Assembly (NCBI RefSeq): GCF_036365525.1
Contig: NC_090373.1
Location: 13,073,935 to 13,137,934, forward strand
Length of the DNA stretch: 64,000 bases
Direction of reading: 5' to 3'
Source of the DNA: Heterodontus francisci
Lineage: Eukaryota
Shown: piece by piece, positions 1-64,000 of the stretch
Numbering within the stretch: the first letter of the stretch is position 1
Layout of the letters: the number at the start of each line of letters is the position of its first letter
The notes under the pieces: model-generated
The model's input: the letters and a program-made list of their open reading frames with translations, nothing else
What the model was told of the DNA's origin: nothing
Databases searched by the model: none
Position numbers and translations under genes: made by a program

Positions 1-708
1 GAGAATCTAACCATCTCCCCTTGACATTCAATGGCATTACAATTGCTGAATCCCCCACTAAACATCCTGGGGGTCACCATTAACTGGAAACTGAACTGGA
101 TAGCCATATAAATACCGTGGCTACAAGAGCAGGTCAGAGGCTAGGAATCCTGCGGTTCGTAAATCACCTTCTGACTCCCCAAAGCCTGTCCACTATCTAC
201 AAGGCACAAGTCAGGAGTGTGATGGAATAATCTCCACTTGCTTGGATGGGTGCATATCCAACAACACTCGACACCATCTGGGACAAAGCAGTCCACTTGG
301 TTGGCACCCCATTCACTCCCTTTACCACGGACGCCCAGTGGCAACTGTGTGTACCATCTACAAGATGCAATGCAGCAACGCACCAAGGCTCCTTCGACAG
401 CACCTTCCAAACCCGCAACCTCTACCACCTAGAAGGACAAGAGCAGCAGATACATGGGAACACCACCACCTGCAAATTCCTCTCCAAGCCGCACACCATT
501 CTAACCTGCAACTATATCGGCGTTCCTTCACTTCGCTGGGTCAAGATCCTGGAACACCCTTCCTAACGGCACTGTTGGTGTACCTACCCCACATGGACTG
601 CAGCAGTTCAAGAAGGCAGCTCAGCACCACCTTCTCAAGGGCAATTACGGATGGGCAATAAATGTTGGCCTGGCCAGTGATGCCCAATTCCCATGAATTA
701 ATTTTTAA
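1..708 (+). mobile_element. 3' fragment of the tRNA-headed CR1-group LINE family (called family A here)
   Basis: Decayed RT C-terminal coding (TIYKAQVRSVME, AVCTIYKMQCSNAPRLLRQHLPNP) and tail GGGCAATTACGGATGGGCAATAAATG...CCCATGAATT matching the 3' end of 27913-31087. Confidence 0.85.
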
Positions 709-711
709 AAA

Positions 712-2415
712 AGCTAATGTCCCAGACTCCTCCATCACCCTGGGTATGTCCTATCCCACCATCCGGACAGACCCACCAGAGGTGGTGCCACTGTGGTATA
801 CAGTCAGGAGCGAGAGGCGCTGGGAGTCCTCAACACTGATTCCAGACCCCATGAATTCTCATGGCATCAGATCAAACATGGGCAAGGAAGTCTCCCGCTG
901 ATTATCACCTACAGCCCTTCCTCAGCTGATCGATCAGTGTTCCTCCATGTTGAACACCATTTTGACGAACGACTGAGGGTAGTAAGAGCACAGAATGCAC
1001 TCTGGCTGGGGGACAGATATCACTACTACTGACCAAGCTGGCCAAGACCTGAAGGGCATATCTGTCAGACTGGTTCAATGAGGAGTGTAGGAGAGCATGT
1101 TAGGAGCAGCACCAGGCATACCTAAAAATGATGATCCATCTCAGTCTCTTACTGAGGTCCCCATCATCACAGATGCCAGTATTCAGCCAATTCGATTCAC
1201 TCCACATTGATACCAAGAAATGGCTGAAGGCAGTGATACAATAAAGGCTATGGGCCCTGACAACATCCCGGCTATAGTACTGAAGACCTGTTCTCCAGTA
1301 CTGGCTGTACTCCTAGCCAAGCTATTCCATTACGGCTACAATATTGCATCTAACTGACAATGTGGAAATTTGCCCAGGCATGTCCTGTCCGCAAAAAGCA
1401 GGATGAGTCCAATCCAGCAAATTACCTCACCATTAGTCTAGTCTTAATCATCAGCAAAGTGTTGGAAGGTTTCATTGACAGTGCTGTCAAGTGGCACTCG
1501 CTGAGCAATAACCTGCTCCTCAATACTTAGTTTGGGTTCCGCCAGGACCACTTGGATCCAGACCTCATTACAGCCTTGGTTCAAACATGGACAGAAGAAC
1601 TGAATTCCATAGCTGAGGTGAGAATGACTGTCCTTGACATTTGACCAAGTTTGGCACCAAGGAGCCCGAGCAAAATTGAAGTCACTGAAACTAGTTGGAG
1701 TCATACCTAGCACAAAGGAAAAGGTTGTGGTTGTTTGAGGCCAGTCAGCCAGCTTTGGAACATCACAGCAGGAGTTCCTCAAGGTAGTTTGCTAGGCCCA
1801 ACCATCTTCAGCTGTTTCGTCTACCACCTTCCCTCCAACATCAAGGCTAGAAGTGGGGAATATTGCTTATGGTTGCACAGTGTTCAGAACCATTTCCAAT
1901 TCCCTCAGATACTGAAGCAGATCGTGCCCACATGCAGCAAGACCTGGACAACGTTCAGGCTTGGGCTGATAACTGTGGCATACAATCAGGAGGGAGAGGT
2001 GCTGGGAGTCCTGAACACTGACTTCGGAGCCCATGAAGTCTCATGGCATCAGGTCAAACATGGGCAAGGAAGTCTCCTGCTGATTCGCACCAAACAAGTG
2101 CCAGCAATGACCATCTCCAACAAAAGATAATCTTAACATCTTCCCTTGACTCGCAAGGGCATTACCATTGCTTAATCCCCCACCATCGACATCCTGGAGA
2201 TCACCATTGAGCTGACACTTAACTGGAGGCATGTAAATACTGTGGCTGTAAGAACAGGTCAGAGACTGGGATTTCTGCAATGAGTAACTTGCCTCCTGAC
2301 TCCCTAAAGCCTGTTCACCATCTACAAGGCACAAGTCTGGAGTTTGATGGAATACACTCCACTTGCCTGGATGTGTGCATCTCCAACAACACTCATCCAG
2401 GACAAAGCAGCCTGC
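712..2415 (+). mobile_element. Internally deleted family A LINE copy (APE and RT remnants)
   Basis: APE-region remnant (HEFSWHQIKHGQGSL) then RT motifs (KAMGPDNIP, GVPQGSLLGPTIFSCF); colinear with 27913-31087; stops and frameshifts. Confidence 0.85.
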
Positions 2416-3908
2416 TTTTTATTTGTCCTGTTGATGTGAGCGTCGCTGACTAGGCCAGTACTTATTGCCCATCCCTAATTGCCCTTGAGAAGGTGGTGGT
2501 GAGCTGCCTTCTTGAACTGCTGCAGTCCTTGGGTGTAGGTACACCAACACTGCTGTTAGGAAGGGAGTTCCAGGATTTTGGCCCAGTGACAGTGAAGGAG
2601 CAACGACATAATTTCAAGTCAGGATTGTGTGTGGCTTGGAGGGGAACATGCAGGTGGTGTTCCCATGCATCTGCTGCCTTTGTCCTTCTAGGTGGCAGGT
2701 GTCATGGGTTTGGAAGGTGCTGTCGAAGGAGCCTTGTTGAGCTGCTGCAGTGCATCTTGTAGAGGATACGCACTGCTGGCACTGTGCATCTGTGATGGAG
2801 GGAGTGAATGTTGAAGGTGGTGGATATGATGTCCATCAAGCGAGCTGCATTGTCATGGATGGTGTCGAGCTTCTTAAGCGTTGTTGGAGCTGCACTCATC
2901 CAGGCAAGTGGACAGTATTCCATCACATTCCTAACTTGTGCCTTGTAGATGGTGGACAGGCATTGGGGAGACAGGAGGTGAGTTACTCACCGCAGAATTC
3001 CCAGCCTCTGACTTGCCATTGTAGCCACTGTATCTATGTGACTGGTGTGCACAGTTTCTGGTCAATGTTGACCCCCCCCCCCGGGATGTTAATAGTGGGA
3101 GATTAAGCGATGGTAATGTTATTGAACGTCAAGGGGAGATAGTTAGATTCTCTCTTTGAGATGGCCATTGCCTGACAATTGTGTGGCGCGAATGTTACTT
3201 GCCACTTATCAGCCCAAGCCTGGATCTTGTCCAGGTCTTGCTGCATATGGACACGGCTGCTTCGGTATCTGAGGAGTCACGAATGGTGCTGAACATTATG
3301 CAATCATCAGCGAATATCCCCATTTTTGACCTAATGATGGAGGGGTGAAGCAGCTGAAGATGGTTGGGCCTTGGACACTATCTTGAAGAACTCCTGCAGT
3401 GGTGTCCTGGGTCTGAGATGATTGACATCCAACAATTACAACCATCTTCTTTTGTGCTAGGGATGACTCCAACCAGCGGAGAGTTTTCCCCTAATTCCCA
3501 TTGACTCCAGTTTTGCTCGGGTTCCTTGATGCCATATTCAGTCAAATGTTGCCTTGATGTCAAGGGCAGTCACTCTCACCTCACCTCTGGAGTTGAGCTC
3601 TTTTATCCATGTTTGGACCAAGGCTGTAATAAGGTCAGGTGCTGAGTGACCCTGGCGGAACCCAAACTGAGCGCCAATGAGCAGGTTATTGCTGAGCAAG
3701 TGCCATTTGATAGCACTATTGACAACCCCTTCCATCACTTTGCTCAGGGCAGTAATTGGCCAGGTTGAATTTGTCCTGCTTTTTGTGCACAGGTCATACC
3801 TGGGCAATTTTCTACATTGCTGGGTAGATGCCAGTTTTGTAGCTGTACTGGAACAGCTTGGCTAGGGGTGCAGCTAATTTTGGAGCAGAAGTCTTCAGGA
3901 CTATTGCT
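2416..3908 (-). mobile_element. 5'-truncated family A LINE copy
   Basis: Minus-strand RT (QFGFRQGHSAPDLITALVQTWIKELNSRGEVRVTALDIKATFD); reverse-complement tail at about 2416-2490. Confidence 0.85.
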
Positions 3909-4300
3909 TGATCAGCACCTTAAACATTCACTCCCTCCACCACTTACAGTGACAGCAGTGTGTACCATCTACAAGATGCACTGCAGCAACTCGCCAAGGC
4001 TCCTTCAACAGAACCTTCCAAACCTGTGACCTCTACCACCGAGAGGACAACGATAACAGATTCATGGGAACACCACCTGCAAGTTCTCCTCCAAGCCCCA
4101 CACCATCCTAATTTCACTGTCACTGGATTAGAATCCTGGAACTCATTCCCTAACAGCACTGTGGGTGTACCTACATCACATGGACTGCAGTGGTTCAAGA
4201 AGGCAACTCACCACCACCTTCTCAAGGGCAATTAGAGATGGGCAATGAATGCTGGCCTAACTAGGGGCGCTCTCATCCCATGAATGAATATTTTTCAAAA
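3909..4300 (+). mobile_element. 3' fragment of family A LINE
   Basis: SWNSFPNSTVGVPTSHGLQWFKKATHHHLLKGN* followed by the family tail CCCATGAATGAAT. Confidence 0.85.
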
Positions 4301-5497
4301 ATTCAAGCAACATGGGGCATCCAATAAGAAATGCTTGGATAAGTAATTCAATCTGAAATATGTGGCATACATTGAAAGTTTCATGCTATGACAGGGGCAT
4401 GCATACATGAATGATGGAGCTGAAAAAGTAATGACTAATCATTAATATAGGATAATAAAGTAGGTTCTGACAGCTACTCAAGTAGCGATAAAATATCAGT
4501 TATAACAAGCTGATTAAATATATGTAGTTCCCAAGTACAGTATGATGTACAGTTCTAATTAATATCTAAAGTCAATTTCATCATTATAACCACTTGATTA
4601 GATTACTGGTCAATTTGCAATCAGACATGTTTCTAAAAATATACTTATTTAGCATTTGGCATTTAAACAAGGATTATCAAATGTAATGCAATAATATTTC
4701 AAAATGACTGACTGTTATTTAAATGCATAATCCAGGAGGGACTCACTATTATGGGTGAGTATCACCACAATTGCTTTAATTTATGAAGAAAGCTTCTTTA
4801 AAATTAACCTTCATTTGTTATAATGGTTGTTCTTGGATCAATGGCTGCCTCTCATGTTAGATTCTGGAAAGTTATTAGTCTTCCCAAGTTCTAGTGCAGA
4901 ATACTCCTACCTCCTCTTTAATGCTAAGCCAATTTATTAAAATAAAAATCCTACTTATGTTTTTACTGTTCCTTATTTTTCACTCTACCTCTGGCAGGAC
5001 TACATGTTAGTGTGGGAACTGTGTGTATATTTGACAGATCCCCTTTGGCATTGCTCAAGCTGAGTTAGGGGTGACCCTGCATTATAACAATCGAGATGTT
5101 ACCAATAAGATGTGACCAGGCAAGATTAACAGAAGTGCCATTCTTAATTCCTGTATGTCCATGCAAAACCATCAGTATAATTGAGATAGAGACAATGTGT
5201 TGTTGTTTTTCTTGCCATTTTTATAGGCTTGTTGAGTCTTTTAAATAGTTGGGATAGCTTTCCAGACCAGTAAAGAGAGGGGTTTTTTGTAGGCATTTGT
5301 CTAAGCAAATGTCTTAGAAGTTTGCTATCAGTTTATTTTGAATAACTTTGTTGCAATGGTCCTGTGAGATTGGTATTGGCCTATATAGCTGTAAACTATT
5401 AAATAAAACAAAGGAAGGTTTGCTTTTTAAAAAGCCTGTCCATCTGTGTGTGTGTGTGTGTTTCTCTCTTTCTTTCTGTCTGTCTGGGCCTTTTTTG

Positions 5498-5597
5498 ACC
5501 AAGTGCTGGAAAGTAGGATTAGGCTAGATAACTTTTTTCAACAGCAGAAACACGATGGGTCAAATGACCTTTCTGTGCTGTAAATTTTCTGTGTTCC
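5498..5597 (+). mobile_element. CR1 (HER1-like) 3' tail fragment
   Basis: GCTGGAAAGTAGGATTAG...ACACGATGGGTCAAATGACCTTTCTGTGCTGTAAATTTTCT resembles the tails at 38530-38580 and 61410-61510. Confidence 0.55.
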
Positions 5598-5654
5598 TCT
5601 CTCTCCCCACCCCCCCCCCAGCTGTCCTGTGTGTGTGTGTGTGTTTATGTGTAT

Positions 5655-6744
5655 TGTTATGAGGATTTCCATTTTTTTGTATTAAAACTTGGGATTCAAA
5701 ATTTTTTAAAAATTGAAAATGATTTCAGTGGACATTGAGACATCTGGAGATAGCTGAACTTTATGGATGCTTTTGGAAGGAAGGCAGGGTCAACAAGAGG
5801 TTCCTGGTTTTGACCAGTAAACAAATACTGGAAACCAGGTAATTTCAAGGAAACCAGCAGGGGGGTTTCGACCTCAGAGCTACCCTTTGTGTGACAAGAG
5901 AGAATTTATGACTTGGCATATGACTTGTTTCTGGAAGGTTTTGGTTTCATTTTGAACTGTTTAAAAGCCAGTGGGTTTGGACTAAAGCAGGCAATTGGAA
6001 TTTGATTTGGACCTGCCAGGAGATCAGAAGAAGAACCAAAAAAGTATTATCTCTCTGTAAAGAATCCTTGCTCTTGAAAATCAAAAGCTTGTATGAAGTG
6101 GTACTGTTACCTCCTGCACTTATGAAGAAACCCTAAATTTGCAGAAATCTTGCATCTTTAACATAGGACTTTTGCATCGAATGTGAGAACTGACACCTGA
6201 TGCTACACCCTTGATGCAAGACCTGTGTGAAACCATCTACAGTTGAATTTCTTTGAACGTCTACCCATCACAGACTGTTAATCAACGTTGTCTGGAAGGA
6301 GTTGGAGTGGTATTCAACTATTCGACTTTGAGACACCTCGCCAAACCAAAGAACTTCCTTGCAGATCATTACAGTCAAAAAATTTTTAATTCCTTTTATT
6401 CCTATGAAACAGCTGTCCACCAAAAATTCCTTTTTTCCCAGTAAACCGGTTTTTGGATGTATGTGTGTGTGTGTGTGCGCATGAGGGCTAGGAAAAAATA
6501 AGGAGCTTTAATATTTCAATTCATATATAGATTTTCTTCATTATTGGTTAAAACTTGGTTTTGTAATAAATTTGTTGGTTAATTTTGTTGTTTATAAAGA
6601 AACCTGGTTGGTGTGCTTTATTCTGGGGACAAATAGAGTATCTAATTGGCTGTTTCGGTAAGTGGTAAAATTTATTGATATGCTGTGACTTGTGGAGAAG
6701 TGGGTCTGAATTAACAGTGCATTCCTCCCGCCTTGGTCATAACA
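5655..6744 (+). mobile_element. Solo LTR (Gypsy/ERV type)
   Basis: Perfect 8 bp inverted termini TGTTATGA...TCATAACA, near-TSD GTAT/ATAT, AATAAA at about 6565, no internal coding region. Confidence 0.75.
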
Positions 6745-8599
6745 ATATATATATTTTTTATGTAATATATATAAGTAGTGTCTAGGAAGAAATATATCAT
6801 TATGTCCAAAATTTGATGTCTGTTTTCAATCTTATGCTGCATTTTTATATCAGACTTGCACAGCGGCTCCCTAGGAGGTTGCAGTTCCAGTTTTAGAGTG
6901 CAGAGGTGAAGCATAATATTAGCAATGCTTTATCCAATTCTGCCTGTTATATGGTGAAAAGTTGAGAGATAAGTGGAGAATTTTAAAATTAAAATGGATT
7001 GACTTTTTCTAGTGTGCAAACTTTTTAAGAAAAATTAGATTTAAAAGTCCCATAAGAGGCTGACATTGCCTTGTGTGTTCCAAGTTATAACAAATATAAC
7101 ATCTGATCAGATACTGCTTAACTAACTTGTGGTTAAATTCCTAATTGTGTTTACATGTATCTGTCTGTGGAGGCAAGAAATTTATTTTTCCAGCAGGCAT
7201 TCTGGTCAATGTCCATGCATCAGTGCTCACTATTGGAAAAAATGTGTTCTGAGTTAACTGTAAGCAGACCAGAATTGAATCCTTCTGTAGTTACTAGGAA
7301 ATAACACTTGTTTTAATCGCAGTAAATCTCCTAACCATTGGTCATATTTATGTCATCCCAGTCTATTGCTCATTATTCTTTCTGATTCTTCATACCTCTG
7401 TTTCTTACTTTACTGATATGTAGATCTGTATTCAGTGAGCTGTGTTTTATATTTTCAGCTCATTGGCTTTTTACTTTTCCCTTTAAACCTTTAACTTTAT
7501 TCTCTGAATTTTTATTTCCCTCCATCACTGGTGTTCCTTCCCAATCTTTATATTTTCTTCTGCCATTTGTTTTTTTGACTCTAATCTGATTGTCATCTCA
7601 TCTCCTTCCAAGCTGAAATAGTGTGATCATGTCACCAAAAGTGCCAATAACTGTGTTGGGGGGGGCGGGGGGAAGAACCTAAGTGGCAGTTCAGTATGGT
7701 TCAAAATAATCCTGTGTGTTTCAACCGTAGAAAGATTGCCCATGCAGAGTGGCCCCAAAATATCACAGAATATACTCCAAATTCAAAAATGGGAAGAAGG
7801 CAAAACATTTGGCAGAGGATAGATATAAAATGAGGAGTTCTAAGAGGAAGGGAAGGAGCAGAGTGCAATCCCTTAAGTGCAGGGAAGAGAACTGAGGGAA
7901 AAATAGAATTCGGTCATGGCATCTGAAGGCAACCTCTCTTTCTCTTCAGAGATTTTGTTTTTGTTTTAGGAAAATAGTTTTTTGAGACTACAAAATGTAC
8001 AGTGACTTTGAAAGTGCCAAGTGTGATTTACTCAGGTACTTTTTTTAGACCTTGAAAATTATGCCAATTGGCATCTTTCATAAGCTAAATGTAAACTTCA
8101 GGCAGTTCCTCACATCCTTTGGATAAGTGCTAGATGTAAATCTTAAATCATATAGATTTGTGAACAAAAATTGAGTAATTGTATTTTTTTTTAGTCCAGC
8201 TCTTAATACTATTGAAATGATTAAATTCTGTTAAAGCATGAAAGTGGCAGCATGATGCCAGAGCCATGTCCCAAACTGACTCCAGAACGCACTAATAATC
8301 AAGTTTTACAAAACTCCTTCCAGGTCCCCATCTCACACCCTTTTTACTTGACACTGGTGCACGTAAGATGTGTATTCTTATAGTAACAGGCAAAATCTGG
8401 TTTTTAATGTGCAATGACCAAAAAAGTTTCTATTTACTGTCACAACAGAATTAATCCCATTGAATTTTAACACCGTATGAGATGTGTCACTGTCATAATG
8501 AGGCACTATGCAAAAGTCCTCCCTCCCTAATACTTGTAAAGGTGTATCATCAAAAATTACCCATTTATTTTCTGACCTATTTGTAAACAATGTTCATTG

Positions 8600-8772
8600 T
8601 TGGCTGCTGGGCTTGGTTTTGTTGTTGGCAAAGATCTTGGTTTATCCTCCTTTAGCCACACAGCCACTTCAAGTGTGCTACAGGATTCCATCCTTAGTCC
8701 CTTTCTATTCATCTACGTGCCATCCCTCAGTTACATCATTGGCAAGCACAAGGTCAGTTTGCACAAATGTAC
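8600..8772 (+). mobile_element. L2 RT fragment
   Basis: SSVLQDSILSPFLFIYVPSLSYIIGKHKVSLHKC resembles the L2 motif [37 protein letters not shown]. Confidence 0.6.
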
Positions 8773-8779
8773 CAGAATG

Positions 8780-9210
8780 GATTGAAAAGGAAATACCAGG
8801 AGGGGTGACCAAAAGCCTGGTGTGGTGTTTTAGATGTGATGTTTAAGGAAGGGCTTAAAGGAGGAGAGAGAGCTAGAAAGGCAGATAAGCTTAGGCAAGG
8901 AATTCCAGAGTGTGGGCATAGGTGGCTGAAGGCATGATCGCCAATCATGGGAGTTTGGAGGGGACTGCAGAACAGTCAAAAGAATGGAGAGTTTGTGCTT
9001 AGGAGGGTGGTAGAGTGAGGGGAGGTTACAGGGAGAGAGGAGTGCAAGGCCATGAAGGAGTTAAAACATGCTAATTTCAAATTAGAGATATTAAAGGAAT
9101 GGGTGCCAATTTAAGTCAGCAAGAATAGGGGTCATCCAATTAGCTGAAGTTTAGGAGGTGGAGGCTGGGAAGCTGGCCAGTAAATATCATTGCAGTAGTC
9201 AAGTGAAATG
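8780..9210 (-). mobile_element. L2 3' region fragment
   Basis: Reverse-complement similarity to the L2 at 32345-33030 (TTAAAGGAGGAGAGAG...GGAATTCCAGAG...GCTGAAGGCA). Confidence 0.65.
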
Positions 9211-9611
9211 TATCATAAGGTAACCCTTTACATATTATTTTATTAAGTTTTCATGAGGCTTTAACTTATCTGATGTCTGTTTTGTTTTAGCCCATTTCAA
9301 ATTGAAGGAATTAGACAAATTTAAATAAGGCCACACACTGCATTTAAAAAATGTGTGTTTAAGAGGCAAACTTACCTTGTACACCATTGCTGTATGTCTT
9401 CAGCGCTGCGCTTACGCAATGTCATTTAGTGCTGCATTTCTGAAACAGCCGTCATTTAATGTGCAATTGATAAATGGGTCATGCCTGCAGCAGGCTTTTC
9501 CTTCAATTATTTATTCATGTGCATATTCTAAATGTAGAAATAAAGGTGAAAGTCAGAATGCAAAGTAAACAAGTATGCCATTTAATTAAAAGCAATGATG
9601 TAGATCTCCTC

Positions 9612-9900
9612 CATTGGTTCAGCTGGTTACAGCAGTGTGTAGCTGAGATATACAGACCATTAAGATCCAGTTTCAATCCCCAGCCTGTCTGAATTTACAT
9701 TAGGAACATTAGCTAACCCTAACCCTGTGCGCAGGAGATGGAAATCCATTCAGGTTCCTGGCCACAATCGCTGTCCAATGAGTTGTCAGGTTAGACAGCT
9801 TTGAACTTGGCTATGATGCTGCTGCTAATTGCTTGCCATTGAGGCTTGAATTGTCACTTGAGAACAGTACTCAAGGGTGCTCAGCATGGATCAGCAATAT
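9612..9900 (+). mobile_element. Old tRNA-derived SINE, degenerate
   Basis: A-box-like TGGTTCAGCTGG and B-box-like GTTTCAATCCC; body resembles a recalled shark SINE, family not named. Confidence 0.4.
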
Positions 9901-10049
9901 CAGGAAAGGAAAGAAGAGCATTTGAGGTCAGGAGGAAATTGAGGAAATAAAACCAAATTGTTGCTGTGACATGACTGATTGATTTATGAATTGTCAAACA
10001 TGCATTTTGATTTCAAGTCATTGATTGTTGCCTTTACTCTGAACTTTAG

Positions 10050-10141
10050 ATCAGTGCACAGTGACACGGACATATCTCTTCCTTCACAAATTCTGGTTCT
10101 TCAATGTTGTGTACTACTTTGGCAACTGGGCATTCATTGCT
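10050..10141 (+). CDS. LMBRD1: LMBRD1 penultimate coding exon (lysosomal cobalamin transport escort protein LMBD1)
   Basis: ctttAG acceptor and GTAAGT donor; 92 bp encoding (D)QCTVTRTYLFLHKFWFFNVVYYFGNWAFIA, versus recalled human DQCTVTRTYLFLHKFWFFSAAYYFGNWAFLG; phase joins the next exon. Confidence 0.95.
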
Positions 10142-11124
10142 GTAAGTACATTGTTTTGGTTGCTATTTTAATTTAGCTGTTGGCCAGTATTTATCTTTGA
10201 AATTATGTCTCTAAAACTTACAAGGAAACCTTAGATTATTACAAAGCACTGGCCTACCGGTCGAATCATACATGCCTGGCTTTGCAACTTTAAGCTACAG
10301 GTGTACACAACATTTTTTTTCATGCGTTGGAGGGAAAAACATAAGAGTTTGGATTTTCTGCTGGAGTTATTCCAGGAAGCCACTTTAACTCCAGTGGAAT
10401 GAGATAAGGAAGGCAGCAAAAGCCGATTGGTTGGCTCTCCAATCGTCCCCACCACTTCCAAGATTCCCTGCCAGAATTGATGGGGGATTCAAGTGCATCT
10501 GCCGTATTATAGGCAGGTATATAGAAATGCTACACAAATGTTGGCAGCTCATTTGTATCTGGCATCCAGAGAGGAGCAGTAGAGGGGCCCTTTCTGTTCT
10601 GAGAATTGCTGCCTACAGCAAGCAGCAGCCATAATCTCTTCATTAGCAGCAGGACCAAAAGCAGTGCTGAGGGAAGAAGTGCCCAGGAGTGTTGTATTTC
10701 ATCAGCAAATGATGGCCTATGGGCGAGGCTTCCAAAATGGCATATGCAGAATGTGAGATGCTTTTATTTTAATTACTCTATTTTCTTTACATGATGGATA
10801 TAAAACAACTCATAATTTGGCACTAAACTGGTAATCTCACTCAAAGGAAAAAGGAGGCCACTTGTGGAAAATGCAAATGCCACATTACTATAGTCAGAAG
10901 TGTGCTTAAACTGTGACAAGTAGGGGGAACTGACCATGTTGTACCTGGCCTGGGATTGCTTGAAGTTAACCCAACATTCAGCTTACTTATTTTATGGCCC
11001 AGGATTCTACTGTGGTCTCTCTATCTTAGTCAGTATTGTAACTCTGAACAGTTCTTGTTGAAAAGTCACCTTTTTAAATTTCCAATTCATGCTTTGAATT
11101 AATGGGACTATTTTATATCCACAG

Positions 11125-11247
11125 GTCTTCCTAATTGGATTAACTGTCTCCTGTTGCAAAGGAAAACGATCAGTCATTGAGGGGGAGATAGATGACGATG
11201 ATTCAGATTTGAGTGATGACGATCTCTTGGAGAGACAGCGTGTTTAA
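11125..11247 (+). CDS. LMBRD1: LMBRD1 last coding exon
   Basis: ccacAG acceptor; VFLIGLTVSCCKGKRSVIEGEIDDDDSDLSDDDLLERQRV*, versus recalled human VFLIGLIVSCCKGKKSVIEGVDEDSDISDDEPSVYSA; TAA at 11245-11247. Confidence 0.95.
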   Translation, partial: VFLIGLTVSCCKGKRSVIEGEIDDDDSDLSDDDLLERQRV

Positions 11248-11815
11248 ATCTGTGATGCTTTCCTCAGCTTTGGTTTCTGGGCCCTGCGTGGAAAAAAAAT
11301 CTCTGATATATTTATGCTGAAGTGTTTAAACCGTTCTTGAAAAAGGGTTGCATTTGTTCCTCTTCTGAGTGCAAACTTTGAAGAAGGGGTACAGGACATG
11401 TGTGAAGTTGTAAAAGGGGGAAAAAAATTGAACCATGCAGTATATTGTGTTAAATTTAAGGCATCCTGCTGACAACCTTTTTCTTCAACTGCATTATAAG
11501 GGGCTGCTAATTTTCTAAATGGTCTTAAATGGAGCAGACTAATTTGTAGATCACTGCATGTAATCTCTGAAATTACATTCAATAAGTGTTTTTTGCCTCA
11601 ACATTAAATTGCAGTCTTGGAACTTGTGCTCATTTTAATTTTGTGACTGCATACAGAACTAAGCAGTGTATTGTATGCTTTAGTTAACATAGTTTTCCTG
11701 GCATTTTTTACAAAGTAATCACTGACTGTCAAGTTTAATTGCGCAGTTAAAATAAAATCTACTGTCATCTGAAAGGTACTTTTATAATAAACACAACTAC
11801 AGAAATTCATCGATG
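11248..11815 (+). terminator. LMBRD1: LMBRD1 3' UTR with candidate poly(A) signals
   Basis: Unique AT-rich sequence after the stop; AATAAA at 11751-11756 and 11786-11791, followed by a GT/T-rich tract near 11825. Confidence 0.6.
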
Positions 11816-11842
11816 AGATTTCCATTGTTTTTCGTGTAAGGG

Positions 11843-12170
11843 GATACAGTAGGGTAGTGGTAATGTTACTGGACTAGTAATGCAAAGGCCTGGACTAATG
11901 ATACAGAGATGTGAGTTCAAGCCCCACCACGGCAACTGGGGAATTTAAATTCAATTAACCAAATAAAAGCTGAAATTAAAAACTAGTATGAGTAATAGTG
12001 AGCATAAAAATACCAAATTGTTGTAAAAACGCATCGCTTTCGCTAATGTCCTTTAGGAAAGGAATTCTGCCATTCCTACCAGCTCTGGCCCATATGTGAC
12101 TCCAGCAATGTGGTTGGTTGACTCTTAAATAGCCACTCTGTTGTATTTAAGATGGCAGCTCACCTCTTCA
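11843..12170 (+). mobile_element. tRNA-derived SINE sharing its head with family A LINE
   Basis: GTAGTGGTAATG A box, GAGTTCAAGCC B box, core CTAATGTCCTTTAGGAAAGGAATTCTGCC...GTGACTCCAG, then LINE-like AAGATGGCAGCTCACC. Confidence 0.8.
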
Positions 12171-12499
12171 TGTCCTTCTCCTCTTGGGTGAAAGTGGAGC
12201 CTGACCCTGCAGGGCAATTTCACAGGACTAACAGCATCTCAGTATGCAACGCATGTGGGCTATTCATCATGTGTTGGCCTGGTCAGTGAGTGCCAGCAAG
12301 CCTTTTGACTGTAGAGGGCATCATAGCTGTACCTCATCCATACAGTTGTAGCCTTTTTGTTAGGTTTTATATTTAGAATATGGAAGTTGTATTAAGTATT
12401 ATTAGGATTTATCAGTATTTGTAAGGTTTACTAATAGTAGTATGGTTTATTAGTATTGGCAAAGCTTTATCATCATTGGTGAGGTCTATTAGACTCACG

Positions 12500-14020
12500 G
12501 TGTGCAGGTGACAAGCAGTGTGTGGAGATTCAAGTTGGGCGAGTGGCGAATTTGGTGAGTGGCGAGTCCGGTGAAGGGGGAGGAGGTGCTCCATTTTTCC
12601 TTTTTCTACGTTTTTAACCCTCCAGTATTTGGTTCTTGCTTCGGTGCAGTGGAAGGAGCTGTTTGGTGAGTACCTGGTAAGCTATTCTACTTATAAATAG
12701 TCTGTAAAGTTAAAGTATGGCAGGGCAGCTCTGCTGAGTGGAATGTACAGCCTGTGGCATGTGAGAAGTCATGGAAGCACCATGCGTCCTGGACAAAGAC
12801 ATCTGCAGGGAGTGTCACCAGTTGCAAATGCTTGAGCTCCGGGTTTTGGAACTCGAGCGGCAGCTGAAGTCACTGTTGTGTCTCTGCGAGGCAGAGAACT
12901 ACATGGATAGCACGTTTAGGGAGGTGGTCAGATAGATGCAGGCAGATAGAAAATGGGTGATCACCAGGCAGGTAGTGCAGGAGTCCCCTGACATGATCTC
13001 ACTCGCTAATCGATTTTACATTTGGATACTGGTGAGGGTGAGGGTTCCTCAGAGGAGTGCAGTCAGAGCCACGTTTGTGGCACCACAGGTGGCTCAACTG
13101 CACAGGAGGGGAGGAAGAGGAGTGGAAGAGCAGTACTGATAGAAAATTCATTAGTTAGGGAAACAGTCAAGCGTTTCTGCGGCAGTAAACGTGACTCCAG
13201 GATGGTGTGTTGCCTCCCTGGTGTCAGGGTCAAGGATGTCACGGAGTGGCTGCAGGACATTCTTCTGGGGGAGGGTGAACAGCCAGAGGTCGTTATCCAC
13301 ATTGGTACCAATGACTTAGGTAAGAAGGGGGATGAGGTCCTGAAAGCAGATTTTAGGGAGCTAGGAAGAAGATTAAAAAGCAGGACCTCAAATCCCACGT
13401 GCAAGTGAGCATAGGAATAGGAGAATTGAGCAATTGAACATGTGGCTGGAGGACTGGTGTAGGGAGGGAGGGCATCAGATTTCTGAGACATTGGAACCGG
13501 TTCTGGGGCAGGTGGGATCTGTACAAGAGGGACGGGTTGAATCTTAGCAGGACTGGGACGAATATCCTTGCAGGGAGATTTGCTAGTGCTGTTGGGGAGG
13601 GTTTAAACTAAATTGTCAGGGGGATGGGAAACTGAGAGGGAACTCAGATTGGAGGGAAGCAAAACTGGTAACTAGTCAGGGCTGAGGGAACCAGGAGCAA
13701 GTATTAGAGAGGAATACCAAGGTGCACAGAATAGACAGCACGAGAGTAGGGAATAGTACTTTATTAGGTGGGGTCAGAGTCAGGGATAAAGTAATAAAGT
13801 CTGAATCAGAGTTACTGTGCATGTATGCGAATGCACGGAGTGTGGTTAATAAGACTGTTGAGGTACAGGCACAGATTGCCTTGTGGAAATATGTTGTGGC
13901 TGTAACAGAGCCCTGGCTCAAAAAAGGGCAGGATTGCGTGTTAAATCTTCCTGGATATAAGGTGTTCATGAAAGAGGAAAGGGGAAAAAGGGGGGGGGGG
14001 GGGGGGTGGCGGTATTGATT
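12500..14020 (+). mobile_element. CR1 LINE 5' portion: ORF1 (zinc finger, coiled coil, SGNH esterase) and start of ORF2 APE; decayed
   Basis: From about 12717: ECTACGM...ICRECHQLQMLELRVLELERQL; esterase motifs VCCLPGVRVKDV and VVIHIGTNDLG; APE start LLCMYANARSVVNK...AVTEPWL. Confidence 0.85.
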
Positions 14021-14342
14021 AAGGATTGGAGAATGGGAGATTGCAGTATGGGGGGGTGGGGCAAAAATTTCAATGGCAGTATTATACCAGAGATCTTCTG
14101 TTTGTCAAAAAAAAAATCAAAACAGTTGAGCAGGAGACGTCCAAGAAATTATACAAATGAAACAATGGCAGGAGGGAGCGGGGGGTACTGTTGGTGGGAG
14201 GTAGCGATGGCAACCTTTGAGAGAATTTTCGGGTTGAAGTTGTTTTCTGCGATAAATTTAGCAGCACCATCTTTAATCCTGGCAGCTGCCTGAACATCGC
14301 AGACAGTGACATTTCAGTGGAAGAGGCTGCATTTGTGCATGT

Positions 14343-14368
14343 GCTAGTACTGCGCCACCTAGTGGCTG
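14343..14368 (-). promoter_or_regulatory. Candidate CTCF binding site
   Basis: GCGCCACCTAGTGGC at 14352-14366 (reverse complement GCCACTAGGTGGCGC) matches the canonical CTCF core; adjacent TGCTAGTAC resembles the CTCF auxiliary motif. Confidence 0.55.
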
Positions 14369-14479
14369 GTTTGTCAGCAAACAGCCAAGAAATAATATCA
14401 GATCACATGACTACAGTTATAATTTGACCTATGTTGATATAATGTGTTTGGTTCCTGCACACTAATCCCTACCCCCACC

Positions 14480-14811
14480 CCGCTTCCCAACCTTTTGCTC
14501 AGGCTGAACCTTCAGTGTCCTGTTTTGACCCTAAGCTGAGCTTCAGAATCCTGCATCTGATTCATGACCAACACAATCAGTTTCTACTTCTAAGTGTAGC
14601 TTTCCTCTGTCTCTGATATTTTGCTAATGCTGCTCAAATGATAATCCACACCATTGTTGGCTTTCTTAATGCTCTTTTCTGGGCTCCCCTTCCTCTACTC
14701 AATACAAACACCATTTCGTTCAGAGCTCTGCTTCTGCATTAAGTCCTACTTACCTATGATCCTTGTCTGCACTAACCTCCAGGGCCTTCTCGTTCCCCAA
14801 TGTATTGATTG
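14480..14811 (+). mobile_element. Old L2 fragment, left half of a host element that resumes at about 27362-27545
   Basis: ...GTTCCCCAATGTATTGATT resumes as CAATTCTCATACATTTATAAATCC, in the same order as in the L2 at 32620-32680. Confidence 0.5.
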
Positions 14812-17800
14812 CACAGCAACTTGTATTCATGTGGCGCCTTTAATGTCATCAAAGGCACTCCATGAGAGTGTTATCAGAGAAAATTTGAGACAAAGCCACA
14901 AAAGGAGACAGATGACCAACAACTTGGTCGAAGAAGTAGGTTTTAAGGAGCATCTTAATGGAGGAAGTAGAGAGATGGAGAGGTTCAGGGAGGAGGTAGA
15001 GAGGGAGAGGTTCAGGGAGGAGGTAGAGAGGGAGAGATTCAGGAAGGAGGTAGAGAGAGAGAGAGGTTCAGGGAGGAGGTAGAGAGGGAGAGATTCAGGA
15101 AGGAGGTAGAGAGAGAGAGAGGTTCAGGGAGGAGGTGGAGAGAGAGAGAGGTTCAGGGAGGAGTTAGAGAGAGAGAGGTTCAGGGAGGAGGTAAAGAGAG
15201 AGAGATGTTCAGGGAGGAGGTAGAGAGAGAGAGATGTTCAGGGAGGAGGTAGAGNNNNNNNNNNNNNNNNNNNNNNNNNNNNNNNNNNNNNNNNNNNNNN
15301 NNNNNNNNNNNNNNNNNNNNNNNNNNNNNNNNNNNNNNNNNNNNNNNNNNNNNNNNNNNNNNNNNNNNNNNNNNNNNNNNNNAGAGAGAGAGAGGTTCAG
15401 GGAGGAGGTAGAGAGANNNNNNNNNNNNNNNNNNNNNNNNNNNNNNNNNNNNNNNNNNNNNNNNNNNNNNNNNNNNNNNNNNNNNNNNNNNNNNNNNNNN
15501 NNNNNNNNNNNNNNNNNNNNNNNNNNNNNNNNNNNNNNNNNNNNNNNNNNNNNNNNNNNNNNNNNNNNNNNNNNNNNNNNNNNNNNNNNNNNNNNNNNNN
15601 NNNNNNNNNNNNNNNNNNNNNNNNNNNNNNNNNNNNNNNNNNNNNNNNNNNNNNNNNNNNNNNNNNNNNNNNNNNNNNNNNNNNNNNNNNNNNNNNNNNN
15701 NNNNNNNNNNNNNNNNNNNNNNNNNNNNNNNNNNNNNNNNNNNNNNNNNNNNNNNNNNNNNNNNNNNNNNNNNNNNNNNNNNNNNNNNNNAGAGAGAGGT
15801 TCAGGGAGGAGGTAGAGAGAGAGAGAGAGGTTCAGGGAGGAGGTAGAGAGAGAGAAAGAGAGAGAGGTTCAGGGAGGAGGTAGAGAGAGAAAGAGAGAGA
15901 GGTTCAGGGAGGAGGTGGAGAGAGAGAGAGAGAGAGGTTCAGTGAGGAGGTGGAGAGAGAGAGGTTCAGGGAGGAGGTAGAGAGAGAGAGAGAGAGGTTC
16001 AGGGAGGAGATAGGGAGGAGGTAGAGAGAGAGAGAGGGAGGAGGTAGAGAGAGAGGGGGGGTTCAGGGAGGAGGTAGAGAGAGAGGTTAAGGAAGGAGGT
16101 AGAGAGAGAGAGAGAGGTGTTCAGGGCGGCGGTAGAGAGAGAGAGAGAGGTTCAGGGAGGAGGTGGAGAGAGAGAGGTTCAGGGAGGAGGTGGAGAGAGA
16201 GAGGTTCAGGGAGGAGGTGGAGAGAGAGGTTCAGGGAGGAGGTGGAGAGAGAGAGAGAGGTTCAGGGAGGAGGTGGAGAGAGAGAGAGAGGCTCAGGGAG
16301 GAGGTGGAGAGAGAGAGAGGTTCAGGGAGGAGGTGGAGAGAGAGAGAGGTTCAGGGAGGAGGTGGAGAGAGAGAGAGGTTCAGGGAGGAGGTGGAGAGAG
16401 AGAGAGAGAGTTTCAGGGAGGAGGTGGAGAGAGAGAGAGAGGTTCAGGGAGGAGGTGGAGAGAGAGAGAGAGAGGTTCAGGGAGGAGGTGGGGAGAGAGA
16501 GAGAGAGAGAGGTTCAGTGAGGAGGTGGAGAGGGAGAGATTCAGGAAGGAGGTAGAGAGAGAGAGAGGTTCAGGGAGGAGGTGGAGAGAGAGAGAGAGAG
16601 AGAGAGGTTCAGGGAGGAGTTAGAGAGAGAGAGGTTCAGGGAGGAGGTAAAGAGAGAGAGATGTTCAGGGAGGAGGTAGAGAGAGAGAGATGTTCATGGA
16701 GGAGGTAGAGAGAGGGAGGTTCAGGGAGGAGGTAGAGAGAGGGAGGTTCAGGGAGGAGGTAGAGAGAGGGAGGTTCAGGGAGGAGGTAGAGAGAGAGAGA
16801 GGTTCAGGGAGGAGGTGGGGAGAGAGAGAGAGGGAGAGATTCAGGAAGGAGGTAGAGAGAGAGAGAGGTTCAGGGAGGAGGTAGAGAGGGAGAGATTCAG
16901 GAAGGAGGTAGAGAGAGAGAGAGGTTCAGGGAGGAGGTGGAGAGAGAGAGAGGTTCAGGGAGGAGTTAGAGAGAGAGAGGTTCAGGGAGGAGGTAAAGAG
17001 AGAGAGATGTTCAGGGAGGAGGTAGAGAGAGAGAGATGTTCAGGGAGGAGGTAGAGNNNNNNNNNNNNNNNNNNNNNNNNNNNNNNNNNNNNNNNNNNNN
17101 NNNNNNNNNNNNNNNNNNNNNNNNNNNNNNNNNNNNNNNNNNNNNNNNNNNNNNNNNNNNNNNNNNNNNNNNNNNNNNNNNNNNAGAGAGAGAGAGGTTC
17201 AGGGAGGAGGTAGAGAGANNNNNNNNNNNNNNNNNNNNNNNNNNNNNNNNNNNNNNNNNNNNNNNNNNNNNNNNNNNNNNNNNNNNNNNNNNNNNNNNNN
17301 NNNNNNNNNNNNNNNNNNNNNNNNNNNNNNNNNNNNNNNNNNNNNNNNNNNNNNNNNNNNNNNNNNNNNNNNNNNNNNNNNNNNNNNNNNNNNNNNNNNN
17401 NNNNNNNNNNNNNNNNNNNNNNNNNNNNNNNNNNNNNNNNNNNNNNNNNNNNNNNNNNNNNNNNNNNNNNNNNNNNNNNNNNNNNNNNNNNNNNNNNNNN
17501 NNNNNNNNNNNNNNNNNNNNNNNNNNNNNNNNNNNNNNNNNNNNNNNNNNNNNNNNNNNNNNNNNNNNNNNNNNNNNNNNNNNNNNNNNNNNNNNNNNAG
17601 AGAGAGGTTCAGGGAGGAGGTAGAGAGAGAGAGAGAGGTTCAGGGAGGAGGTAGAGAGAGAGAAAGAGAGAGAGGTTCAGGGAGGAGGTAGAGAGAGAAA
17701 GAGAGAGAGGTTCAGGGAGGAGGTGGAGAGAGAGAGAGAGAGAGGTTCAGTGAGGAGGTGGAGAGAGAGAGGTTCAGGGAGGAGGTAGAGAGAGAGAGAG

Positions 17801-20800
17801 AGAGGTTCAGGGAGGAGATAGGGAGGAGGTAGAGAGAGAGAGAGGGAGGAGGTAGAGAGAGAGGGGGGGTTCAGGGAGGAGGTAGAGAGAGAGGTTAAGG
17901 AAGGAGGTAGAGAGAGAGAGAGAGGTGTTCAGGGCGGCGGTAGAGAGAGAGAGAGAGGTTCAGGGAGGAGGTGGAGAGAGAGAGGTTCAGGGAGGAGGTG
18001 GAGAGAGAGAGGTTCAGGGAGGAGGTGGAGAGAGAGGTTCAGGGAGGAGGTGGAGAGAGAGAGAGAGGTTCAGGGAGGAGGTGGAGAGAGAGAGAGAGGC
18101 TCAGGGAGGAGGTGGAGAGAGAGAGAGGTTCAGGGAGGAGGTGGAGAGAGAGAGAGGTTCAGGGAGGAGGTGGAGAGAGAGAGAGGTTCAGGGAGGAGGT
18201 GGAGAGAGAGAGAGAGAGTTTCAGGGAGGAGGTGGAGAGAGAGAGAGAGGTTCAGGGAGGAGGTGGAGAGAGAGAGAGAGAGGTTCAGGGAGGAGGTGGG
18301 GAGAGAGAGAGAGAGAGAGGTTCAGTGAGGAGGTGGAGAGGGAGAGATTCAGGAAGGAGGTAGAGAGAGAGAGAGGTTCAGGGAGGAGGTGGAGAGAGAG
18401 AGAGAGAGAGAGAGGTTCAGGGAGGAGTTAGAGAGAGAGAGGTTCAGGGAGGAGGTAAAGAGAGAGAGATGTTCAGGGAGGAGGTAGAGAGAGAGAGATG
18501 TTCATGGAGGAGGTAGAGAGAGGGAGGTTCAGGGAGGAGGTAGAGAGAGGGAGGTTCAGGGAGGAGGTAGAGAGAGGGAGGTTCAGGGAGGAGGTAGAGA
18601 GAGAGAGAGGTTCAGGGAGGAGGTGGGGAGAGAGAGAGAGGGAGAGATTCAGGAAGGAGGTAGAGAGAGAGAGAGGTTCAGGAAGGAGGTAGAGAGAGAG
18701 AGAGGTTCAGGGAGGAGGTGGAGAGAGAGAGAGAGAGAGAGGTTCAGGGAGGAGTTAGAGAGAGAGAGGTTCAGGGAGGAGGTAAAGAGAGAGAGATGTT
18801 CAGGGAGGAGGTAGAGAGAGAGAGAGATGTTCAGGGAGGAGGTAGAGAGAGAGGGGGAGGTTCAGGGAGGAGGTAGAGAGAGAGAGAGGTTCAGGGAGGA
18901 GGTAGAGAGAGAGAGGTTCAGGGAGGAGGTAGAGAGAGAGAGGTTCAGGGAGGAGGTAGAGAGAAAGAGAGAGAGGTTCAGGGAGGAGGTAGAGAGAGAG
19001 GTTCAGGGAGGAGGTAGAGNNNNNNNNNNNNNNNNNNNNNNNNNNNNNNNNNNNNNNNNNNNNNNNNNNNNNNNNNNNNNNNNNNNNNNNNNNNNNNNNN
19101 NNNNNNNNNNNNNNNNNNNNNNNNNNNNNNNNNNNNNNNNNNNNNNNNNNNNNNNNNNNNNNNNNNNNNNNNNNNNNNNNNNNNNNNNNNNNNNNNNNNN
19201 NNNNNNNNNNNNNNNNNNNNNNNNNNNNNNNNNNNNNNNNNNNNNNNNNNNNNNNNNNNNNNNNNNNNNNNNNNNNNNNNNNNNNNNNNNNNNNNNNNNN
19301 NNNNNNNNNNNNNNNNNNNNNNNNNNNNNNNNNNNNNNNNNNNNNNNNNNNNNNNNNNNNNNNNNNNNNNNNNNNNNNNNNNNNNNNNNNNNNNNNNNNN
19401 NNNNNNNNNNNNNNNNNNNNNNNNNNNNNNNNNNNNNNNNNNNNNNNNNNNNNNNNNNNNNNNNNNNNNNNNNNNNNNNNNNNNNNNAGNNNNNNNNNNN
19501 NNNNNNNNNNNNNNNNNNNNNNNNNNNNNNNNNNNNNNNNNNNNNNNNNNNNNNNNNNNNNNNNNNNNNNNNNNNNNNNNNNNNNNNNNNNNNNNNNNNN
19601 NNNNNNNNNNNNNNNNNNNNNNNNNNNNNNNNNNNNNNNNNNNNNNNNNNNNNNNNNNNNNNNNNNNNNNNNNNNNNNNNNNNNNNNNNNNNNNNNNNNN
19701 NAGAGAGATAGAGAGGTTCAGGGAGGAGGTAGAGAGAGAGAGAGAGAGAGAGGTTCAGGGAGGAGGTAGAGAGAGAGAGAGAGAGGTTCAGGGAGGAGGT
19801 AGAGAGAGAGAGGTTCAGGGAGGAGGTAGAGAGAGAGAGGTTCAGGGAGGAGGTAGAGAGAGAGAGAGAGAGAGGTTCAGGGAGGAGGTAGAGAGAGAGA
19901 GAGAGAGGTTCAGGGAGGAGGTAGAGNNNNNNNNNNNNNNNNNNNNNNNNNNNNNNNNNNNNNNNNNNNNNNNNNNNNNNNNNNNNNNNNNNNNNNNNNN
20001 NNNNNNNNNNNNNNNNNNNNNNNNNNNNNNNNNNNNNNNNNNNNNNNNNNNNNNNNNNNNAGAGAGAAAGAGAGAGAGGTTCAGGGAGGAGGTGGAGAGA
20101 GAGAGAGAGAGAGGTTCAGTGAGGAGGTGGAGAGAGAGAGGTTCAGGGAGGAGGTAGAGAGAGAGAGAGAGAGGTTCAGGGAGGAGATAGGGAGGAGGTA
20201 GAGAGAGAGAGAGGGAGGAGGTAGAGAGAGAGGGGGGGTTCAGGGAGGAGGTAGAGAGAGAGGTTAAGGAAGGAGGTAGAGAGAGAGAGAGAGGTGTTCA
20301 GGGCGGCGGTAGAGAGAGAGAGAGAGGTTCAGGGAGGAGGTGGAGAGAGAGAGGTTCAGGGAGGAGGTGGAGAGAGAGGTTCAGGGAGGAGGTGGAGAGA
20401 GAGAGAGAGGTTCAGGGAGGAGGTGGAGAGAGAGAGAGAGGCTCAGGGAGGAGGTGGAGAGAGAGAGAGAGGCTCAGGGAGGAGGTGGAGAGAGAGAGAG
20501 GTTCAGGGAGGAGGTGGAGAGAGATGTTCAGGGAGGAGGTGGAGAGAGAGAGAGGTTCAGGGAGGAGGTGGAGAGAGAGAGAGGTTCAGGGAGGAGGTGG
20601 AGAGAGAGAGAGAGAGTTTCAGGGAGGAGGTGGAGAGAGAGAGAGAGGTTCAGGGAGGAGGTGGAGAGAGAGAGAGAGGTTCAGGGAGGAGGTGGGGAGA
20701 GAGAGAGAGAGAGAGGTTCAGTGAGGAGGTGGAGAGGGAGAGATTCAGGAAGGAGGTAGAGAGAGAGAGAGGTTCAGGGAGGAGGTGGAGAGAGAGAGAG

Positions 20801-23800
20801 AGAGAGGTTCAGGGAGGAGTTAGAGAGAGAGAGGTTCAGGGAGGAGGTAAAGAGAGAGAGATGTTCAGGGAGGAGGTAGAGAGAGAGAGATGTTCAGGGA
20901 GGAGGTAGAGAGAGGGAGGTTCAGGGAGGAGGTAGAGAGAGGGAGGTTCAGGGAGGAGGTAGAGAGAGGGAGGTTCAGGGAGGAGGTAGAGAGAGAGAGA
21001 GGTTCAGGGAGGAGGTGGGGAGAGAGAGAGAGGGAGAGATTCAGGGAGGAGGTAGAGAGAGAGAGGGAGGTTCAGGGAGGAGGTAGAGAGAGAGAGAGGT
21101 TCAGGGAGGAGGTAGAGAGAGAGAGAGAGAGGTTCAGGGAGGAGGTAGAGAGAGAGAGGTTCAGGGAGGAGGTAGAGAGAAAGAGAGAGAGGTTCAGGGA
21201 GGAGGTAGAGAGAGAGGTTCAGGGAGGAGGTAGAGAGAGATAGGTTCAGGGAGGAGGTAGAGAGAGAGAGAGAGGTTCAGGGAGGAGGTAGAGAGAGAGA
21301 GAGAGGTTCAGGGAGGAGGTAGAGAGAGAGAGAGAGGTTCAGGGAGGAGGGAGAGAGAGAGAGAGGTTCAGGGAGGAGGTAGAGAGAGGTTCAGGGAGGA
21401 GGTAGAGAGAGAAAGAGAGAGAGGTTCAGGGAGGAGGTAGAGAGAGAGAGAGAGAGAGGTTCAGTGAGGAGGTAGAGAGAAAGAGAGAGAGGTTCAGGGA
21501 GGAGGTAGAGAGAGAGGTTCAGGGAGGAGGTAGAGAGAGATAGGTTCAGGGAGGAGGTAGAGAGAGAGAGAGAGGTTCAGGGAGGAGGTAGAGAGAGAGA
21601 GAGAGGTTCAGGGAGGAGGGAGAGAGAGAGAGAGGTTCAGGGAGGAGGTAGAGAGAGGTTCAGGGAGGAGGTAGAGAGAGAAAGAGAGAGAGGTTCAGGG
21701 AGGAGGTAGAGAGAGAGAGAGAGAGAGGTTCAGTGAGGAGGTAGAGAGAGAGAGGTTCAGGGAGGAGGTAGAGAGAGAGAGAGAGAGGTTCAGGGAGGAG
21801 GTAGAGAGAGAGAGAGAGGTTCAGGGAGGAGATAGAGAGAGAGGTTCAGGGAGGAGATAGAGAGAGAGGTTCAGGGAGGAGGTAGAGAGAGAGAGAGGTT
21901 CAGGGAGGAGAGAGAGAGAGGGGGGGTTCAGGGAGGAGGTAGAGAGAGAGAGGTTAAGGAAGGAGGTAGAGAGAGAGAGAGAGGTGTTCAGGGCGGCGGT
22001 AGAGAGAGAGAGAGAGGTTCAGGGAGGAGGTGGAGAGAGAGAGGTTCAGGGAGGAGGTGGAGAGAGAGAGGTTCAGGGAGGAGGTGGAGAGAGAGGTTCA
22101 GGGAGGAGGTGGAGAGAGAGAGAGAGGTTCAGGGAGGAGGTGGAGAGAGAGAGAGAGGTTCAGGGAGGAGGTGGAGAGAGAGAGGTTCAGGGAGGAGGTG
22201 GAGAGAGAGAGGTTCAGGGAGGAGGTGGAGAGAGAGAGAGGTTCAGGGAGGAGGTGGAGAGAGAGAGAGAGAGTTTCAGGGAGGAGGTGGAGAGAGAGAG
22301 AGAGGTTCAGGGAGGAGGTGGAGAGAGAGAGAGAGAGAGGTTCAGGGAGGAGGTAGAGAGAGAGAGAGAGGTTCAGGGAGGAGGTGGAGAGGGAGAGATT
22401 CAGGAAGGAGGTAGAGAGAGAGAGAGGTTCAGGGAGGAGGTGGAGAGAGAGAGAGAGAGAGGTTCAGGGAGGAGGTAAAGAGAGAGAGATGTTCAGGGAG
22501 GAGGTAGAGAGAGAGAGAGATGTTCAGGGAGGAGGTAGAGAGAGGGAGGTTCAGGGAGGAGGTAGAGAGAGGGAGGTTCAGGGAGGAGGTAGAGAGAGGG
22601 AGGTTCAGGGAGGAGGTAGAGAGAGAGAGAGAGGTTCAGGGAGGAGGTAGAGAGAGAGAGAGAGGTTCAGGGAGGAGGTTGAGAGAGAGAGGTTCAGGGA
22701 GGAGGTGGAGAGAGAGGTTCAGGGAGGAGGTGGAGAGAGAGAGAGAGGTTCAGGGAGGAGGTGGAGAGAGAGAGAGAGAGGTTCAGGGAGGAGGTGGAGA
22801 GAGAGAGAGAGAGGTTCAGGGAGGAGGTGGAGAGAGAGAGAGAGGTTCAGGGAGGAGGTGGAGAGAGAGAGAGAGAGGTTCAGGGAGGAGGTGGAGAGAG
22901 AGAGAGAGAGGTTCAGGGAGGAGGTGGAGAGAGAGAGAGAGAGGTTCAGGGAGGATGTGGAGAGAGAGAGAGAGAAGTTCAGGGAGGAGGTGGAGAGAGA
23001 GAGAGAGAGGTTCAGGGAGGAGGTGGAGAGAGAGAGAGAGAGAGAGGTTCAGGGAGGAGGTGGAGAGAGAGAGAGAGAGGTTCAGGGAGGAGGTGGAGAG
23101 AGAGAGAGAGGTTCAGGGAGGAGGTGGAGAGAGAGAGAGAGAGAGGTTCAGGGAGGAGGTGGAGAGAGAGAGAGGTTCAGGGAGGAGGTGGAGAGAGAGA
23201 GAGAGAGGTTCAGGGAGGAGGTGCAGAGAGAGAGAGAGGTTCAGGGAGGAGGTGGAGAGAGAGAGAGAGAGGTTCAGGGAGGAGGTGGAGAGAGAGAGAG
23301 AGAGAGGTTCAGGGAGGAGGTGGAGACAGAGAGAGAGAGGTTCAGGGAGGAGGTGGAGACAGAGAGAGAGAGGTTCAGGGAGGAGGTGGAGACAGAGAGA
23401 GAGAGGTTCAGGGAGGAGGTGCAGAGAGAGAGAGAGGTTCAGGGAGGAGGTGCAGAGAGAGAGAGAGGTTCAGGGAGGAGGTGGAGAGAGAGAGAGGTTC
23501 AGGGAGGAGGTGGAGAGAGAGAGAGTGAGGGGTTTATGGAGGAGGTGGAGAGAGAGAGAGGGGTTCAGGGAGGAGGTAGAGAGAGAGGTTCAGGGAGGAG
23601 GTAGAGAGAGAGGTTCAGGGAGGAGGTAGAGAGAGAGGTTCAGAGAGGAGGTGGAGAGAGAGAGAGAGGTTCAGGGAGGAGGTGGAGAGAGAGAGAGAGG
23701 TTCAGGGAGGAGGTGGAGAGAGAGAGAGAGGTTCAGGGAGGAGGTGGAGAGAGAGAGAGAGGTTCAGGGAGGAGGTGGAGAGAGAGAGAGGTTCAGGGAG

Positions 23801-26800
23801 GAGGTGGAGAGAGAGAGAGAGGTTCAGGGAGGAGGTGGAGAGAGAGAGAGAGGTTCAGGGAGGAGGTGGAGAGAGAGAGAGAGGTTCAGGGAGGAGGTGG
23901 AGAGAGAGAGAGAGGTTCAGGGAGGAGGTGGAGAGAGAGAGAGAGGTTCAGGGAGGAGGTGGAGAGAGAGAGAGAAGTTCAGGGAGGAGGTGGAGAGAGA
24001 GAGCGAGGTTCAGGGAGGAGGTAGAGAGAGAGGTTCAGGGAGGAGGTGCAGAGAGAGAGAGAGGTTCAGGGAGGAGGTGGAGAGAGAGAGAGTGAGGGGT
24101 TTATGGAGGAGGTGGAGAGAGAGAGGTTCAGGGAGGAGGTGGAGAGAGAGAGAGGTTCAGGGAGGAGGTGGAGAGAGAGAGAGAGGTTCAGGGAGGAGGT
24201 GGAGAGAGAGAGAGAGGTTCAGGGAGGAGGTGGAGAGAGAGAGAGAGAGAGGTTCAGGGAGGAGGTGGAGATGGAGAGAGAGAGAGAGAGGTTCAGGGAG
24301 GAGGTGGAGAGAGAGGCGTTTAGGGAGGAGGTGGAGAGAGAGAGAGGCGTTTAGGGAGGAGGTGGAGAGAGAGAGAGGCGTTTAGGGAGGAGGTGGAGAG
24401 AGAGAGAGGTTCAGGGAGGAGGTGGAGAGAGAGAGGTTCAGGGAGGAGGTGGAGAGAGAGAGAGAGAGGTTCAGGGAGGAGGTGGAGAGAGAGAGAGAGG
24501 CGTTCAGGGAGGAGGTGGAGAGAGAGAGAGAGGTTCAGGGAGGAGGTCGAGAGAGATGGGTTCAGGGAGGAGGTGGAGAGAGAGAGGTTTCGGGAGGAGG
24601 TAGCGAGAGAGAGAAGGGTTCAGGGAGGAGGTGGAGAGAGAGAGAGAGGTTCAGGGAGGAGGTGGAGAGAGAGAGAGAGGTTCAGGGAGGAGGTGGAGGT
24701 GGAGAGAGAGAGAGAGGTTCAGGGAGGAGGTGGAGAGAAAGAGAGGGAGAGGTTCAGGGAGGAGGTGGAGAGAGAGAGAGAGAGAGGTTCAGGGAGGAGG
24801 TAGAGAGANNNNNNNNNNNNNNNNNNNNNNNNNNNNNNNNNNNNNNNNNNNNNNNNNNNNNNNNNNNNNNNNNNNNNNNNNNNNNNNNNNNNNNNNNNNN
24901 NNNNNNNNNNNNNNNNNNNNNNNNNNNNNNNNNNNNNNNNNAGAGAGGCGTTTAGGGAGGAGGAGGAGAGAGAGAGGCGTTTAGGGAGGAGGTGGAGAGA
25001 GAGAGAGAGAGGTTCAGGGAGGAGGTGGAGAGAGAGAGGTTCAGGGAGGAGGTGGAGAGAGAGAGGTTCAGGGAGGAGGTGGAGAGAGAGAGAGGTTCAG
25101 GGAGGAGGTGGAGAGAGAGAGAGAGAGGTTCAGGGAGGAGGTGGAGAGAGAGAGGCGTTTAGCGAGGAGGTGGAGAGAGAGAGAAAGGTTCAGGGAGGAG
25201 GTCGAGAGAGAGGTTTAGGGAGGAGGTAGCGAGAGAGAGAAGGGTTCAGGGAGGAGGTGGAGAGAGAGAGAGAAGGGTTCAGGGAGGAGGTGGAGAGAGA
25301 GAGAGAGAGAGGTTCAGGGAGGAGGTGGAGAGAGAGATAGAGAGAGGTTCAGGGAGGAGGTGGAGATGGAGAGAGAGAGAGGTTCAGGGAGGAGGTGGAG
25401 AGAGAGAGAGGTTCAGGGAGGAGGTGGAGAGAGAGAGAGAGAGGTTCAGGGAGGAGGTGGAGAGAGAGAGGCGTTTAGGGAGGAGGTGGAGAGAGAGAGA
25501 GAGAGGTTCAGGGAGGAGGTGGAGAGAGAGAGGCGTTTAGGGAGGAGGTGGAGAGAGAGAGAGAGGTTCAGGGAGGAGGTAGAGAGAGAGAGGTTTAGGG
25601 AGGAGGTAGCGAGAGAGAGAGGGGTTCAGGGAGGAGGTGGAGAGAGAGAGGTTTAGGGAGGAGGTAGCGAGAGAGAGGTTTAGGGAGGAGGTAGCGAGAG
25701 AGANNNNNNNNNNNNNNNNNNNNNNNNNNNNNNNNNNNNNNNNNNNNNNNNNNNNNNNNNNNNNNNNNNNNNNNNNNNNNNNNNNNNNNNNNNNNNNNNN
25801 NNNNNNNNNNNNNNNNNNNNNNNNNNNNNNNNNNNNNNNNNNNNNNNNNNNNNNNNNNNNNGGAGAGAGAGAGGCGTTTAGGGAGGAGGTGGAGAGAGAG
25901 AGAGAGAGGTTCAGGGAGGAGGTGTAGAGAGAGAGGCGTTTAGGGAGGAGGTGGAGAGAGAGAGAGAGGTTCAGGGAGGAGGTAGAGAGAGAGAGGTTTA
26001 GGGAGGAGGTAGCGAGAGAGAGAGGGCTTCAGGGAGGAGGTGGTGAGAGAGAGGTTTAGGGAGGAGGTAGCGAGAGAGANNNNNNNNNNNNNNNNNNNNN
26101 NNNNNNNNNNNNNNNNNNNNNNNNNNNNNNNNNNNNNNNNNNNNNNNNNNNNNNNNNNNNNNNNNNNNNNNNNNNNNNNNNNNNNNNNNNNNNNNNNNNN
26201 NNNNNNNNNNNNNNNNNNNNNNNNNNNNNNNNNNNNNNNNNAGATGGAGAGAGAGAGAGGTTCAGGGAGGAGGTGGAGAGTGAGAGAGGTTCAGGGAGGA
26301 GGTGGAGAGAGAGAGAGAGAGGTTCAGGGAGGAGGTGGAGAGAGAGAGGTGTTTAGGGAGGAGGTGGAGAGAGAGAGAGAGAGGTTCAGGGAGGAGGTAG
26401 AGAGAGAGAGGTTCAGGGAGGAGGTAGAGAGAGAGAGGTTTAGGGAGGAGGAAGCGAGAGAGAGAGGGGTTCAGGGAGGAGGTGGAGAGAGAGAGAGAGG
26501 TTCAGGGAGGAGGTCGAGAGAGAGAGGTTCAGGGAGGAGGTAGAGAGAGAGAGGGGTTCAGGGAGGAGGTAGAGAGAGAGAGAGGTTTAGGGAGGAGGTA
26601 GAGAGTGAGAGAGGAGGTAGAGAGAGAGAGAGTGAGTGGTTCAGGGAGGAGGTAGAGAGAGAGAGTGAGTGGTTTAGGGAGGAGGTAGAGAGAGAGAGTG
26701 AGTGGTTCAGGGAGGAGGTAGAGAGAGAGAGTGAGTGGTTCAGGGAGGAGGTAGAGAGAGAGAGTGAGTGGTTCAGGGAGGAGGTAGAGAGAGAGAGGGG

Positions 26801-27360
26801 GGTTCAGGGAGGAGGTAGAGAGAGAGAGGGGGGTTCAGGGAGGAGGTAGAGAGAGAGAGTGAGTGGTTCAGGGAGGAGGTAGAGAGAGAGAGTGAGTGGT
26901 TCAGGGAGGAGGTAGAGAGAGAGAGGGGGGTTCAGGGAGGAGGTAGAGAGAGAGAATGAGTGGTTCAGGGAGGAGATAGAGAGAGAGTGAGTGGTTCAGG
27001 GAGGAGGTAGAGAGAGAGAGGGGGGTTCAGGGAGGAGGTAGAGAGAGTGAGTGGTTCAGGGAGGAGATAGAGAGAGGGAGAGGTTCAGGGAGGGAATTCC
27101 ACAGCTTTGGGCCTGAATAGCTGAAGACACAGCAGCCAATGATGAAGCAATTAAAATCAGGGATGCACAAGAGACCAGAATTGGAGGAGCACAGACATCT
27201 GAAGACAAGGCTGAGAATTTTAAAACTGAATTGTCAAACTAGGATTGATGGCGGAACGGGACTTGGTGTGAGCATGGATAGAGGCACCAGAGTTCTTGAG
27301 CTGATATAGGGTGAAAGATGGGAGGCTATCCAGGGCAGCGTTGGAATAGTCAAGTCTCCG
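14812..27360 (-). mobile_element. L2 3' fragment interrupted by a 12 kb satellite
   Basis: L2 tail (CAACTTGTATTCATGTGGCGCCTTTAATG) at about 14817; body stops near 14990 and resumes at 27091 (AGGGAATTCCACAGCTTTGGGCC...CAAGAGACCAGAATTGGAGG), colinear with the reverse complement of the L2 at 32345-33030. Confidence 0.85.
14960..27092 (+). repeat. Polypurine compound satellite, unit GGTTCAGGGAGGAGGT(A/G)+(GA)n, about 25-37 bp
   Basis: Hundreds of tandem units seen directly; variant blocks, about 1.8 kb higher-order duplication, several N runs. Confidence 0.97.
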
Positions 27361-27804
27361 GCCACAATTCTCATACATTTATAAATCCTTCCATTGTACC
27401 TCCAAAACTTACTGAACTTCACACCTTCCACCCTTCTGCTTTTGACCTACTCTGCATTTCTGCTTTCTCCACCTTCCTTCACCATCTGTCGCAGACCTTC
27501 AGCTAAAATGCCATTTCACTCTTGAATTCTCTTCCTAAAAACCTTTGCATTGTTATATCTATGCCCAACTACCTCAAAACCTACTAGTGAAAGTCGCAGG
27601 CATGGACAAATTTAGGAGCACTTTACCAAAATGTAGAGGAACCGAAAAAAATCGATATATCAGAGAAAGGCTGATGAAGCAAATCAATATGTACACTTCT
27701 ATGTCACTTCTACAACTATCGCTGCCCTCTTCTGGTTCTGGCCTGTTGCGCATCTTGTTTTTCATCGTTCCATCATTGCCGGCCGTGCTTTCAGCTGCAT
27801 CAAC

Positions 27805-30800
27805 CCGTAGGAACAGGAGTAGGCCACTCAGTCCCTCATGCCTGTTCTGCCATTCATTGAGCTTGTGGCCAACCTGTATCTTAACTCGATTCACCCACCT
27901 TGGCTTCATATCTTTTTTTATTCATTCATGGGACGTGAGCATCGCTGGCTCGGCCAGCATTTATTGCCCTTCCCTAATTGCCCTCGAGAAGGTGGTGATG
28001 AGCCATCGCCTGGAATCGCTGCAGTCCTTGGGATGTAGGTACACCCACAGTGCTGCTAGGAAGGGAGTTCCAGGATTTTGACCCAGTGTCAGTGAAAGAA
28101 TAGCGATGTAGTTCCAAGTCAGGATGGTGTGTGGCTTGGACGGGATCTTGCAGGTGGTGGTGTTCCCATGCATCTGCTGCCTTTGTCCTTCTAAGTGGTA
28201 GAGGTTGTGGGTTTGGAAGGTGCTGTCGAAGGAGATGTGGTGAGTTACTGTAGTGCATCTTGTAGATGATACGCACTGCTGCCACTTCGTGTTGGTGGTG
28301 AAGGAATTGAATGTTGAAGATGGTGGATGGGGCGCCAATCAAGAGATCCGCTTTATCCTCAATGGTGTCGAGCTTCCTGAATGTTGTTGAAGCTGCACTC
28401 ATTCAGGCAAGTGGAGAATATTCCATCACACTCCTGACTTGTGCCTTGCAGATGGCAGACAGGCATTGGGGAGTCAGGAGGTGAGTTACTCGCCGCAGAA
28501 TTCCCAGCCTCTGACCTGCTCTTGTAGCCACAGCATTTATGTGGCTTGTTCAGTATCGGTTTCTGGTTAATGGTAACCCCCCCAGGATGGGATTCAGCGA
28601 TGGTAATGCCATTGAACATCAAGGGGAGATGGTTAGATTCTATCTTATTTGAGATGATCATTGCCTGGCACTTGTGTGGCGTGAATATTACTTGCCAATT
28701 ATCAACCCAAGCCTGAATGTTGTCGAGGTCTTGTTGCATATGGACATGGGCTGTTTCAGTATCTGAACAGTCACGAATGGTACTGAACATTGTGCAAACA
28801 TCAGCGAACATCCCCACTTCTGACCTTATGATGGAGGGAAAGTCTTTGATGAAGCAGCTGAAGATGGTTGGACCTAGGACTCCTACCTTCAGGAACTCGA
28901 ACAGTGATGTCCTGGGACTGAGATGATTGACCTCCAACAACCACAACCATCTTCCTTTGTGCTAGGTATGACTCCAGCAGCGGAAGGTTTTCTCCCTGAT
29001 TGACATTGACTCCAGTTTTGCTAGGACTCCTTGATGCCATACTCAGTCAAATGCTGCCTTGATGTCAAGGGCAGTCGCTCTCACCTCACCTCTTGAGTTC
29101 AGCTCTTTTGTCCATGTTTGAACCAAGGCTGTAATGAGGTCAGGAGCTGAGTGGCCCTGGCGGAATCCAAACTGAGCATCAGTGCACAGGTGCTGCTTGA
29201 TCGCACTGTTGATGACAGCTTCCATCACTTTACTGATGATTGAGAGTAGACTGATAGGGAGGTAATTGGCCGGGTTGGACTTGTCCTGCTCTTTGTGTAC
29301 AGGACATACCTGGGAAATTTTCCACATTGCCGGGTAGATGCCAGTGTTGCAGCTATACTGGAACAGCTTGGCTAGGGGCACGGCAAGTTCTGGAGCACAG
29401 GTCTTCAGTACTATTGCCAGAATGTTGTCGGGGCCCATAGCCTTTGCAGTATCCAGTGCCTTCAGTCGTTTCTTGATATCATGTGGAGTGAATCGGATTG
29501 GCTGAAGTCTGGCATCTGTGATACTGGGGACCTCACGAGGAGGCCAAGATGGATCATCCACTCGGCACTTCTGGCTGAAGATGGGTGCAAATACTTCAGC
29601 CTTGCTTTTGCACTGATGTGCTGGACTTCCCCCATTGTTAAGAATGGGGATATTTGTGGAGACTTCTCTTCCTGTTAGTTGCTTAATTGTTCACCATTCA
29701 CGACTGGATGTGGCAGGACTGCAGAGCTTAGATCTGATCCGTCGGTTATAGGATCAGTTAGCTCTGTCTATCGCATGCTGGTTCTGCTGTTTGGCATGCA
29801 TGTAGTTCTGGGTTGTAGTTTCACCCGGCTGACACCTCATTTTTAGGTATGCCTGGAGCTGCTCCTGGAATGCCGTCTCCTGCTGTCTTCATTGAACCAG
29901 GGTTTGTCCCCAGCTTAATGGTAATGGTAGAGTGGGGGGATATGCCAGGCCATGAGGGTTAATTCTGCTGCTGCTGATGGCCCACAACACCTCATGAATG
30001 CCCAATTTTGAGTTGCTAGATCTGTTGGAAATCTATCCCATTCAGCACGGTGGTAGTGCGACACAAATCAATGGTGGGTATCCTCAATGTGAGGACAGTT
30101 CTTCGGCTCCACAAGGACTGTGCAGTGGTCACTTCTACCAATACTGTCATGGGCAAAGGCATCTGTGACAGATTAGTGAGGACGAGGTCAAGTAGGTTTT
30201 TCCCCAATTGTTGGTTCCCTCACCACCTACCACAGACCCAGTCTGGCAGCTATGTCCTTTAGGTCTTGGCCAGTAATGGTGCTACTGAGCCACTCTTGGT
30301 GATGGACATTGAAGTGCCCCACCCAGAGTACATTCTGTGCCCTTGCTACCTTTCGTGCTTCTTCCAATTGGTATTCAACATGGAGGGACAGTAAGTGATA
30401 ATCAGCAGGAGGTTTCCTTGCCCATGTTTGGGCTGATGCCATGAGACTTTATGGGGTCCAGAATCAATTTTGAAAGCTCCCAGGGCAACTCCTCCCACCT
30501 GTATACCACTGGGCTGCCATCTCTCGTGGCTCTGTCCTTCCCGTGGGACACAACATACCCAGGGATGGTGGTCAGGGACATTGTAAGGTATTCCTTGAGT
30601 ATGGCTGTGTTAGGCTGTTGCTTGACTAGTCTGTAGGCAGTTCTCCCAATTTTGGCACAAGCCCCCAGATGTTAGTAAGAACTTTGTAGTATTGATGGAG
30701 CTGGCTGTGGCATTGTTATTTCCAGTGCCTACATCACTGCTGGGTGGTCCATCCTGTTTCATTCCTTCTATTAGGCTTTAGATGCAACTAAATGGCTTGC

Positions 30801-31755
30801 TAGGCCATTTACGATTCAACCACATTACTGTGGGTCTGGAATCACATGTAGGCCAGACCAGGTAAGGGTGGCAGATTTCCTTCCCTATAGGGCATTTGTA
30901 AACCAGATGGGTGGGTTTTTTACAACAATTGACAATGGTTTCATGATCACCACAAGACTAGCTTTTTAATTGTAGCTTAATTGATTTCAAATGTCACCAT
31001 CTGCCATAGTGGGATTCAAACCCATATTCCCAGAGCATTAGCCTAGGCTTACGGGTCCAGTGACATTACCACTACACCACAATCTCCGCCTTATTACACC
31101 CTTCTCCAGCAAAAATTTTGTGAATCTCAAATTTAAAATTATTAATTGACCTAGCATACACAGCTTTTGTGGGAGAGTTCCAGACTTCTACCACCCTTTG
31201 CATGAAGAAGTATTTCCAAACTTCTCTTTGAATGGCCTGGCTCTGATGTTAAGGTTATGTCTTCTTGTCCTGAATTCCTCTGCCAGCAGAAAAATATTCT
31301 CTGTAGCGTATCAAGTCTTTTCAAAATCCTTAACCTTCCATATTATAGGGAGTGAGTACAAGCCTAGTTTGTGATCTCGCTTCATAATTTAACCCTTGGA
31401 GCGCTGGTAACGTTCTGGTGAATCTGCACAGCAATCCTTCCAAGCCCAATATGTCCTTTCTATGTGGTGCCCAGAACTGTACACAGTGCTCCAGATGTGG
31501 TCTAACCAGGGTTTTGTATAGCTGTTGTAAGATTTCCCTTTATATTCTAGCCCTCTCGTCGTAAAGGCTAAAATTCCATGAGCATTTTTGATTTTTTGTG
31601 TGCTTGACTACTACATTTTAGTGATCTGTGTCTATGGACCTCTAAATCTCTCTGAATCCCACTGTTTCATCATTTAAATAATAAGCAGATTTTATCCTTC
31701 TTTAGTCCAAAATGGATGACCTCACGCTTGACCATCTGCCACAGTTTTGCCTACA
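27805..31755 (-). mobile_element. CR1 (HER1-like) 3' fragment split by the family A LINE (host parts 27805-27912 and 31088-31755)
   Basis: AGGAACAGGAGTAGGCC...CCTTGGCTTCATATC continues after the insertion as GCCTTATTACACCCTT...AATCTCAAATTTAAAATTATTAATTGACC, colinear with the uninterrupted copy at 61512-61920. Confidence 0.75.
27913..31087 (-). mobile_element. Apparently full-length family A LINE: tRNA-derived head, single APE-RT ORF (decayed), short tail
   Basis: Head 31087-30790 with A box TGGTGTAGTGG and B box GGTTTGAATCC; APE from about 30685 (TNIWGLVPKLGEL, VLWVGHFNVHHQEWL, NLLDLVLTN); RT (KAMGPDNI, QFGFRQGHSAPD, ALDIKAAFD, LGPTIFSCF, MFADVC); tail CCCATGAATGAATAAAAAAA. Confidence 0.9.
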
Positions 31756-31756
31756 C

Positions 31757-32340
31757 AGGCCCTAAGCTGAGGCGAATAACTCACCTCCTGACTCCCCAAA
31801 GCCTGTCCACAATCTACAAGGCACAAGTCAGGAGTGTGATGGAGTACTCTCCACTTACCTGGATGGGTGCAGCTCCAACAACACTCAAGAACCATCCAGG
31901 ACAAAGCCGCCCGCTTGATTGGCACCCCATCCACAAACATTCACTCCCTCCACCACCGACGCACAGTGGCAGCAGTGTGTACCATCTACAAGATGCACTG
32001 CGGCAACGCACCAAAGCTCCTTCGACAGCACCTTCCAAACCCACGACCTCTACCACTTAGAAGGACAAGAGAAGCAAATGCATGGGAACACCACCACCTG
32101 CAAGTTCCCCTCCAAGTCACACACCATCCTGACTTGGAACTATATCGCCGTTCCTTCACTGTCGCTGGGTCAAAATCCTGGAACTCCCTTCCTAACAACA
32201 CTGTAGGTGTACCTATCCCACATGGGCTGCAGTGGTTCAAGAAGGCAGCTCACCACCACCTTCTCAAGGGCATTTAATGATGGGCAATAAATGCTGGCCT
32301 AGCCAGTGACGCCCACATCCCATGAATGAATAAAGATAAA
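31757..32340 (+). mobile_element. 3' fragment of family A LINE
   Basis: LRRITHLLTPQSLSTIYKAQVRSVMEYSPL...FKKAAHHHLLKG plus intact tail CCCACATCCCATGAATGAATAAA. Confidence 0.9.
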
Positions 32341-32344
32341 AGCT

Positions 32345-33200
32345 CTAAGCCATCACTAAGACTGCCTATTTTCACCTCTGTAACATCGTCCAATTTCGCC
32401 CCGTCTCAGCTCTTCTGTCACTGAAATCCTTATTCATGCCCTTGTTACCTCCAGGCTTGACTATTCCAATGGTGGAATACAATCTGGCTGGTCTTCCACA
32501 TTCTACTCTGCCACATTTTACTGTCCGCAAACTTGAGATCATCCAAAACTCTGCTGCCCATGTCTTAACTCGCACCAAGTCCCATTCCCCTAACATTCCT
32601 GTGCTCACTGACCCACAATGGCTCCCAGTCAAGCAATGTCTTGATTTTAAAATACTTATCCTTGTTTTCAAACCCCTTCCTATCTCTGTAATCTCCTCCA
32701 GTCGCACAACCCTCCAAGATATCTGGGCTCCTCTAATTCTGGCCTCTTGAACGTCCTTGATTTTAATCACTCCACCATTGGTGGTCACACCTTCAGTTGA
32801 CTGGGCCCTAAGATCTGGAATACCCTCCCTAAATCTCTCTGCCTCTCCACCTCGCTTTCTTCTTTTAAGACACTCCTTAAAACCTACCTCTTTGACCAAG
32901 CTTTTGCTCTTCTGATGTAATATATCTCCTTATGTGGCTCGGTGTCATACTTTGTTTTATAATGCTCCTGTAAAGCGCCTTGGGATGTTTTACATTAAAG
33001 GCACAATATAAATATAAGTTGTTGTTGAACTTTCTCCCTAAATCTCTCCACCTCTCTACCTCTCTCTCTTCATTTAAGACTTACCTCACCTGCCCCAATA
33101 CCTCCTTTTGTGGCTTACTGTCAAATGCTGTCTAATTATGCTCCTGTGAAGTGCCTTGGGATATTTTACTATGTCGAAGTTGTTATATAAGTACAAGTTA
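32345..33200 (+). mobile_element. L2 3' end, followed by a second short L2 tail (about 33030-33200)
   Basis: LIHALVTSRLDYSN, KLEIIQNSAAHVLTRTK, WLPVKQCLDFKILILVFK; tail GTAAAGCGCCTTGGGATGTTTTACATTAAAGG...GTTGTTG. Confidence 0.9.
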
Positions 33201-33567
33201 TTACTGTATTCTTCTTCCACTTCATCTACATGTTCAAATCTTGGCATCTTGGAATCCACATCACAATGGTTTGTGCCATAGAGCTTATTTTTGCGAGGGG
33301 AAAAGAGGGGTTCGGGGACAAAGGTTCCTTTATAATTTTCCCTGTTTATGTGTTTTAAGAAAAAACTTGCCAATGGCTAGTCCCATCATTCCAAATACTA
33401 GGAATTCATGGCCAATTTACAGTTTTCAATCATGGTGCCTCATATTTGATCATGGAATTGTACTGCAGATGGGCATTTTCTGTGGGAAATATCCTTGTAA
33501 TTCATTTTGGCTGCACTATAATGAGATACTTGAGTATTTTTAAAAGCTTTAAACACTGTTAACTTCA

Positions 33568-33990
33568 ACTTGGCTCAGGATCATTTTTAACTTAAGGTTA
33601 CATGGTTGTAGATTTGATTGAGCTCCTTGTCAGGGACTGAGCTCACTTAGGCTGGGAATCCATTGCAGTGTTGAAGTCCTGCATTACTGTGGGCAGATGC
33701 AGTGGGTGAGATATTAAACTGAGATCCCATTAACCTGTTCTGATGGTTGCGATGGAGGGTTAAACGTCCAGTTTAAATGACTCCTCTCGTGTTTTGGCTA
33801 ACATTCGCCCCACAATCAATGCCACGAAAAATTGTAATTAGCTGGCCTTTTATCTCACTGCTGTTTGTGGGGGATTGCTATTGGGAATGCTGCTGTTTAG
33901 CAACAGTTGCTGAAGTTCAAAGTAATTTGTCCCATGAAGCATGTTGAGATGCTTCAATGTGAGAAGACACTATATAAATGCAAATATTTA
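33568..33990 (+). mobile_element. Degenerate Deu-domain SINE (SacSINE1-like)
   Basis: TGGCTCAG head, GAGATATTAAACTGAGATCCC, CTGCTGTTTGTGGG and TATATAAATGCAA tail; similar to 45140-45565. Confidence 0.6.
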
Positions 33991-34466
33991 TGATTTAAAG
34001 TTGGGGCATCTGTCATGGAATGTTTCTGAAATTGGTTAATTTCAAAAGCAGTGCAAAAAGTATTGAGTGATCTCATATTTGCTTCTCTATATCACCATAA
34101 AAATCCTGTCCAAATATGGTCCAATAAAGAATGGAGTGAATATCTTCCAAAAGCTTAAGCAATCTGTTGGACTGCTCCAGCATGAGGAAACCCATTTATA
34201 TTCAAATTAAAATCCTCTATTCAGTCTTTGCTTGGTGGCTGCTGTAAGTCACAGTATAATGCGTATTCTTCAAGGACATCATGTTGCTATGTTTTTTGAA
34301 CAGTGTGTTCTTTTTTTGCTTTTACAAGAAGAATGATCACATCATTTAAATATATTTTGTATATGTATGTGTGGAACAATTCGCTTTATATTGCTTCCAG
34401 AAATTATATAGAAACTGGATGACAATATGAATTTTCAAAAGATGCTTCATAAATATTGGTTGATAG

Positions 34467-35377
34467 TGTTATGACCAGGTGAGAAAGGTGGCTCGGGGTC
34501 TTTTACTGTCTTCACATAGTCTTATTGTAACAGGGTTTAATTTTAAACACACTGTGTTTTGAGCTTCCCCTTGGTGAATCCTTGTTGACCACTTTCCAAT
34601 TATAAGGCCAAGGAATGAGCACACCAGGTTTTCTTAGGTTTAAAGAAGAAAAATGAAATTTATTAAACCTTAAACTTAAACTCTGATTCGGTTAATGCCT
34701 ATGGATACATGCCGTGCCCACGCTAGCATACACATGCAATATGCACATACAAATAGAAACAGAAAAGAGAAGAAAAATGAAATGGAGAGGTTTGAAGCAA
34801 TCTCTGACAAAGTTTTTTTTTACTGTGCTTCGAGCTCGCTGTAGGGTCCTAGATTGTAGGTAATCTTGCTTTTCGTTGGGGCCCAGTATTCTTCTTGAAC
34901 CTCGTCCACCGTAAGAGACTTTTCTCTCTTGGGGTTCATATGTCTTCAATGGTTTTTGAAGCTGGTGAGAGCGAGATGAGAGCAGACAGGAGAGAGGTCT
35001 TCTCAGTCCAGAAGCTAACAGCCTTCTGATTTCAAATTCCCTGTTGGAAGCTCAAATTCAAAAAACTCCAACAGTCAGTCAGTCTTGTGACCAAACTGGC
35101 CCGACCACGTCTGTTTGTGTATTCAGCCATTTTAGTAGTTAACCTGGAATGCTTCAACGTCTGGTAATCAAAAGTCCATTGTGGATTAAATTAGAGCAGG
35201 GAATAGTCCCTTTGTCCTTTGAAGTACTTGTCTGTTGATTTGCTAATGTCTCTCTCCAGCCAAAGTCTTCAATTGTTTTTAAAGCATGTTCTTTCTTCAC
35301 CATCAGCAGTTTGAAATCAATGTTCATGTGGCGAAATTGATTTTCCTCATTCTTGGCAGGTGGGGGCTTGCCTGACA
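34467..35377 (-). mobile_element. Solo LTR
   Basis: TGTTA...TGACA termini, perfect 4 bp TSD ATAG (34463-34466 and 35378-35381), minus-strand AATAAA near 34660. Confidence 0.85.
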
Positions 35378-36255
35378 ATAGTATTTCAGTTCTTTTTCCA
35401 CAATCAAACTGGAAAAAGCCAACAAGCTGAAGGAAAATGCTGAATTATAAGCTGCCTTCTCAAGCATCCCTTATGCAGGTTGGTGCTTTACTATGTCCAA
35501 ATATCAAAGCTGTAATTGCAGATCACATCAATGGGTGCTTGACACCACCTAGAAAATGCAAAGACTGATTTGCATTGTAGGTACATGCCATGTAGACTTA
35601 AAAGGTTGTGATTTTTGAAGAAAAATCCTGAAATTACATGTTATTTTACTGACATTTATGATGTGCTTAGAGAAAAAAGAAAAGCAGCTTTTTTGAAATG
35701 AGACTTCTATGAAAAAACTTGTCAAAGTGCTTTCCTTTTACACCACCTGCTGAACCCTTTACAATTCAAAATAATAAAGCATCTCATTTGACATCTGCTA
35801 AGACTACAGGAAAATGATTCATAATAATTAGACTTTATGTTGCAACTTTATTGGATGCCTCAGAATTATAAGCAAGACTATTTCTGCAGAGATTATGAAT
35901 TTTTTGTATTCTTTGGACAGTTTTTACCAAAAAGGTAACATAAGAAATAGGAGCAAAAGTAGGCCATTTGTCCCTTCATGACTGATTTACTACCTCACTC
36001 CCACCTTCCCGCACTATCCACACATCCCTTAATTCCCCTCGTATCCAAAAATCGATCGATCTCTGTCCTTAATATACTCAAGGACAGAGCATGTACAGCT
36101 CTCTGGGATAGAGAATTCCAAAGATTCACAACTCTTTGAGTGAAGAAATTTCTCCCCAAATCAATGCTAAATAACTGACCCCTTGTTCTACCCAGCTAGG
36201 GGTAACATCCTCCCAGCATGTACTTAAGTCCCTTGAGAATTTTATATGTTTCAAT

Positions 36256-36566
36256 GAGATACAACACTGAAACAGGCCCTTCAGCCCACTGAGTCTGTGC
36301 CAACCATCAACCACCCATTTATACTAATCCTACATTAATCCCATATTCCTACCCCATCCCCACCTTCCCTCAACCACCTACCTATACTAGGGGCAATTTA
36401 TAATGGCCAATTACCTATCAACCTGCAAGTCTTTGGCTATGGGAGGAAACCGGAGCACCCAGCGAAAACTCACACGGTCACAGGGAGAACTTGCAAACTC
36501 CGTACAGGCAGTACCCAGAATTGAACCCGGGTCACTGGAGCTGTGAGGCTAACCACTGTGCCACCC
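36256..36566 (-). mobile_element. HE1-type V-SINE
   Basis: Reverse complement of 47460-47809: tRNA head, V domain GGGTGCTCCGGTTTCCTCCC, CR1-like tail. Confidence 0.9.
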
Positions 36567-37512
36567 TTCTTCTACATTCCAGGAAATATAGGCCTAGTCT
36601 ACTTAAACAATCCCCTCAACCCAGGAATCAGTCTAGTGAACATTTGTTGCACTCCCTCCAAGGTTATAAGCAGTCAAAAACTGTACACAGTACTCCTGGT
36701 GGTCTCACCAAGACCTCATACAATTGCATTGTAAGACTCCTTCATCCCTGCACTCCAATCCATTTGCAATAAACGACAACATACCATTTGCTTTCCTAAT
36801 TGCTTGCTGTGCCAGCATGTTAACTTTCTGCACAAGCACACACAGGTCCCTCTTAGTACCAACATTTCCCAGTCTCTAACCATTTAAAAAAATTCTGGTT
36901 TTCTATTTTCTCTTTTAAAGTGGATAACTTCAGTCTTCCCCACATTATATTCCATTTGCCATGTTCTTATTCACTCATTTAACCTATCTGTATCCCTTTG
37001 CAGCCTCTTTGCTACCTTCTTACTGCTTGGTTTCCCACCTAACTTTGTATCATTAGCAAACTTAGACACATCACACTTGGTCCCCTCATCTAAGTCATTA
37101 ATATAGATTGTAAACAGATGAGGACCAGGCTCTGATCCTTCCAATACTCCACCAGTTACAGCCTGCCAACCTGAAAATGTCCCATTTATTCCTACTCTCT
37201 ATCTTCTGTCCTTTAACCAATGTTCAATCCATACTAATATATTACTCCCAATTCCATGAGCCCTAATTTTAGTGCAATAAATTGTTGTGTGGCTCCTTAA
37301 CGGGTGCTTTTTGCAAATCCAAATACACTACATCCACTGGTTCCCACATATCCATTCTACTGGCTACAACCTCAGAAAGACACTTAACAGATTTGTCAAC
37401 AAGAATTCCATTTCATAAATCCATGTTGACTCTGCCTAATCATATTATGATTCTCTAAGTGCTCTGTTACCACAACCCCAGTAATAGATTCGAGCATTTT
37501 CTCTACTATTGA

Positions 37513-38580
37513 GGACAGTAGTCACACGGATACAAAATTCGCTGAGTGACAGGAAACAGAGAGTAGTTGTGAACAATAGTTTTCTGGACTGGAGGAAGGT
37601 ATAAATTGGGGTTCCCAGGGGTCAGTGTTAGGACACCTGTTTTTCTTGATTTTTGTTAATGACTTAGACCTGGGTGCGCAGGACACAATTTCAAAATTTT
37701 ATGGATGACACAAAACTTGGAAGCATTGTGAATTGAAAGGATAGTGATAAATTTCAGTGGACATAGACAGGCTGGTGGAATAGGTGGACACGTGGCAGAT
37801 GTAATTTATTGCAGAGAAGTGTGAAGTGATGCATTTTGGTAGGAAGCATGAGGAGAGGCAATCTAAAACGAAGGATACAATTCTAACGGGGTGCAGGATC
37901 AGAGGGAACTGGGGGTGTAGGTGCACAAATCATTGAAGGTTGAGAGCAGGTTGAGAAATCTGTAATAAAGCATATGGTATCCTTGTCTTTGTAAACAAGG
38001 GCATAGAGTACAAGAACAAGGAAGTTATGATAAACCTGCATAAAACATTGGTTCAGCCTCAACTGGAGTATAGTGTCCAGTTCTAGACATCACACTTTAG
38101 GAAGAATGTTAAGGCATTAGAGAGGGTGCAGAAAGGATTCACACAAATGGTTGCAGAGATCAGGAGTTTAAGTTACGTGGATAGATTGGAGAAGCTGAGG
38201 CTGTTCTCCTTGGAGGAGAGAAGATTAAGAGGAGATTTGGTAAAGGTGTTCAAAATCATGACAGGTCAGGACAGAGTAAATAGGGAGAAACTATTCCCAT
38301 TGGCAGAAGGATAGAGAACCATAGGACACTGATTTAAGGTAATTGGCCAAAGAAACAATGGCGACATATGAAAAATGTTTTTACGCAGCGAGTAGTTAGA
38401 TCTGAAATACACTGCCTGAAGTGTGGTGGAGGCAGGTTCAATTGAGGCATTGTGAAGAGAAAAAGATTTGCAAAGTGTGAGAAAAAGCTGGGGGAGTGGG
38501 ACTTGGCGAGTTACTCTTGCAGACAGCATGCACAGACGTGATGGGCCAAATGGCCTCCTTCTGTGCGATAACCATTCTAT
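37513..38580 (+). mobile_element. CR1 3' fragment inserted antisense into an older CR1
   Basis: RLEKLRLFSLEERRLRGDLVKVFKIM; tail GGGCCAAATGGCCTCCTTCTGTGC; CTATTGA on both flanks as a possible TSD. Confidence 0.85.
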
Positions 38581-39336
38581 TGATATCAGGCTAACTGGCC
38601 TATAGTTACCTCCCTTCTCCATTCTTTCATGAGTAGCGGGGTTACAGCTGCTACCTTCCAAACTATGGGGACTGTTCTAGAATCCTGGGAATTCTGGAAG
38701 ATCAAAACGAATGCACCCACTATCTTTGTAGCTACTTCTTTTAAAACACCAGGATGCAGGTCAGATCACAGGGGTTTGTTACCATTTAGTCCCATTAATT
38801 TCTCCAGTACTATTTCTTTGCTAATAATAATATCCCTAAGTTCCTCATTTCCACTGGACCCTTGGTTCCCCACTATTTCCAGAATGTCTTTTGTGTCTTC
38901 TACCGTAAAGACAGATAGAAAGTATTCGTTGACAGTTTTAATTCATGTCTTTAATCTCCCACTGGGACTTCAAGCATCCCACAGGAGAATGATAACTCCT
39001 CAGAGGGTGCACTATTCACCAGCCCAGCTACTCACACTTCAGTGGGACTGGTAAGGCAGCTAGTTAGGTTTTCACCTGGGAACTCGCATATCACAAGTGA
39101 GCAGGAGCAGATGGTGGAGACAGGGACAGCAGTGGGGAGATGCTTCAGAGGGTGTAGGGCACTCCAAACTCTGCTTAGTTGGACGCAGATGCTGAACCTT
39201 CAGGGCTATTGACCAAGAGGATACTTCTGGAGCAGCAGCAAAGTATGTGTGATATACTGGCAAGCGTTCCAGTCACACTGTGCATGCTTGCAGAGAGGTT
39301 GGAGGAGTCTGTCTCAAGCATGAGTCGCCTGATATA

Positions 39337-40454
39337 CAGGGATAGGCAGCAACATGTTGCAGCACAGACGTTTGACAGAATTATTGACCCAGCCAGGGAC
39401 ATGGGGGGTATTAATCTGTATATAAAGTGTATAGCCAATCTAATGCCATCAAAACACAGTCTGATTTAAAACACATTTCTCCCTATTTAGTGAGATATTT
39501 GGCATTGATTTTGCTTGTACCAGTAGTTAATGTCTGCCCACACACTTGATGAGCGATGCAGAGAATTCAGATAGATGTCCATCTGTCAGGAGTGATCTTG
39601 ATCTCTTTCTCTCCCTCTCCATCCCTCTCCCCAGTCTCCCTCTCTGCATCCATCTCTCTCACCTCTCCTCTCTATGTCCATCTCTCTCTCCCCTGTGTTC
39701 CCCTCTCCCCCTGTGACCGTCGCCCTTCTCCCTCTGCCCCCTCTCCTCCCTCTCCCCCTCCCTCCTGCACCTCTCCCTCTCCCTCTCTCCTCTATCTCTC
39801 CCTGGCCCGCTTCTCTCTTCCCCCCTCTCTCTCCCCACTCTCTTCTCTCCTCCCCCACTCTCACTCTCTCCGTCTCTTCCCCCCCCCCCCCACCCTGCCC
39901 CCATGCACAAGGAGCAGAAACACATTGCTGCTCGATGCCGACCCCACGCTCTGAGAGAAACGAGGGCATTTGGAGAGCTGAGAACATGGACTGTCTATCT
40001 ACGAAAAAAGGCTTGCTCTGGCTTAAAGGAGTCTTGCCTTTCCAGTTCTATCATTGCTTTCCTGTGTGCTATCCTATCTGTTCTACTCACACCAACACTC
40101 TCCAGGACTGATTCTACACGTCAGACAAGGGCAGTGAGCACTTGATTGACAGCTCCAATCTTCCCAGTGAGTCCCGCCTCCCCGTGCTCCGATTAGACTG
40201 AGGTCCACGTGCAGGCAAACCATTCGCGCTTTTGATTGGTGGCCCAATACAAAACTTTGCCAGGCTGTAGGAACTAGCCCAATGCTCCGATCCTTTGTAA
40301 TTACTTCCACTGCTAATTATAAGTGTCTTGATTCAAGTCTTTAAATTTGTGTTTTAAAACTCAAGTTTAAAGGCTTGGAGCAAGCCATTTAAAATTATGA
40401 CGGACCTCAAAATTTTTACTAGGGACACATGTACAGACATGCTGCTGACCCCTG
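39337..40454. mobile_element. Non-autonomous hAT (Charlie-like) element
   Basis: Termini CAGGGATAGGCAGCAACATGT and ACATGCTGCTGACCCCTG; perfect 8 bp TSD CTGATATA; internal CT-rich tract 39600-39900. Confidence 0.85.
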
Positions 40455-41289
40455 CTGATATATCAGGCCTTTATGATTATGTCTTCATCCATGGAAAGAG
40501 TGGCCAATTGCATGGAGTATAAAACATAACAATCACATGAGTGGGTGCAGGCCTTCAGCACTGACTTGCACACTCTGAATGCACCCTAGCCTTGGACGTT
40601 CATCACCCCAGTGATCTGTAGCAAAGTGCACTCCAGTTCATTGCTAGCAGGGAAGTGTGGATTGACCATGAGAGGGATGATGGTGAAAGGGGACATGGCT
40701 GTGGGGTTTTGGCTCAAAGTGCCTCCACTTCTGACCTGTTGCCCCCCCACCCTCAGCTCAGTCAGTATCCCCACATGCTGCCCCGTGTCCTGATGGCCAA
40801 GTCTGCCCCTGCACAGGTGAAGGTGGATCAGGCTTTGGCGGAGCCCTCATGGGCTCCAAAACTCAGAGCACATCAGCCAGAAACACCTCAGTAATCAGAG
40901 CTGGGATCTGAGCAGCCTGCCTCAACCTCTGATGAAACCACATAGAAGTGCTAGGAAGAGAAAGAGTAACGATGTGTGGTTGCACAAGATTATGCACACA
41001 GTTGTGTTACAACGTCTTAGAATGTTTAAGTTTCTATTTCATTTTTCAGCCATATCACTATTATTTGTTGCTACCATTTTCCCATGTTGGCCAGTTTTGG
41101 TTGCTGCCTGGCAAGTGGCCTTTTCATTAGTGATAAATGGGCAGGCAAGAATTGACAGCGAGCAATGGAGGGGCTATGAAAGGGCTTTTTGGTTGTTTGC
41201 AGGACTACTTTGTGTTGGGGGAAGTTAGGGGTTGGGGGGAAGTGGCTTTTAAATATGGCTGTCAGGTGGGTGGATTGGTGGAACCTCAG

Positions 41290-42330
41290 TGAAACCTGCA
41301 GTGATGAAGGCATCCTGGGCACTTTGGCCACATCATGTACCGCCTCCTCCTCAATCATCTGAAGAGGTCTGTGCTCTGTGCCTTGTTCCTCCTGCAGGTC
41401 CAAAGCTCACTGCTGCTGTGCAATGTTGTGCAGAGCTCACCACAACCATTCAGGAGACACTGGCTGCTGCATTCTGAAGGATGCCTCCAAATCTGTCCAG
41501 GCACCTGACATGGATCTTCAGCATGCGGATGGCATGCTCAATGACACATCTGGTTGTCAATAACACCTGAACCTGTGGGAAGACAGCTAGAGCCACGAAC
41601 ACGAGTGCCCGATCACTCTGACTGACATAATTGGTGTTCGAGTTGACATAGCTGCCTGCCCTGTCTTATGCATTTGTGGGCCACCAACTGCAAGATCCTG
41701 CAAATGTCTCCAGCAGAGCCCTGCAAGGAGGCAGAGGCAAAGAGGTTGAGGGCAGTTCGTGACTTTGACAGTCACCAGTAAAATGTGGCCGTCAATTCCA
41801 GCTGGTAGCAAATCTTCTTCCAGCAAATGTCCTGCCACCACCTGAGACTCCTGAGACCCTGAACCTCCTGAGACCCTGATCCCCCTGACACCCTGAGCCC
41901 CCTGAGACCCTGATCCCCCAGAGACCCTGATCCCCCAGAGACCCTGATCCCCCAGAGACCCTGATCCCCCAGAGACCCTGAGACCCTGAGCCCCCTGAGA
42001 CCCTGAGCCCCCTGAGCCCTCAGAGGCCCTGAGCCCCCTGAGACCCTGAGCCCCCTGAGCCCTCAGAGGCCCTGAGCCCCCGGAGACCCCGAACCCCAAG
42101 ACCCTGAGCTTCCCGACACCCTGGTGTTCAGGCATGTTGAGGAAGCTTATCATCTGCCCCTTGTGAGTTGCACCTCTCTGTTGATCCCCTCTCTCATGTG
42201 GAGCTGCAGGCCTGTGACGAGCAGTGTGTTGTTGCTGCTGTTGGTGCTGCTCCTTCTGTTTGAGCTGTTGGTCACCTTGGCTCTCGTCTGGGGTCTGGAG
42301 TATAGCTGCATAAGTGCCAACCATTCTGAT
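41290..42330 (-). pseudogene. Harbinger (HARBI1-like DDE) transposase remnant
   Basis: SFLNMPEHQ...HLLEEDLLPAGIDGHILLVTVKVT and TTRCVIEHAIRMLKIHVRCLDRFGGILQ resemble Harbinger motifs (GGHALPVAVKVT, TRSVIERTIGLLKMRFRCLDRSGGALQ); central part deleted, frameshifts. Confidence 0.75.
41840..42112. repeat. CCCTGAG(A/C)-based minisatellite, 8-18 bp units
   Basis: Tandem GAGACCCTGATCCCCCA and CCCTGAGCCC units seen directly. Confidence 0.9.
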
Positions 42331-42731
42331 CTGATAGATCACAGCTTCAAAGTGAAGATCAGGTGTACAAATCTCCAAAGTTGTGGAGTAACCTCTCAGC
42401 AGAAGTACTGTGAACAAAGCCTTTCACACAATCAGGCAAGAACACAGCTGGGAAGTTTCAGTAGCCATAAATCCAAGCCAGTTGTAACTGGTCCACTTGA
42501 ACCAGCTGACTATGGTAATTTGGACAACTGGACCAGTTGTACTAGTTCCAGCTTAAAACTTATGTTGAGACCAGTGAACCTGGTTCCAGTTGAAAATTAG
42601 ATTGCTTACAGTTGTGACCAGTTAGACTGGTTTCTGGCTCAACTCGTTCCATTTGAGACCAAAGTATTCACTTTTTGCAAGTTTTCATATAAGTACCACT
42701 AACAAGTAAAAATTACCAATGTGGTGTGTGC

Positions 42732-43873
42732 TGTGGTCACGCAGTGAAGCTAAAAACATTCTTGGCTGCACTGTTTGTTTCAAATTTTATTGTGATGCAG
42801 AAAAACACATAACTCAGTTAAATAGCAAAATACAAATTAAACACTGCAGACATCAAGAAATAAGTGAACACAGAAGGTAAAGCCTGGAGACGTGTTGGTG
42901 TAGTGGTAATGTCACTGCACTAGTAATCCAGAGGCCCAGGCTAGTGCTCTGGAGACACGGGTTCAAATCGATGGTGGAATTTGAATTCAATTAATCTGGA
43001 ATTAAAAAGCTAGTCTAATGGTGACCATGTAACCATTGTCAATTGTCGAAAAACCCAAATGGTTATTAATGTCCTTTAGGGATGGAAATCTGCTGTCCTA
43101 ACCTGGTCTGGCCAACATATGACTCCAGATCCAGTTGACTCTTAGAATGCCCTCTGAAATGGCCTAGCAAGCCATTCAGTTCAAGGGCAATTAGGGATGG
43201 GCAATAAATGCTGGCCTAGCCAGTGACTCCCACATCCCATGAATGAATAAAAAAAAGTGCAAAAAGTTAAATTACATTTAATCAAAATACAAAACTTAAA
43301 CATTAATTATATTTAGATAATGGTTTCGGTGCAACAAGTCAACAGAATAAATGCTTAAATAAAATACTTACGATAGGCGATAGGAGACAAGCTGCTTTCG
43401 ATCCTTGCTCCTCGAAGCTGCCTGGACACAGGTGAGGTTGTCTTTGGTCTTTCTCAGATATCTTCTTCCAGTCTGACTTCTTTTTCTGAGAGTCTCTGTG
43501 GTTCCTGCTGTGTCTGTCTCTGCCCGTTCTGGTTTTTTAGGACCCTGCTGTTGTATCTTTTTTCCAGAGCTGCCTATGTGCCAAATTGCAAAATATGTGC
43601 AGCTTGCCCTTCCTGACCTGATAATAATTGATAATTTTTCCTAACCTGATTGGCCTTCTCCTGTCCCACCCCAGAATTAATGTCAGTCTTGCAACAGAAC
43701 TTTCATAAAACAACATCTTTAAAAACAAATCCAACAATCCTTTTAATAAAAGCCTTCTACATAAATGACATTAAACATATTTTACAGTCTTTCCAATCAA
43801 AGCATGAATTTTAAATATATTTACACCTTTTTAATCAGAATATAAATTTAGACATATTTTACGTGTTCTCACA
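42732..43873 (-). mobile_element. Possible solo LTR
   Basis: TGTG...CACA ends, near-TSD GTGC/GAGC, minus-strand AATAAA near 42788. Confidence 0.4.
42886..43256 (+). mobile_element. Complete tRNA-derived SINE made of the family A LINE head and tail
   Basis: A box TGGTGTAGTGG, B box GGTTCAAATCG; body matches the reverse complement of 30790-31087; from about 43181 matches the LINE tail (TCAAGGGCAATTAGGGATGGGCAATAAATG...GAATGAATAAAAAAAA). Confidence 0.92.
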
Positions 43874-45139
43874 GAGCTAGGTGCAGCAAGGCAGAATACA
43901 GTCAAAGTCAATGGTTATCATGTAGGCAGCTCTGAAAAAAAAGATTCAAAAGCAGGGTCTTAAGAACCAAAGAACACACAGGTAGAGACAGAGACACAGG
44001 GGCATTTTTTTAAGCTGTAGGAAATCTTATTGGTTTGATTAAGTCAATCCAGTTGGATTCCAGTTCAAAGATTCTATCTGCCAATTGGTTACAGTCTATG
44101 TCAACTGACTCCACTTAATTCCAACTGGTTCCACCTTGCCTACCAATTGGTTCCAGATGAACCATTTGGCAAGTTAACTGGTACCAGTTGAGCCTAAATG
44201 GTTCCAGTTAAAGTCCACTGGGCAACTGGAAATACCAAATGGTTACCATTTAAGATTGCCAGTTATCCCAACTGTATCCAGCCAACACCAGTTGAGACCA
44301 CTTACTTGGAGTTGAGACCAGAAAAGAACAGTTAAGACCAATTGACATTTCCAACTGGTGTTAACTGGTTTGAAAGTCTGGGTACTTATTTGCATATTAC
44401 CTTATCATGGCTTCATCCCCCTCAATTGCCGCTGTGATCTGGCCTTGCTTTCACTGGTGCATTCCAGGAATCTCGGGAAACCCGTGAATCCACAATTGAA
44501 TTGAAAAAGTCGTGTTCATATCGCTGTAATTGAGTGATTAACATATTGAACTTCACAACCCACCTCTCCTGAGGGGGTTGCTCGCATGCAGCTTAACGCG
44601 CTGCAGTTAAATGTGGAAGAGGGCGGCTTGGAGCCGGCTTCTTGATGTATTGTCAATTGCCCTGCTTTTAACCCCCTCGCCCGCTCCTAAACCCATGTGC
44701 TCCCATACATCCCAAAGAACACAGTTAGTGAGCATGAGAATGTAACATCAAGCCAGTCACAGCACACCAGTGAGGAGGAGAAGGAACCTGCCAGCCCCAT
44801 GGCCATACCTACTCATGTGCTTGAGGAATGTAGCACTGAGGTGATATTAGACAGCCATAGCATTCTGCTATTCAGTAGGAAAAGCTAATAATGGGGCTCC
44901 ACAGGGTGATCAATGTATTGTGGATGATCTCGAGCAAGCCTAGAAAAAGGTAAAAAGATTGCAAGGAGGTGATTCCCTTGCCTGCCACTGGCGGTGCTGT
45001 CCCTATGGTGGAGTTTGGCTTCAGGCTATCCTTGCAACTGGTGACACACCTGCAACTGACTCCATGCTAACCTGGAGTCACTTGTTGTGAGCCATAATTG
45101 TGGCAGGGCCTGCAGATATTGGTTAATGGATCAATTGCA

Positions 45140-45565
45140 GGTGTCAACTGCAGCTCAGTTGATAGCACTCTTGCCTCAGAATCAGACAGTTTTGAGGTCA
45201 AACCCCACTCCAGAGAATTGAGCACCTGACACTGATACTGAAGAAGTGCTGCACTGCCAGGAGTGCTGTCTTTGGGATGAGACATTAAAGTGAGGCCCCA
45301 TCTGCCTTCTTGAAGAGGTGGAAAAAAGTCCTATGGTCTTGAAAAAGAGCTCAGTATTTCTCCCATCAGTCCTGTCCAATGTTTATCCCTCATCAATGAA
45401 AAACATGAATTATCTGGCCACTAGCATATTGCTGTTTGTGGGAGCTTGCTGTGTGCAAATTGTCTGCCGTGTTTCATGCCTTACAACAGTGACGTCATTG
45501 ACTGTAAAGTGCTTTGGGATGTCCTAGAGTTATGAAAACTGCCAAAGAAATGCAAATCTTTCTTC
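45140..45565 (+). mobile_element. Deu-domain SINE (SacSINE1-like) with L2-like tail
   Basis: CAGCTCAGTTGATAGCACTCTTGCCTC head; GGATGAGACATTAAAGTGAGGCCCC and TGCTGTTTGTGGGAGCTTGCTGTGTGCAAATTG; tail GTAAAGTGCTTTGGGATGTCC. Confidence 0.8.
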
Positions 45566-45662
45566 TTTTGTGAGTATGGGTAGCTTCATTCCAATGTCTG
45601 ATCTTCCTGGCATGCATTTTTTCATTAGTGTAATCTTTAACAATGGAATACTCCAAACAGGC

Positions 45663-46196
45663 TGTTACAAAAACGACTCCAATCCTCAATTTTAAACTGG
45701 CCTGCCAATCGACATTTAGCTCGCAGTTAGATCATTTGTCACTCATTAGTGTCTTGTAAGTGTTTCAAGACTTGAATCCAATTTGAAAGCTGAGGTTTGC
45801 AGAGGGAAAAGACCGAGAGGGTCACCAGAGATCACCTTATTCACGGAAGTCCAGTTTGGAAGTGCTCGGGAGAAGTCAGCGAAGAGGACATTGTCTTTGA
45901 GAGGGACTGGGAGATCCAACTCATTGCAACTTTTAACTGCAGAGATTTTTCTTCAATGAGGAAGCTGTGTAACTTACAAATGTGGTGTGGAGTTTTCAAG
46001 CACTTTAATAAGTTAAAGGCTTTGTCTGTAATTTAATGTATTAGCTACTTACAAAGTATGATTTAGTTAATGGTGATTTTTAGTTTAGTTGTTATAGTAA
46101 AAGTCTTAAAACGTGAAATCTTGTTGTGAGCTTCTTTAAATTAGTCTGGGGAGTTCATATCTCGTGTTTTAACATGAACGGTCTCAGATCATAACA
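45663..46196 (+). mobile_element. Degenerate LTR-like element
   Basis: TGTTA start and TCATAACA end as in 5655-6744; no clear TSD. Confidence 0.35.
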
Positions 46197-46745
46197 CTGG
46201 AAAGACATTTAAGACTTTGATGGATTTATTTCAAGCCTTCAGAGTGATTTCTATTTGGAAATGATGCCTTCACGCAGTACAGGTAAATCATGGAATTGAT
46301 GTGTACTCATCATGAGTGGCTGTAAAGAGGGAGAAGCATTTTAAAGTATGCTTTATTTTCAATGGCTTTTTAATGGCTGTTTACATTATATTGGTGCATG
46401 ATCATCTTTGGTATCAGAACATGCTTGAAATGTTTATGTGGAAGCAAAAATAGATGTGTCTGCAAAATCTCCAAAAGGACGACTGTAAGTGTAGCAGCCT
46501 TTCGCTGCATCAGTGTTCTGAGAGCAGATTTCTTTCTCTCTCTCTCTCTCTCTCTTCTGAGGCTACTACTGCTGGTCTTTGTGTCTTCCAGTCTTTCTTA
46601 TAATCTCCAGACTTCTGAAAGCCTGTTGAATTTATCCAGAATCAAAAGTCAATAGCAGCGATAGGCACAAACATGTTGCACAATGGACATTTAACTAAAT
46701 TATTGACACAGCCACGGACATGGGGGCAGTTAATTTGTATACAAA

Positions 46746-47836
46746 GGGGTGAATTTTATAGCCCCCCGACATCAGGGGTCGTGGCGGGGATGGGGATGGG
46801 GGTGAAGCCAGAAAACGACTGTCAGAGGCCTCCCATGGGCCTCAATGCTGGGAAGGCCTAGCCCCATATTACCGGCGGTGGTGCGGTCTCGTGGCGGCCC
46901 CCCCCCGCTACTCGGTGATGAGAGCCAAACCTAAATATTTAAATACATGTTAATTAATGAATAAACCTCCTACCCACTCCCGTCATCCATCCCCCTCCAA
47001 TATTGGCACCGGTGGCCGGCACTCCCGTGCCTTCGGATCTCCGTCTGGAGATCCAAGGTGGAATACTGGTGGGGAGGGGGGAGTGGGGTCAAACTCATCC
47101 GATTGGTTTAGGGGATGGTGGGAAGGGGTAAAGTGCATAGTTTGTGAACTTTGAGGGTGGGAGGTCAGGTGCACAAGGTAAGTATTTCGGCAGGGAGAGG
47201 GGGCAAGGAACAAATTATATGGTTATTGGGGGGGAATGGGATGGGGGCTAGAAACATTTATTTAATATTTTTGAATAAATTTCGAATCACTGTTTCTTTA
47301 AAAATTCAAATTGTAATGCAGGGCTTAAAGCCCTTTAAAAATGGCATCGACACCGGTGCAGTGGCATCCAATGCCTTTGTCGAGGACGGACCGCCTTCAA
47401 CCTCCACGTCATCGGGGGGGGTGGTGGGGGGGGTGGTCCACCTCGGCCATTTAAATGAGCCGCAGCACAGTGGCGCAGTGGTTAGCACTGCAGCTTCACA
47501 GCTCCAGCGACCCGGGTTCGGTTCTGGGTACTGCATGCGCGGAGTTTGCAAGTTCTCCCTGTGACTGCGTGGGTTTCCGCCGGGTGCTCCGGTTTCCTCC
47601 CACAGCCAAAAACTTGCAGCTTGATCGGTAAATTGGCCATTGTAAATTGCCCCTAGTGTAGGTAGGTGGTAGGAGAATTGAGGGAAGGTGGGGATGTGGT
47701 AGGGAATATGAAATTAATGTAGGATTAGTATAAATGGGTGGTTGATGGTCAGCACAGACTCGGTGGGCCGAAGGGCCTGTTTCAGTGCTGTATCTCTCTA
47801 TGACTCTATCGGCAGCGAGCTTATAACATCCAGCCC
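46746..47836. mobile_element. Harbinger-type MITE carrying an HE1 insertion
   Basis: TIRs GGGGTGAATTTTATA and TATAACATCCAGCCC; 3 bp TSD AAA; an empty homologous site exists near 39420. Confidence 0.8.
47460..47809 (+). mobile_element. HE1-type V-SINE
   Basis: GTGGCGCAGTGGTTAGCACTGC head, CCCGGGTTCG B box, V domain, tail GGGCCGAAGGGCCTGTTTCAGTGCTGTATCTCTCTATGACTCTAT shared with the CR1 tail at 61440-61510. Confidence 0.92.
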
Positions 47837-50764
47837 AAACTATGTAGCCAGTTTAATGCCATCAAAACACAATCCAATTTAAAACACATTTCTCTCTATA
47901 AATAAAGTAGCTAAGCATACAAACATCAATGGAGATCAGCACAACAGTATTAGCTAGCTAGCCAGCAAAACAGTATGCAATGCCAAAGCGAATTACTGTT
48001 ATTGACAGAATAGAACTAGCTACACCAGGTCACAGGGTGGTAGGTGGACCTTATCGGATGACCTCTGTGGATTCACACTCTGTCAAGAGTGCAAATTCAT
48101 AAAAGAAACCATGAAACTCAAGGAGAGGATTGTTATTGTGGTTATTGTGGTGAGACAGTAAAAAAATCAACAATAGGAAGACGAACCATTTCTCACATTG
48201 CTATTGTCACAAGACAATTTAACCCATGATGGTCAATGTTTGTGTAACTTCTCCACCTGCTTGTAAATATGTGTCTGAAGACAGGGCAGTCAACAAAAGG
48301 GCAGTGATCTCCAGATCAGGAGAATTTTATGGGATGGAGCAGATAATACTTCAGAAGTCATGTAAAACAGAAAGGCAGAGTGGGACAGGAAGGTACAGAG
48401 AGATTAACAATAGGTAGTCAAGACCAGTTTATTCATCTGGACAGGCTGTTAAATTAGGTCCTGGATTCTAAAATATAGAAACAACAGCATCTCATGGACA
48501 AAATATCATTTACTCACAAAAGCTTGAAACAAAATTAGATGAGTACAATTACAAATAAAAAACACCCTTCAGTTCCCCCAATAATGCAATTCTCTCAAAT
48601 TCACTTATGTCTATATCTCAGTCTATCACTGTCTATTCCGATTCAGCTCTGACAAGATAATTATTAACAAAAATCTTTTCTGCAAAACGTTGAGCAGTTG
48701 TTACTGCATGTATTATTCAGTTATGAAATATTTAGTCACTATCTAGACTATTCTAGACTAACCAATTTGTATCCAAGTCAAATCTTTTTACCTGGTCGCA
48801 AAGGTGCACTTTTAACATAATGTAATTATATGATACACACAACTTTCAACTGACATTGGCCACTCAGGATATCTATCTTCAAACTAGATAGTAAAAGATG
48901 CACATTGTAGTTACTGATCTTTGACATACTTGTAAAACTTTAAATGAATTTTCAGCAAAAACAAATCAGTTACTGTTTCAAACATAGTCATTGAAACATA
49001 ATAAATTTTTACTATGACTTCCCCAACAGTTTTTAAAACTGCAAATGCAGCATGGATTTTGCTCCAGAATTGCACCAAGTTCATCGCAGATTAAGGTTTA
49101 TTAAAGCTATTACATTGTATTTACTAACTATTGTATATGGGTCAGTAGCATGCTTTATCTGCCAATATCACTCAGCCCCATTACACTGTACCCTTGTCTT
49201 CATGTGGAACCTACAGTGCTGACTTCTGGAGATTCCTTGGACTTTCTTGCCTGTTTTCCCCTTAATGCAGGTTCTGGAACAATGTGATTCCAAATGGATA
49301 GCAGCGGAATTGTGACATTTATATAGAAGTAAAAGTCCAGCAACTTTCAACATGTCACTGAGTTGTGTCCCAAGTAAAAGTAACATGTGCCAGTGCATAG
49401 AAATCAAGACATTTCCTAAGTGACCTTTGCCATTTCAAAATTAGTTTACAGAACACAAGCCTTTAAACTTGTGTTTTAAAATAACTTAGCTCTAGGTTAT
49501 TTTAAAATACAAGGTTACAGGCTTGGATCAGAGGTGTCCAGCCTTTTCATGTGGGGGGTACCACATTGCAATTTGTGTCTTACATAGGGGGTGGTGAGCT
49601 AATTTAAAAAAGATAAAGGCCTTAAAATGATCTTACTATTCATCAAAACAGCAACAAATGTGCATTTTTGTGAAGAGGTTTTAAATAAAAAACTAATTTA
49701 TTGAATTACTTTCTATGTTCTTTGTCACTATGCTAGACACTGATTTAGTGAAATACCTGGCTTTTTTTGCATGCACAAGTAGTCAATATCTGCCCATACA
49801 CTTATTGTAGCGATGTGGAGTATTCTGGATAGATGTCCATCTGTCAGGAGTGATCTTGATCGCTCTCTCTCCCTCCTCTCTGTGTGACTGTCTCTCCCTC
49901 CACATGTCCCTCTCTCTGTGTTCCCCCTTGCATTTCCCCCTCTCTGTCTTCCACCCTCTGTGTTGTCCTCCCTCACTGTGTTCCCCCTCTCTGTGTTGTC
50001 CCTTCCTTTCTGTGTCAACCCTCTCTGTGTTGTCCCCCAATCTCTCTGTCCCCCCTCTCTCTCTCACTGTCCCCTCTCTCCCTCTTTCACTGTCCCCCCT
50101 CTTTCGCTGTGCGCCCCCTCTCTCTCTGTATCCCCTCTGTCTCTGCCCCTTCTCTCTCTCTGCCCCCTCTGTTTGTCCTCTCTCTCTGTTCCCCCTTTCT
50201 CTCCCTCTTCCCTCTCCTCTCTCTGCCCCCTCTTTCACTGTTCCCCCTCTCTCTCACTCTGTCTCCGCCCTCTGTTTCCCCCCTTCTCTCATCTGTCCCC
50301 CTGCCCGACCGTTGCTGAGAGTGGGAACAGTAGTTTCTGAATTTTAGGCTGCTTTGTGGTTTTCTGGTGGGCTTTTTAAAAAATTGGAAGCTGCCAAAAA
50401 ACCCTGAATTTGTCTGAAGTTCGGAAACTGCTGTTCTGACTCTTAGCATCTGTCAGCTGAGAAACTGACAGTTGCGATTTTTTTAATGCCACTCTGGTTG
50501 GAAAGAAGAAGCCAATGGGAAATTTCTCATCCCTGAAAATATCAGTCACTGACCTCAAATTCTTTTACCACAGACATGGGTGTCTGTGTATCGACACGTT
50601 GTTGGCCCCTGGTCAATTGTCATTTGCCTTTGTGAATATGCAGAGTCCACAAGTCTAGCCACAGCAGAACCACTCCAGCAAACCTTTGTTTCCAGGTGTT
50701 CAAAATTTCACCTTGAGTTTGCACCTTCAGAGCCCCTGGCTCCCTGTTTACAATCTGAGAATCT

Positions 50765-51443
50765 GGGAGAACGAAACCCATTGCATTGGCGGCGGGCACA
50801 AAAATGGTGGCCTGCACGCTGCAATCCTTCATGTGCAGCTCATTTAAATATTCAGGGTGGGGGCTGCATCAGCTGCCTCTGCAGAGGCGCTGGCATCATT
50901 TTTAAAGGACTACCAAACCTGCCACAAAAAGTGAATCCTGTAACTGCCCCCAAGTAAACAAAATGTTGCCCCTTACCCCCAAAACACTTAAACCGCTGAG
51001 TTGACCTCTCCCCCACCCCACTCAACCCTTCTCCCCACCCTCTAGATCAGAGTTGAGCCCGTTTCCACACCCCCCCCCCCCCCCACCCCCACCCCAAACT
51101 GCACTAAAAATCCTGAGTTCCCCACCTTCCTCACCTGGTGGCACCAGCTTTCCCTGGATGGGAAAGTGAAGGTACATGAGTGCCAGCTGCCACACGTAAG
51201 ATCACGGACAGCTGGTAAGATCGCAGTGAAAGGTATTTTAAATATATTCATTGCCTTTATTTAAATATTTAAAGTTGGGTCCGTCGCTGAGCGGCGGGGA
51301 GGCTGCCACAGAGCCTCACTGCTACCAGGAAGATCGAGCCTGGCAATCCCGGCATCAGCTGTGTGGCGGGTCGCTGCCAGTGCAATCTTCAGGCACCCCC
51401 TGCCATGCAGTCCGGATTTCGGAAGCTGAGCAAAATTCAGCTC
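50765..51443. mobile_element. Harbinger-type MITE
   Basis: Right terminus AAAATTCAGCTC; blocks AAAAATGGTGGCC and GGCGCTGG...ATTTTTAAAGG shared with 55020-55450. Confidence 0.6.
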
Positions 51444-51599
51444 ATTGTTCTTCAGGTGTTACAACCTTGCATTCCGCTTTCTGCTGGGTTTCTTGTTCGC
51501 ATGGTAACCAGGATCTCTGTCTTGTCTTCGGTATAGTTGGTGTCAGGTCACATGCCTCCTCTGAATCTTTCTTAAACTACATTAAAGATCATGATTTTT

Positions 51600-52400
51600 A
51601 AAAACATAATCATACTACAAACGTGCAGAGTTCATAACACAGGCAAACCTTCAAAGTCTGTGGTTTGTTGGACTGAGTACACCTTTCTTCTCTTACTGTC
51701 TTTCTTATCCTTGACCTTTCTTATGGCCAAACACTAAACTCAGCTACCTTGGCATGATCCATGAACTTTGCGTAATCTTTAATCACCATCGCCTGCCTTG
51801 AATGTCTTGGATTAGTTAAGTGTTGGGAATTCTCTTCTAATCTTTAGTTGTAACTGGAGATCTGAATTCCATGGATTGCACTGCAATTTGTATAGTCTGC
51901 ATATACCCATATGTCTGGAATGTCAATGCCTGACTGTTTAATCCAAAAGCCTCATCACTTATCAGCTTCCCTGTTTAATTACTTATGGACCAATTCCAAT
52001 TGTACTTTTTGGTAAGCTGTGGCTCATTCTACACACCCCATAACAAATCTGGACAAATCACATATGGGACATTTCCCAATCAAAGCACGCTCATCACTTT
52101 GTTGTATCGCTTGGTTCCCATGTATTAATTAACCTGTAACAACATCTGGCCACGTATTTCTAGCCTGTAGGTATTGATCTAATGATACGATACATTTGGC
52201 CTTTTGGGAGAGGCATGATGGGCATCTCAGATGATCATCTTACACACAGCATATATAAAGGGACAGGCTTTGATCCGAAGAAACTCAGACTGCTTATGGA
52301 AGTTATCTTTTGACCATGAATACAAGAGAAAAATACTGGATAGAAAGCCTGAACTGTAACACTCTATACCTTAAAGTTTAATTTAATCTGCAATGTAGCA
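51600..52400 (+). mobile_element. Possible highly decayed Penelope-like (GIY-YIG) remnant
   Basis: NTREKYWIESLNCNTLYLK at about 52320-52375 resembles the Penelope C-terminal RExxWIxxLxTLxPxGLN motif; the rest is too decayed to read. Confidence 0.3.
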
Positions 52401-52489
52401 TGTACCAATCCATGAACTGCAAAAATACATAAATATTCATAGAAAACAATTTTTAAGGACTGGGCCCTATTTCCCCACGAACAACTCAT

Positions 52490-52770
52490 CTGAAAGTCCA
52501 AATTAATTGCATCAAAGGGAATTCATTGATCAGGATTATCCTCTTTTAAATCCATGCTGGCTGTTTAAGCTAATAACATTCAAGTACTCATTCATCATAC
52601 CCTTTAGAATGGTTCCCATTTCATCTGTTGTTAACATGAGTAAAATGGGACCGGATTAGATTTAACGCCCACATTAAATGTAGGTTTTGTGTTTGCTGAC
52701 TTCCAATTCTGTGGGATCTTCCCTACATCGATTGATTCTTTCTTGATGGCCAGTGCTCCAAAAATTTCCT
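52490..52770 (-). mobile_element. CR1 RT fragment
   Basis: LAIKKESIDVGKIPQNWKSANTKPTF and a QHGF motif on the minus strand. Confidence 0.6.
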
Positions 52771-53449
52771 CCTTATTCTTCCTGGGAGATTTTCCTGGTT
52801 TGTGCTGGGATGCACTAGAGAACCTGGGCACGGTGCATATCCAAAAATGGGGTGAGTTGCCTTCCTGTATAAAAGAATTCCACTTAGTTTTCCCTCTGTC
52901 CATCTAAGTCGAGAAAAATCAGGTTATCTCCTTTGGTGGGTGGATCCAATCTCCCAGTATTCCAATATTCTCCGAATCTGATGATGGAATGCATTTTGGC
53001 ACTGATTCTGGAAAATCTGATTTTGCGTACTGGTAAAAAGAATGTATGAATTTTAAATCCCTTTAACTGAGTCCAAACTTTTAATGTTTTACTAGTCACT
53101 TAGCTGGAGCCACACTGAGCATGCACAAACATTTACAATAAAAAGCATTGAATTCATGGGAGTTTCGAAAATAAAACTTTCAATTATTGGAAATAAAAGC
53201 TTGATTTGAGTATTTTATGTTGCATTGTGAATTTTATCTCCGATTCATCATCTCACTGGAAAAATGTGTCAGTAATTGACGGATTTAATTCGATTCTTTT
53301 CCTTTAAAATAATCTTGGCCATGAGGTACAGAGTAGCTTTTGCAGATCTCATTCCTTCCTAACCTAATAGCTGTTTTCCCATTTTCACTGAATTCACAAT
53401 TTTAATATTGTATTTGTGCACATTTATCAACAATCATTAAACTTCTTCG

Positions 53450-53965
53450 TAGAATCATGGAGATTTACAGCACTGAAGGAGGTCATTCGGCCCATCATGC
53501 CTATGCTGGCTCTTTGAAAGAGCAGTCGTGCTTAGACATTGCCTTTCGTCTGTTCCCCTCTAAGTTCTTCATCCTCAAGTGCCTGTCCAACTCCCTTTTA
53601 ATATTATTTATGGAATCATCTTCCACCACCTTTTCAGGTGGAGCATTCCAGATCCTGGCGATTCTCCTCTTAGTGAAAAAAAATTCTCATCTCGGCTTGA
53701 GATCTAATGCCAATAACTTTGAACCTATGATCCTCAAGAAACTGACCTGTTCACCAGAGGGAATAGTTTTGCTCTAATCTGCTCTATCAAAACCTGTCAC
53801 CATTTTGAAAACCTCTATTGGGTCACCTCTTAACCTTCTCTGTTCCAAGGAGAACAATCCTGACTTTTCCAACCTCTCCTCAGAACTGAACTCCCTCATC
53901 CCTGGTACCATCCCGCTAAACCTCCTCTGTACCTCATCCGAGGCCTTTACACCCTGAAGTGTAAA
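53450..53965 (-). mobile_element. CR1 3' end
   Basis: EVQRRFSGMVPGMREFSSEERLEKSGLFSLEQRRLRGDPIEVFK plus reverse-complement tail at about 53450-53510. Confidence 0.85.
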
Positions 53966-53989
53966 GGTTGTAGAGCTGTCATTTGATAT

Positions 53990-54745
53990 CATATGCAGGA
54001 CATTAAATTGATAGACCCTAGTGGGCCTGAAAGCGACTGAGGAAGCTTGCTGATATTCATGGGACTTAAAGGGACCCTTCAGATTGTCACGGCACGCATA
54101 ACAAATATTCTGGTGTACATTGCAGCAAATGGAAAGGAACAGACAGGATTTACCTCTTGTGAAGAATTTGTAGGACAAGCTGTAGCTTTATACAGCTTCA
54201 TGGAATATCATGGCGTTCAGGGAAACCCCATTTATATTGGTGTTCAACCTAGTGCTTCTTGCAACCCTCCTGAAGAAGCTATGGAAGCTATGGGAGTATG
54301 TGGCCAGATCATGGGTTTAATCTACAGAGCATACTCCAGCTTCCAAATCTGACAAAGGGAAATGGGAGACTCGTTGGACCTATATCTATTAAAAGGTGAG
54401 TGAGACAAGATTGTGTACTTTCACTCAACCGATTCAATACCCTCATCAATGATATGGCATTCCAAGAGCCAGCTGCAAAGTATCTGATTATTGATTATTG
54501 ATGAATGTGATCCTTTTCACAAGATGACATTGTGGTAACTGTTTAACTCACTCGAGTTCTCTACTTCTTAAACAATGGAATAACCATTGGGCTATCATCA
54601 TGGGTATCCATTGTGTAGTGTTTTGATTTTGCATCTTGCAAGAGTGGATCTTGAAGATATTGACTGGAAAATACAAGAGTATTTCCCCCCACAGTTGACT
54701 CGTAGAGGCTCTGGTGAATGATAACCTCAGCCTGGACAAAGTCCT
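53990..54745 (+). mobile_element. Decayed RT of a non-CR1 LINE (RTE/RTE-X-like, tentative)
   Basis: EQTGF..., MEAMGVCGQIMGLIYRAYS, GPISIKR*VRQDCVLS..FNTLINDM and a DDIVV remnant appear in RT domain order. Confidence 0.6.
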
Positions 54746-54747
54746 CT

Positions 54748-54828
54748 GAAATAAAAACAGAACATGCTGAAAATCAGTGCAAAGAGAAACAGAGTTAAAG
54801 TTTCATTTTGATGACCCTTCATCAGAAA
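54748..54828 (-). mobile_element. Degenerate Penelope-derived mini-element
   Basis: Reverse complement TTCTGATGAAGGGTCATC...GAAACTTTAACTCTGTTTCTC is homologous to 59196-59328. Confidence 0.55.
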
Positions 54829-55019
54829 GTCCTCACAAGTCCATCACAAATTCCTCTGGAACTGTTCTGAAAAAGGGGGAAAGCTGCTTTGATCATTTTT
54901 CTCTTCCTTTTATTATCAGCAAAATCCCAGTGCGGTTTAATCTTGTGATCTCTGAGATGTTTCCCAAGAATACCCCTTTCTGGTTCAAAACTCCTGTGCT
55001 TGTGACAGAAAAGATTCCT

Positions 55020-55450
55020 GGGGTTGGATTTTAACAGCCTGCCGCCACGCTCAAAAAATGGTGGCCCGCATGTTGAAGAACTGCTGCGATCCCCCGCATG
55101 GCGGCTCGCTTAAATAGCCGGGGTGGCCAATCCGACACAATCATGTGGAGGGGCAGGCTGACCATTGCCAGCAATGGTGTCAACTGCCTGTGCGCAGGCG
55201 CTGGTGCCATTTTTAAAGGGCAGCCAGCCTCACCAGCCAAAATTTACAAAATAAAATTGTAATGCCTTTTTCCAACCCCCACAATAAAAATTACTTTAGG
55301 TATTTTCCCTTCCCCCCTCAAAACACTTAACTTTGAATGCTGAACATCCCCCCCAGACTGTACAAAATTGAAAGTTCACCCCTTCCCACCATCCCCTACA
55401 CTGATGATGTGTATTTGACCCCATCCCCCCCAAACTCCACACTGAAAGTA
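55020..55450. mobile_element. Harbinger-type MITE, left half
   Basis: Terminus GGGGTTGGATTTT; homologous to 50765-51130. Confidence 0.6.
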
Positions 55451-55461
55451 GAGAGGTAGCA

Positions 55462-55775
55462 AGGGTGGTGCAGTGGTGCAGTGGTTAGCACCGCAGCCTC
55501 ACAGCTCCAGCGACCTGGGTTCGGTTCTGGGTACTGCCTGTGTGGAATTTGCAAGTTCTCCCTGTGACCGCGTGGGTTTCTGCCAGGTGCTCTGGTTTCC
55601 TCCCACAGCCAAAGACTTGCAAGTTGATAGGTAAATTGGCCATTGTGAACTGCCCCTAGTGTAGGGAGGTGGTAGGGAATATGGGATTAATGTAGGATTA
55701 GTATAAATGGGTGGTTGTTGGTCGGCACAGACTCAGTGGGCCGAAGGGCCTGTTTCAGTGCTGTAGCTCTGAATA
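55462..55775 (+). mobile_element. HE1-type V-SINE
   Basis: Close match to 47460-47809 along head, V domain and tail. Confidence 0.92.
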
Positions 55776-56051
55776 AATTTTTAAAAAGGGCATTGAGAGG
55801 GCACCCTGGCCCCAGGAGGTAAAAAAAGGTACAGATTATGAAAAGTGAAAGAGGGATATGTTGAAACATATGGTAAATGAAGAAGGAGAGAGGCACCTGG
55901 GATGTTAGAAAATTAGCTTAACAGAAAGGTAGCTGGGAAGTTTAAAAACTAGTTTAGTATAAAGGATAGAAAACATGACTGCAAGGTAAGTGCTTATTTA
56001 ATTAAGCTGTAATGTAGTGAATAATAAGGTATTGTGACTAGACCTTGAAAA

Positions 56052-56255
56052 GTACATAAGAATGTAGGAAATAGGAGCTGGAGTAGGTCATTGGCCCTTT
56101 GAGCCTGCTCCACCATTCAACAACATCATGGCTGATCATTTACCTCAACTCCACCTTCCTGCACTATCTCCATATCCCTTAATTCTTTTAATGCCCAAAA
56201 ATCTATTGACCTCTGTCTTGAATATACTCATTGACTGAGCATCCACAGCTCTCTG
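56052..56255 (-). mobile_element. CR1 3' tail fragment
   Basis: AGGAAATAGGAGCTGGAGTAGGTC...AAAAATCTATTGACCTCTGTCTTGAATATACTC, similar to 35935-36110. Confidence 0.8.
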
Positions 56256-56259
56256 CAAT

Positions 56260-58110
56260 TTGATCAGTTTACTGCCCTTCTTCCACCACTGCTGTGATTG
56301 AGAGACCTCATTCTCCTGCTGAGCATGTGACTGGCCACTGGGTATACTGGCTTTTCAGCCTCAGTCTGTTCTTGGCCAGAATATCATCCCTCTGGGCTGA
56401 ACAACAAACTTCTACTGCTTCTGGATTTTACGGTGTCCTCCAACCTAACCATCATCTTTATATTTTGTAACTGACTCTGTACATCTCCTGGATCTTCATT
56501 CCCATGAAAGTACCTCCAACAGTGTGTCCTTCGACACTCTACCCTCTAACAGCTTCTGGACTTCACTCTCCACATCTCTCTCCAAACTCGGACAACAGCT
56601 CATTGGTGTTCCATGCTGATTCCAACCGATCTAAGTCATCTTTATTCTACCACAGGACCTCTGACTTTTAACTTTGGGCTCCTTCCTATTATCTCAATCT
56701 ATTTCCTATTTACTATTATGATCTTATGTAATTAGAGCCCTGGGTCCATTTGCGTGCACAATTTAGCTGCTGCTCCGGATTTGAGCCCATTACTCTATTT
56801 CCACATTTGGTCTCTCTCTTTAACTTCTTTACTCTTTATCCCTCCTAGACCCCTCTCTTCTACTGCCATGCCTTCTTTCCAGTCTCAGGTACTTTGCCCT
56901 CTCAATTCCCTACTGGAACCTTTCACTACCCCTCAACTATCCTGCTCTCTCACTGCTATCCCAGGCTTGACTCCCTCTTAGATAAGCCTACAGCTTCCTT
57001 CTGAGCCTCTCTTGGCATCCTCCGACGGGCTCAGAGGCACTCGGTGGTGGCTCATTATGAGCAGCAACCCCAATTGCCTCATCCCACTCTCTCATCAACC
57101 TTCCCACGTAGTGTGCTGCTGGAGACTAATCTTGCCAATCTTCTTCCAGTCCAACTCACTGCTGCTACTGTTGATCCTCTATAATCTGTCAGTGGGTCAG
57201 CCCTCACTACCCCTCTCCACATCTCCCTCCAGAATGTCCGTTCACTTGTGAAAAAGGCCCTCGCCATTCATGAACTTATTGTGGATGACTGCATCGACAT
57301 CATGGCCTGAACGGAAACCTGGCTGAGGGGTGATGACACCTTTCCTCTTAATGAAGCCACCTTGCCTGGCTAAATCTTCTACCACTTACCCCATCAAGGC
57401 CACCACACTGTTGGTGTGATGATTATCACCAGATCACACCTTGGCCTGACCCCCTATTCCTCTGGCACTTTCTCCCCCCTTCCAGCATCTCACCTTCTTA
57501 CACCCCTCTCACCTCTCTTTCAAAATTCTCAATCTCTACCGCCCTCTCAAGTCCAATCAAAAACTTCTCACCCAGCTATCATCACTGTTTCCCTCCCTCA
57601 GGATCTACTTTGAACAACTTCTCATCTTCAGTGATTTCAACATCCATCTCAACTCATCATGTTCTTTCTCCTCTTTCTCTGCCCTTTTATCCTCCCTAAA
57701 TCTCTCCCTCCATGTAAATTTCCCAACCTATATTCATGGTCACTCCCTCAGTCTTGCCATCTCACGTGATCTTGTTAATCCCATCATATCAATTACAGAT
57801 AAGGCCATCTCTGATCACTGCCTTGTAATCACTCTGCACCCACATCCTCCTTCCACACCCGAACCCTACCTCATTCTGTATCCTCCCCTGGAAGAACTGT
57901 CCCCCATTTAACTCAACTGTGTTTTCAAAATCCCTACTGTCTACTCTCTGGCTCTCGGTCACACGACATTACTGCAGCTCTTGGTTTGCTCAACCACATC
58001 CTCATCTCCAATTTTGATGCCCTGTTCCCCAATAAAACGATCAGTCTGTCACACCCTGGCCACTCCCCCAGCTGGGCCCACATTTCCGTTCCCTTAAGTC
58101 CAAGGGATGC
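56260..58110 (+). mobile_element. L2 5' portion with APE endonuclease remnant
   Basis: LQNVRSLVKKALAIHELIVDDCIDIMA*TETWLRGDD from about 57226; FSDFNIHL and AISDH motifs downstream; the upstream pyrimidine-rich part is tentative. Confidence 0.7.
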
Positions 58111-58379
58111 AGATTTGAAAGGATATGGTGAGATTGATGCACAAGATACCAACATTTATGAAGTACATCGCCAATTTTACAGGAAAATCTGATATGGGAG
58201 AGAATGAGTATGCTGAGCGTAGCACAGATTTTCTCCAAGCCAAGATTGTATACAGCAGGCTGCGCTTGGTTTTGAGTGTAGATTACAGAAGGAAAAGTCG
58301 ACAATAACAAAAGCTTTAATGATTTAGTCAAGCTAAAGCATCAATTGATGTATCTGAACACAGCTCTCAATCTAAAAAG

Positions 58380-59462
58380 ATCCCCAGTGGTCGGTATTAG
58401 GACTACTACTCTTTTTGATATATGTTATTGACCTGGACGGGTATAGGAAGCATAATGTCAAAGTTTACAGATGACCCAAAGCTTTGGAAATGTAGTTGAC
58501 AGTGAGGAAGATAGTAAGAAACTTAGGAGGAAATAGAGAGACAGGTGAAATGGACATGCACATTAATGCAGAGAAGTGTGAAGTGATGCATTTTGCAAAG
58601 AAGAATGAGGAGCAGCAATATAAACTAAATGGTACAATTTTATAGGGGGTGCAGGATCAGAGAGACCTGGGGGTGTATGTTCACAAATCTTTGAATGTGG
58701 AAAGACAATTGGATAAGGCTGTTAAAAACACATGGAATCCCAGCTTTATAAATAGAAGGACCGAGTAAGAAAGCCAGGAAGCTATGCTAAACCATTCTAA
58801 ATCACTGGTTAAGCCTCAGATGGAGTGTTGTGTTCAATTCAGGGCACCACATTTTAGGAAGGGTGTCAAGGCCTTGGACAGGGTGCAGAGGAGATTTACC
58901 AGAGTGGCACCAAGGATGAAGGATGTCAGTTACGTGGGAAGACTAGAGAAGCTGGGAATGTTCTCCATAGAGCAGAGATGATTAAGGGATGATTTAACAT
59001 AGGCGTTCAAAATTATGAAGAGTTTTGATAGAGAAAATTAGAAGAAAGCGTTTCCACTAGCAGGAAGGTCATTAACAAGAGGACACACATATAGGATAAT
59101 TGGCAAAAGAATCCGGGGAGTTTTTTTGTAATGCAGCAAGTTGCTATGATCTGGAATCCATTGCTTGAAAGGGCTGTGGAAGCAGGATCAATAGTTCCGA
59201 AGAAGGGTCACTGACCCGAAACGTTAACTCTGCTTCTCTTTCCACAGATGCTGCCAGACCTGCTGAGTGAATCCAGCATTTCTTGTTTTTGTTTCAGATT
59301 TCCAGCATCCGCAGTATTTTGCTTTTATTCAATAGTAACTTTCAAAGGGGAACTGGATATATACCAGGGGAGTGGGATTAATTGGATTGATATTTCAAAG
59401 AGCCAGCACAGGTACAATGGGCCAAAAGTCCTTCATCTGTGCAGTAAGAATCTATGATTCCA
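58380..59462 (+). mobile_element. CR1 3' fragment
   Basis: KSLVKPQMECCVQFRAPHFRKGVKALDRVQRRFTR; tail at about 59400-59460. Confidence 0.85.
59196..59328 (+). mobile_element. 133 bp Penelope-derived mini-element with hammerhead-like core
   Basis: CCGAAGA-AGGGTC-ACT-GACCC-GAAACGTTA; flanked by the 8 bp direct repeat TCAATAGT (59188-59195 and 59329-59336). Confidence 0.7.
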
Positions 59463-59714
59463 TTGGCATGAGGTAAGGGTTGGACAAAATAGATGGGAAG
59501 ATTGCCCTATTATTTTTACTGGGTTATGTAAATTAGGAGATTTAATTTCTTGGAAGTCCTATGATTAATTCCTACCTCAGGAAATGGAAAGAAGTTGAAT
59601 TACCTTCAAGACTTTGCATGTTTAATGTACTGTTTTATACCTGTTATTTGAGGCATTTATTGATCCATTGCTTGATCATCAGAGATCAGAGGTCTGAGAT
59701 TACATTCACCGTAC

Positions 59715-59820
59715 AAGCTGTGTTGTACAACCAGTGACAACATTTCAAACATACTTCATTGGCTGTAAAGTGCTTTGAGAGGTCCTAAGATCATGAAAGG
59801 TGTTATATAAATTTCTTGTA
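59715..59820 (+). mobile_element. Deu-SINE 3' tail fragment
   Basis: CAGTGACAACATTTCAAACATACTTCATTGGCTGTAAAGTGCTTTGAG matches the tail of 45140-45565. Confidence 0.6.
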
Positions 59821-60300
59821 TTCAGCAATGCATTTGGATGGTTCTGAATTACATGCCCTGAGCGTTTATTTAATACAGCAGGTTATACAGAACAAACCTG
59901 ATAACTGTCTTTTTTTCTCATTTCACACTTTCTTTTCTTCCCTCCTCTCCTTAAGATGCTGCCTCATGTTATATTTTTATATCTTTTTTCAGGTATAGCA
60001 GGCCTCTCCTTTTCTGTCACATTTCCTTTGTATCTGTCATTTGTTTCTGCTCTTTACCCACGATACTTTTTACTAATTTTCATCTCTTTCTCTGTCTCTT
60101 TTTCCTCAGTAATGATATCTGGGTTACTCCTGCATTTCAGGGAGATTATTATAGTGATCACCCTATGACAAAATTACTTTTCCACAACACGTACCTCAGT
60201 TAAAGCCACTCTCTCCAGAAATGCTGGAGCTTTAACACAACAGCAGATGATAATGTCAGTATTCTAGAACTATATTTTTACATTCGGAACATAGGAACAG

Positions 60301-61511
60301 TTGAGGGTAATGCAGTTGATGTAGTCTACATGGACTTTAGTAAGGCTTTTGATCAGATCCCGCATGGGAGATTGGTTAAGAAGGTAAAGGCCCATGGGAT
60401 CCAGGGCAATTTGGCAAATTGGATCCAAAATTGGCTTAGTGCCGGGAAACAGAGGGTGATGGTCGAGGGTTGTTTTTGCTGGTGGAAGCCTGTGACCAGT
60501 GATGTACCACAGGGATCGGTGCTGGGACCCTTACTGTTTGTAGTGTACATTAATGATTTAGATGTGAATGTAGGAGGTATGATAAGTACGTTTGCAGATG
60601 ACACGAAAATTGGTAGTGTTGTAAATAGTGAGGAGGAAAGCCTTAGATTAAAAGATGCTATAGATGGGCTGGTAAGATAGACAGAGGAGTGACAAATGGA
60701 ATTTAATCCTGAGAAGTGTGAGATGATGCATTTTGGGAGGAATTACAAGACAAGGGAATATACAATGGGTGGTAGGACCCTAGGAAGTACAGAGGGTCAG
60801 AGGGACCTTGGTGTACTTGTCCATAGATTACTGAAGGCAGCAGCACAGGTAGATAAGGTGGTTAGGAAGGCATATAGGATACTTGCCTTTATTAGTCGAG
60901 GCATAGAATATAAGAGCAGGGAGGTTATGAAGTAGCTGTATAAAATGCTAGTTAGGCCACAGCTGGGAGTACTGTGAACAGTTCTGGTCACCACACTATA
61001 GGAATGTTGTGATTGTCCTGGAGAGGGTGCACAGGAGATTCACCAGGGTGTTGCCTGAGCTGGAGAATTTCAGCTATGAAGAGAGATTGAAAAGACTAGG
61101 GTTGTTTTCTTTAGAACAGAGAAGGATGAGGGGGATATGATTGAGGTATGCAAAATTATGAGGGACATTGATAGGTTAGACAGGAAGAGCCTTTTTCCCT
61201 TAGCAGAGGGGTCAATAACCAGGGGGCATAGATTTAAGGTAAGAGGCAGGAGGTTAAGAGGGGATTTGAGGAAAAAAAATTTCACCCAGAGGGTGGTTGG
61301 AATCTGGAACGCACTGCGTGAAGAGGTGGTAGAGGCAGGAACCCTCACAACATTTAAGAAGTATTTAGATGAGCACTTGAAACGCCATAGCATGCAAGGC
61401 TATGGGCCAAATGCTGGAAAATGGGACCAGAATAGTTAGATGCTTGATGGCCGGCACAGACACGTTGGGCCGACGGGCCTGTTTCTTTGCTGTATAACTC
61501 TATGATTCTAT
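60301..61511 (+). mobile_element. CR1 (HER1-like) 3' 1.2 kb, relatively young
   Basis: MDFSKAFDQIPHGRL, VPQGSVLGPLLFVVYINDL, FADDTK; (ATTCTAT)-type tail; AACAG on both flanks as TSD. Confidence 0.92.
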
Positions 61512-61922
61512 AACAGGAGGAGGCCATTCAGCCCCTCAATCCTGTTCCTCCATTCAATTAGATCATGGCTGATCTCTATCTTAACTCCATTTACCTGCCT
61601 TTGTTCTGTAACCCTTAAATACCCTTGCCTAAAAAAAATCTATCATCCCAGTTTTGAAATGTTCAATTGAACCCCCAGCTTTTTTAGGGGGGAGAGATCC
61701 AGATTTCCACAACTCTTTGTGTGAAGAAATGCTTCCCTATTTCATCCTTGAATGGCCCAGATTTAGTTTTAAGGTTATACCTCTTTGTTCTGGACTCCCG
61801 CAACAGAGGAAATTGTTTCTTTCTATCTACCCTATCAACTCCTTTAATCATCTTTAATGCCTCAATTAGATCACCCCTTAATCTTCGATAAGCAAGGAAA
61901 TACAAGCCTAGCCTATGCAATA
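61512..61922 (-). mobile_element. CR1 3' end hosting the 60301-61511 insertion (its extreme tail lies at about 60285-60300)
   Basis: RRLRGDLIEALKMIKGVDRVD...FFTQRVVEIW on the minus strand. Confidence 0.85.
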
Positions 61923-62499
61923 AAACAATAGTTTTAACTCAGTTTTGAAACACATAATTTAGAATATGGATTTCAACTGTCATTAAACTTTTAAGCAGCT
62001 CATTTGACAACTTTGGATGTGATGGTTGAATATGAAAAGAAATTAAGGATGCTAAAAATAAGCAATTACATCTGGGCTGATATCCAATCTAGCCAGCTGG
62101 GGTGTAAGTGTCTCTAATAGCTGTTAATAGGCCCACAATGATGTCAGTTTGGACAAGCTCATCTCGACCAAGCCTTTCTACAGTAATTAGCACATAATAA
62201 AGTACAAAAGAACAGCTGACTGAGGTAGGACCAGACTCGAGTATTCTCCAATTGTGAAGGAGCTCTCCAAATTTGTTTAGTAGAAGGCAGAAAAAGTCCC
62301 CTTTTAGATATCAGCATCACAATTCCAAATTAAAATGATCAGCTTTTCAAGAACCTGTGGTGCATTTTCTGAATGTACTGAGGCTGTGAACTTTGTAAAA
62401 GGACATTTTCTAGTAAATAAAATGTCCATGAAAATGACCTCAGCGCTTCTCTAAAGTTCTAATCTTTCTTTCTTGGACAAGCAGCTCAAAAGGAGATGA

Positions 62500-64000
62500 G
62501 ATGTAGAGTTATGACAGCACAGAAGGAGGCCATTTGGCCCATTAAGTCCATGCTGGCTCTCTGTAGAACAATTCAGTCAGTCCCATTCTCCCCCCTCTAT
62601 CCCCGTAGTTCTGCGAGGTTATTTCCCTCAAGTGCCCATCCAATTTCCATTTGAAATCATTGATTGTCTCTGCTTCCACTAACCTCATAGGTAGTGAGTT
62701 CCAGGTCATTACCATCGCTGAGTAAAAAAGTTCTTCCTCACATCCCCACTGCACCTCTTGCCCAAAACCTTCAATCTGTGTCCCCTAGTCCTTGCACCAT
62801 TTTTCTTTGTCTACTCTATCCAAACCAGTCATAATCCTGTACACTTCTATCAAATCTCCACACAATCTTCTTTTCTCCAAGGAGAACAACCCCAGCTTCT
62901 CCAGCCTAACCTTGTAGCTGGAACCCTGAAAGAATTCTGCCAAATCTCCTCTGCACCCTCTTAAGGACCCTCACATACTTCCTAAAGTGTGGTGACCAGA
63001 ACTGAAAACTGAACGCAATACCCTAATTGTGGCCAAACTAGAGCTTTATAAAGGTTCACCATAACTTCACTGCTTTTGTATTCAATACTTCTATTTATGA
63101 AGCCCAAGATCCCATATGCTTTGCTAACTAGTTTCTTAATATGTCCTGCCACCTTCAAGGATCTATATACTTGAATTCCCTCTGTCCCTGCACACTCTTT
63201 AGAACTGGTCCATTAAGTCTAAATTGCCTCTCCCTATCCTTTCTGCCAAAATGCATCATCTCACACTTCTCTTTATTAAATTTTATCTGCCCTTTCTGCT
63301 AGCCTACCTATGTCCTGTTGCAGTTGTTTAGTATCATCCTCACTGTTTACCTCACCTCCAAGTTTGATATCATCAACAAATTTAGAAATTGTACTCTGTA
63401 TTCCAATATCCAAGTCATTTATATGTATCATAAAAAGCAGTGGTCCTGGAATGGACCCTTGGGGAACACCACTGTCTACCATCCTCCAAGACGAAAAACA
63501 ACCATTTACAATGACTTGCTGTTTTCTTTGCTTAAGCCAATTTTTTTTACCCAAGTTGATACTGAGCCTCCTATTCCATCACCATGATTTTGTTAATCAG
63601 TCTTTTATGTGTTACTTTGTCAAATGCTTTCTTAAAATAAATATAGACAGAATCCATTGCATTCTCTTCATCAACTTTCTCTGTTACTTCATCAAAACAT
63701 TCAATGACATTAGTCAAACATGATCTGCCTTTTACATATCTATGCTGGCTATCCTTAATTAACTCAAACCCCTCCAAGTGCCTGGTGATATTTTCCCCTG
63801 ATCAATGTTTCTAAAACCTCGCCTTACCACTGATATTAAACTGACCGGCCTGAAGTTACTAGAAATGTCCTTAACACCCTTTCTTGAATAAGAGTGTGGG
63901 AAGATGGGAAGTTTATGGCAAGCCCCTCCTATCAATTTTCACCCTATCCATCACCTCTACCATCTCTGCTTCTACCGATATTTTGTCAGCCTCTTCTTCC
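62500..64000 (-). mobile_element. CR1 3' part (RT), possibly running to the window end
   Basis: SGVPQGSIPGPLLFMIHINDL, KFVDDIK, SQHRYVKGRSCLTN, FKKAFDKV; tail at about 62500-62560. Confidence 0.88.

What the first reader, a model, noticed from the sequence alone, without database searches (positions are those of the whole stretch)
14960..27092. 12 kb satellite born in place from a ~29 bp piece of an L2 3' end
Seen: L2 sequence enters the array (GTAGGTTTTAAGGAGCATCTTAATGGAGGAAGTAGAGAGATGGAGAGGTTCAGGGAG) and leaves it (GAGAGGTTCAGGGAGGGAATTCC) exactly where the unexpanded L2 near 32820-32900 has one copy (GAGGTGGAGAGGCAGAGAGATTTAGGGAGGGTATTCC on minus). Each unit also carries its own variable (GA)n microsatellite. 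Inference: GGAG microhomology seeded slippage and later unequal exchange, so this abundant L2 may act as a genome-wide satellite seed. It lies about 3 kb from the LMBRD1 3' end.
Basis: partly seen in the sequence, partly recalled or inferred. Interest (0 to 1): 0.7.

Follow-up and report, generated by a model that had tools for sequence, protein, structure and literature searches.

The report
Minisatellite grown inside an old LINE
A 12-kb run of roughly 30-base repeats grew in place out of a 29-base piece of an old jumping-gene copy and seems to be confined to this one spot, a clean but already known way for tandem repeats to arise.

Summary
The array is real (14960-27093, about 385-395 units, mostly 23-39 bp; 19% reads N). 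It was born in place. With the array collapsed to one unit, the flanks align through the junction to an unexpanded LINE copy 5 kb away (340 of 437 aligned columns), with no target-site duplication. The 29-bp seed lies in the last codons of ORF2 and is bounded by 5-bp GGAGG direct repeats. The end units keep an ancestral interruption; inner units became a pure (GA)n that slips in 2-bp steps. A 1.8-kb block is duplicated almost exactly, and two older copies follow. The 'genome-wide satellite seed' idea is not supported for this unit. Reads from two samples hold only about one array's worth of it (rough estimate), while the parent LINE end is about 31,000 times the flank depth. Divergent arrays in other copies were not tested, because no genome was held. 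The L2 label rests on recalled motifs. LMBRD1 is confirmed, ending 3.2-3.7 kb upstream. This is a new, large member of a known kind, the TE-derived minisatellite, and is probably neutral.

The parts
14960..27093 (+). Compound minisatellite array, (GGAGG + ~24 bp)n + GGAGG, about 385-395 units, each with a variable (GA)n; + strand 86% purine
14960..14964 (+). First GGAGG direct repeat (boundary on the LINE's 3' side)
27089..27093 (+). Last GGAGG direct repeat (boundary on the LINE's 5' side)
14813..14959 (-). Host LINE (L2-like) downstream of the array: last ORF2 codons (KMLLKTYFF) and 3' tail
27094..27357 (-). Host LINE upstream of the array: degenerate ORF2 C-terminal region with internal deletions, running into GPKLWNSLP
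15021..18636 (+). Two near-identical ~1.8-kb higher-order blocks (1038 of 1038 and 232 of 234 identical in the stretches compared; 39 of 39 N-free units with the same GA length)
20061..21020 (+). Third, diverged partial copy of the block (2 mismatches, 7 gap runs)
21935..22620 (+). Fourth, diverged partial copy of the block (3 mismatches, 8 gap runs)
32453..33025 (+). Unexpanded copy of the same LINE 3' end, used as reference
33034..33202 (+). Second unexpanded, shorter copy of the LINE 3' end
8842..8942 (-). Third unexpanded copy (in an LMBRD1 intron)
10050..10141 (+). LMBRD1 penultimate coding exon
11125..11247 (+). LMBRD1 last coding exon to the stop (40 codons; fits the 38 residues left after LMBD1 502 of 540)

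Best explanation
A single-locus, probably neutral VNTR/minisatellite that grew inside a dead, old L2-like LINE copy. (1) Shown: the host copy is old, 78% identical to its neighbour over aligned columns, with internal deletions. (2) Shown: at the seed site, other family copies read as a degenerate 8-bp purine proto-repeat between two GGAGG-like words, and this copy is 6-8 bp shorter there, leaving 24 bp between two perfect GGAGG. (3) Inferred: slippage or unequal exchange between the two GGAGG made the first duplicate. (4) Shown as a pattern, timing inferred: inner units lost the GG interruption, so the spacer became a pure (GA)n that slips within each unit, while the end units kept it. (5) Shown as a pattern, mechanism inferred: growth by local unit duplication and by kilobase block duplication (unequal exchange or gene conversion) took it to 12 kb.
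For: The flanks are collinear with the unexpanded copy and there is no target-site duplication (no shared word of 4 or more bases just outside the ends). Translation runs through the junction in the ORF2 tail. The ancestral GGAGAGG ending precedes 4 of 320 anchors, and 3 of these are the first two and the last unit. The family's loose-end read consensus shows the same GG interruption and the 8-bp proto-repeat (table 7). Neighbouring units share the A/G variant 82% of the time, against 49% in 2,000 shuffles (maximum 58%). Rare marker units recur at offsets of 1808, 2369 and about 1,690 bp. Array-type units occur in two samples at about one array's worth of depth, and 9 raw reads in S2 loop back through units. 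The 16-bp core has no copy within 2 mismatches elsewhere in the window. The route is in print: Ahmed and Liang 2012 (PMC3389668) report 7,276 TE-derived human repeats, 300 flanked by 5-20 bp direct repeats.
Against: No unexpanded allele of this locus was seen; S1's flank contig stops at 14952, before the array. A 5-bp repeat in GA-rich DNA is weak evidence on its own, and the cited study explains only 6% of TE-derived repeats by the two known initiation models. 19% of the array is unreadable. The depth estimate is rough: the tool warns that summed depth is no copy number, human-like reads are dropped, and S2's flank depth rests on about 2 reads. X1-X3 look like one data set.
Confidence: 0.85

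Rival explanations
1. The seed site is a family-wide hotspot: many copies of this very abundant LINE have independently grown their own minisatellites at the same position, each with a different unit.
For: The site is an 8-bp proto-repeat whose count differs between read consensuses (table 7). The family is very abundant, about 31,000 times the flank depth. Hotspots inside TE consensus sequences are reported for AluS, and SINE-derived satellites arise repeatedly in squamates.
Against: 0 of the 3 other copies in the window are expanded. None of the three has both GGAGG words intact. This unit amounts to about one array. Our findings index showed nothing similar by place, sequence or shark-specific words, but it held no notes for this genome.
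Confidence: 0.2
2. Part of the length is an assembly artefact: the near-perfect 1.8-kb duplication is a misjoin and the true array is shorter, about 10 kb or less.
For: 1038 of 1038 identical bases and 39 of 39 identical GA lengths between the two blocks are unusual for fast-slipping tracts. No laid record spans the array.
Against: The blocks differ at 2 of 234 bases in one stretch and in total length (1802 vs 1808 bp). Two older, diverged copies of the block show that block duplication does happen here. Human VNTR alleles expand in blocks of 45-50 units (PMC8327921). Depth fits several hundred units.
Confidence: 0.15
3. A pre-existing GA-rich satellite was copied into the LINE from elsewhere, by insertion or gene conversion at a homologous site.
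For: GA-rich repeats are common, and shark genomes are rich in simple tandem repeats.
Against: The unit is the host's own sequence in register, including a host-specific shortening and TTCAG in place of the TTTAG seen in family reads. The end units are the most ancestral. There is no target-site duplication and no excess copy number.
Confidence: 0.04
4. The array is kept by selection as a termination or R-loop zone, or as a regulatory element, behind LMBRD1.
For: It lies 3.2 kb past the first AATAAA, with the G-rich strand as the non-template strand for read-through. That such strands favour R-loops is recalled, not tested.
Against: No expression or conservation data. No canonical G3 quadruplex pattern (0 matches). 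Rapid internal turnover is what a neutral array shows.
Confidence: 0.05

Closest known systems
TE-derived minisatellites of the human genome (Ahmed and Liang 2012, PMC3389668; read parts 1-3 of 4 and searched the supplement)
   Same: The unit is a piece of the host TE, duplicated in situ, sometimes between short direct repeats. The supplementary table names L2a, L2b and L2c 36, 37 and 202 times, so L2-associated repeats are on record.
   Different: The human Alu-derived cases average 2.3-2.4 units, and the six L2 rows shown had 2-3. This array has about 390 units, an internal microsatellite and kilobase higher-order blocks.
Direct-repeat model of minisatellite origin (Haber and Louis 1998) and Alu-derived minisatellites (Jurka and Gentles 2006); seen only as cited in PMC6947457 and PMC3389668
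   Same: A 5-10 bp direct repeat flanks the unit; slippage or unequal crossing-over starts the array, and later exchange enlarges it.
   Different: Here the repeat is at the short limit (5 bp), and the seed overlaps a proto-microsatellite.
Mouse expanded repeats from retroelements: Ms6-hm (MaLR) and the (GGCAGA)n family (B1); seen only as cited in reviews
   Same: Large arrays expanded inside a retroelement copy.
   Different: Their units are 5-6 bp (5 bp for Ms6-hm is recalled). The B1 case is a multi-locus family; here the unit is 29 bp and appears single-locus.
SINE-derived satellites (sSats) of squamates (Vassetzky et al. 2023, PMC10702118; read part 1 of 5 and passages)
   Same: Tandem arrays of a retroposon segment, up to hundreds of units (320 and nearly 950), with locus-specific subvariants.
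   Different: Units are 70-290 nt, SINE-derived and multi-locus; here the unit is 29 bp, from LINE ORF2, and apparently at one locus.
Microsatellite seeding by CR1-L3 and Rex LINEs in snakes (Pasquesi et al. 2018, PMC6050309; passages)
   Same: A LINE 3' end is tied to simple repeats.
   Different: There the repeat sits at the LINE's 3' tail and is spread with it. Here expansion happened after insertion, in one dead copy, inside the coding end.

Membership tests
TE-derived minisatellite | Unit of 10-100 bp, head to tail | tested here: met
   290 of 302 N-free units are 23-39 bp
TE-derived minisatellite | Unit overlaps or matches a TE segment in register | tested here: met
   Collapsed allele aligns through the junction to an unexpanded copy, 340 of 437 columns
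TE-derived minisatellite | Local duplication rather than transposition of a ready-made array | tested here: met
   Neighbour similarity 0.82 vs 0.49 shuffled; block repeats; 3 of 3 other copies unexpanded
Haber-Louis direct-repeat origin | 5-10 bp direct repeats bound the unit and the array | tested here: met
   GGAGG at 14960-14964 and 27089-27093, 24-bp spacer in the first unit
Haber-Louis direct-repeat origin | Single-unit ancestral allele at the orthologous site | not testable with these tools
   No genome held; only one organism held the flank; its contig stops before the array
L2 clade of LINEs | Reverse-transcriptase phylogeny groups with L2 | not testable with these tools
   Only the 3' ~600 bp is present, and no named L2 references came back
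L2 clade of LINEs | ORF2 C-terminus of the WNSLP...FK.LLKT.LF type, distinct from CR1 tails | tested here: inconclusive
   Motif is present and differs from other LINE tails in the window ending LDEHL or LDGHL. Assigning the first to L2 and the others to CR1 is recalled. The one protein hit was a Heterodontus francisci gene model, 67% identical, uninformative on clade
Satellite DNA family (multi-locus, high copy) | Unit abundant across the genome | tested here: not met
   Depth about 330-470 times the flank in S1, and about 49 reads against 42-52 expected from this array alone in S2; rough
Satellite DNA family (multi-locus, high copy) | Heterochromatic, centromeric or subtelomeric location | not testable with these tools
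   Lies 3.7 kb after the LMBRD1 stop; chromosome position unknown
LINE microsatellite seeding (squamate CR1-L3 type) | Repeat carried in the mobile element's tail and present in many copies | tested here: not met
   Other window copies and family read consensuses are unexpanded at this site
sSat (SINE-derived satellites) | Unit of 70-290 nt from a tRNA-derived SINE | tested here: not met
   The unit is 29 bp of ORF2-like sequence; a SINE head upstream of the host was not looked for

The most novel reading that the evidence does not exclude
The last codons of ORF2 in this very abundant shark LINE hold a built-in proto-repeat between direct repeats. Many dead copies have therefore each grown their own compound minisatellite (a microsatellite nested in every unit) at the same position, explaining a real share of the simple tandem repeat load reported in shark genomes. 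Thousands of unexpanded copies would serve as natural controls for which point changes trigger expansion.
Probability: 0.2. Interest if true: 0.55.

Novelty: new member of a known kind. Interest (0 to 1): 0.3.

Why it matters
It is an unusually complete record of one minisatellite's life: both host flanks intact, ancestral end units, a nested microsatellite and several block duplications of different age. It would be a highly variable marker next to LMBRD1. As a class it is known. It would matter more only if the same LINE position has expanded many times, because elasmobranch genomes carry many simple tandem repeats and I saw no source for them named in the passages read.

Tried and rejected
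The sequencing-run search found only one organism and one sample holding the flank (4 of 8 rows), so no orthologue in a relative was available. 4 of the 8 runs were laid (X1, X2, X3, X5). Protein searches to name the LINE clade gave 0 hits among 10 candidates and 1 uninformative hit among 28. The Atlas search with the LMBRD1 exon gave only low-score unnamed clusters; two translations were first read in the wrong frame and corrected. A target-site duplication was looked for and not found. A canonical G-quadruplex pattern was not found. The two CT-rich tracts at 39.6 and 49.9 kb were checked as possible second expansions of this LINE: they belong to another dispersed element with a different head. 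Look-ups in our findings by place, sequence and shark-specific words were empty. Paper searches listed no report of an L2-derived array in a shark. The library holds only open-licence PMC papers and bioRxiv, and the preprint's supplements were not seen.

Full report
Observation. The window holds a strongly purine-skewed tandem array from 14960 to 27093. 2,277 of its 12,133 bases read N in 10 runs. Their content is unknown, so all counts refer to the readable part. Parsing gave 302 N-free units: 290 of 23-39 bp and 12 unresolved doubles. 289 of the 302 have odd length, and the longest (GA) tract per unit runs from 2 to 11 repeats. Scaling to the full length gives about 385 units, or about 395 from a looser count of 320 anchors. 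The + strand is 86% purine.

Origin in place. BLAST maps the left flank to 33025-32823 and the right flank to 32847-32717 of an unexpanded repeat copy, overlapping by about one unit. Collapsing the array to one unit gives an allele that aligns across the junction: 340 of 437 aligned columns identical, score 315 against a mean of 32 and a maximum of 55.5 in 200 base shuffles; with strict gaps 222 of 284, score 173 against a maximum of 31. No word of 4 or more bases is shared by the sequences just outside the two ends, so there is no target-site duplication. On the minus strand the right flank reads ...GPKLWNSLPEPL into the array, and the left flank reads ...KMLLKTYFF out of it. These match adjacent parts of the reference tail (residues 2-18 and 18-38). 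So the seed is the coding end of ORF2. Two more copies of this end in the window (33034-33202 and 8842-8942) are also single-unit.

The seed. The array has the form (GGAGG + spacer)n + GGAGG, with a 24-bp spacer in the first unit, which gives the 29-bp unit. Loose-end consensuses from other family copies show a degenerate 8-bp purine repeat at this site, with a GG interruption before the final AGAGG, and a second consensus with a different repeat count (table 7). The host copy is 6-8 bp shorter here than its neighbours. None of the three other window copies has both GGAGG words intact. The ancestral GGAGAGG ending precedes only 4 of 320 anchors: the first two units, the last unit and one inner unit; 221 read AGAGAGG. 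I infer that loss of the interruption turned the spacer into a pure microsatellite that then slipped within each unit.

Growth. Adjacent units share the A/G variant in 82% of pairs, against 49% (maximum 58%) in 2,000 shuffles. A block of about 1.8 kb is repeated directly: 1038 of 1038 and 232 of 234 bases identical in the two stretches compared, and 39 of 39 N-free units with the same GA length. A third copy (20061-21020) and a fourth (21935-22620) have 2-3 mismatches and 7-8 gap runs; GA lengths agree in 9 of 11, 8 of 10 and 4 of 6 units. The right-hand 4 kb has its own local variants. This fits repeated block duplication by unequal exchange or conversion, which is inferred. The youngest duplication is so exact that a misjoin cannot be excluded.

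Other samples and copy number. Four of 8 listed runs hold the flank, all from sample S1 of organism A. I laid X1, X2, X3 (S1; apparently one data set) and X5 (S2, another study) on 14060-15020. S1's flank contig differs from the window at 2-3 sites and stops at 14952, so it does not show the junction. Array-type sequence is present in both samples. In S2, 9 reads loop back through units, and 27 of 49 reads carry the G variant, against 151 of 302 units in the window. Summed contig depth at position 15004, beyond where unexpanded copies align, is 332 (X1) and 380 (X3) times the flank depth; neighbouring measures reach about 470. The LINE end itself is about 31,000 times the flank depth. In S2 the depth of about 49 compares with 42-52 reads expected from this array alone at a flank depth of 0.62. 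The tool warns that summed depth is not a copy number, human-like reads are dropped, only reads at least 88% alike were laid, and the S2 flank depth rests on about two reads. Within those limits, both samples point to roughly one array's worth of this unit. That supports the order of magnitude of the length and argues against a genome-wide family. It says nothing about arrays seeded by other, diverged copies.

Context. The exon at 10050-10141 matches LMBD1 residues 474-502 (E 4e-13). The next exon ends at a stop at 11245-11247, and AATAAA lies at 11751 and 11786, so the array begins 3.2-3.7 kb downstream. The species is not established; the only pointer to sharks from my calls is one Heterodontus francisci hit. 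The L2 label rests on recalled motifs: the tail differs from other LINE tails in the window that I recall as CR1-like, but no call named the clade.

Comparison with what is known. TE-derived minisatellites are well documented. Ahmed and Liang (PMC3389668; parts 1-3 of 4 and a supplement search) count 7,276 in human, 300 with 5-20 bp flanking direct repeats, report in situ growth, and list L2a, L2b and L2c 36, 37 and 202 times. Two reviews (PMC6947457, PMC9659126; passages) give the direct-repeat model and cases from Alu, B1, MaLR, L1 ORF2 and CR1, whose primary papers I saw only as cited. Squamate sSats reach hundreds of units per locus (PMC10702118; part 1 of 5 and passages). Block-wise expansion to 381 units is described for a human VNTR (PMC8327921; passages). 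LINE microsatellite seeding in snakes (PMC6050309; passages) differs because the repeat is tied to the element's tail. Two elasmobranch genome papers (PMC10620051 and bioRxiv 10.1101/2025.06.08.657570; passages) report abundant simple tandem repeats. PMC3747384 (passages) did not help to name the element. Searches listed no L2-derived array in a shark. Earlier AI notes from this scan describe three comparable arrays born in CR1 or SINE copies in other genomes; I did not test them.

Verdict. Real, born in place, most likely neutral and single-locus. New member of a known kind. What sets it apart is its size, the microsatellite nested in each unit and how well its history can be read. Interest 0.3.

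Noticed in passing
window 39485-39882 and 49743-50310: Two copies of another dispersed element share a head of about 130 bp and then carry differently decayed CT-rich tandem tracts, i.e. an element with an internal variable repeat.
   Followed up: partly
window 41841-42109: 17-bp minisatellite of about 13-16 copies; origin not examined.
   Followed up: no
window 14225-14389: A second very abundant repeat, with depth comparable to the LINE end, in the left flank (table 2); not identified.
   Followed up: no
window 14580-14842: A decayed plus-strand piece weakly similar to the same LINE family (tblastn E 0.013 at 14741-14842) abuts the 3' end of the host copy, tail to tail.
   Followed up: partly
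window 1-4300, 27901-30582 and 31767-32352: Several mutually similar LINE fragments (70-86% identical, both orientations) of another family with a WNSLP-type tail.
   Followed up: partly
window 37534-38442, 58381-59192, 60597-61380, 62628-63544: Four old 3' LINE fragments (65-70% identical) with tails that I recall as CR1-like.
   Followed up: partly
window 12480-14000: A LINE-like 5' region with reading-frame-like sequence between LMBRD1 and the array (seen); not analysed.
   Followed up: no

What the first reader, a model, noticed from the sequence alone, without database searches (positions are those of the whole stretch)
27913..31087. A LINE with a tRNA-derived Pol III head and no ORF1
Seen: on the minus strand a tRNA-like head (A box TGGTGTAGTGG, B box GGTTTGAATCC; 31087-30790) runs within about 100 bp into an APE domain, then RT and a short A tail. 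The host CR1 is colinear across the whole block (compare 61590-61670), so head and coding body appear to have inserted as one 3.2 kb unit. There is no room for an ORF1. Established: typical CR1/L2 LINEs have a Pol II 5' UTR and an ORF1 (as at 12500-14020); tRNA-derived heads are reported for a few Ingi/Vingi-type LINEs. Inference: this is an autonomous SINE-LINE chimera that uses a tRNA promoter. The nearest upstream ATG (30762-30760) is out of frame with APE in this copy, so translation initiation is unexplained. I cannot tell whether the family is already catalogued.
Basis: partly seen in the sequence, partly recalled or inferred. Interest (0 to 1): 0.85.

Follow-up and report, generated by a model that had tools for sequence, protein, structure and literature searches.

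The report
Shark LINE with a tRNA promoter
This is a decayed copy of an abundant 3.3-kb shark-and-ray jumping gene that encodes its own copying enzyme yet starts with a tRNA-derived head, avoids the T-runs that stop RNA polymerase III and has no in-frame start codon, so it is likely a protein-coding element made by the polymerase normally reserved for short non-coding RNAs.

Summary
Confirmed, and family-wide. The element (27913-31090, minus) is a dead copy of the elasmobranch Zenon LINE (CR1 group; consensuses in PMC13343379, Suppl. Table 2). Lack of ORF1 and the A tail are known Zenon traits. Not stated in that paper's text: (1) the 5' end is tRNA-Ser-like with A and B boxes; 30 of 60 copies picked by RT alone carry it, none carries another shared 5' end, and five published shark/ray consensuses start with it; (2) 3.3 kb hold no T4 run, and synonymous T is avoided where it would make TTT (4/38 against 150/320; host CR1 controls 136/233), as Pol III transcription would require; (3) the 975-codon APE-RT frame has no Met before codon 285, though that APE part is under purifying selection (pN/pS 0.22); a conserved AUG sits at the homologous start position, one base out of frame, in shark and ray. 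Best reading: an autonomous Pol III-transcribed LINE with non-canonical translation start. Polymerase and start site are inferred, not measured. The scan noted this family before on other copies in this genome.

The parts
27913..31090 (-). whole element: decayed full-length copy of the elasmobranch Zenon LINE family, about 90% identical to the majority of the older copies
   Evidence: published consensuses
31003..31090 (-). tRNA-Ser(AGA)-like head
31069..31079 (-). Pol III A box
31012..31022 (-). Pol III B box (CpG-decayed in this copy)
30789..31002 (-). conserved non-coding body, shared with the short SINE-type derivative
30800..30808 (-). AUG-GCC-UAG mini-frame, in frame with APE in this genome; read-through rejected
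30760..30762 (-). conserved AUG, one base out of frame with APE-RT, at the position of the start Met of a relative
30683..30763 (-). 81-nt highly conserved block; Arg-rich N-terminal extension in the APE frame
30100..30682 (-). APE endonuclease domain (PF03372, PF14529 on a near-intact copy)
28574..29294 (-). reverse transcriptase domain (PF00078)
27913..27986 (-). 3' end with stop codon, short UTR and A tail; the part shared with the SINE
31091..31390 (-). host CR1-type repeat, 5' flank
27812..27911 (-). host repeat, 3' flank, colinear with the 5' flank
42896..43255 (+). SINE made of the same head and body joined to the same 3' tail

Best explanation
A dead copy of an autonomous, ORF1-less Zenon LINE of sharks and rays whose 3.3-kb RNA is likely made by RNA polymerase III from the internal A and B boxes of its tRNA-Ser-like head, and whose single APE-RT protein is likely started non-canonically at the conserved 80-nt block in front of APE. 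Steps. Shown: head, body, APE-RT and tail move as one unit; the ORF is under purifying selection, including the APE part that has no upstream in-frame AUG; T-runs are avoided along the whole sense strand. Inferred: Pol III reads through to the A tail because no T4 terminator lies in between; the uncapped RNA recruits ribosomes at low rate; initiation happens at or beside the conserved AUG with entry into the -1 frame within the first codons (or at a near-cognate codon there), giving an Arg-rich N-terminus plus APE-RT; the protein binds the 3' end and inserts the RNA by target-primed reverse transcription (established for LINEs); ORF1p is not needed, as for Pol III-made Alu RNA (PMC2666806, abstract). 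Deletion of the coding middle gives a ready SINE.
For: Head at the 5' end of 30 of 60 copies picked by RT protein only, the other 30 truncated at scattered points, 0 shared alternative flanks. One sharp 5' start with unrelated flanks. A and B boxes kept in five published shark/ray consensuses (first 400 nt read by eye). T4+ 0 against 4.4 expected (P 0.012), T3+ 8 against 21.9 (P 6e-4); T4+ per kb 0.07 in 60 young and 0.34 in 21 older copies against 3.9 in 36 pieces of other LINEs. Synonymous T chosen 150/320, 45/142, 4/38, 0/2 as the run would be 1, 2, 3, 4 long (Fisher 2.7e-6); no such fall for C or G, slight for A, slight in controls 735/1079 to 90/151. Hagfish and coelacanth Zenon 5' ends lack the head and hold T4 runs. 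pN/pS old against young majority 0.18 over the ORF, 0.22 before the first Met (12 synonymous, 8 non-synonymous; P 8e-4). AUG kept in 72 of 80 copies, same offset in 53 of 60 measurable and in the stingray consensus. APE-frame extension aligns from its second residue with residue 3 of relative P0026. Six non-CpG changes in other organisms within the block: 3 synonymous in the APE frame, 0 in the AUG frame.
Against: No start-site, cap or polymerase data: all runs served were contigs, RNA status mostly a guess. A synonymous shuffle with the family's own codon usage gives P 0.077 for zero T4, and order-1 and order-2 Markov models P 0.18 and 0.63, because they absorb the depletion. Controls are redundant: 28 of 36 pieces are one CR1 cluster, richer in T (25% against 20%). 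No fold stands out between body and APE (z -1.0 to +1.2), no Rfam IRES or ribozyme match, and the helices I proposed are broken without compensation. The codon-frame test on the block is inconclusive (margin 1.2-2.3, typical 5); adding the published consensuses by eye gives about 6 of 16 changes synonymous in the APE frame and 3 of 16 in the AUG frame, neither distinct from neutral. No fully intact full-length copy was seen among the 60 (best frames 941, 844, 785 codons). Pol III products of 3.3 kb are far beyond the 100-700 bp given for SINEs (PMC10886601, passage).
Confidence: 0.62

Rival explanations
1. The head is a captured or relic SINE 5' end, but the RNA that jumps is made by Pol II (internal promoter in head or body, or read-through), capped and scanned; U-run avoidance reflects some other pressure such as premature polyadenylation or RT slippage.
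For: Non-LTR elements are described as Pol II-transcribed (PMC10886601 passage); other Zenons lack ORF1 and have no tRNA head, so ORF1 loss does not need Pol III; a conserved AUG suits scanning; the tRNA part changes faster between subfamilies (9.6%) than the ORF (3.4%).
Against: A and B boxes kept from sharks to a ray; 5' ends start sharply just before the A box; avoidance is T-specific and graded by run length, and absent from host CR1; nine AUGs lie upstream of the conserved one in the young majority, awkward for scanning.
Confidence: 0.27
2. The headed element is a long non-autonomous passenger (a giant SINE) whose ORF is not translated; a separate Zenon with a normal start supplies the protein.
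For: No in-frame AUG before APE; Pol III RNA is uncapped (established); few intact ORFs.
Against: pN/pS 0.18-0.22 between master lineages, and a 975-977-codon open frame in both age classes; no other 5' end among 60 RT-picked copies; closest non-shark relatives are only 37-40% identical.
Confidence: 0.05
3. Translation starts at the strong-context AUG-GCC-UAG and reads through the stop into the APE frame.
For: In frame and open to APE in both majorities of this genome.
Against: A second in-frame stop follows in the dogfish consensus and the spacer is 42 not 46 nt in the whale-shark consensus (by eye); 6 of 77 copies here carry that second stop; the spacer is the least conserved part (14% between subfamilies).
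Confidence: 0.04

Closest known systems
Elasmobranch Zenon LINEs (CarCar, RhiTyp, ScyCan, SquAca, HypSab Zenon-1; Stuart et al. 2026, PMC13343379 and bioRxiv 10.64898/2026.01.13.699120)
   Same: Same family: 3.24-3.31 kb, no ORF1, A tail, and the first 400 nt of the published consensuses show the same head, body and AUG.
   Different: The main text has 0 hits for tRNA, polymerase III, Pol III and start codon: head origin, T-run avoidance and the missing in-frame AUG are not discussed there.
Lepidopteran Zenon and its deletion derivative Persaeus (PMC6740152); ZenoSINE (PMC6685494)
   Same: Single APE-RT ORF, poly-A tail, short derivatives made of 5' and 3' ends (passages).
   Different: Persaeus, which holds the Zenon 5' UTR, has no tRNA homology and no Pol III promoter.
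tRNA-derived SINEs (SINE2), including those with RTE or Vingi 5'+3' parts such as SINE2-1_ACar and Bov-tA (PMC5786205, PMC4494074)
   Same: tRNA head with A/B boxes, body, LINE-derived tail, no internal T4.
   Different: Those are short and non-coding; 'SINEs cannot encode a protein'. Here the head is continuous with a selected 975-codon ORF.
LINEs with unconventional ORF2 initiation (L1 ORF2 re-initiation, R2 5' region; recalled, not read here)
   Same: RT protein made without a standard first AUG.
   Different: Those are Pol II or Pol I RNAs; no ribozyme or IRES fold was found here.

Membership tests
Zenon (CR1 group) | Single ORF with APE and RT, no ORF1 | tested here: met
   Pfam on natural copy P0001; 975-codon frame; no alternative 5' end
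Zenon (CR1 group) | [quoted passage not shown] | tested here: met
   A tails at the 3' ends of the copies listed; window 27919-27913
Zenon (CR1 group) | Sequence identity to published elasmobranch Zenon consensuses | tested here: met
   family motifs found in the Zenon rows and the first 400 nt colinear by eye; cells are cut at 400 characters, so no full alignment
Zenon (CR1 group) | RT phylogeny inside the Zenon clade | tested here: inconclusive
   RT tree of 26 rows separates it (98/98) from this genome's canonical CR1 and groups it with unnamed relatives and a lancelet protein; no labelled Zenon was available
SINE2 (tRNA-derived SINE) | tRNA-derived head with A and B boxes | tested here: met
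SINE2 (tRNA-derived SINE) | Short and non-coding, non-autonomous | tested here: not met
   3.3 kb, ORF under purifying selection
SINE2 (tRNA-derived SINE) | Transcribed by RNA polymerase III | not testable with these tools
   only indirect: boxes and T-run avoidance
Canonical CR1 | Esterase ORF1 and microsatellite-type 3' end | tested here: not met
   no ORF1, A tail; RT 33-38% identical to host CR1 pieces
Ingi/Vingi | Clade membership by RT and C-terminal domains | tested here: inconclusive
   no reference sequence held; Pfam shows only APE and RT; identity with published Zenon makes membership unlikely
HDV-like ribozyme or known IRES | Rfam match or covarying nested pseudoknot in the 5' region | tested here: not met

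The most novel reading that the evidence does not exclude
Sharks and rays have carried, since before their split, an autonomous protein-coding retrotransposon transcribed end to end by RNA polymerase III, whose 975-codon APE-RT protein is translated from an uncapped RNA through a conserved recoding or non-AUG start; it dissolves the SINE/LINE boundary and yields SINEs by simple internal deletion.
Probability: 0.5. Interest if true: 0.9.

Novelty: new variant of a known kind. Interest (0 to 1): 0.74.

Why it matters
LINEs are held to be Pol II products and Pol III to make only short non-coding RNA. A natural 3.3-kb Pol III mRNA, with codon choice shaped to avoid terminators, would be a direct exception, would make cap-independent initiation in vertebrates testable on a short defined 80-nt block, and gives a simple route for SINE birth (delete the middle of a headed LINE). 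A compact single-ORF element with its own Pol III promoter is also of interest for RNA-templated insertion tools. If Pol II makes it, it remains a curious SINE-headed Zenon with an unexplained start.

Tried and rejected
Locus-specific fusion or nested SINE next to a truncated LINE: rejected. Out-of-frame ATG as damage: rejected. Stop read-through: rejected. RT-only protein from the first Met: rejected, APE is under selection. Late -1 slip at the APE border: disfavoured, as the Arg-rich APE-frame extension aligns with a relative's N-terminus and no changes are synonymous in the AUG frame; a slip on the A run after the AUG is weakened because the stingray consensus lacks that run. Pseudoknot or IRES between body and APE: two candidate helices showed no consistent covariation. 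Splicing: no GT-AG joint among those listed. I first recalled the body as LF-SINE; no held text gave a sequence to test, so this is dropped. A search for a more distant headed family with the window's 739-1014 piece returned hits that look like the same young family, one of them in L052; they were not fetched. Target-site duplications: 8 weak matches in 51 copies, mostly 6 bp or tail-related. Expression: only contigs, no start or level can be read. Papers not held: Kojima 2011 on Vingi and one classification paper, so an Ingi-type precedent is not excluded. The junction count at the end used a poor pattern and was replaced.

Full report
What is there. On the minus strand, 31090-27913, lie a tRNA-like head with A box (31079-31069) and B box (31022-31012), a 220-nt body, an APE domain from 30682, an RT domain, a stop at 27976-27974, a short UTR and an A tail. 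Removing the block rejoins a host CR1-type repeat that aligns unbroken to 4 other copies. The copy is dead (17 frameshifting indels, 7 stops). The head aligns with the genome's own tRNA-Ser(AGA) gene, confirmed by ARAGORN in 5 of 6 loci, at 52 of 71 positions, above all 500 shuffles; I chose that isotype from recall and tested no other.

It is a family. A search with the head-APE junction had 11,982 first-look candidates; 39 of the 39 other loci scored span head to APE. Of these, 13 run head to tail in one block, 18 more with insertions or deletions, 8 are cut. To avoid selecting for the head I searched with an RT piece (150 scored of 484,348 candidates) and fetched 60 of the 150: the 20 with the longest open frames and the 40 best-ranked others. 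Thirty carry the head at the same 5' start (26 in one block, 4 across an indel), 30 are truncated at scattered places, and no two share another upstream sequence. These copies are 95-98% identical to their majority. Contigs of four other coded organisms bridge the body-APE junction.

It is catalogued, but not described this way. PMC13343379 (passages and supplement rows seen; preprint passages and one section seen) reports Zenon elements in sharks and rays, all without ORF1 and with a poly-A tail. Its Supplementary Table 2 holds consensuses of 3.24-3.31 kb from five elasmobranchs whose first 400 nt, read by eye, are this head, body and AUG; the hagfish and coelacanth Zenon 5' ends are different and contain T4 runs (cells cut at 400 characters). 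The main text has no hit for tRNA, Pol III or start codon. Lepidopteran Zenon has no tRNA homology at its 5' end (passage). My RT tree places the family apart from the host's canonical CR1, with unnamed relatives of 37-40% overall identity. Ten paper searches found no report of an autonomous LINE with a Pol III head; the Vingi paper and Repbase Reports are not held, so a precedent in Ingi-type elements is not excluded.

Evidence for Pol III. Pol III stops at runs of four or more T (established). The majority sequences of both age classes have no T4 run in 3.3 kb and only 7-8 T3 runs against 41-50 for A, C, G; base composition predicts 4.4 and 21.9 (P 0.012 and 6e-4). Real copies carry 0.07 (60 young) and 0.34 (21 older) T4 runs per kb, 36 pieces of other LINEs in the same loci 3.9. 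At synonymous C/T sites T is used 150/320, 45/142, 4/38 and 0/2 times when it would give a run of 1, 2, 3, 4 (Fisher 2.7e-6); 24 of the 36 control pieces with a readable frame give 735/1079, 303/495, 136/233, 90/151. With control codon usage the same protein would hold 5.8 T4 runs (P of zero 0.001). Against: with the family's own codon usage P is 0.077, Markov models absorb the signal, and the controls are mostly one T-richer CR1 family. No transcript ends could be read. PMC2666806 (abstract) reports that Pol III-made Alu RNA needs only ORF2p while a Pol II version also needs ORF1p, which fits but does not prove, since other Zenons lack ORF1 too.

The translation puzzle is real. Both majorities have one stop-free frame of 975-977 codons whose first Met is codon 285-291, after the APE domain. 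Yet the part before that Met is under purifying selection (12 synonymous, 8 non-synonymous differences between old and young majorities, pN/pS 0.22, P 8e-4), and 9 of 10 differences in other organisms are synonymous (10 of 15 rows in that stretch, leaving out one change private to the reference copy and four seen mainly in one contig). The AUG at 30762 is kept in 72 of 80 copies, at the same one-base offset in 53 of 60 measurable (4 in frame by private indels, 3 other), with no common indel in three other organisms and the same offset in the stingray consensus. Conservation starts sharply at this AUG: 0 differences in the next 80 nt between subfamilies, 14% in the 35 nt before. In the APE frame those 80 nt give an Arg-rich peptide that aligns with the N-terminus of relative P0026, whose Met falls where the AUG lies. 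Substitutions favour the APE frame weakly (3 of 6 synonymous against 0 of 6; about 6 against 3 of 16 when published consensuses are added by eye). Read-through of the upstream AUG-GCC-UAG fails in dogfish and whale shark. No IRES or ribozyme fold was supported. I commit to initiation at this block with early entry into the APE frame; whether by a shift after the AUG or at a near-cognate codon is about even.

Partner SINE. The SINE at 42896-43255 and 10 others in the loci are the same head and body joined to the last 70-80 nt of the LINE; about 6 of 11 share one junction, two have a longer tail, so deletion probably happened more than once. Which came first is not resolved.

Verdict. Observation confirmed; interpretation supported. 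A known family (Zenon) with three features not found in the papers searched: tRNA-derived promoter, terminator avoidance across a coding sequence, and a conserved out-of-frame start. Pol III transcription of an autonomous LINE: about 0.62-0.65. The scan has noted the same family on other copies in this genome; those notes agree and are not independent evidence.

Noticed in passing
window 14960-27093: About 12 kb array of a 27-33-bp GA-rich unit with variable GA tract (GC skew 0.88), partly N; it follows the CR1 at 12500-14900.
   Followed up: no
window 42896-43255 (+) and 11837-12134 (+); L041, L075, L085, L090, L098, L026, L052, L048, L065: SINEs with the same head and body. Of 11 found, about 6 join the tail at the same point, L048 and L065 join a longer tail, others vary; 8 heads resemble the older LINE majority. 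The common junction is also a frequent loose end in organisms D, E, F.
   Followed up: partly
window 2-4290, 31767-32352: At least five more fragments of the same Zenon family, nested and in both orientations.
   Followed up: partly
L050 880-4101 (-): A 5'-truncated Zenon copy inserted in frame inside a CR1 endonuclease, giving a chance 1073-codon frame with two APE domains.
   Followed up: no
G000:C34:12636760-12762178: Tandem array of 53 matches to the tRNA-Ser(AGA) motif at a period of about 2.15 kb.
   Followed up: no
3' ends of L050-L109: 7 of 43 readable tails have a T4+ run just before the A tail, 7 more T2-3; probably decay of the tail after insertion.
   Followed up: no
family nt 287-298 (window 30809): A 12-nt deletion between two short direct repeats recurs in many copies of different ages.
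   Followed up: no
P0006, P0014, P0018: Shark and ray gene models in public databases carry pieces of this ORF as exons (72-85% identity), likely annotation of repeat copies.
   Followed up: no

Follow-up and report, generated by a model that had tools for sequence, protein, structure and literature searches.

The Zenon LINE of elasmobranchs, a retrotransposon of the CR1 group, carries at its 5' end a tRNA-like head with A and B boxes, followed by a coding strand that lacks RNA polymerase III (Pol III) stop motifs, and Pol III probably makes its full-length RNA, from end to end. The A and B boxes, the fixed 5' end and the sense-only loss of stop motifs are indeed what would be expected under Pol III read-through. 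The copy considered here lies in a stretch of 64,000 nt from Heterodontus francisci (GCF_036365525.1 NC_090373.1:13073935-13137934), hereafter the window. The Zenon family itself is known, and its head and terminator-free coding strand appear to be undescribed. The words "tRNA", "polymerase" and "promoter" are absent from the main text of the study devoted to elasmobranch Zenon, and "tRNA" and "polymerase" from its supplement (PMC13343379). No description of a tRNA-headed or Pol III-transcribed shark LINE was found in the accessible literature, and subscription papers and Repbase or Dfam notes may mention the head.

By its first 400 nt, which match published Zenon consensuses on comparison by eye, the window element is an elasmobranch Zenon LINE. 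It occupies 27913-31087 on the minus strand, is full-length and decayed (about 12% from the family column majority), shares the 5' sequence of the published consensuses and was inserted into a repeat that we take to be a CR1-type 3' fragment. Reading along the minus strand, on which all its parts lie, the tRNA-like head (31000-31087) includes the A box at 31069-31079 (TGGTGTAGTGG; family TGGCGTAGTGG at about +11) and the B box at 31012-31022 (GGTTTGAATCC; family GGTTCGAATCC at about +75). It is followed by a body (30810-30965) which sequence comparison finds common to the LINE and to the genome's SINE, and by an in-frame mini-ORF, ATG GCC TAG, just upstream of the long frame (30800-30808). The APE-RT frame (27974-30799), broken in this copy, has near its start a conserved second ATG (30760-30762), one base out of frame. 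The 3' UTR (27920-27973), with AATAAA at 27960-27965, a short hairpin at 27944-27958 and a GAATGAAT end, leads into an A7 tail (27913-27919).

At the family level, the element measures about 3.25-3.3 kb and has a single APE-RT frame of 975 codons by column majority, in which Pfam RVT_1 and Exo_endo_phos_2 are both found. No ORF1 was found, the leader of about 300 nt before the APE frame holding short uORFs only. The elasmobranch Zenon elements already published likewise have a single APE-RT frame, no ORF1, a poly-A tail and a length of about 3.3 kb (Stuart et al., 2026; PMC13343379). Lacking ORF1 and separate from CR1 in the tree, the family is not a canonical vertebrate CR1, for which an esterase ORF1, or descent from CR1 elements that had an ORF1, would be expected. 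A quick RT tree, built without labelled Zenon references, placed it apart from shark CR1 and L2 and beside unlabelled relatives (support 87), and its identity to co-resident CR1 is about 24%. Its best representative protein match was a moth RT, the ESM Atlas returned generic RT clusters only, and no relative was found among viral contigs. Pieces of the Zenon frame, at 67-88% identity, also occur in five shark gene models (P0005, P0029, P0035, P0037 and P0040), which probably reflect annotation capture of repeats.

The mobile unit is 3.3 kb long and comprises head, body, single APE-RT frame and tail. Genome searches gave 88 scored loci, 32 of them full-length (a start no more than 40 nt away being required); 27 of these 32 start within 4 nt, and their flanks are unrelated to each other. 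Among copies retrieved through the leader/ORF junction, 18 of 29 reach back to 19 nt or less from the head start. At the other extremity, most of 82 3' ends have GAAT followed by a short A run, generally of 5-12 nt. In a sample of 60 evenly picked stretches, the family and its SINE made up 46.9 of 600 kb, about 8% of the sample. The window also holds rearranged family fragments in both orientations at 1-4290 (1-702, plus; 712-2415, plus, with internal deletions; 2433-3908, minus; 3909-4290, plus).

The head with its A and B boxes belongs to the Zenon element itself and is conserved. Both boxes are kept in five elasmobranch species while the sequence between them varies, and ARAGORN called a tRNA-Thr(AGT) in 11 of 31 younger full-length copies. 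It made no call in the window copy, whose head gave nothing meaningful in Rfam either; a young head gave a weak tRNA-clan match (E 0.52). All seven published elasmobranch Zenon consensuses, from white shark, whale shark, catshark, spiny dogfish and a stingray (PMC13343379 supplement), have the same head and no TTTT in the 400 bases visible, these sequences of 2.9-3.3 kb having been compared by eye over their first 400 nt only. By contrast, the three published consensuses from hagfish and coelacanth, whose 5' ends may include flank, have no head and contain TTTT, and the invertebrate relatives compared are likewise headless and carry runs of four T (T4). Among 32 loci of other relatives, 25 were scored and none of these had a B box or a tRNA upstream, though many are 5'-incomplete.

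The same head and body, joined directly to the LINE tail, form the genome's SINE, and matching joints occur in public contigs. One such SINE, SacSINE1-like, lies in the window at 42896-43248 on the plus strand and has the Zenon 3' UTR in common at 43181-43248. By its motif, the shared body is a putative Deu domain. Its position agrees with that of the Deu domain in SacSINE1, and SacSINE1-like SINEs are reported in chimaera and coelacanth (PMC5499810). Since such SINEs occur in these two lineages and head-bearing Zenon is seen in elasmobranchs only, capture of a SINE front by the LINE is likelier than the reverse, and Zenon is thus likely to have taken its head from a Deu-type SINE. The Deu-SINEs SacSINE1 and LmeSINE1 are likewise built of a tRNA head containing both boxes, a central body and a 3' tail, and their partner has been named, on tail similarity only, as L2-2_CM or a CR1-4_DR-like element (PMC5499810, PMC3747384, PMC4824008). 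Unlike them, Zenon is neither short nor non-coding, with 3.3 kb in total and a conserved coding frame of 2.9 kb.

The first-pass annotation had claimed that 27920-31087 contains no TTTT on the sense strand of the element and about 13 on the antisense strand. The recount agreed: the plus strand has 13 TTTT runs and no AAAA, so that four T in a row occur nowhere on the minus, or sense, strand; the AAAA-free gap on the plus strand extends over 27652-31110. It had further described the other family copies of the window as nearly free of T4 and the CR1 at 60301-61511 as having at least five, in line with our counts of one sense T4 in total, at 960, for five other copies (2416-3908 being scored as 2433-3908) and of five for that CR1. 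The column-majority ORF of the family also holds no T4 run, as the annotation's reading predicted. With a sense T content of 22% in the window copy, mononucleotide shuffling gave 5.9 T4 expected vs 0 seen (P0 0.003) and dinucleotide shuffling 3.5 vs 0 (P0 0.024). Zero T4 is thus rare in dinucleotide shuffles, but T4 alone fails against permuted synonymous codons (0 vs 2.1 expected in the column-majority ORF, P 0.086). The absence of T4 from the window copy is by itself a modest signal; the family-level signal is strong.

Since the copies descend from one ladder-like lineage, T avoidance amounts to one evolutionary observation, and permutation of synonymous codons was run on one sequence each. 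With T4 alone weak for one lineage, the case rests on a wider depletion of T clusters and on controls. T4-only statistics were given up as the main test for this weakness, and a P value drawn from pooled-copy T4 counts (5 vs 101) was dropped as pseudoreplicated. The column-majority ORF has 4 TTT runs vs 12.9 expected, with 0 of 5000 permutations as low, and two natural copies concur (P 0.001 and 0.003); windows with four T in 5 nt number 1 vs 10.8 expected (P 0.0014). Runs of A, C and G are not depleted, and the antisense strand has 15 T4, which confines the depletion to the sense strand. At synonymous NNY third positions, T is used in 47% of cases with no neighbouring T (156/335), in 32% with one (46/146), in 11% with two (4/38) and in 0% with three or more (0/2), whereas the same measure in the headless relative L131, 43% identical, gives 48, 48, 37 and 45%.

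Human Pol III is stopped by interrupted T runs as well, namely T3VT2, T2VT3, T3VT, TVT3, T2AT2 and T2CT2, T2GT2 being almost inactive (PMC3141230). Counting these active motifs together with T4, the 975-codon ORF contains none, vs 6.1 expected (P 0.0005), in a test that was picked after T depletion had been noticed and that applies human rules which may differ in shark. A base-frequency null gave 9.2 motifs expected and 0 of 3000 draws at zero. The sole survivor in the ORF is one TTGTT (T2GT2), of the type reported inactive. Pyrimidine tracts, AATAAA, the 5' splice motif and ATTTA, all relevant to Pol II, are not depleted. The depletion is T-specific, sense-specific, dependent on context at synonymous sites, and includes interrupted T motifs. 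From T4 the first-pass annotation had argued for selection in favour of Pol III read-through; the test it relied on is underpowered, and the wider pattern in the sequence supports selection against Pol III terminators.

A coding strand poor in T and rich in C might be devoid of TTTT by mere chance. T makes up 20% of the ORF, in which only about 2 T4 are expected, and Phe stands at 1.8-2.0% vs 4.3-4.7% in homologues, along with a general shift to GC-rich amino acids. Such an accident is very improbable, since the terminator-motif and TTT results above were obtained with codon usage preserved, since T usage depends on neighbouring T, and since L136, close to Zenon in composition (T 23%, C 28.5%), has 7 T4 in 1.7 kb. 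Low Phe was itself dropped as a sign of terminator avoidance, being confounded by the amino-acid shift. Two relatives, P0062 and P0010, on contigs of 3.2-3.8 kb, also have low Phe (2.3-2.4%).

Other LINEs served as controls: 20 shark CR1 loci have 217 T4 in 42.4 kb and 20 L2 loci, whose extents may include neighbouring repeats, 268 in 55.9 kb, so that both tolerate about 5 T4 per kb. Four CR1 ORF segments were at permutation expectation, as were seven of nine intact relative ORFs from metagenome and genome contigs, which have 3 to 28 T4 each. The other two, from the distant, similar headless relatives L147 (P 0.055) and L148 (P 0.037), are mildly low in T4. L147, L148 and L149, all on metagenome contigs, are two-ORF LINEs in which sense T4 is mildly depleted; upstream of the match they have no B box.

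In Zenon, T4 runs arise only after insertion. Internal T4 is absent from 25 of the 32 full-length copies; the other seven share out 8 runs, all private, four of which result from the decay of one CpG. T4 density climbs with copy age (0.25, 0.41, 0.74 and 1.61 per kb), and 13 T4 were observed vs 18 in simulations of neutral decay (range 8-28). The majority sequences of old and young copies have 134 differences. Over the first 750 codons, 60 differ synonymously and 28 nonsynonymously, and both ORFs are free of terminators. This synonymous excess, with terminators absent from both, indicates that coding and read-through were kept together.

These observations bear on the possibility that a Pol II promoter lies inside the captured SINE body, T avoidance then reflecting either a relic of past Pol III use or selection against U-rich signals in the RNA (proteins that bind U-tracts, decay or RT slippage). 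For autonomous LINEs, transcription by Pol II is assumed (PMC5786205), and many young heads have between their boxes, at about +56, a TATTTCT holding two sub-optimal terminator types. This motif, the mild depletion in L147 and L148, and the want of a near in-frame AUG were counted against the Pol III reading, and the first two would suit a Pol II promoter. We nevertheless consider the latter unlikely. Co-resident CR1 and L2 tolerate T4, Pol II-relevant and ARE motifs are undepleted, AATAAA is present at +118 and +342 of the element, and A-runs are undepleted, contrary to the slippage version. Moreover, the A and B boxes persist in five species despite the variable sequence between them, and over the 134 differences of the master lineage no ORF terminator was gained.

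Under the preferred Pol III reading, in which Zenon would be a type 2 transcription unit, TFIIIC and TFIIIB would act on the A and B boxes, and Pol III would start about 10 nt upstream of the A box, read 3.3 kb and halt at the first T-run of the flank. Such a length far exceeds that of usual Pol III products, which is a point against it. Assembled contigs from four runs, guessed to be RNA, cover the whole element, and carry no information on strand, start or polymerase. The RNA of a master copy that gained a terminator would be cut short and lack the 3' recognition end, and such a copy would leave no descendants. The APE-RT would bind the 3' UTR, insert the RNA by target-primed reverse transcription, and mobilise the SINE as well; target-primed reverse transcription with 3' UTR binding is established for CR1-group LINEs.

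Translation of this RNA, probably uncapped, would then involve an unusual start. The first in-frame ATG of the APE-RT frame is codon 285, and none lies near the frame start. Of 77 matches to the junction region, counted with SINEs and decayed copies, 43 have the mini-ORF ATG GCC TAG ahead of the frame; it occurs in all three age classes and in six of the seven published elasmobranch consensuses. All five published species have the second, out-of-frame ATG, which lies about as far in as the Met with which the relative P0062 starts, followed there by a similar arginine-rich segment; this ATG opens a 46-codon uORF overlapping the endonuclease start (L066:1794-1941), whose peptide had no convincing match among the proteins compared. 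Downstream of this ATG, 90 nt show hardly any variation outside CpG, and the spacer before it is variable in length. Folding of leader pieces revealed no unusual stability and no structured IRES-like fold (z +1.07 and -0.47). Ribosomes may reinitiate past the mini-ORF, begin at a non-AUG codon, or use the conserved out-of-frame AUG and then shift by -1.

Labour might instead be split, with Pol III making the template RNA and the protein coming, in trans, from capped Pol II read-through of copies lying in host genes. Uncapped RNA would then need no translation, the missing in-frame AUG near the frame start would be accommodated, and recognition of the 3' end in trans is plausible since the SINE has the same 3' end. 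We regard this as improbable, slightly more so than a Pol II promoter in the body: a capped RNA would face 9 upstream AUGs before the conserved out-of-frame AUG, and the replicating lineage retains an open 975-codon frame with synonymous excess, which suggests that the copied RNA is the coding RNA. We favour, with somewhat less assurance than Pol III transcription itself, the view of Zenon as an autonomous SINE: a 3.3-kb coding RNA would be made wholly by Pol III, and its translation would require neither cap nor in-frame AUG, the LINE having taken the promoter of its parasite before sharks and rays split, and its coding sequence having been purged of terminators since.

Translation of LINE RNA without a normal cap has precedent in the 5'-ribozyme LINEs (R2, RTE and L1Tc), which differ in that their RNA comes from Pol I or Pol II and has no internal A/B-box promoter. 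Other known systems share single features with Zenon. RTE-1_DAn and elements related to it (Repbase; PMC5786205) are also LINEs containing tRNA-like sequence; they belong to a different clade and are cited as a source of accidental hits, in a passage that does not discuss position, promoter role or terminators. Beyond that mention, no further paper on a LINE with tRNA-like sequence was found in the literature searched. Lepidopteran Zenon and its internally deleted derivative Persaeus (PMC6740152) likewise associate a single-ORF CR1-group LINE with a short element sharing both ends; Persaeus itself lacks tRNA homology and a Pol III promoter.

According to the working rule, LINEs use Pol II and SINEs cannot encode protein (PMC5786205). 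If our reading is true, a family that makes up several per cent of shark genomes breaks this rule and provides a natural Pol III mRNA, which would be categorically new if both Pol III transcription and translation hold. It would also offer a test case for long-range Pol III processivity, for cap-independent initiation and for the role of the conserved SINE body, so far unexplained, and would illustrate a flow of modules from SINE to LINE. In practical terms, Zenon offers a natural template for long terminator-free Pol III expression.

Regarding 3' ends, T4 or longer precedes the A tail in 16 of the 67 ends that have any T, against 37 of 263 control A-runs. This T-run was dropped as a candidate built-in terminator, because the near-constant combined length of T and A fits A-to-T conversion after insertion. 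Individual tails (L062, L065, L073 and others) range from T1A10 through T5A6 to T11 at a roughly constant total length, and this range suggests that conversion proceeds from the 5' side. Elsewhere in the window, the longest run-free stretch is a 12-kb degenerate tandem array at 14900-27150, purine-rich (GA-type) and partly masked, with no A4 or T4.
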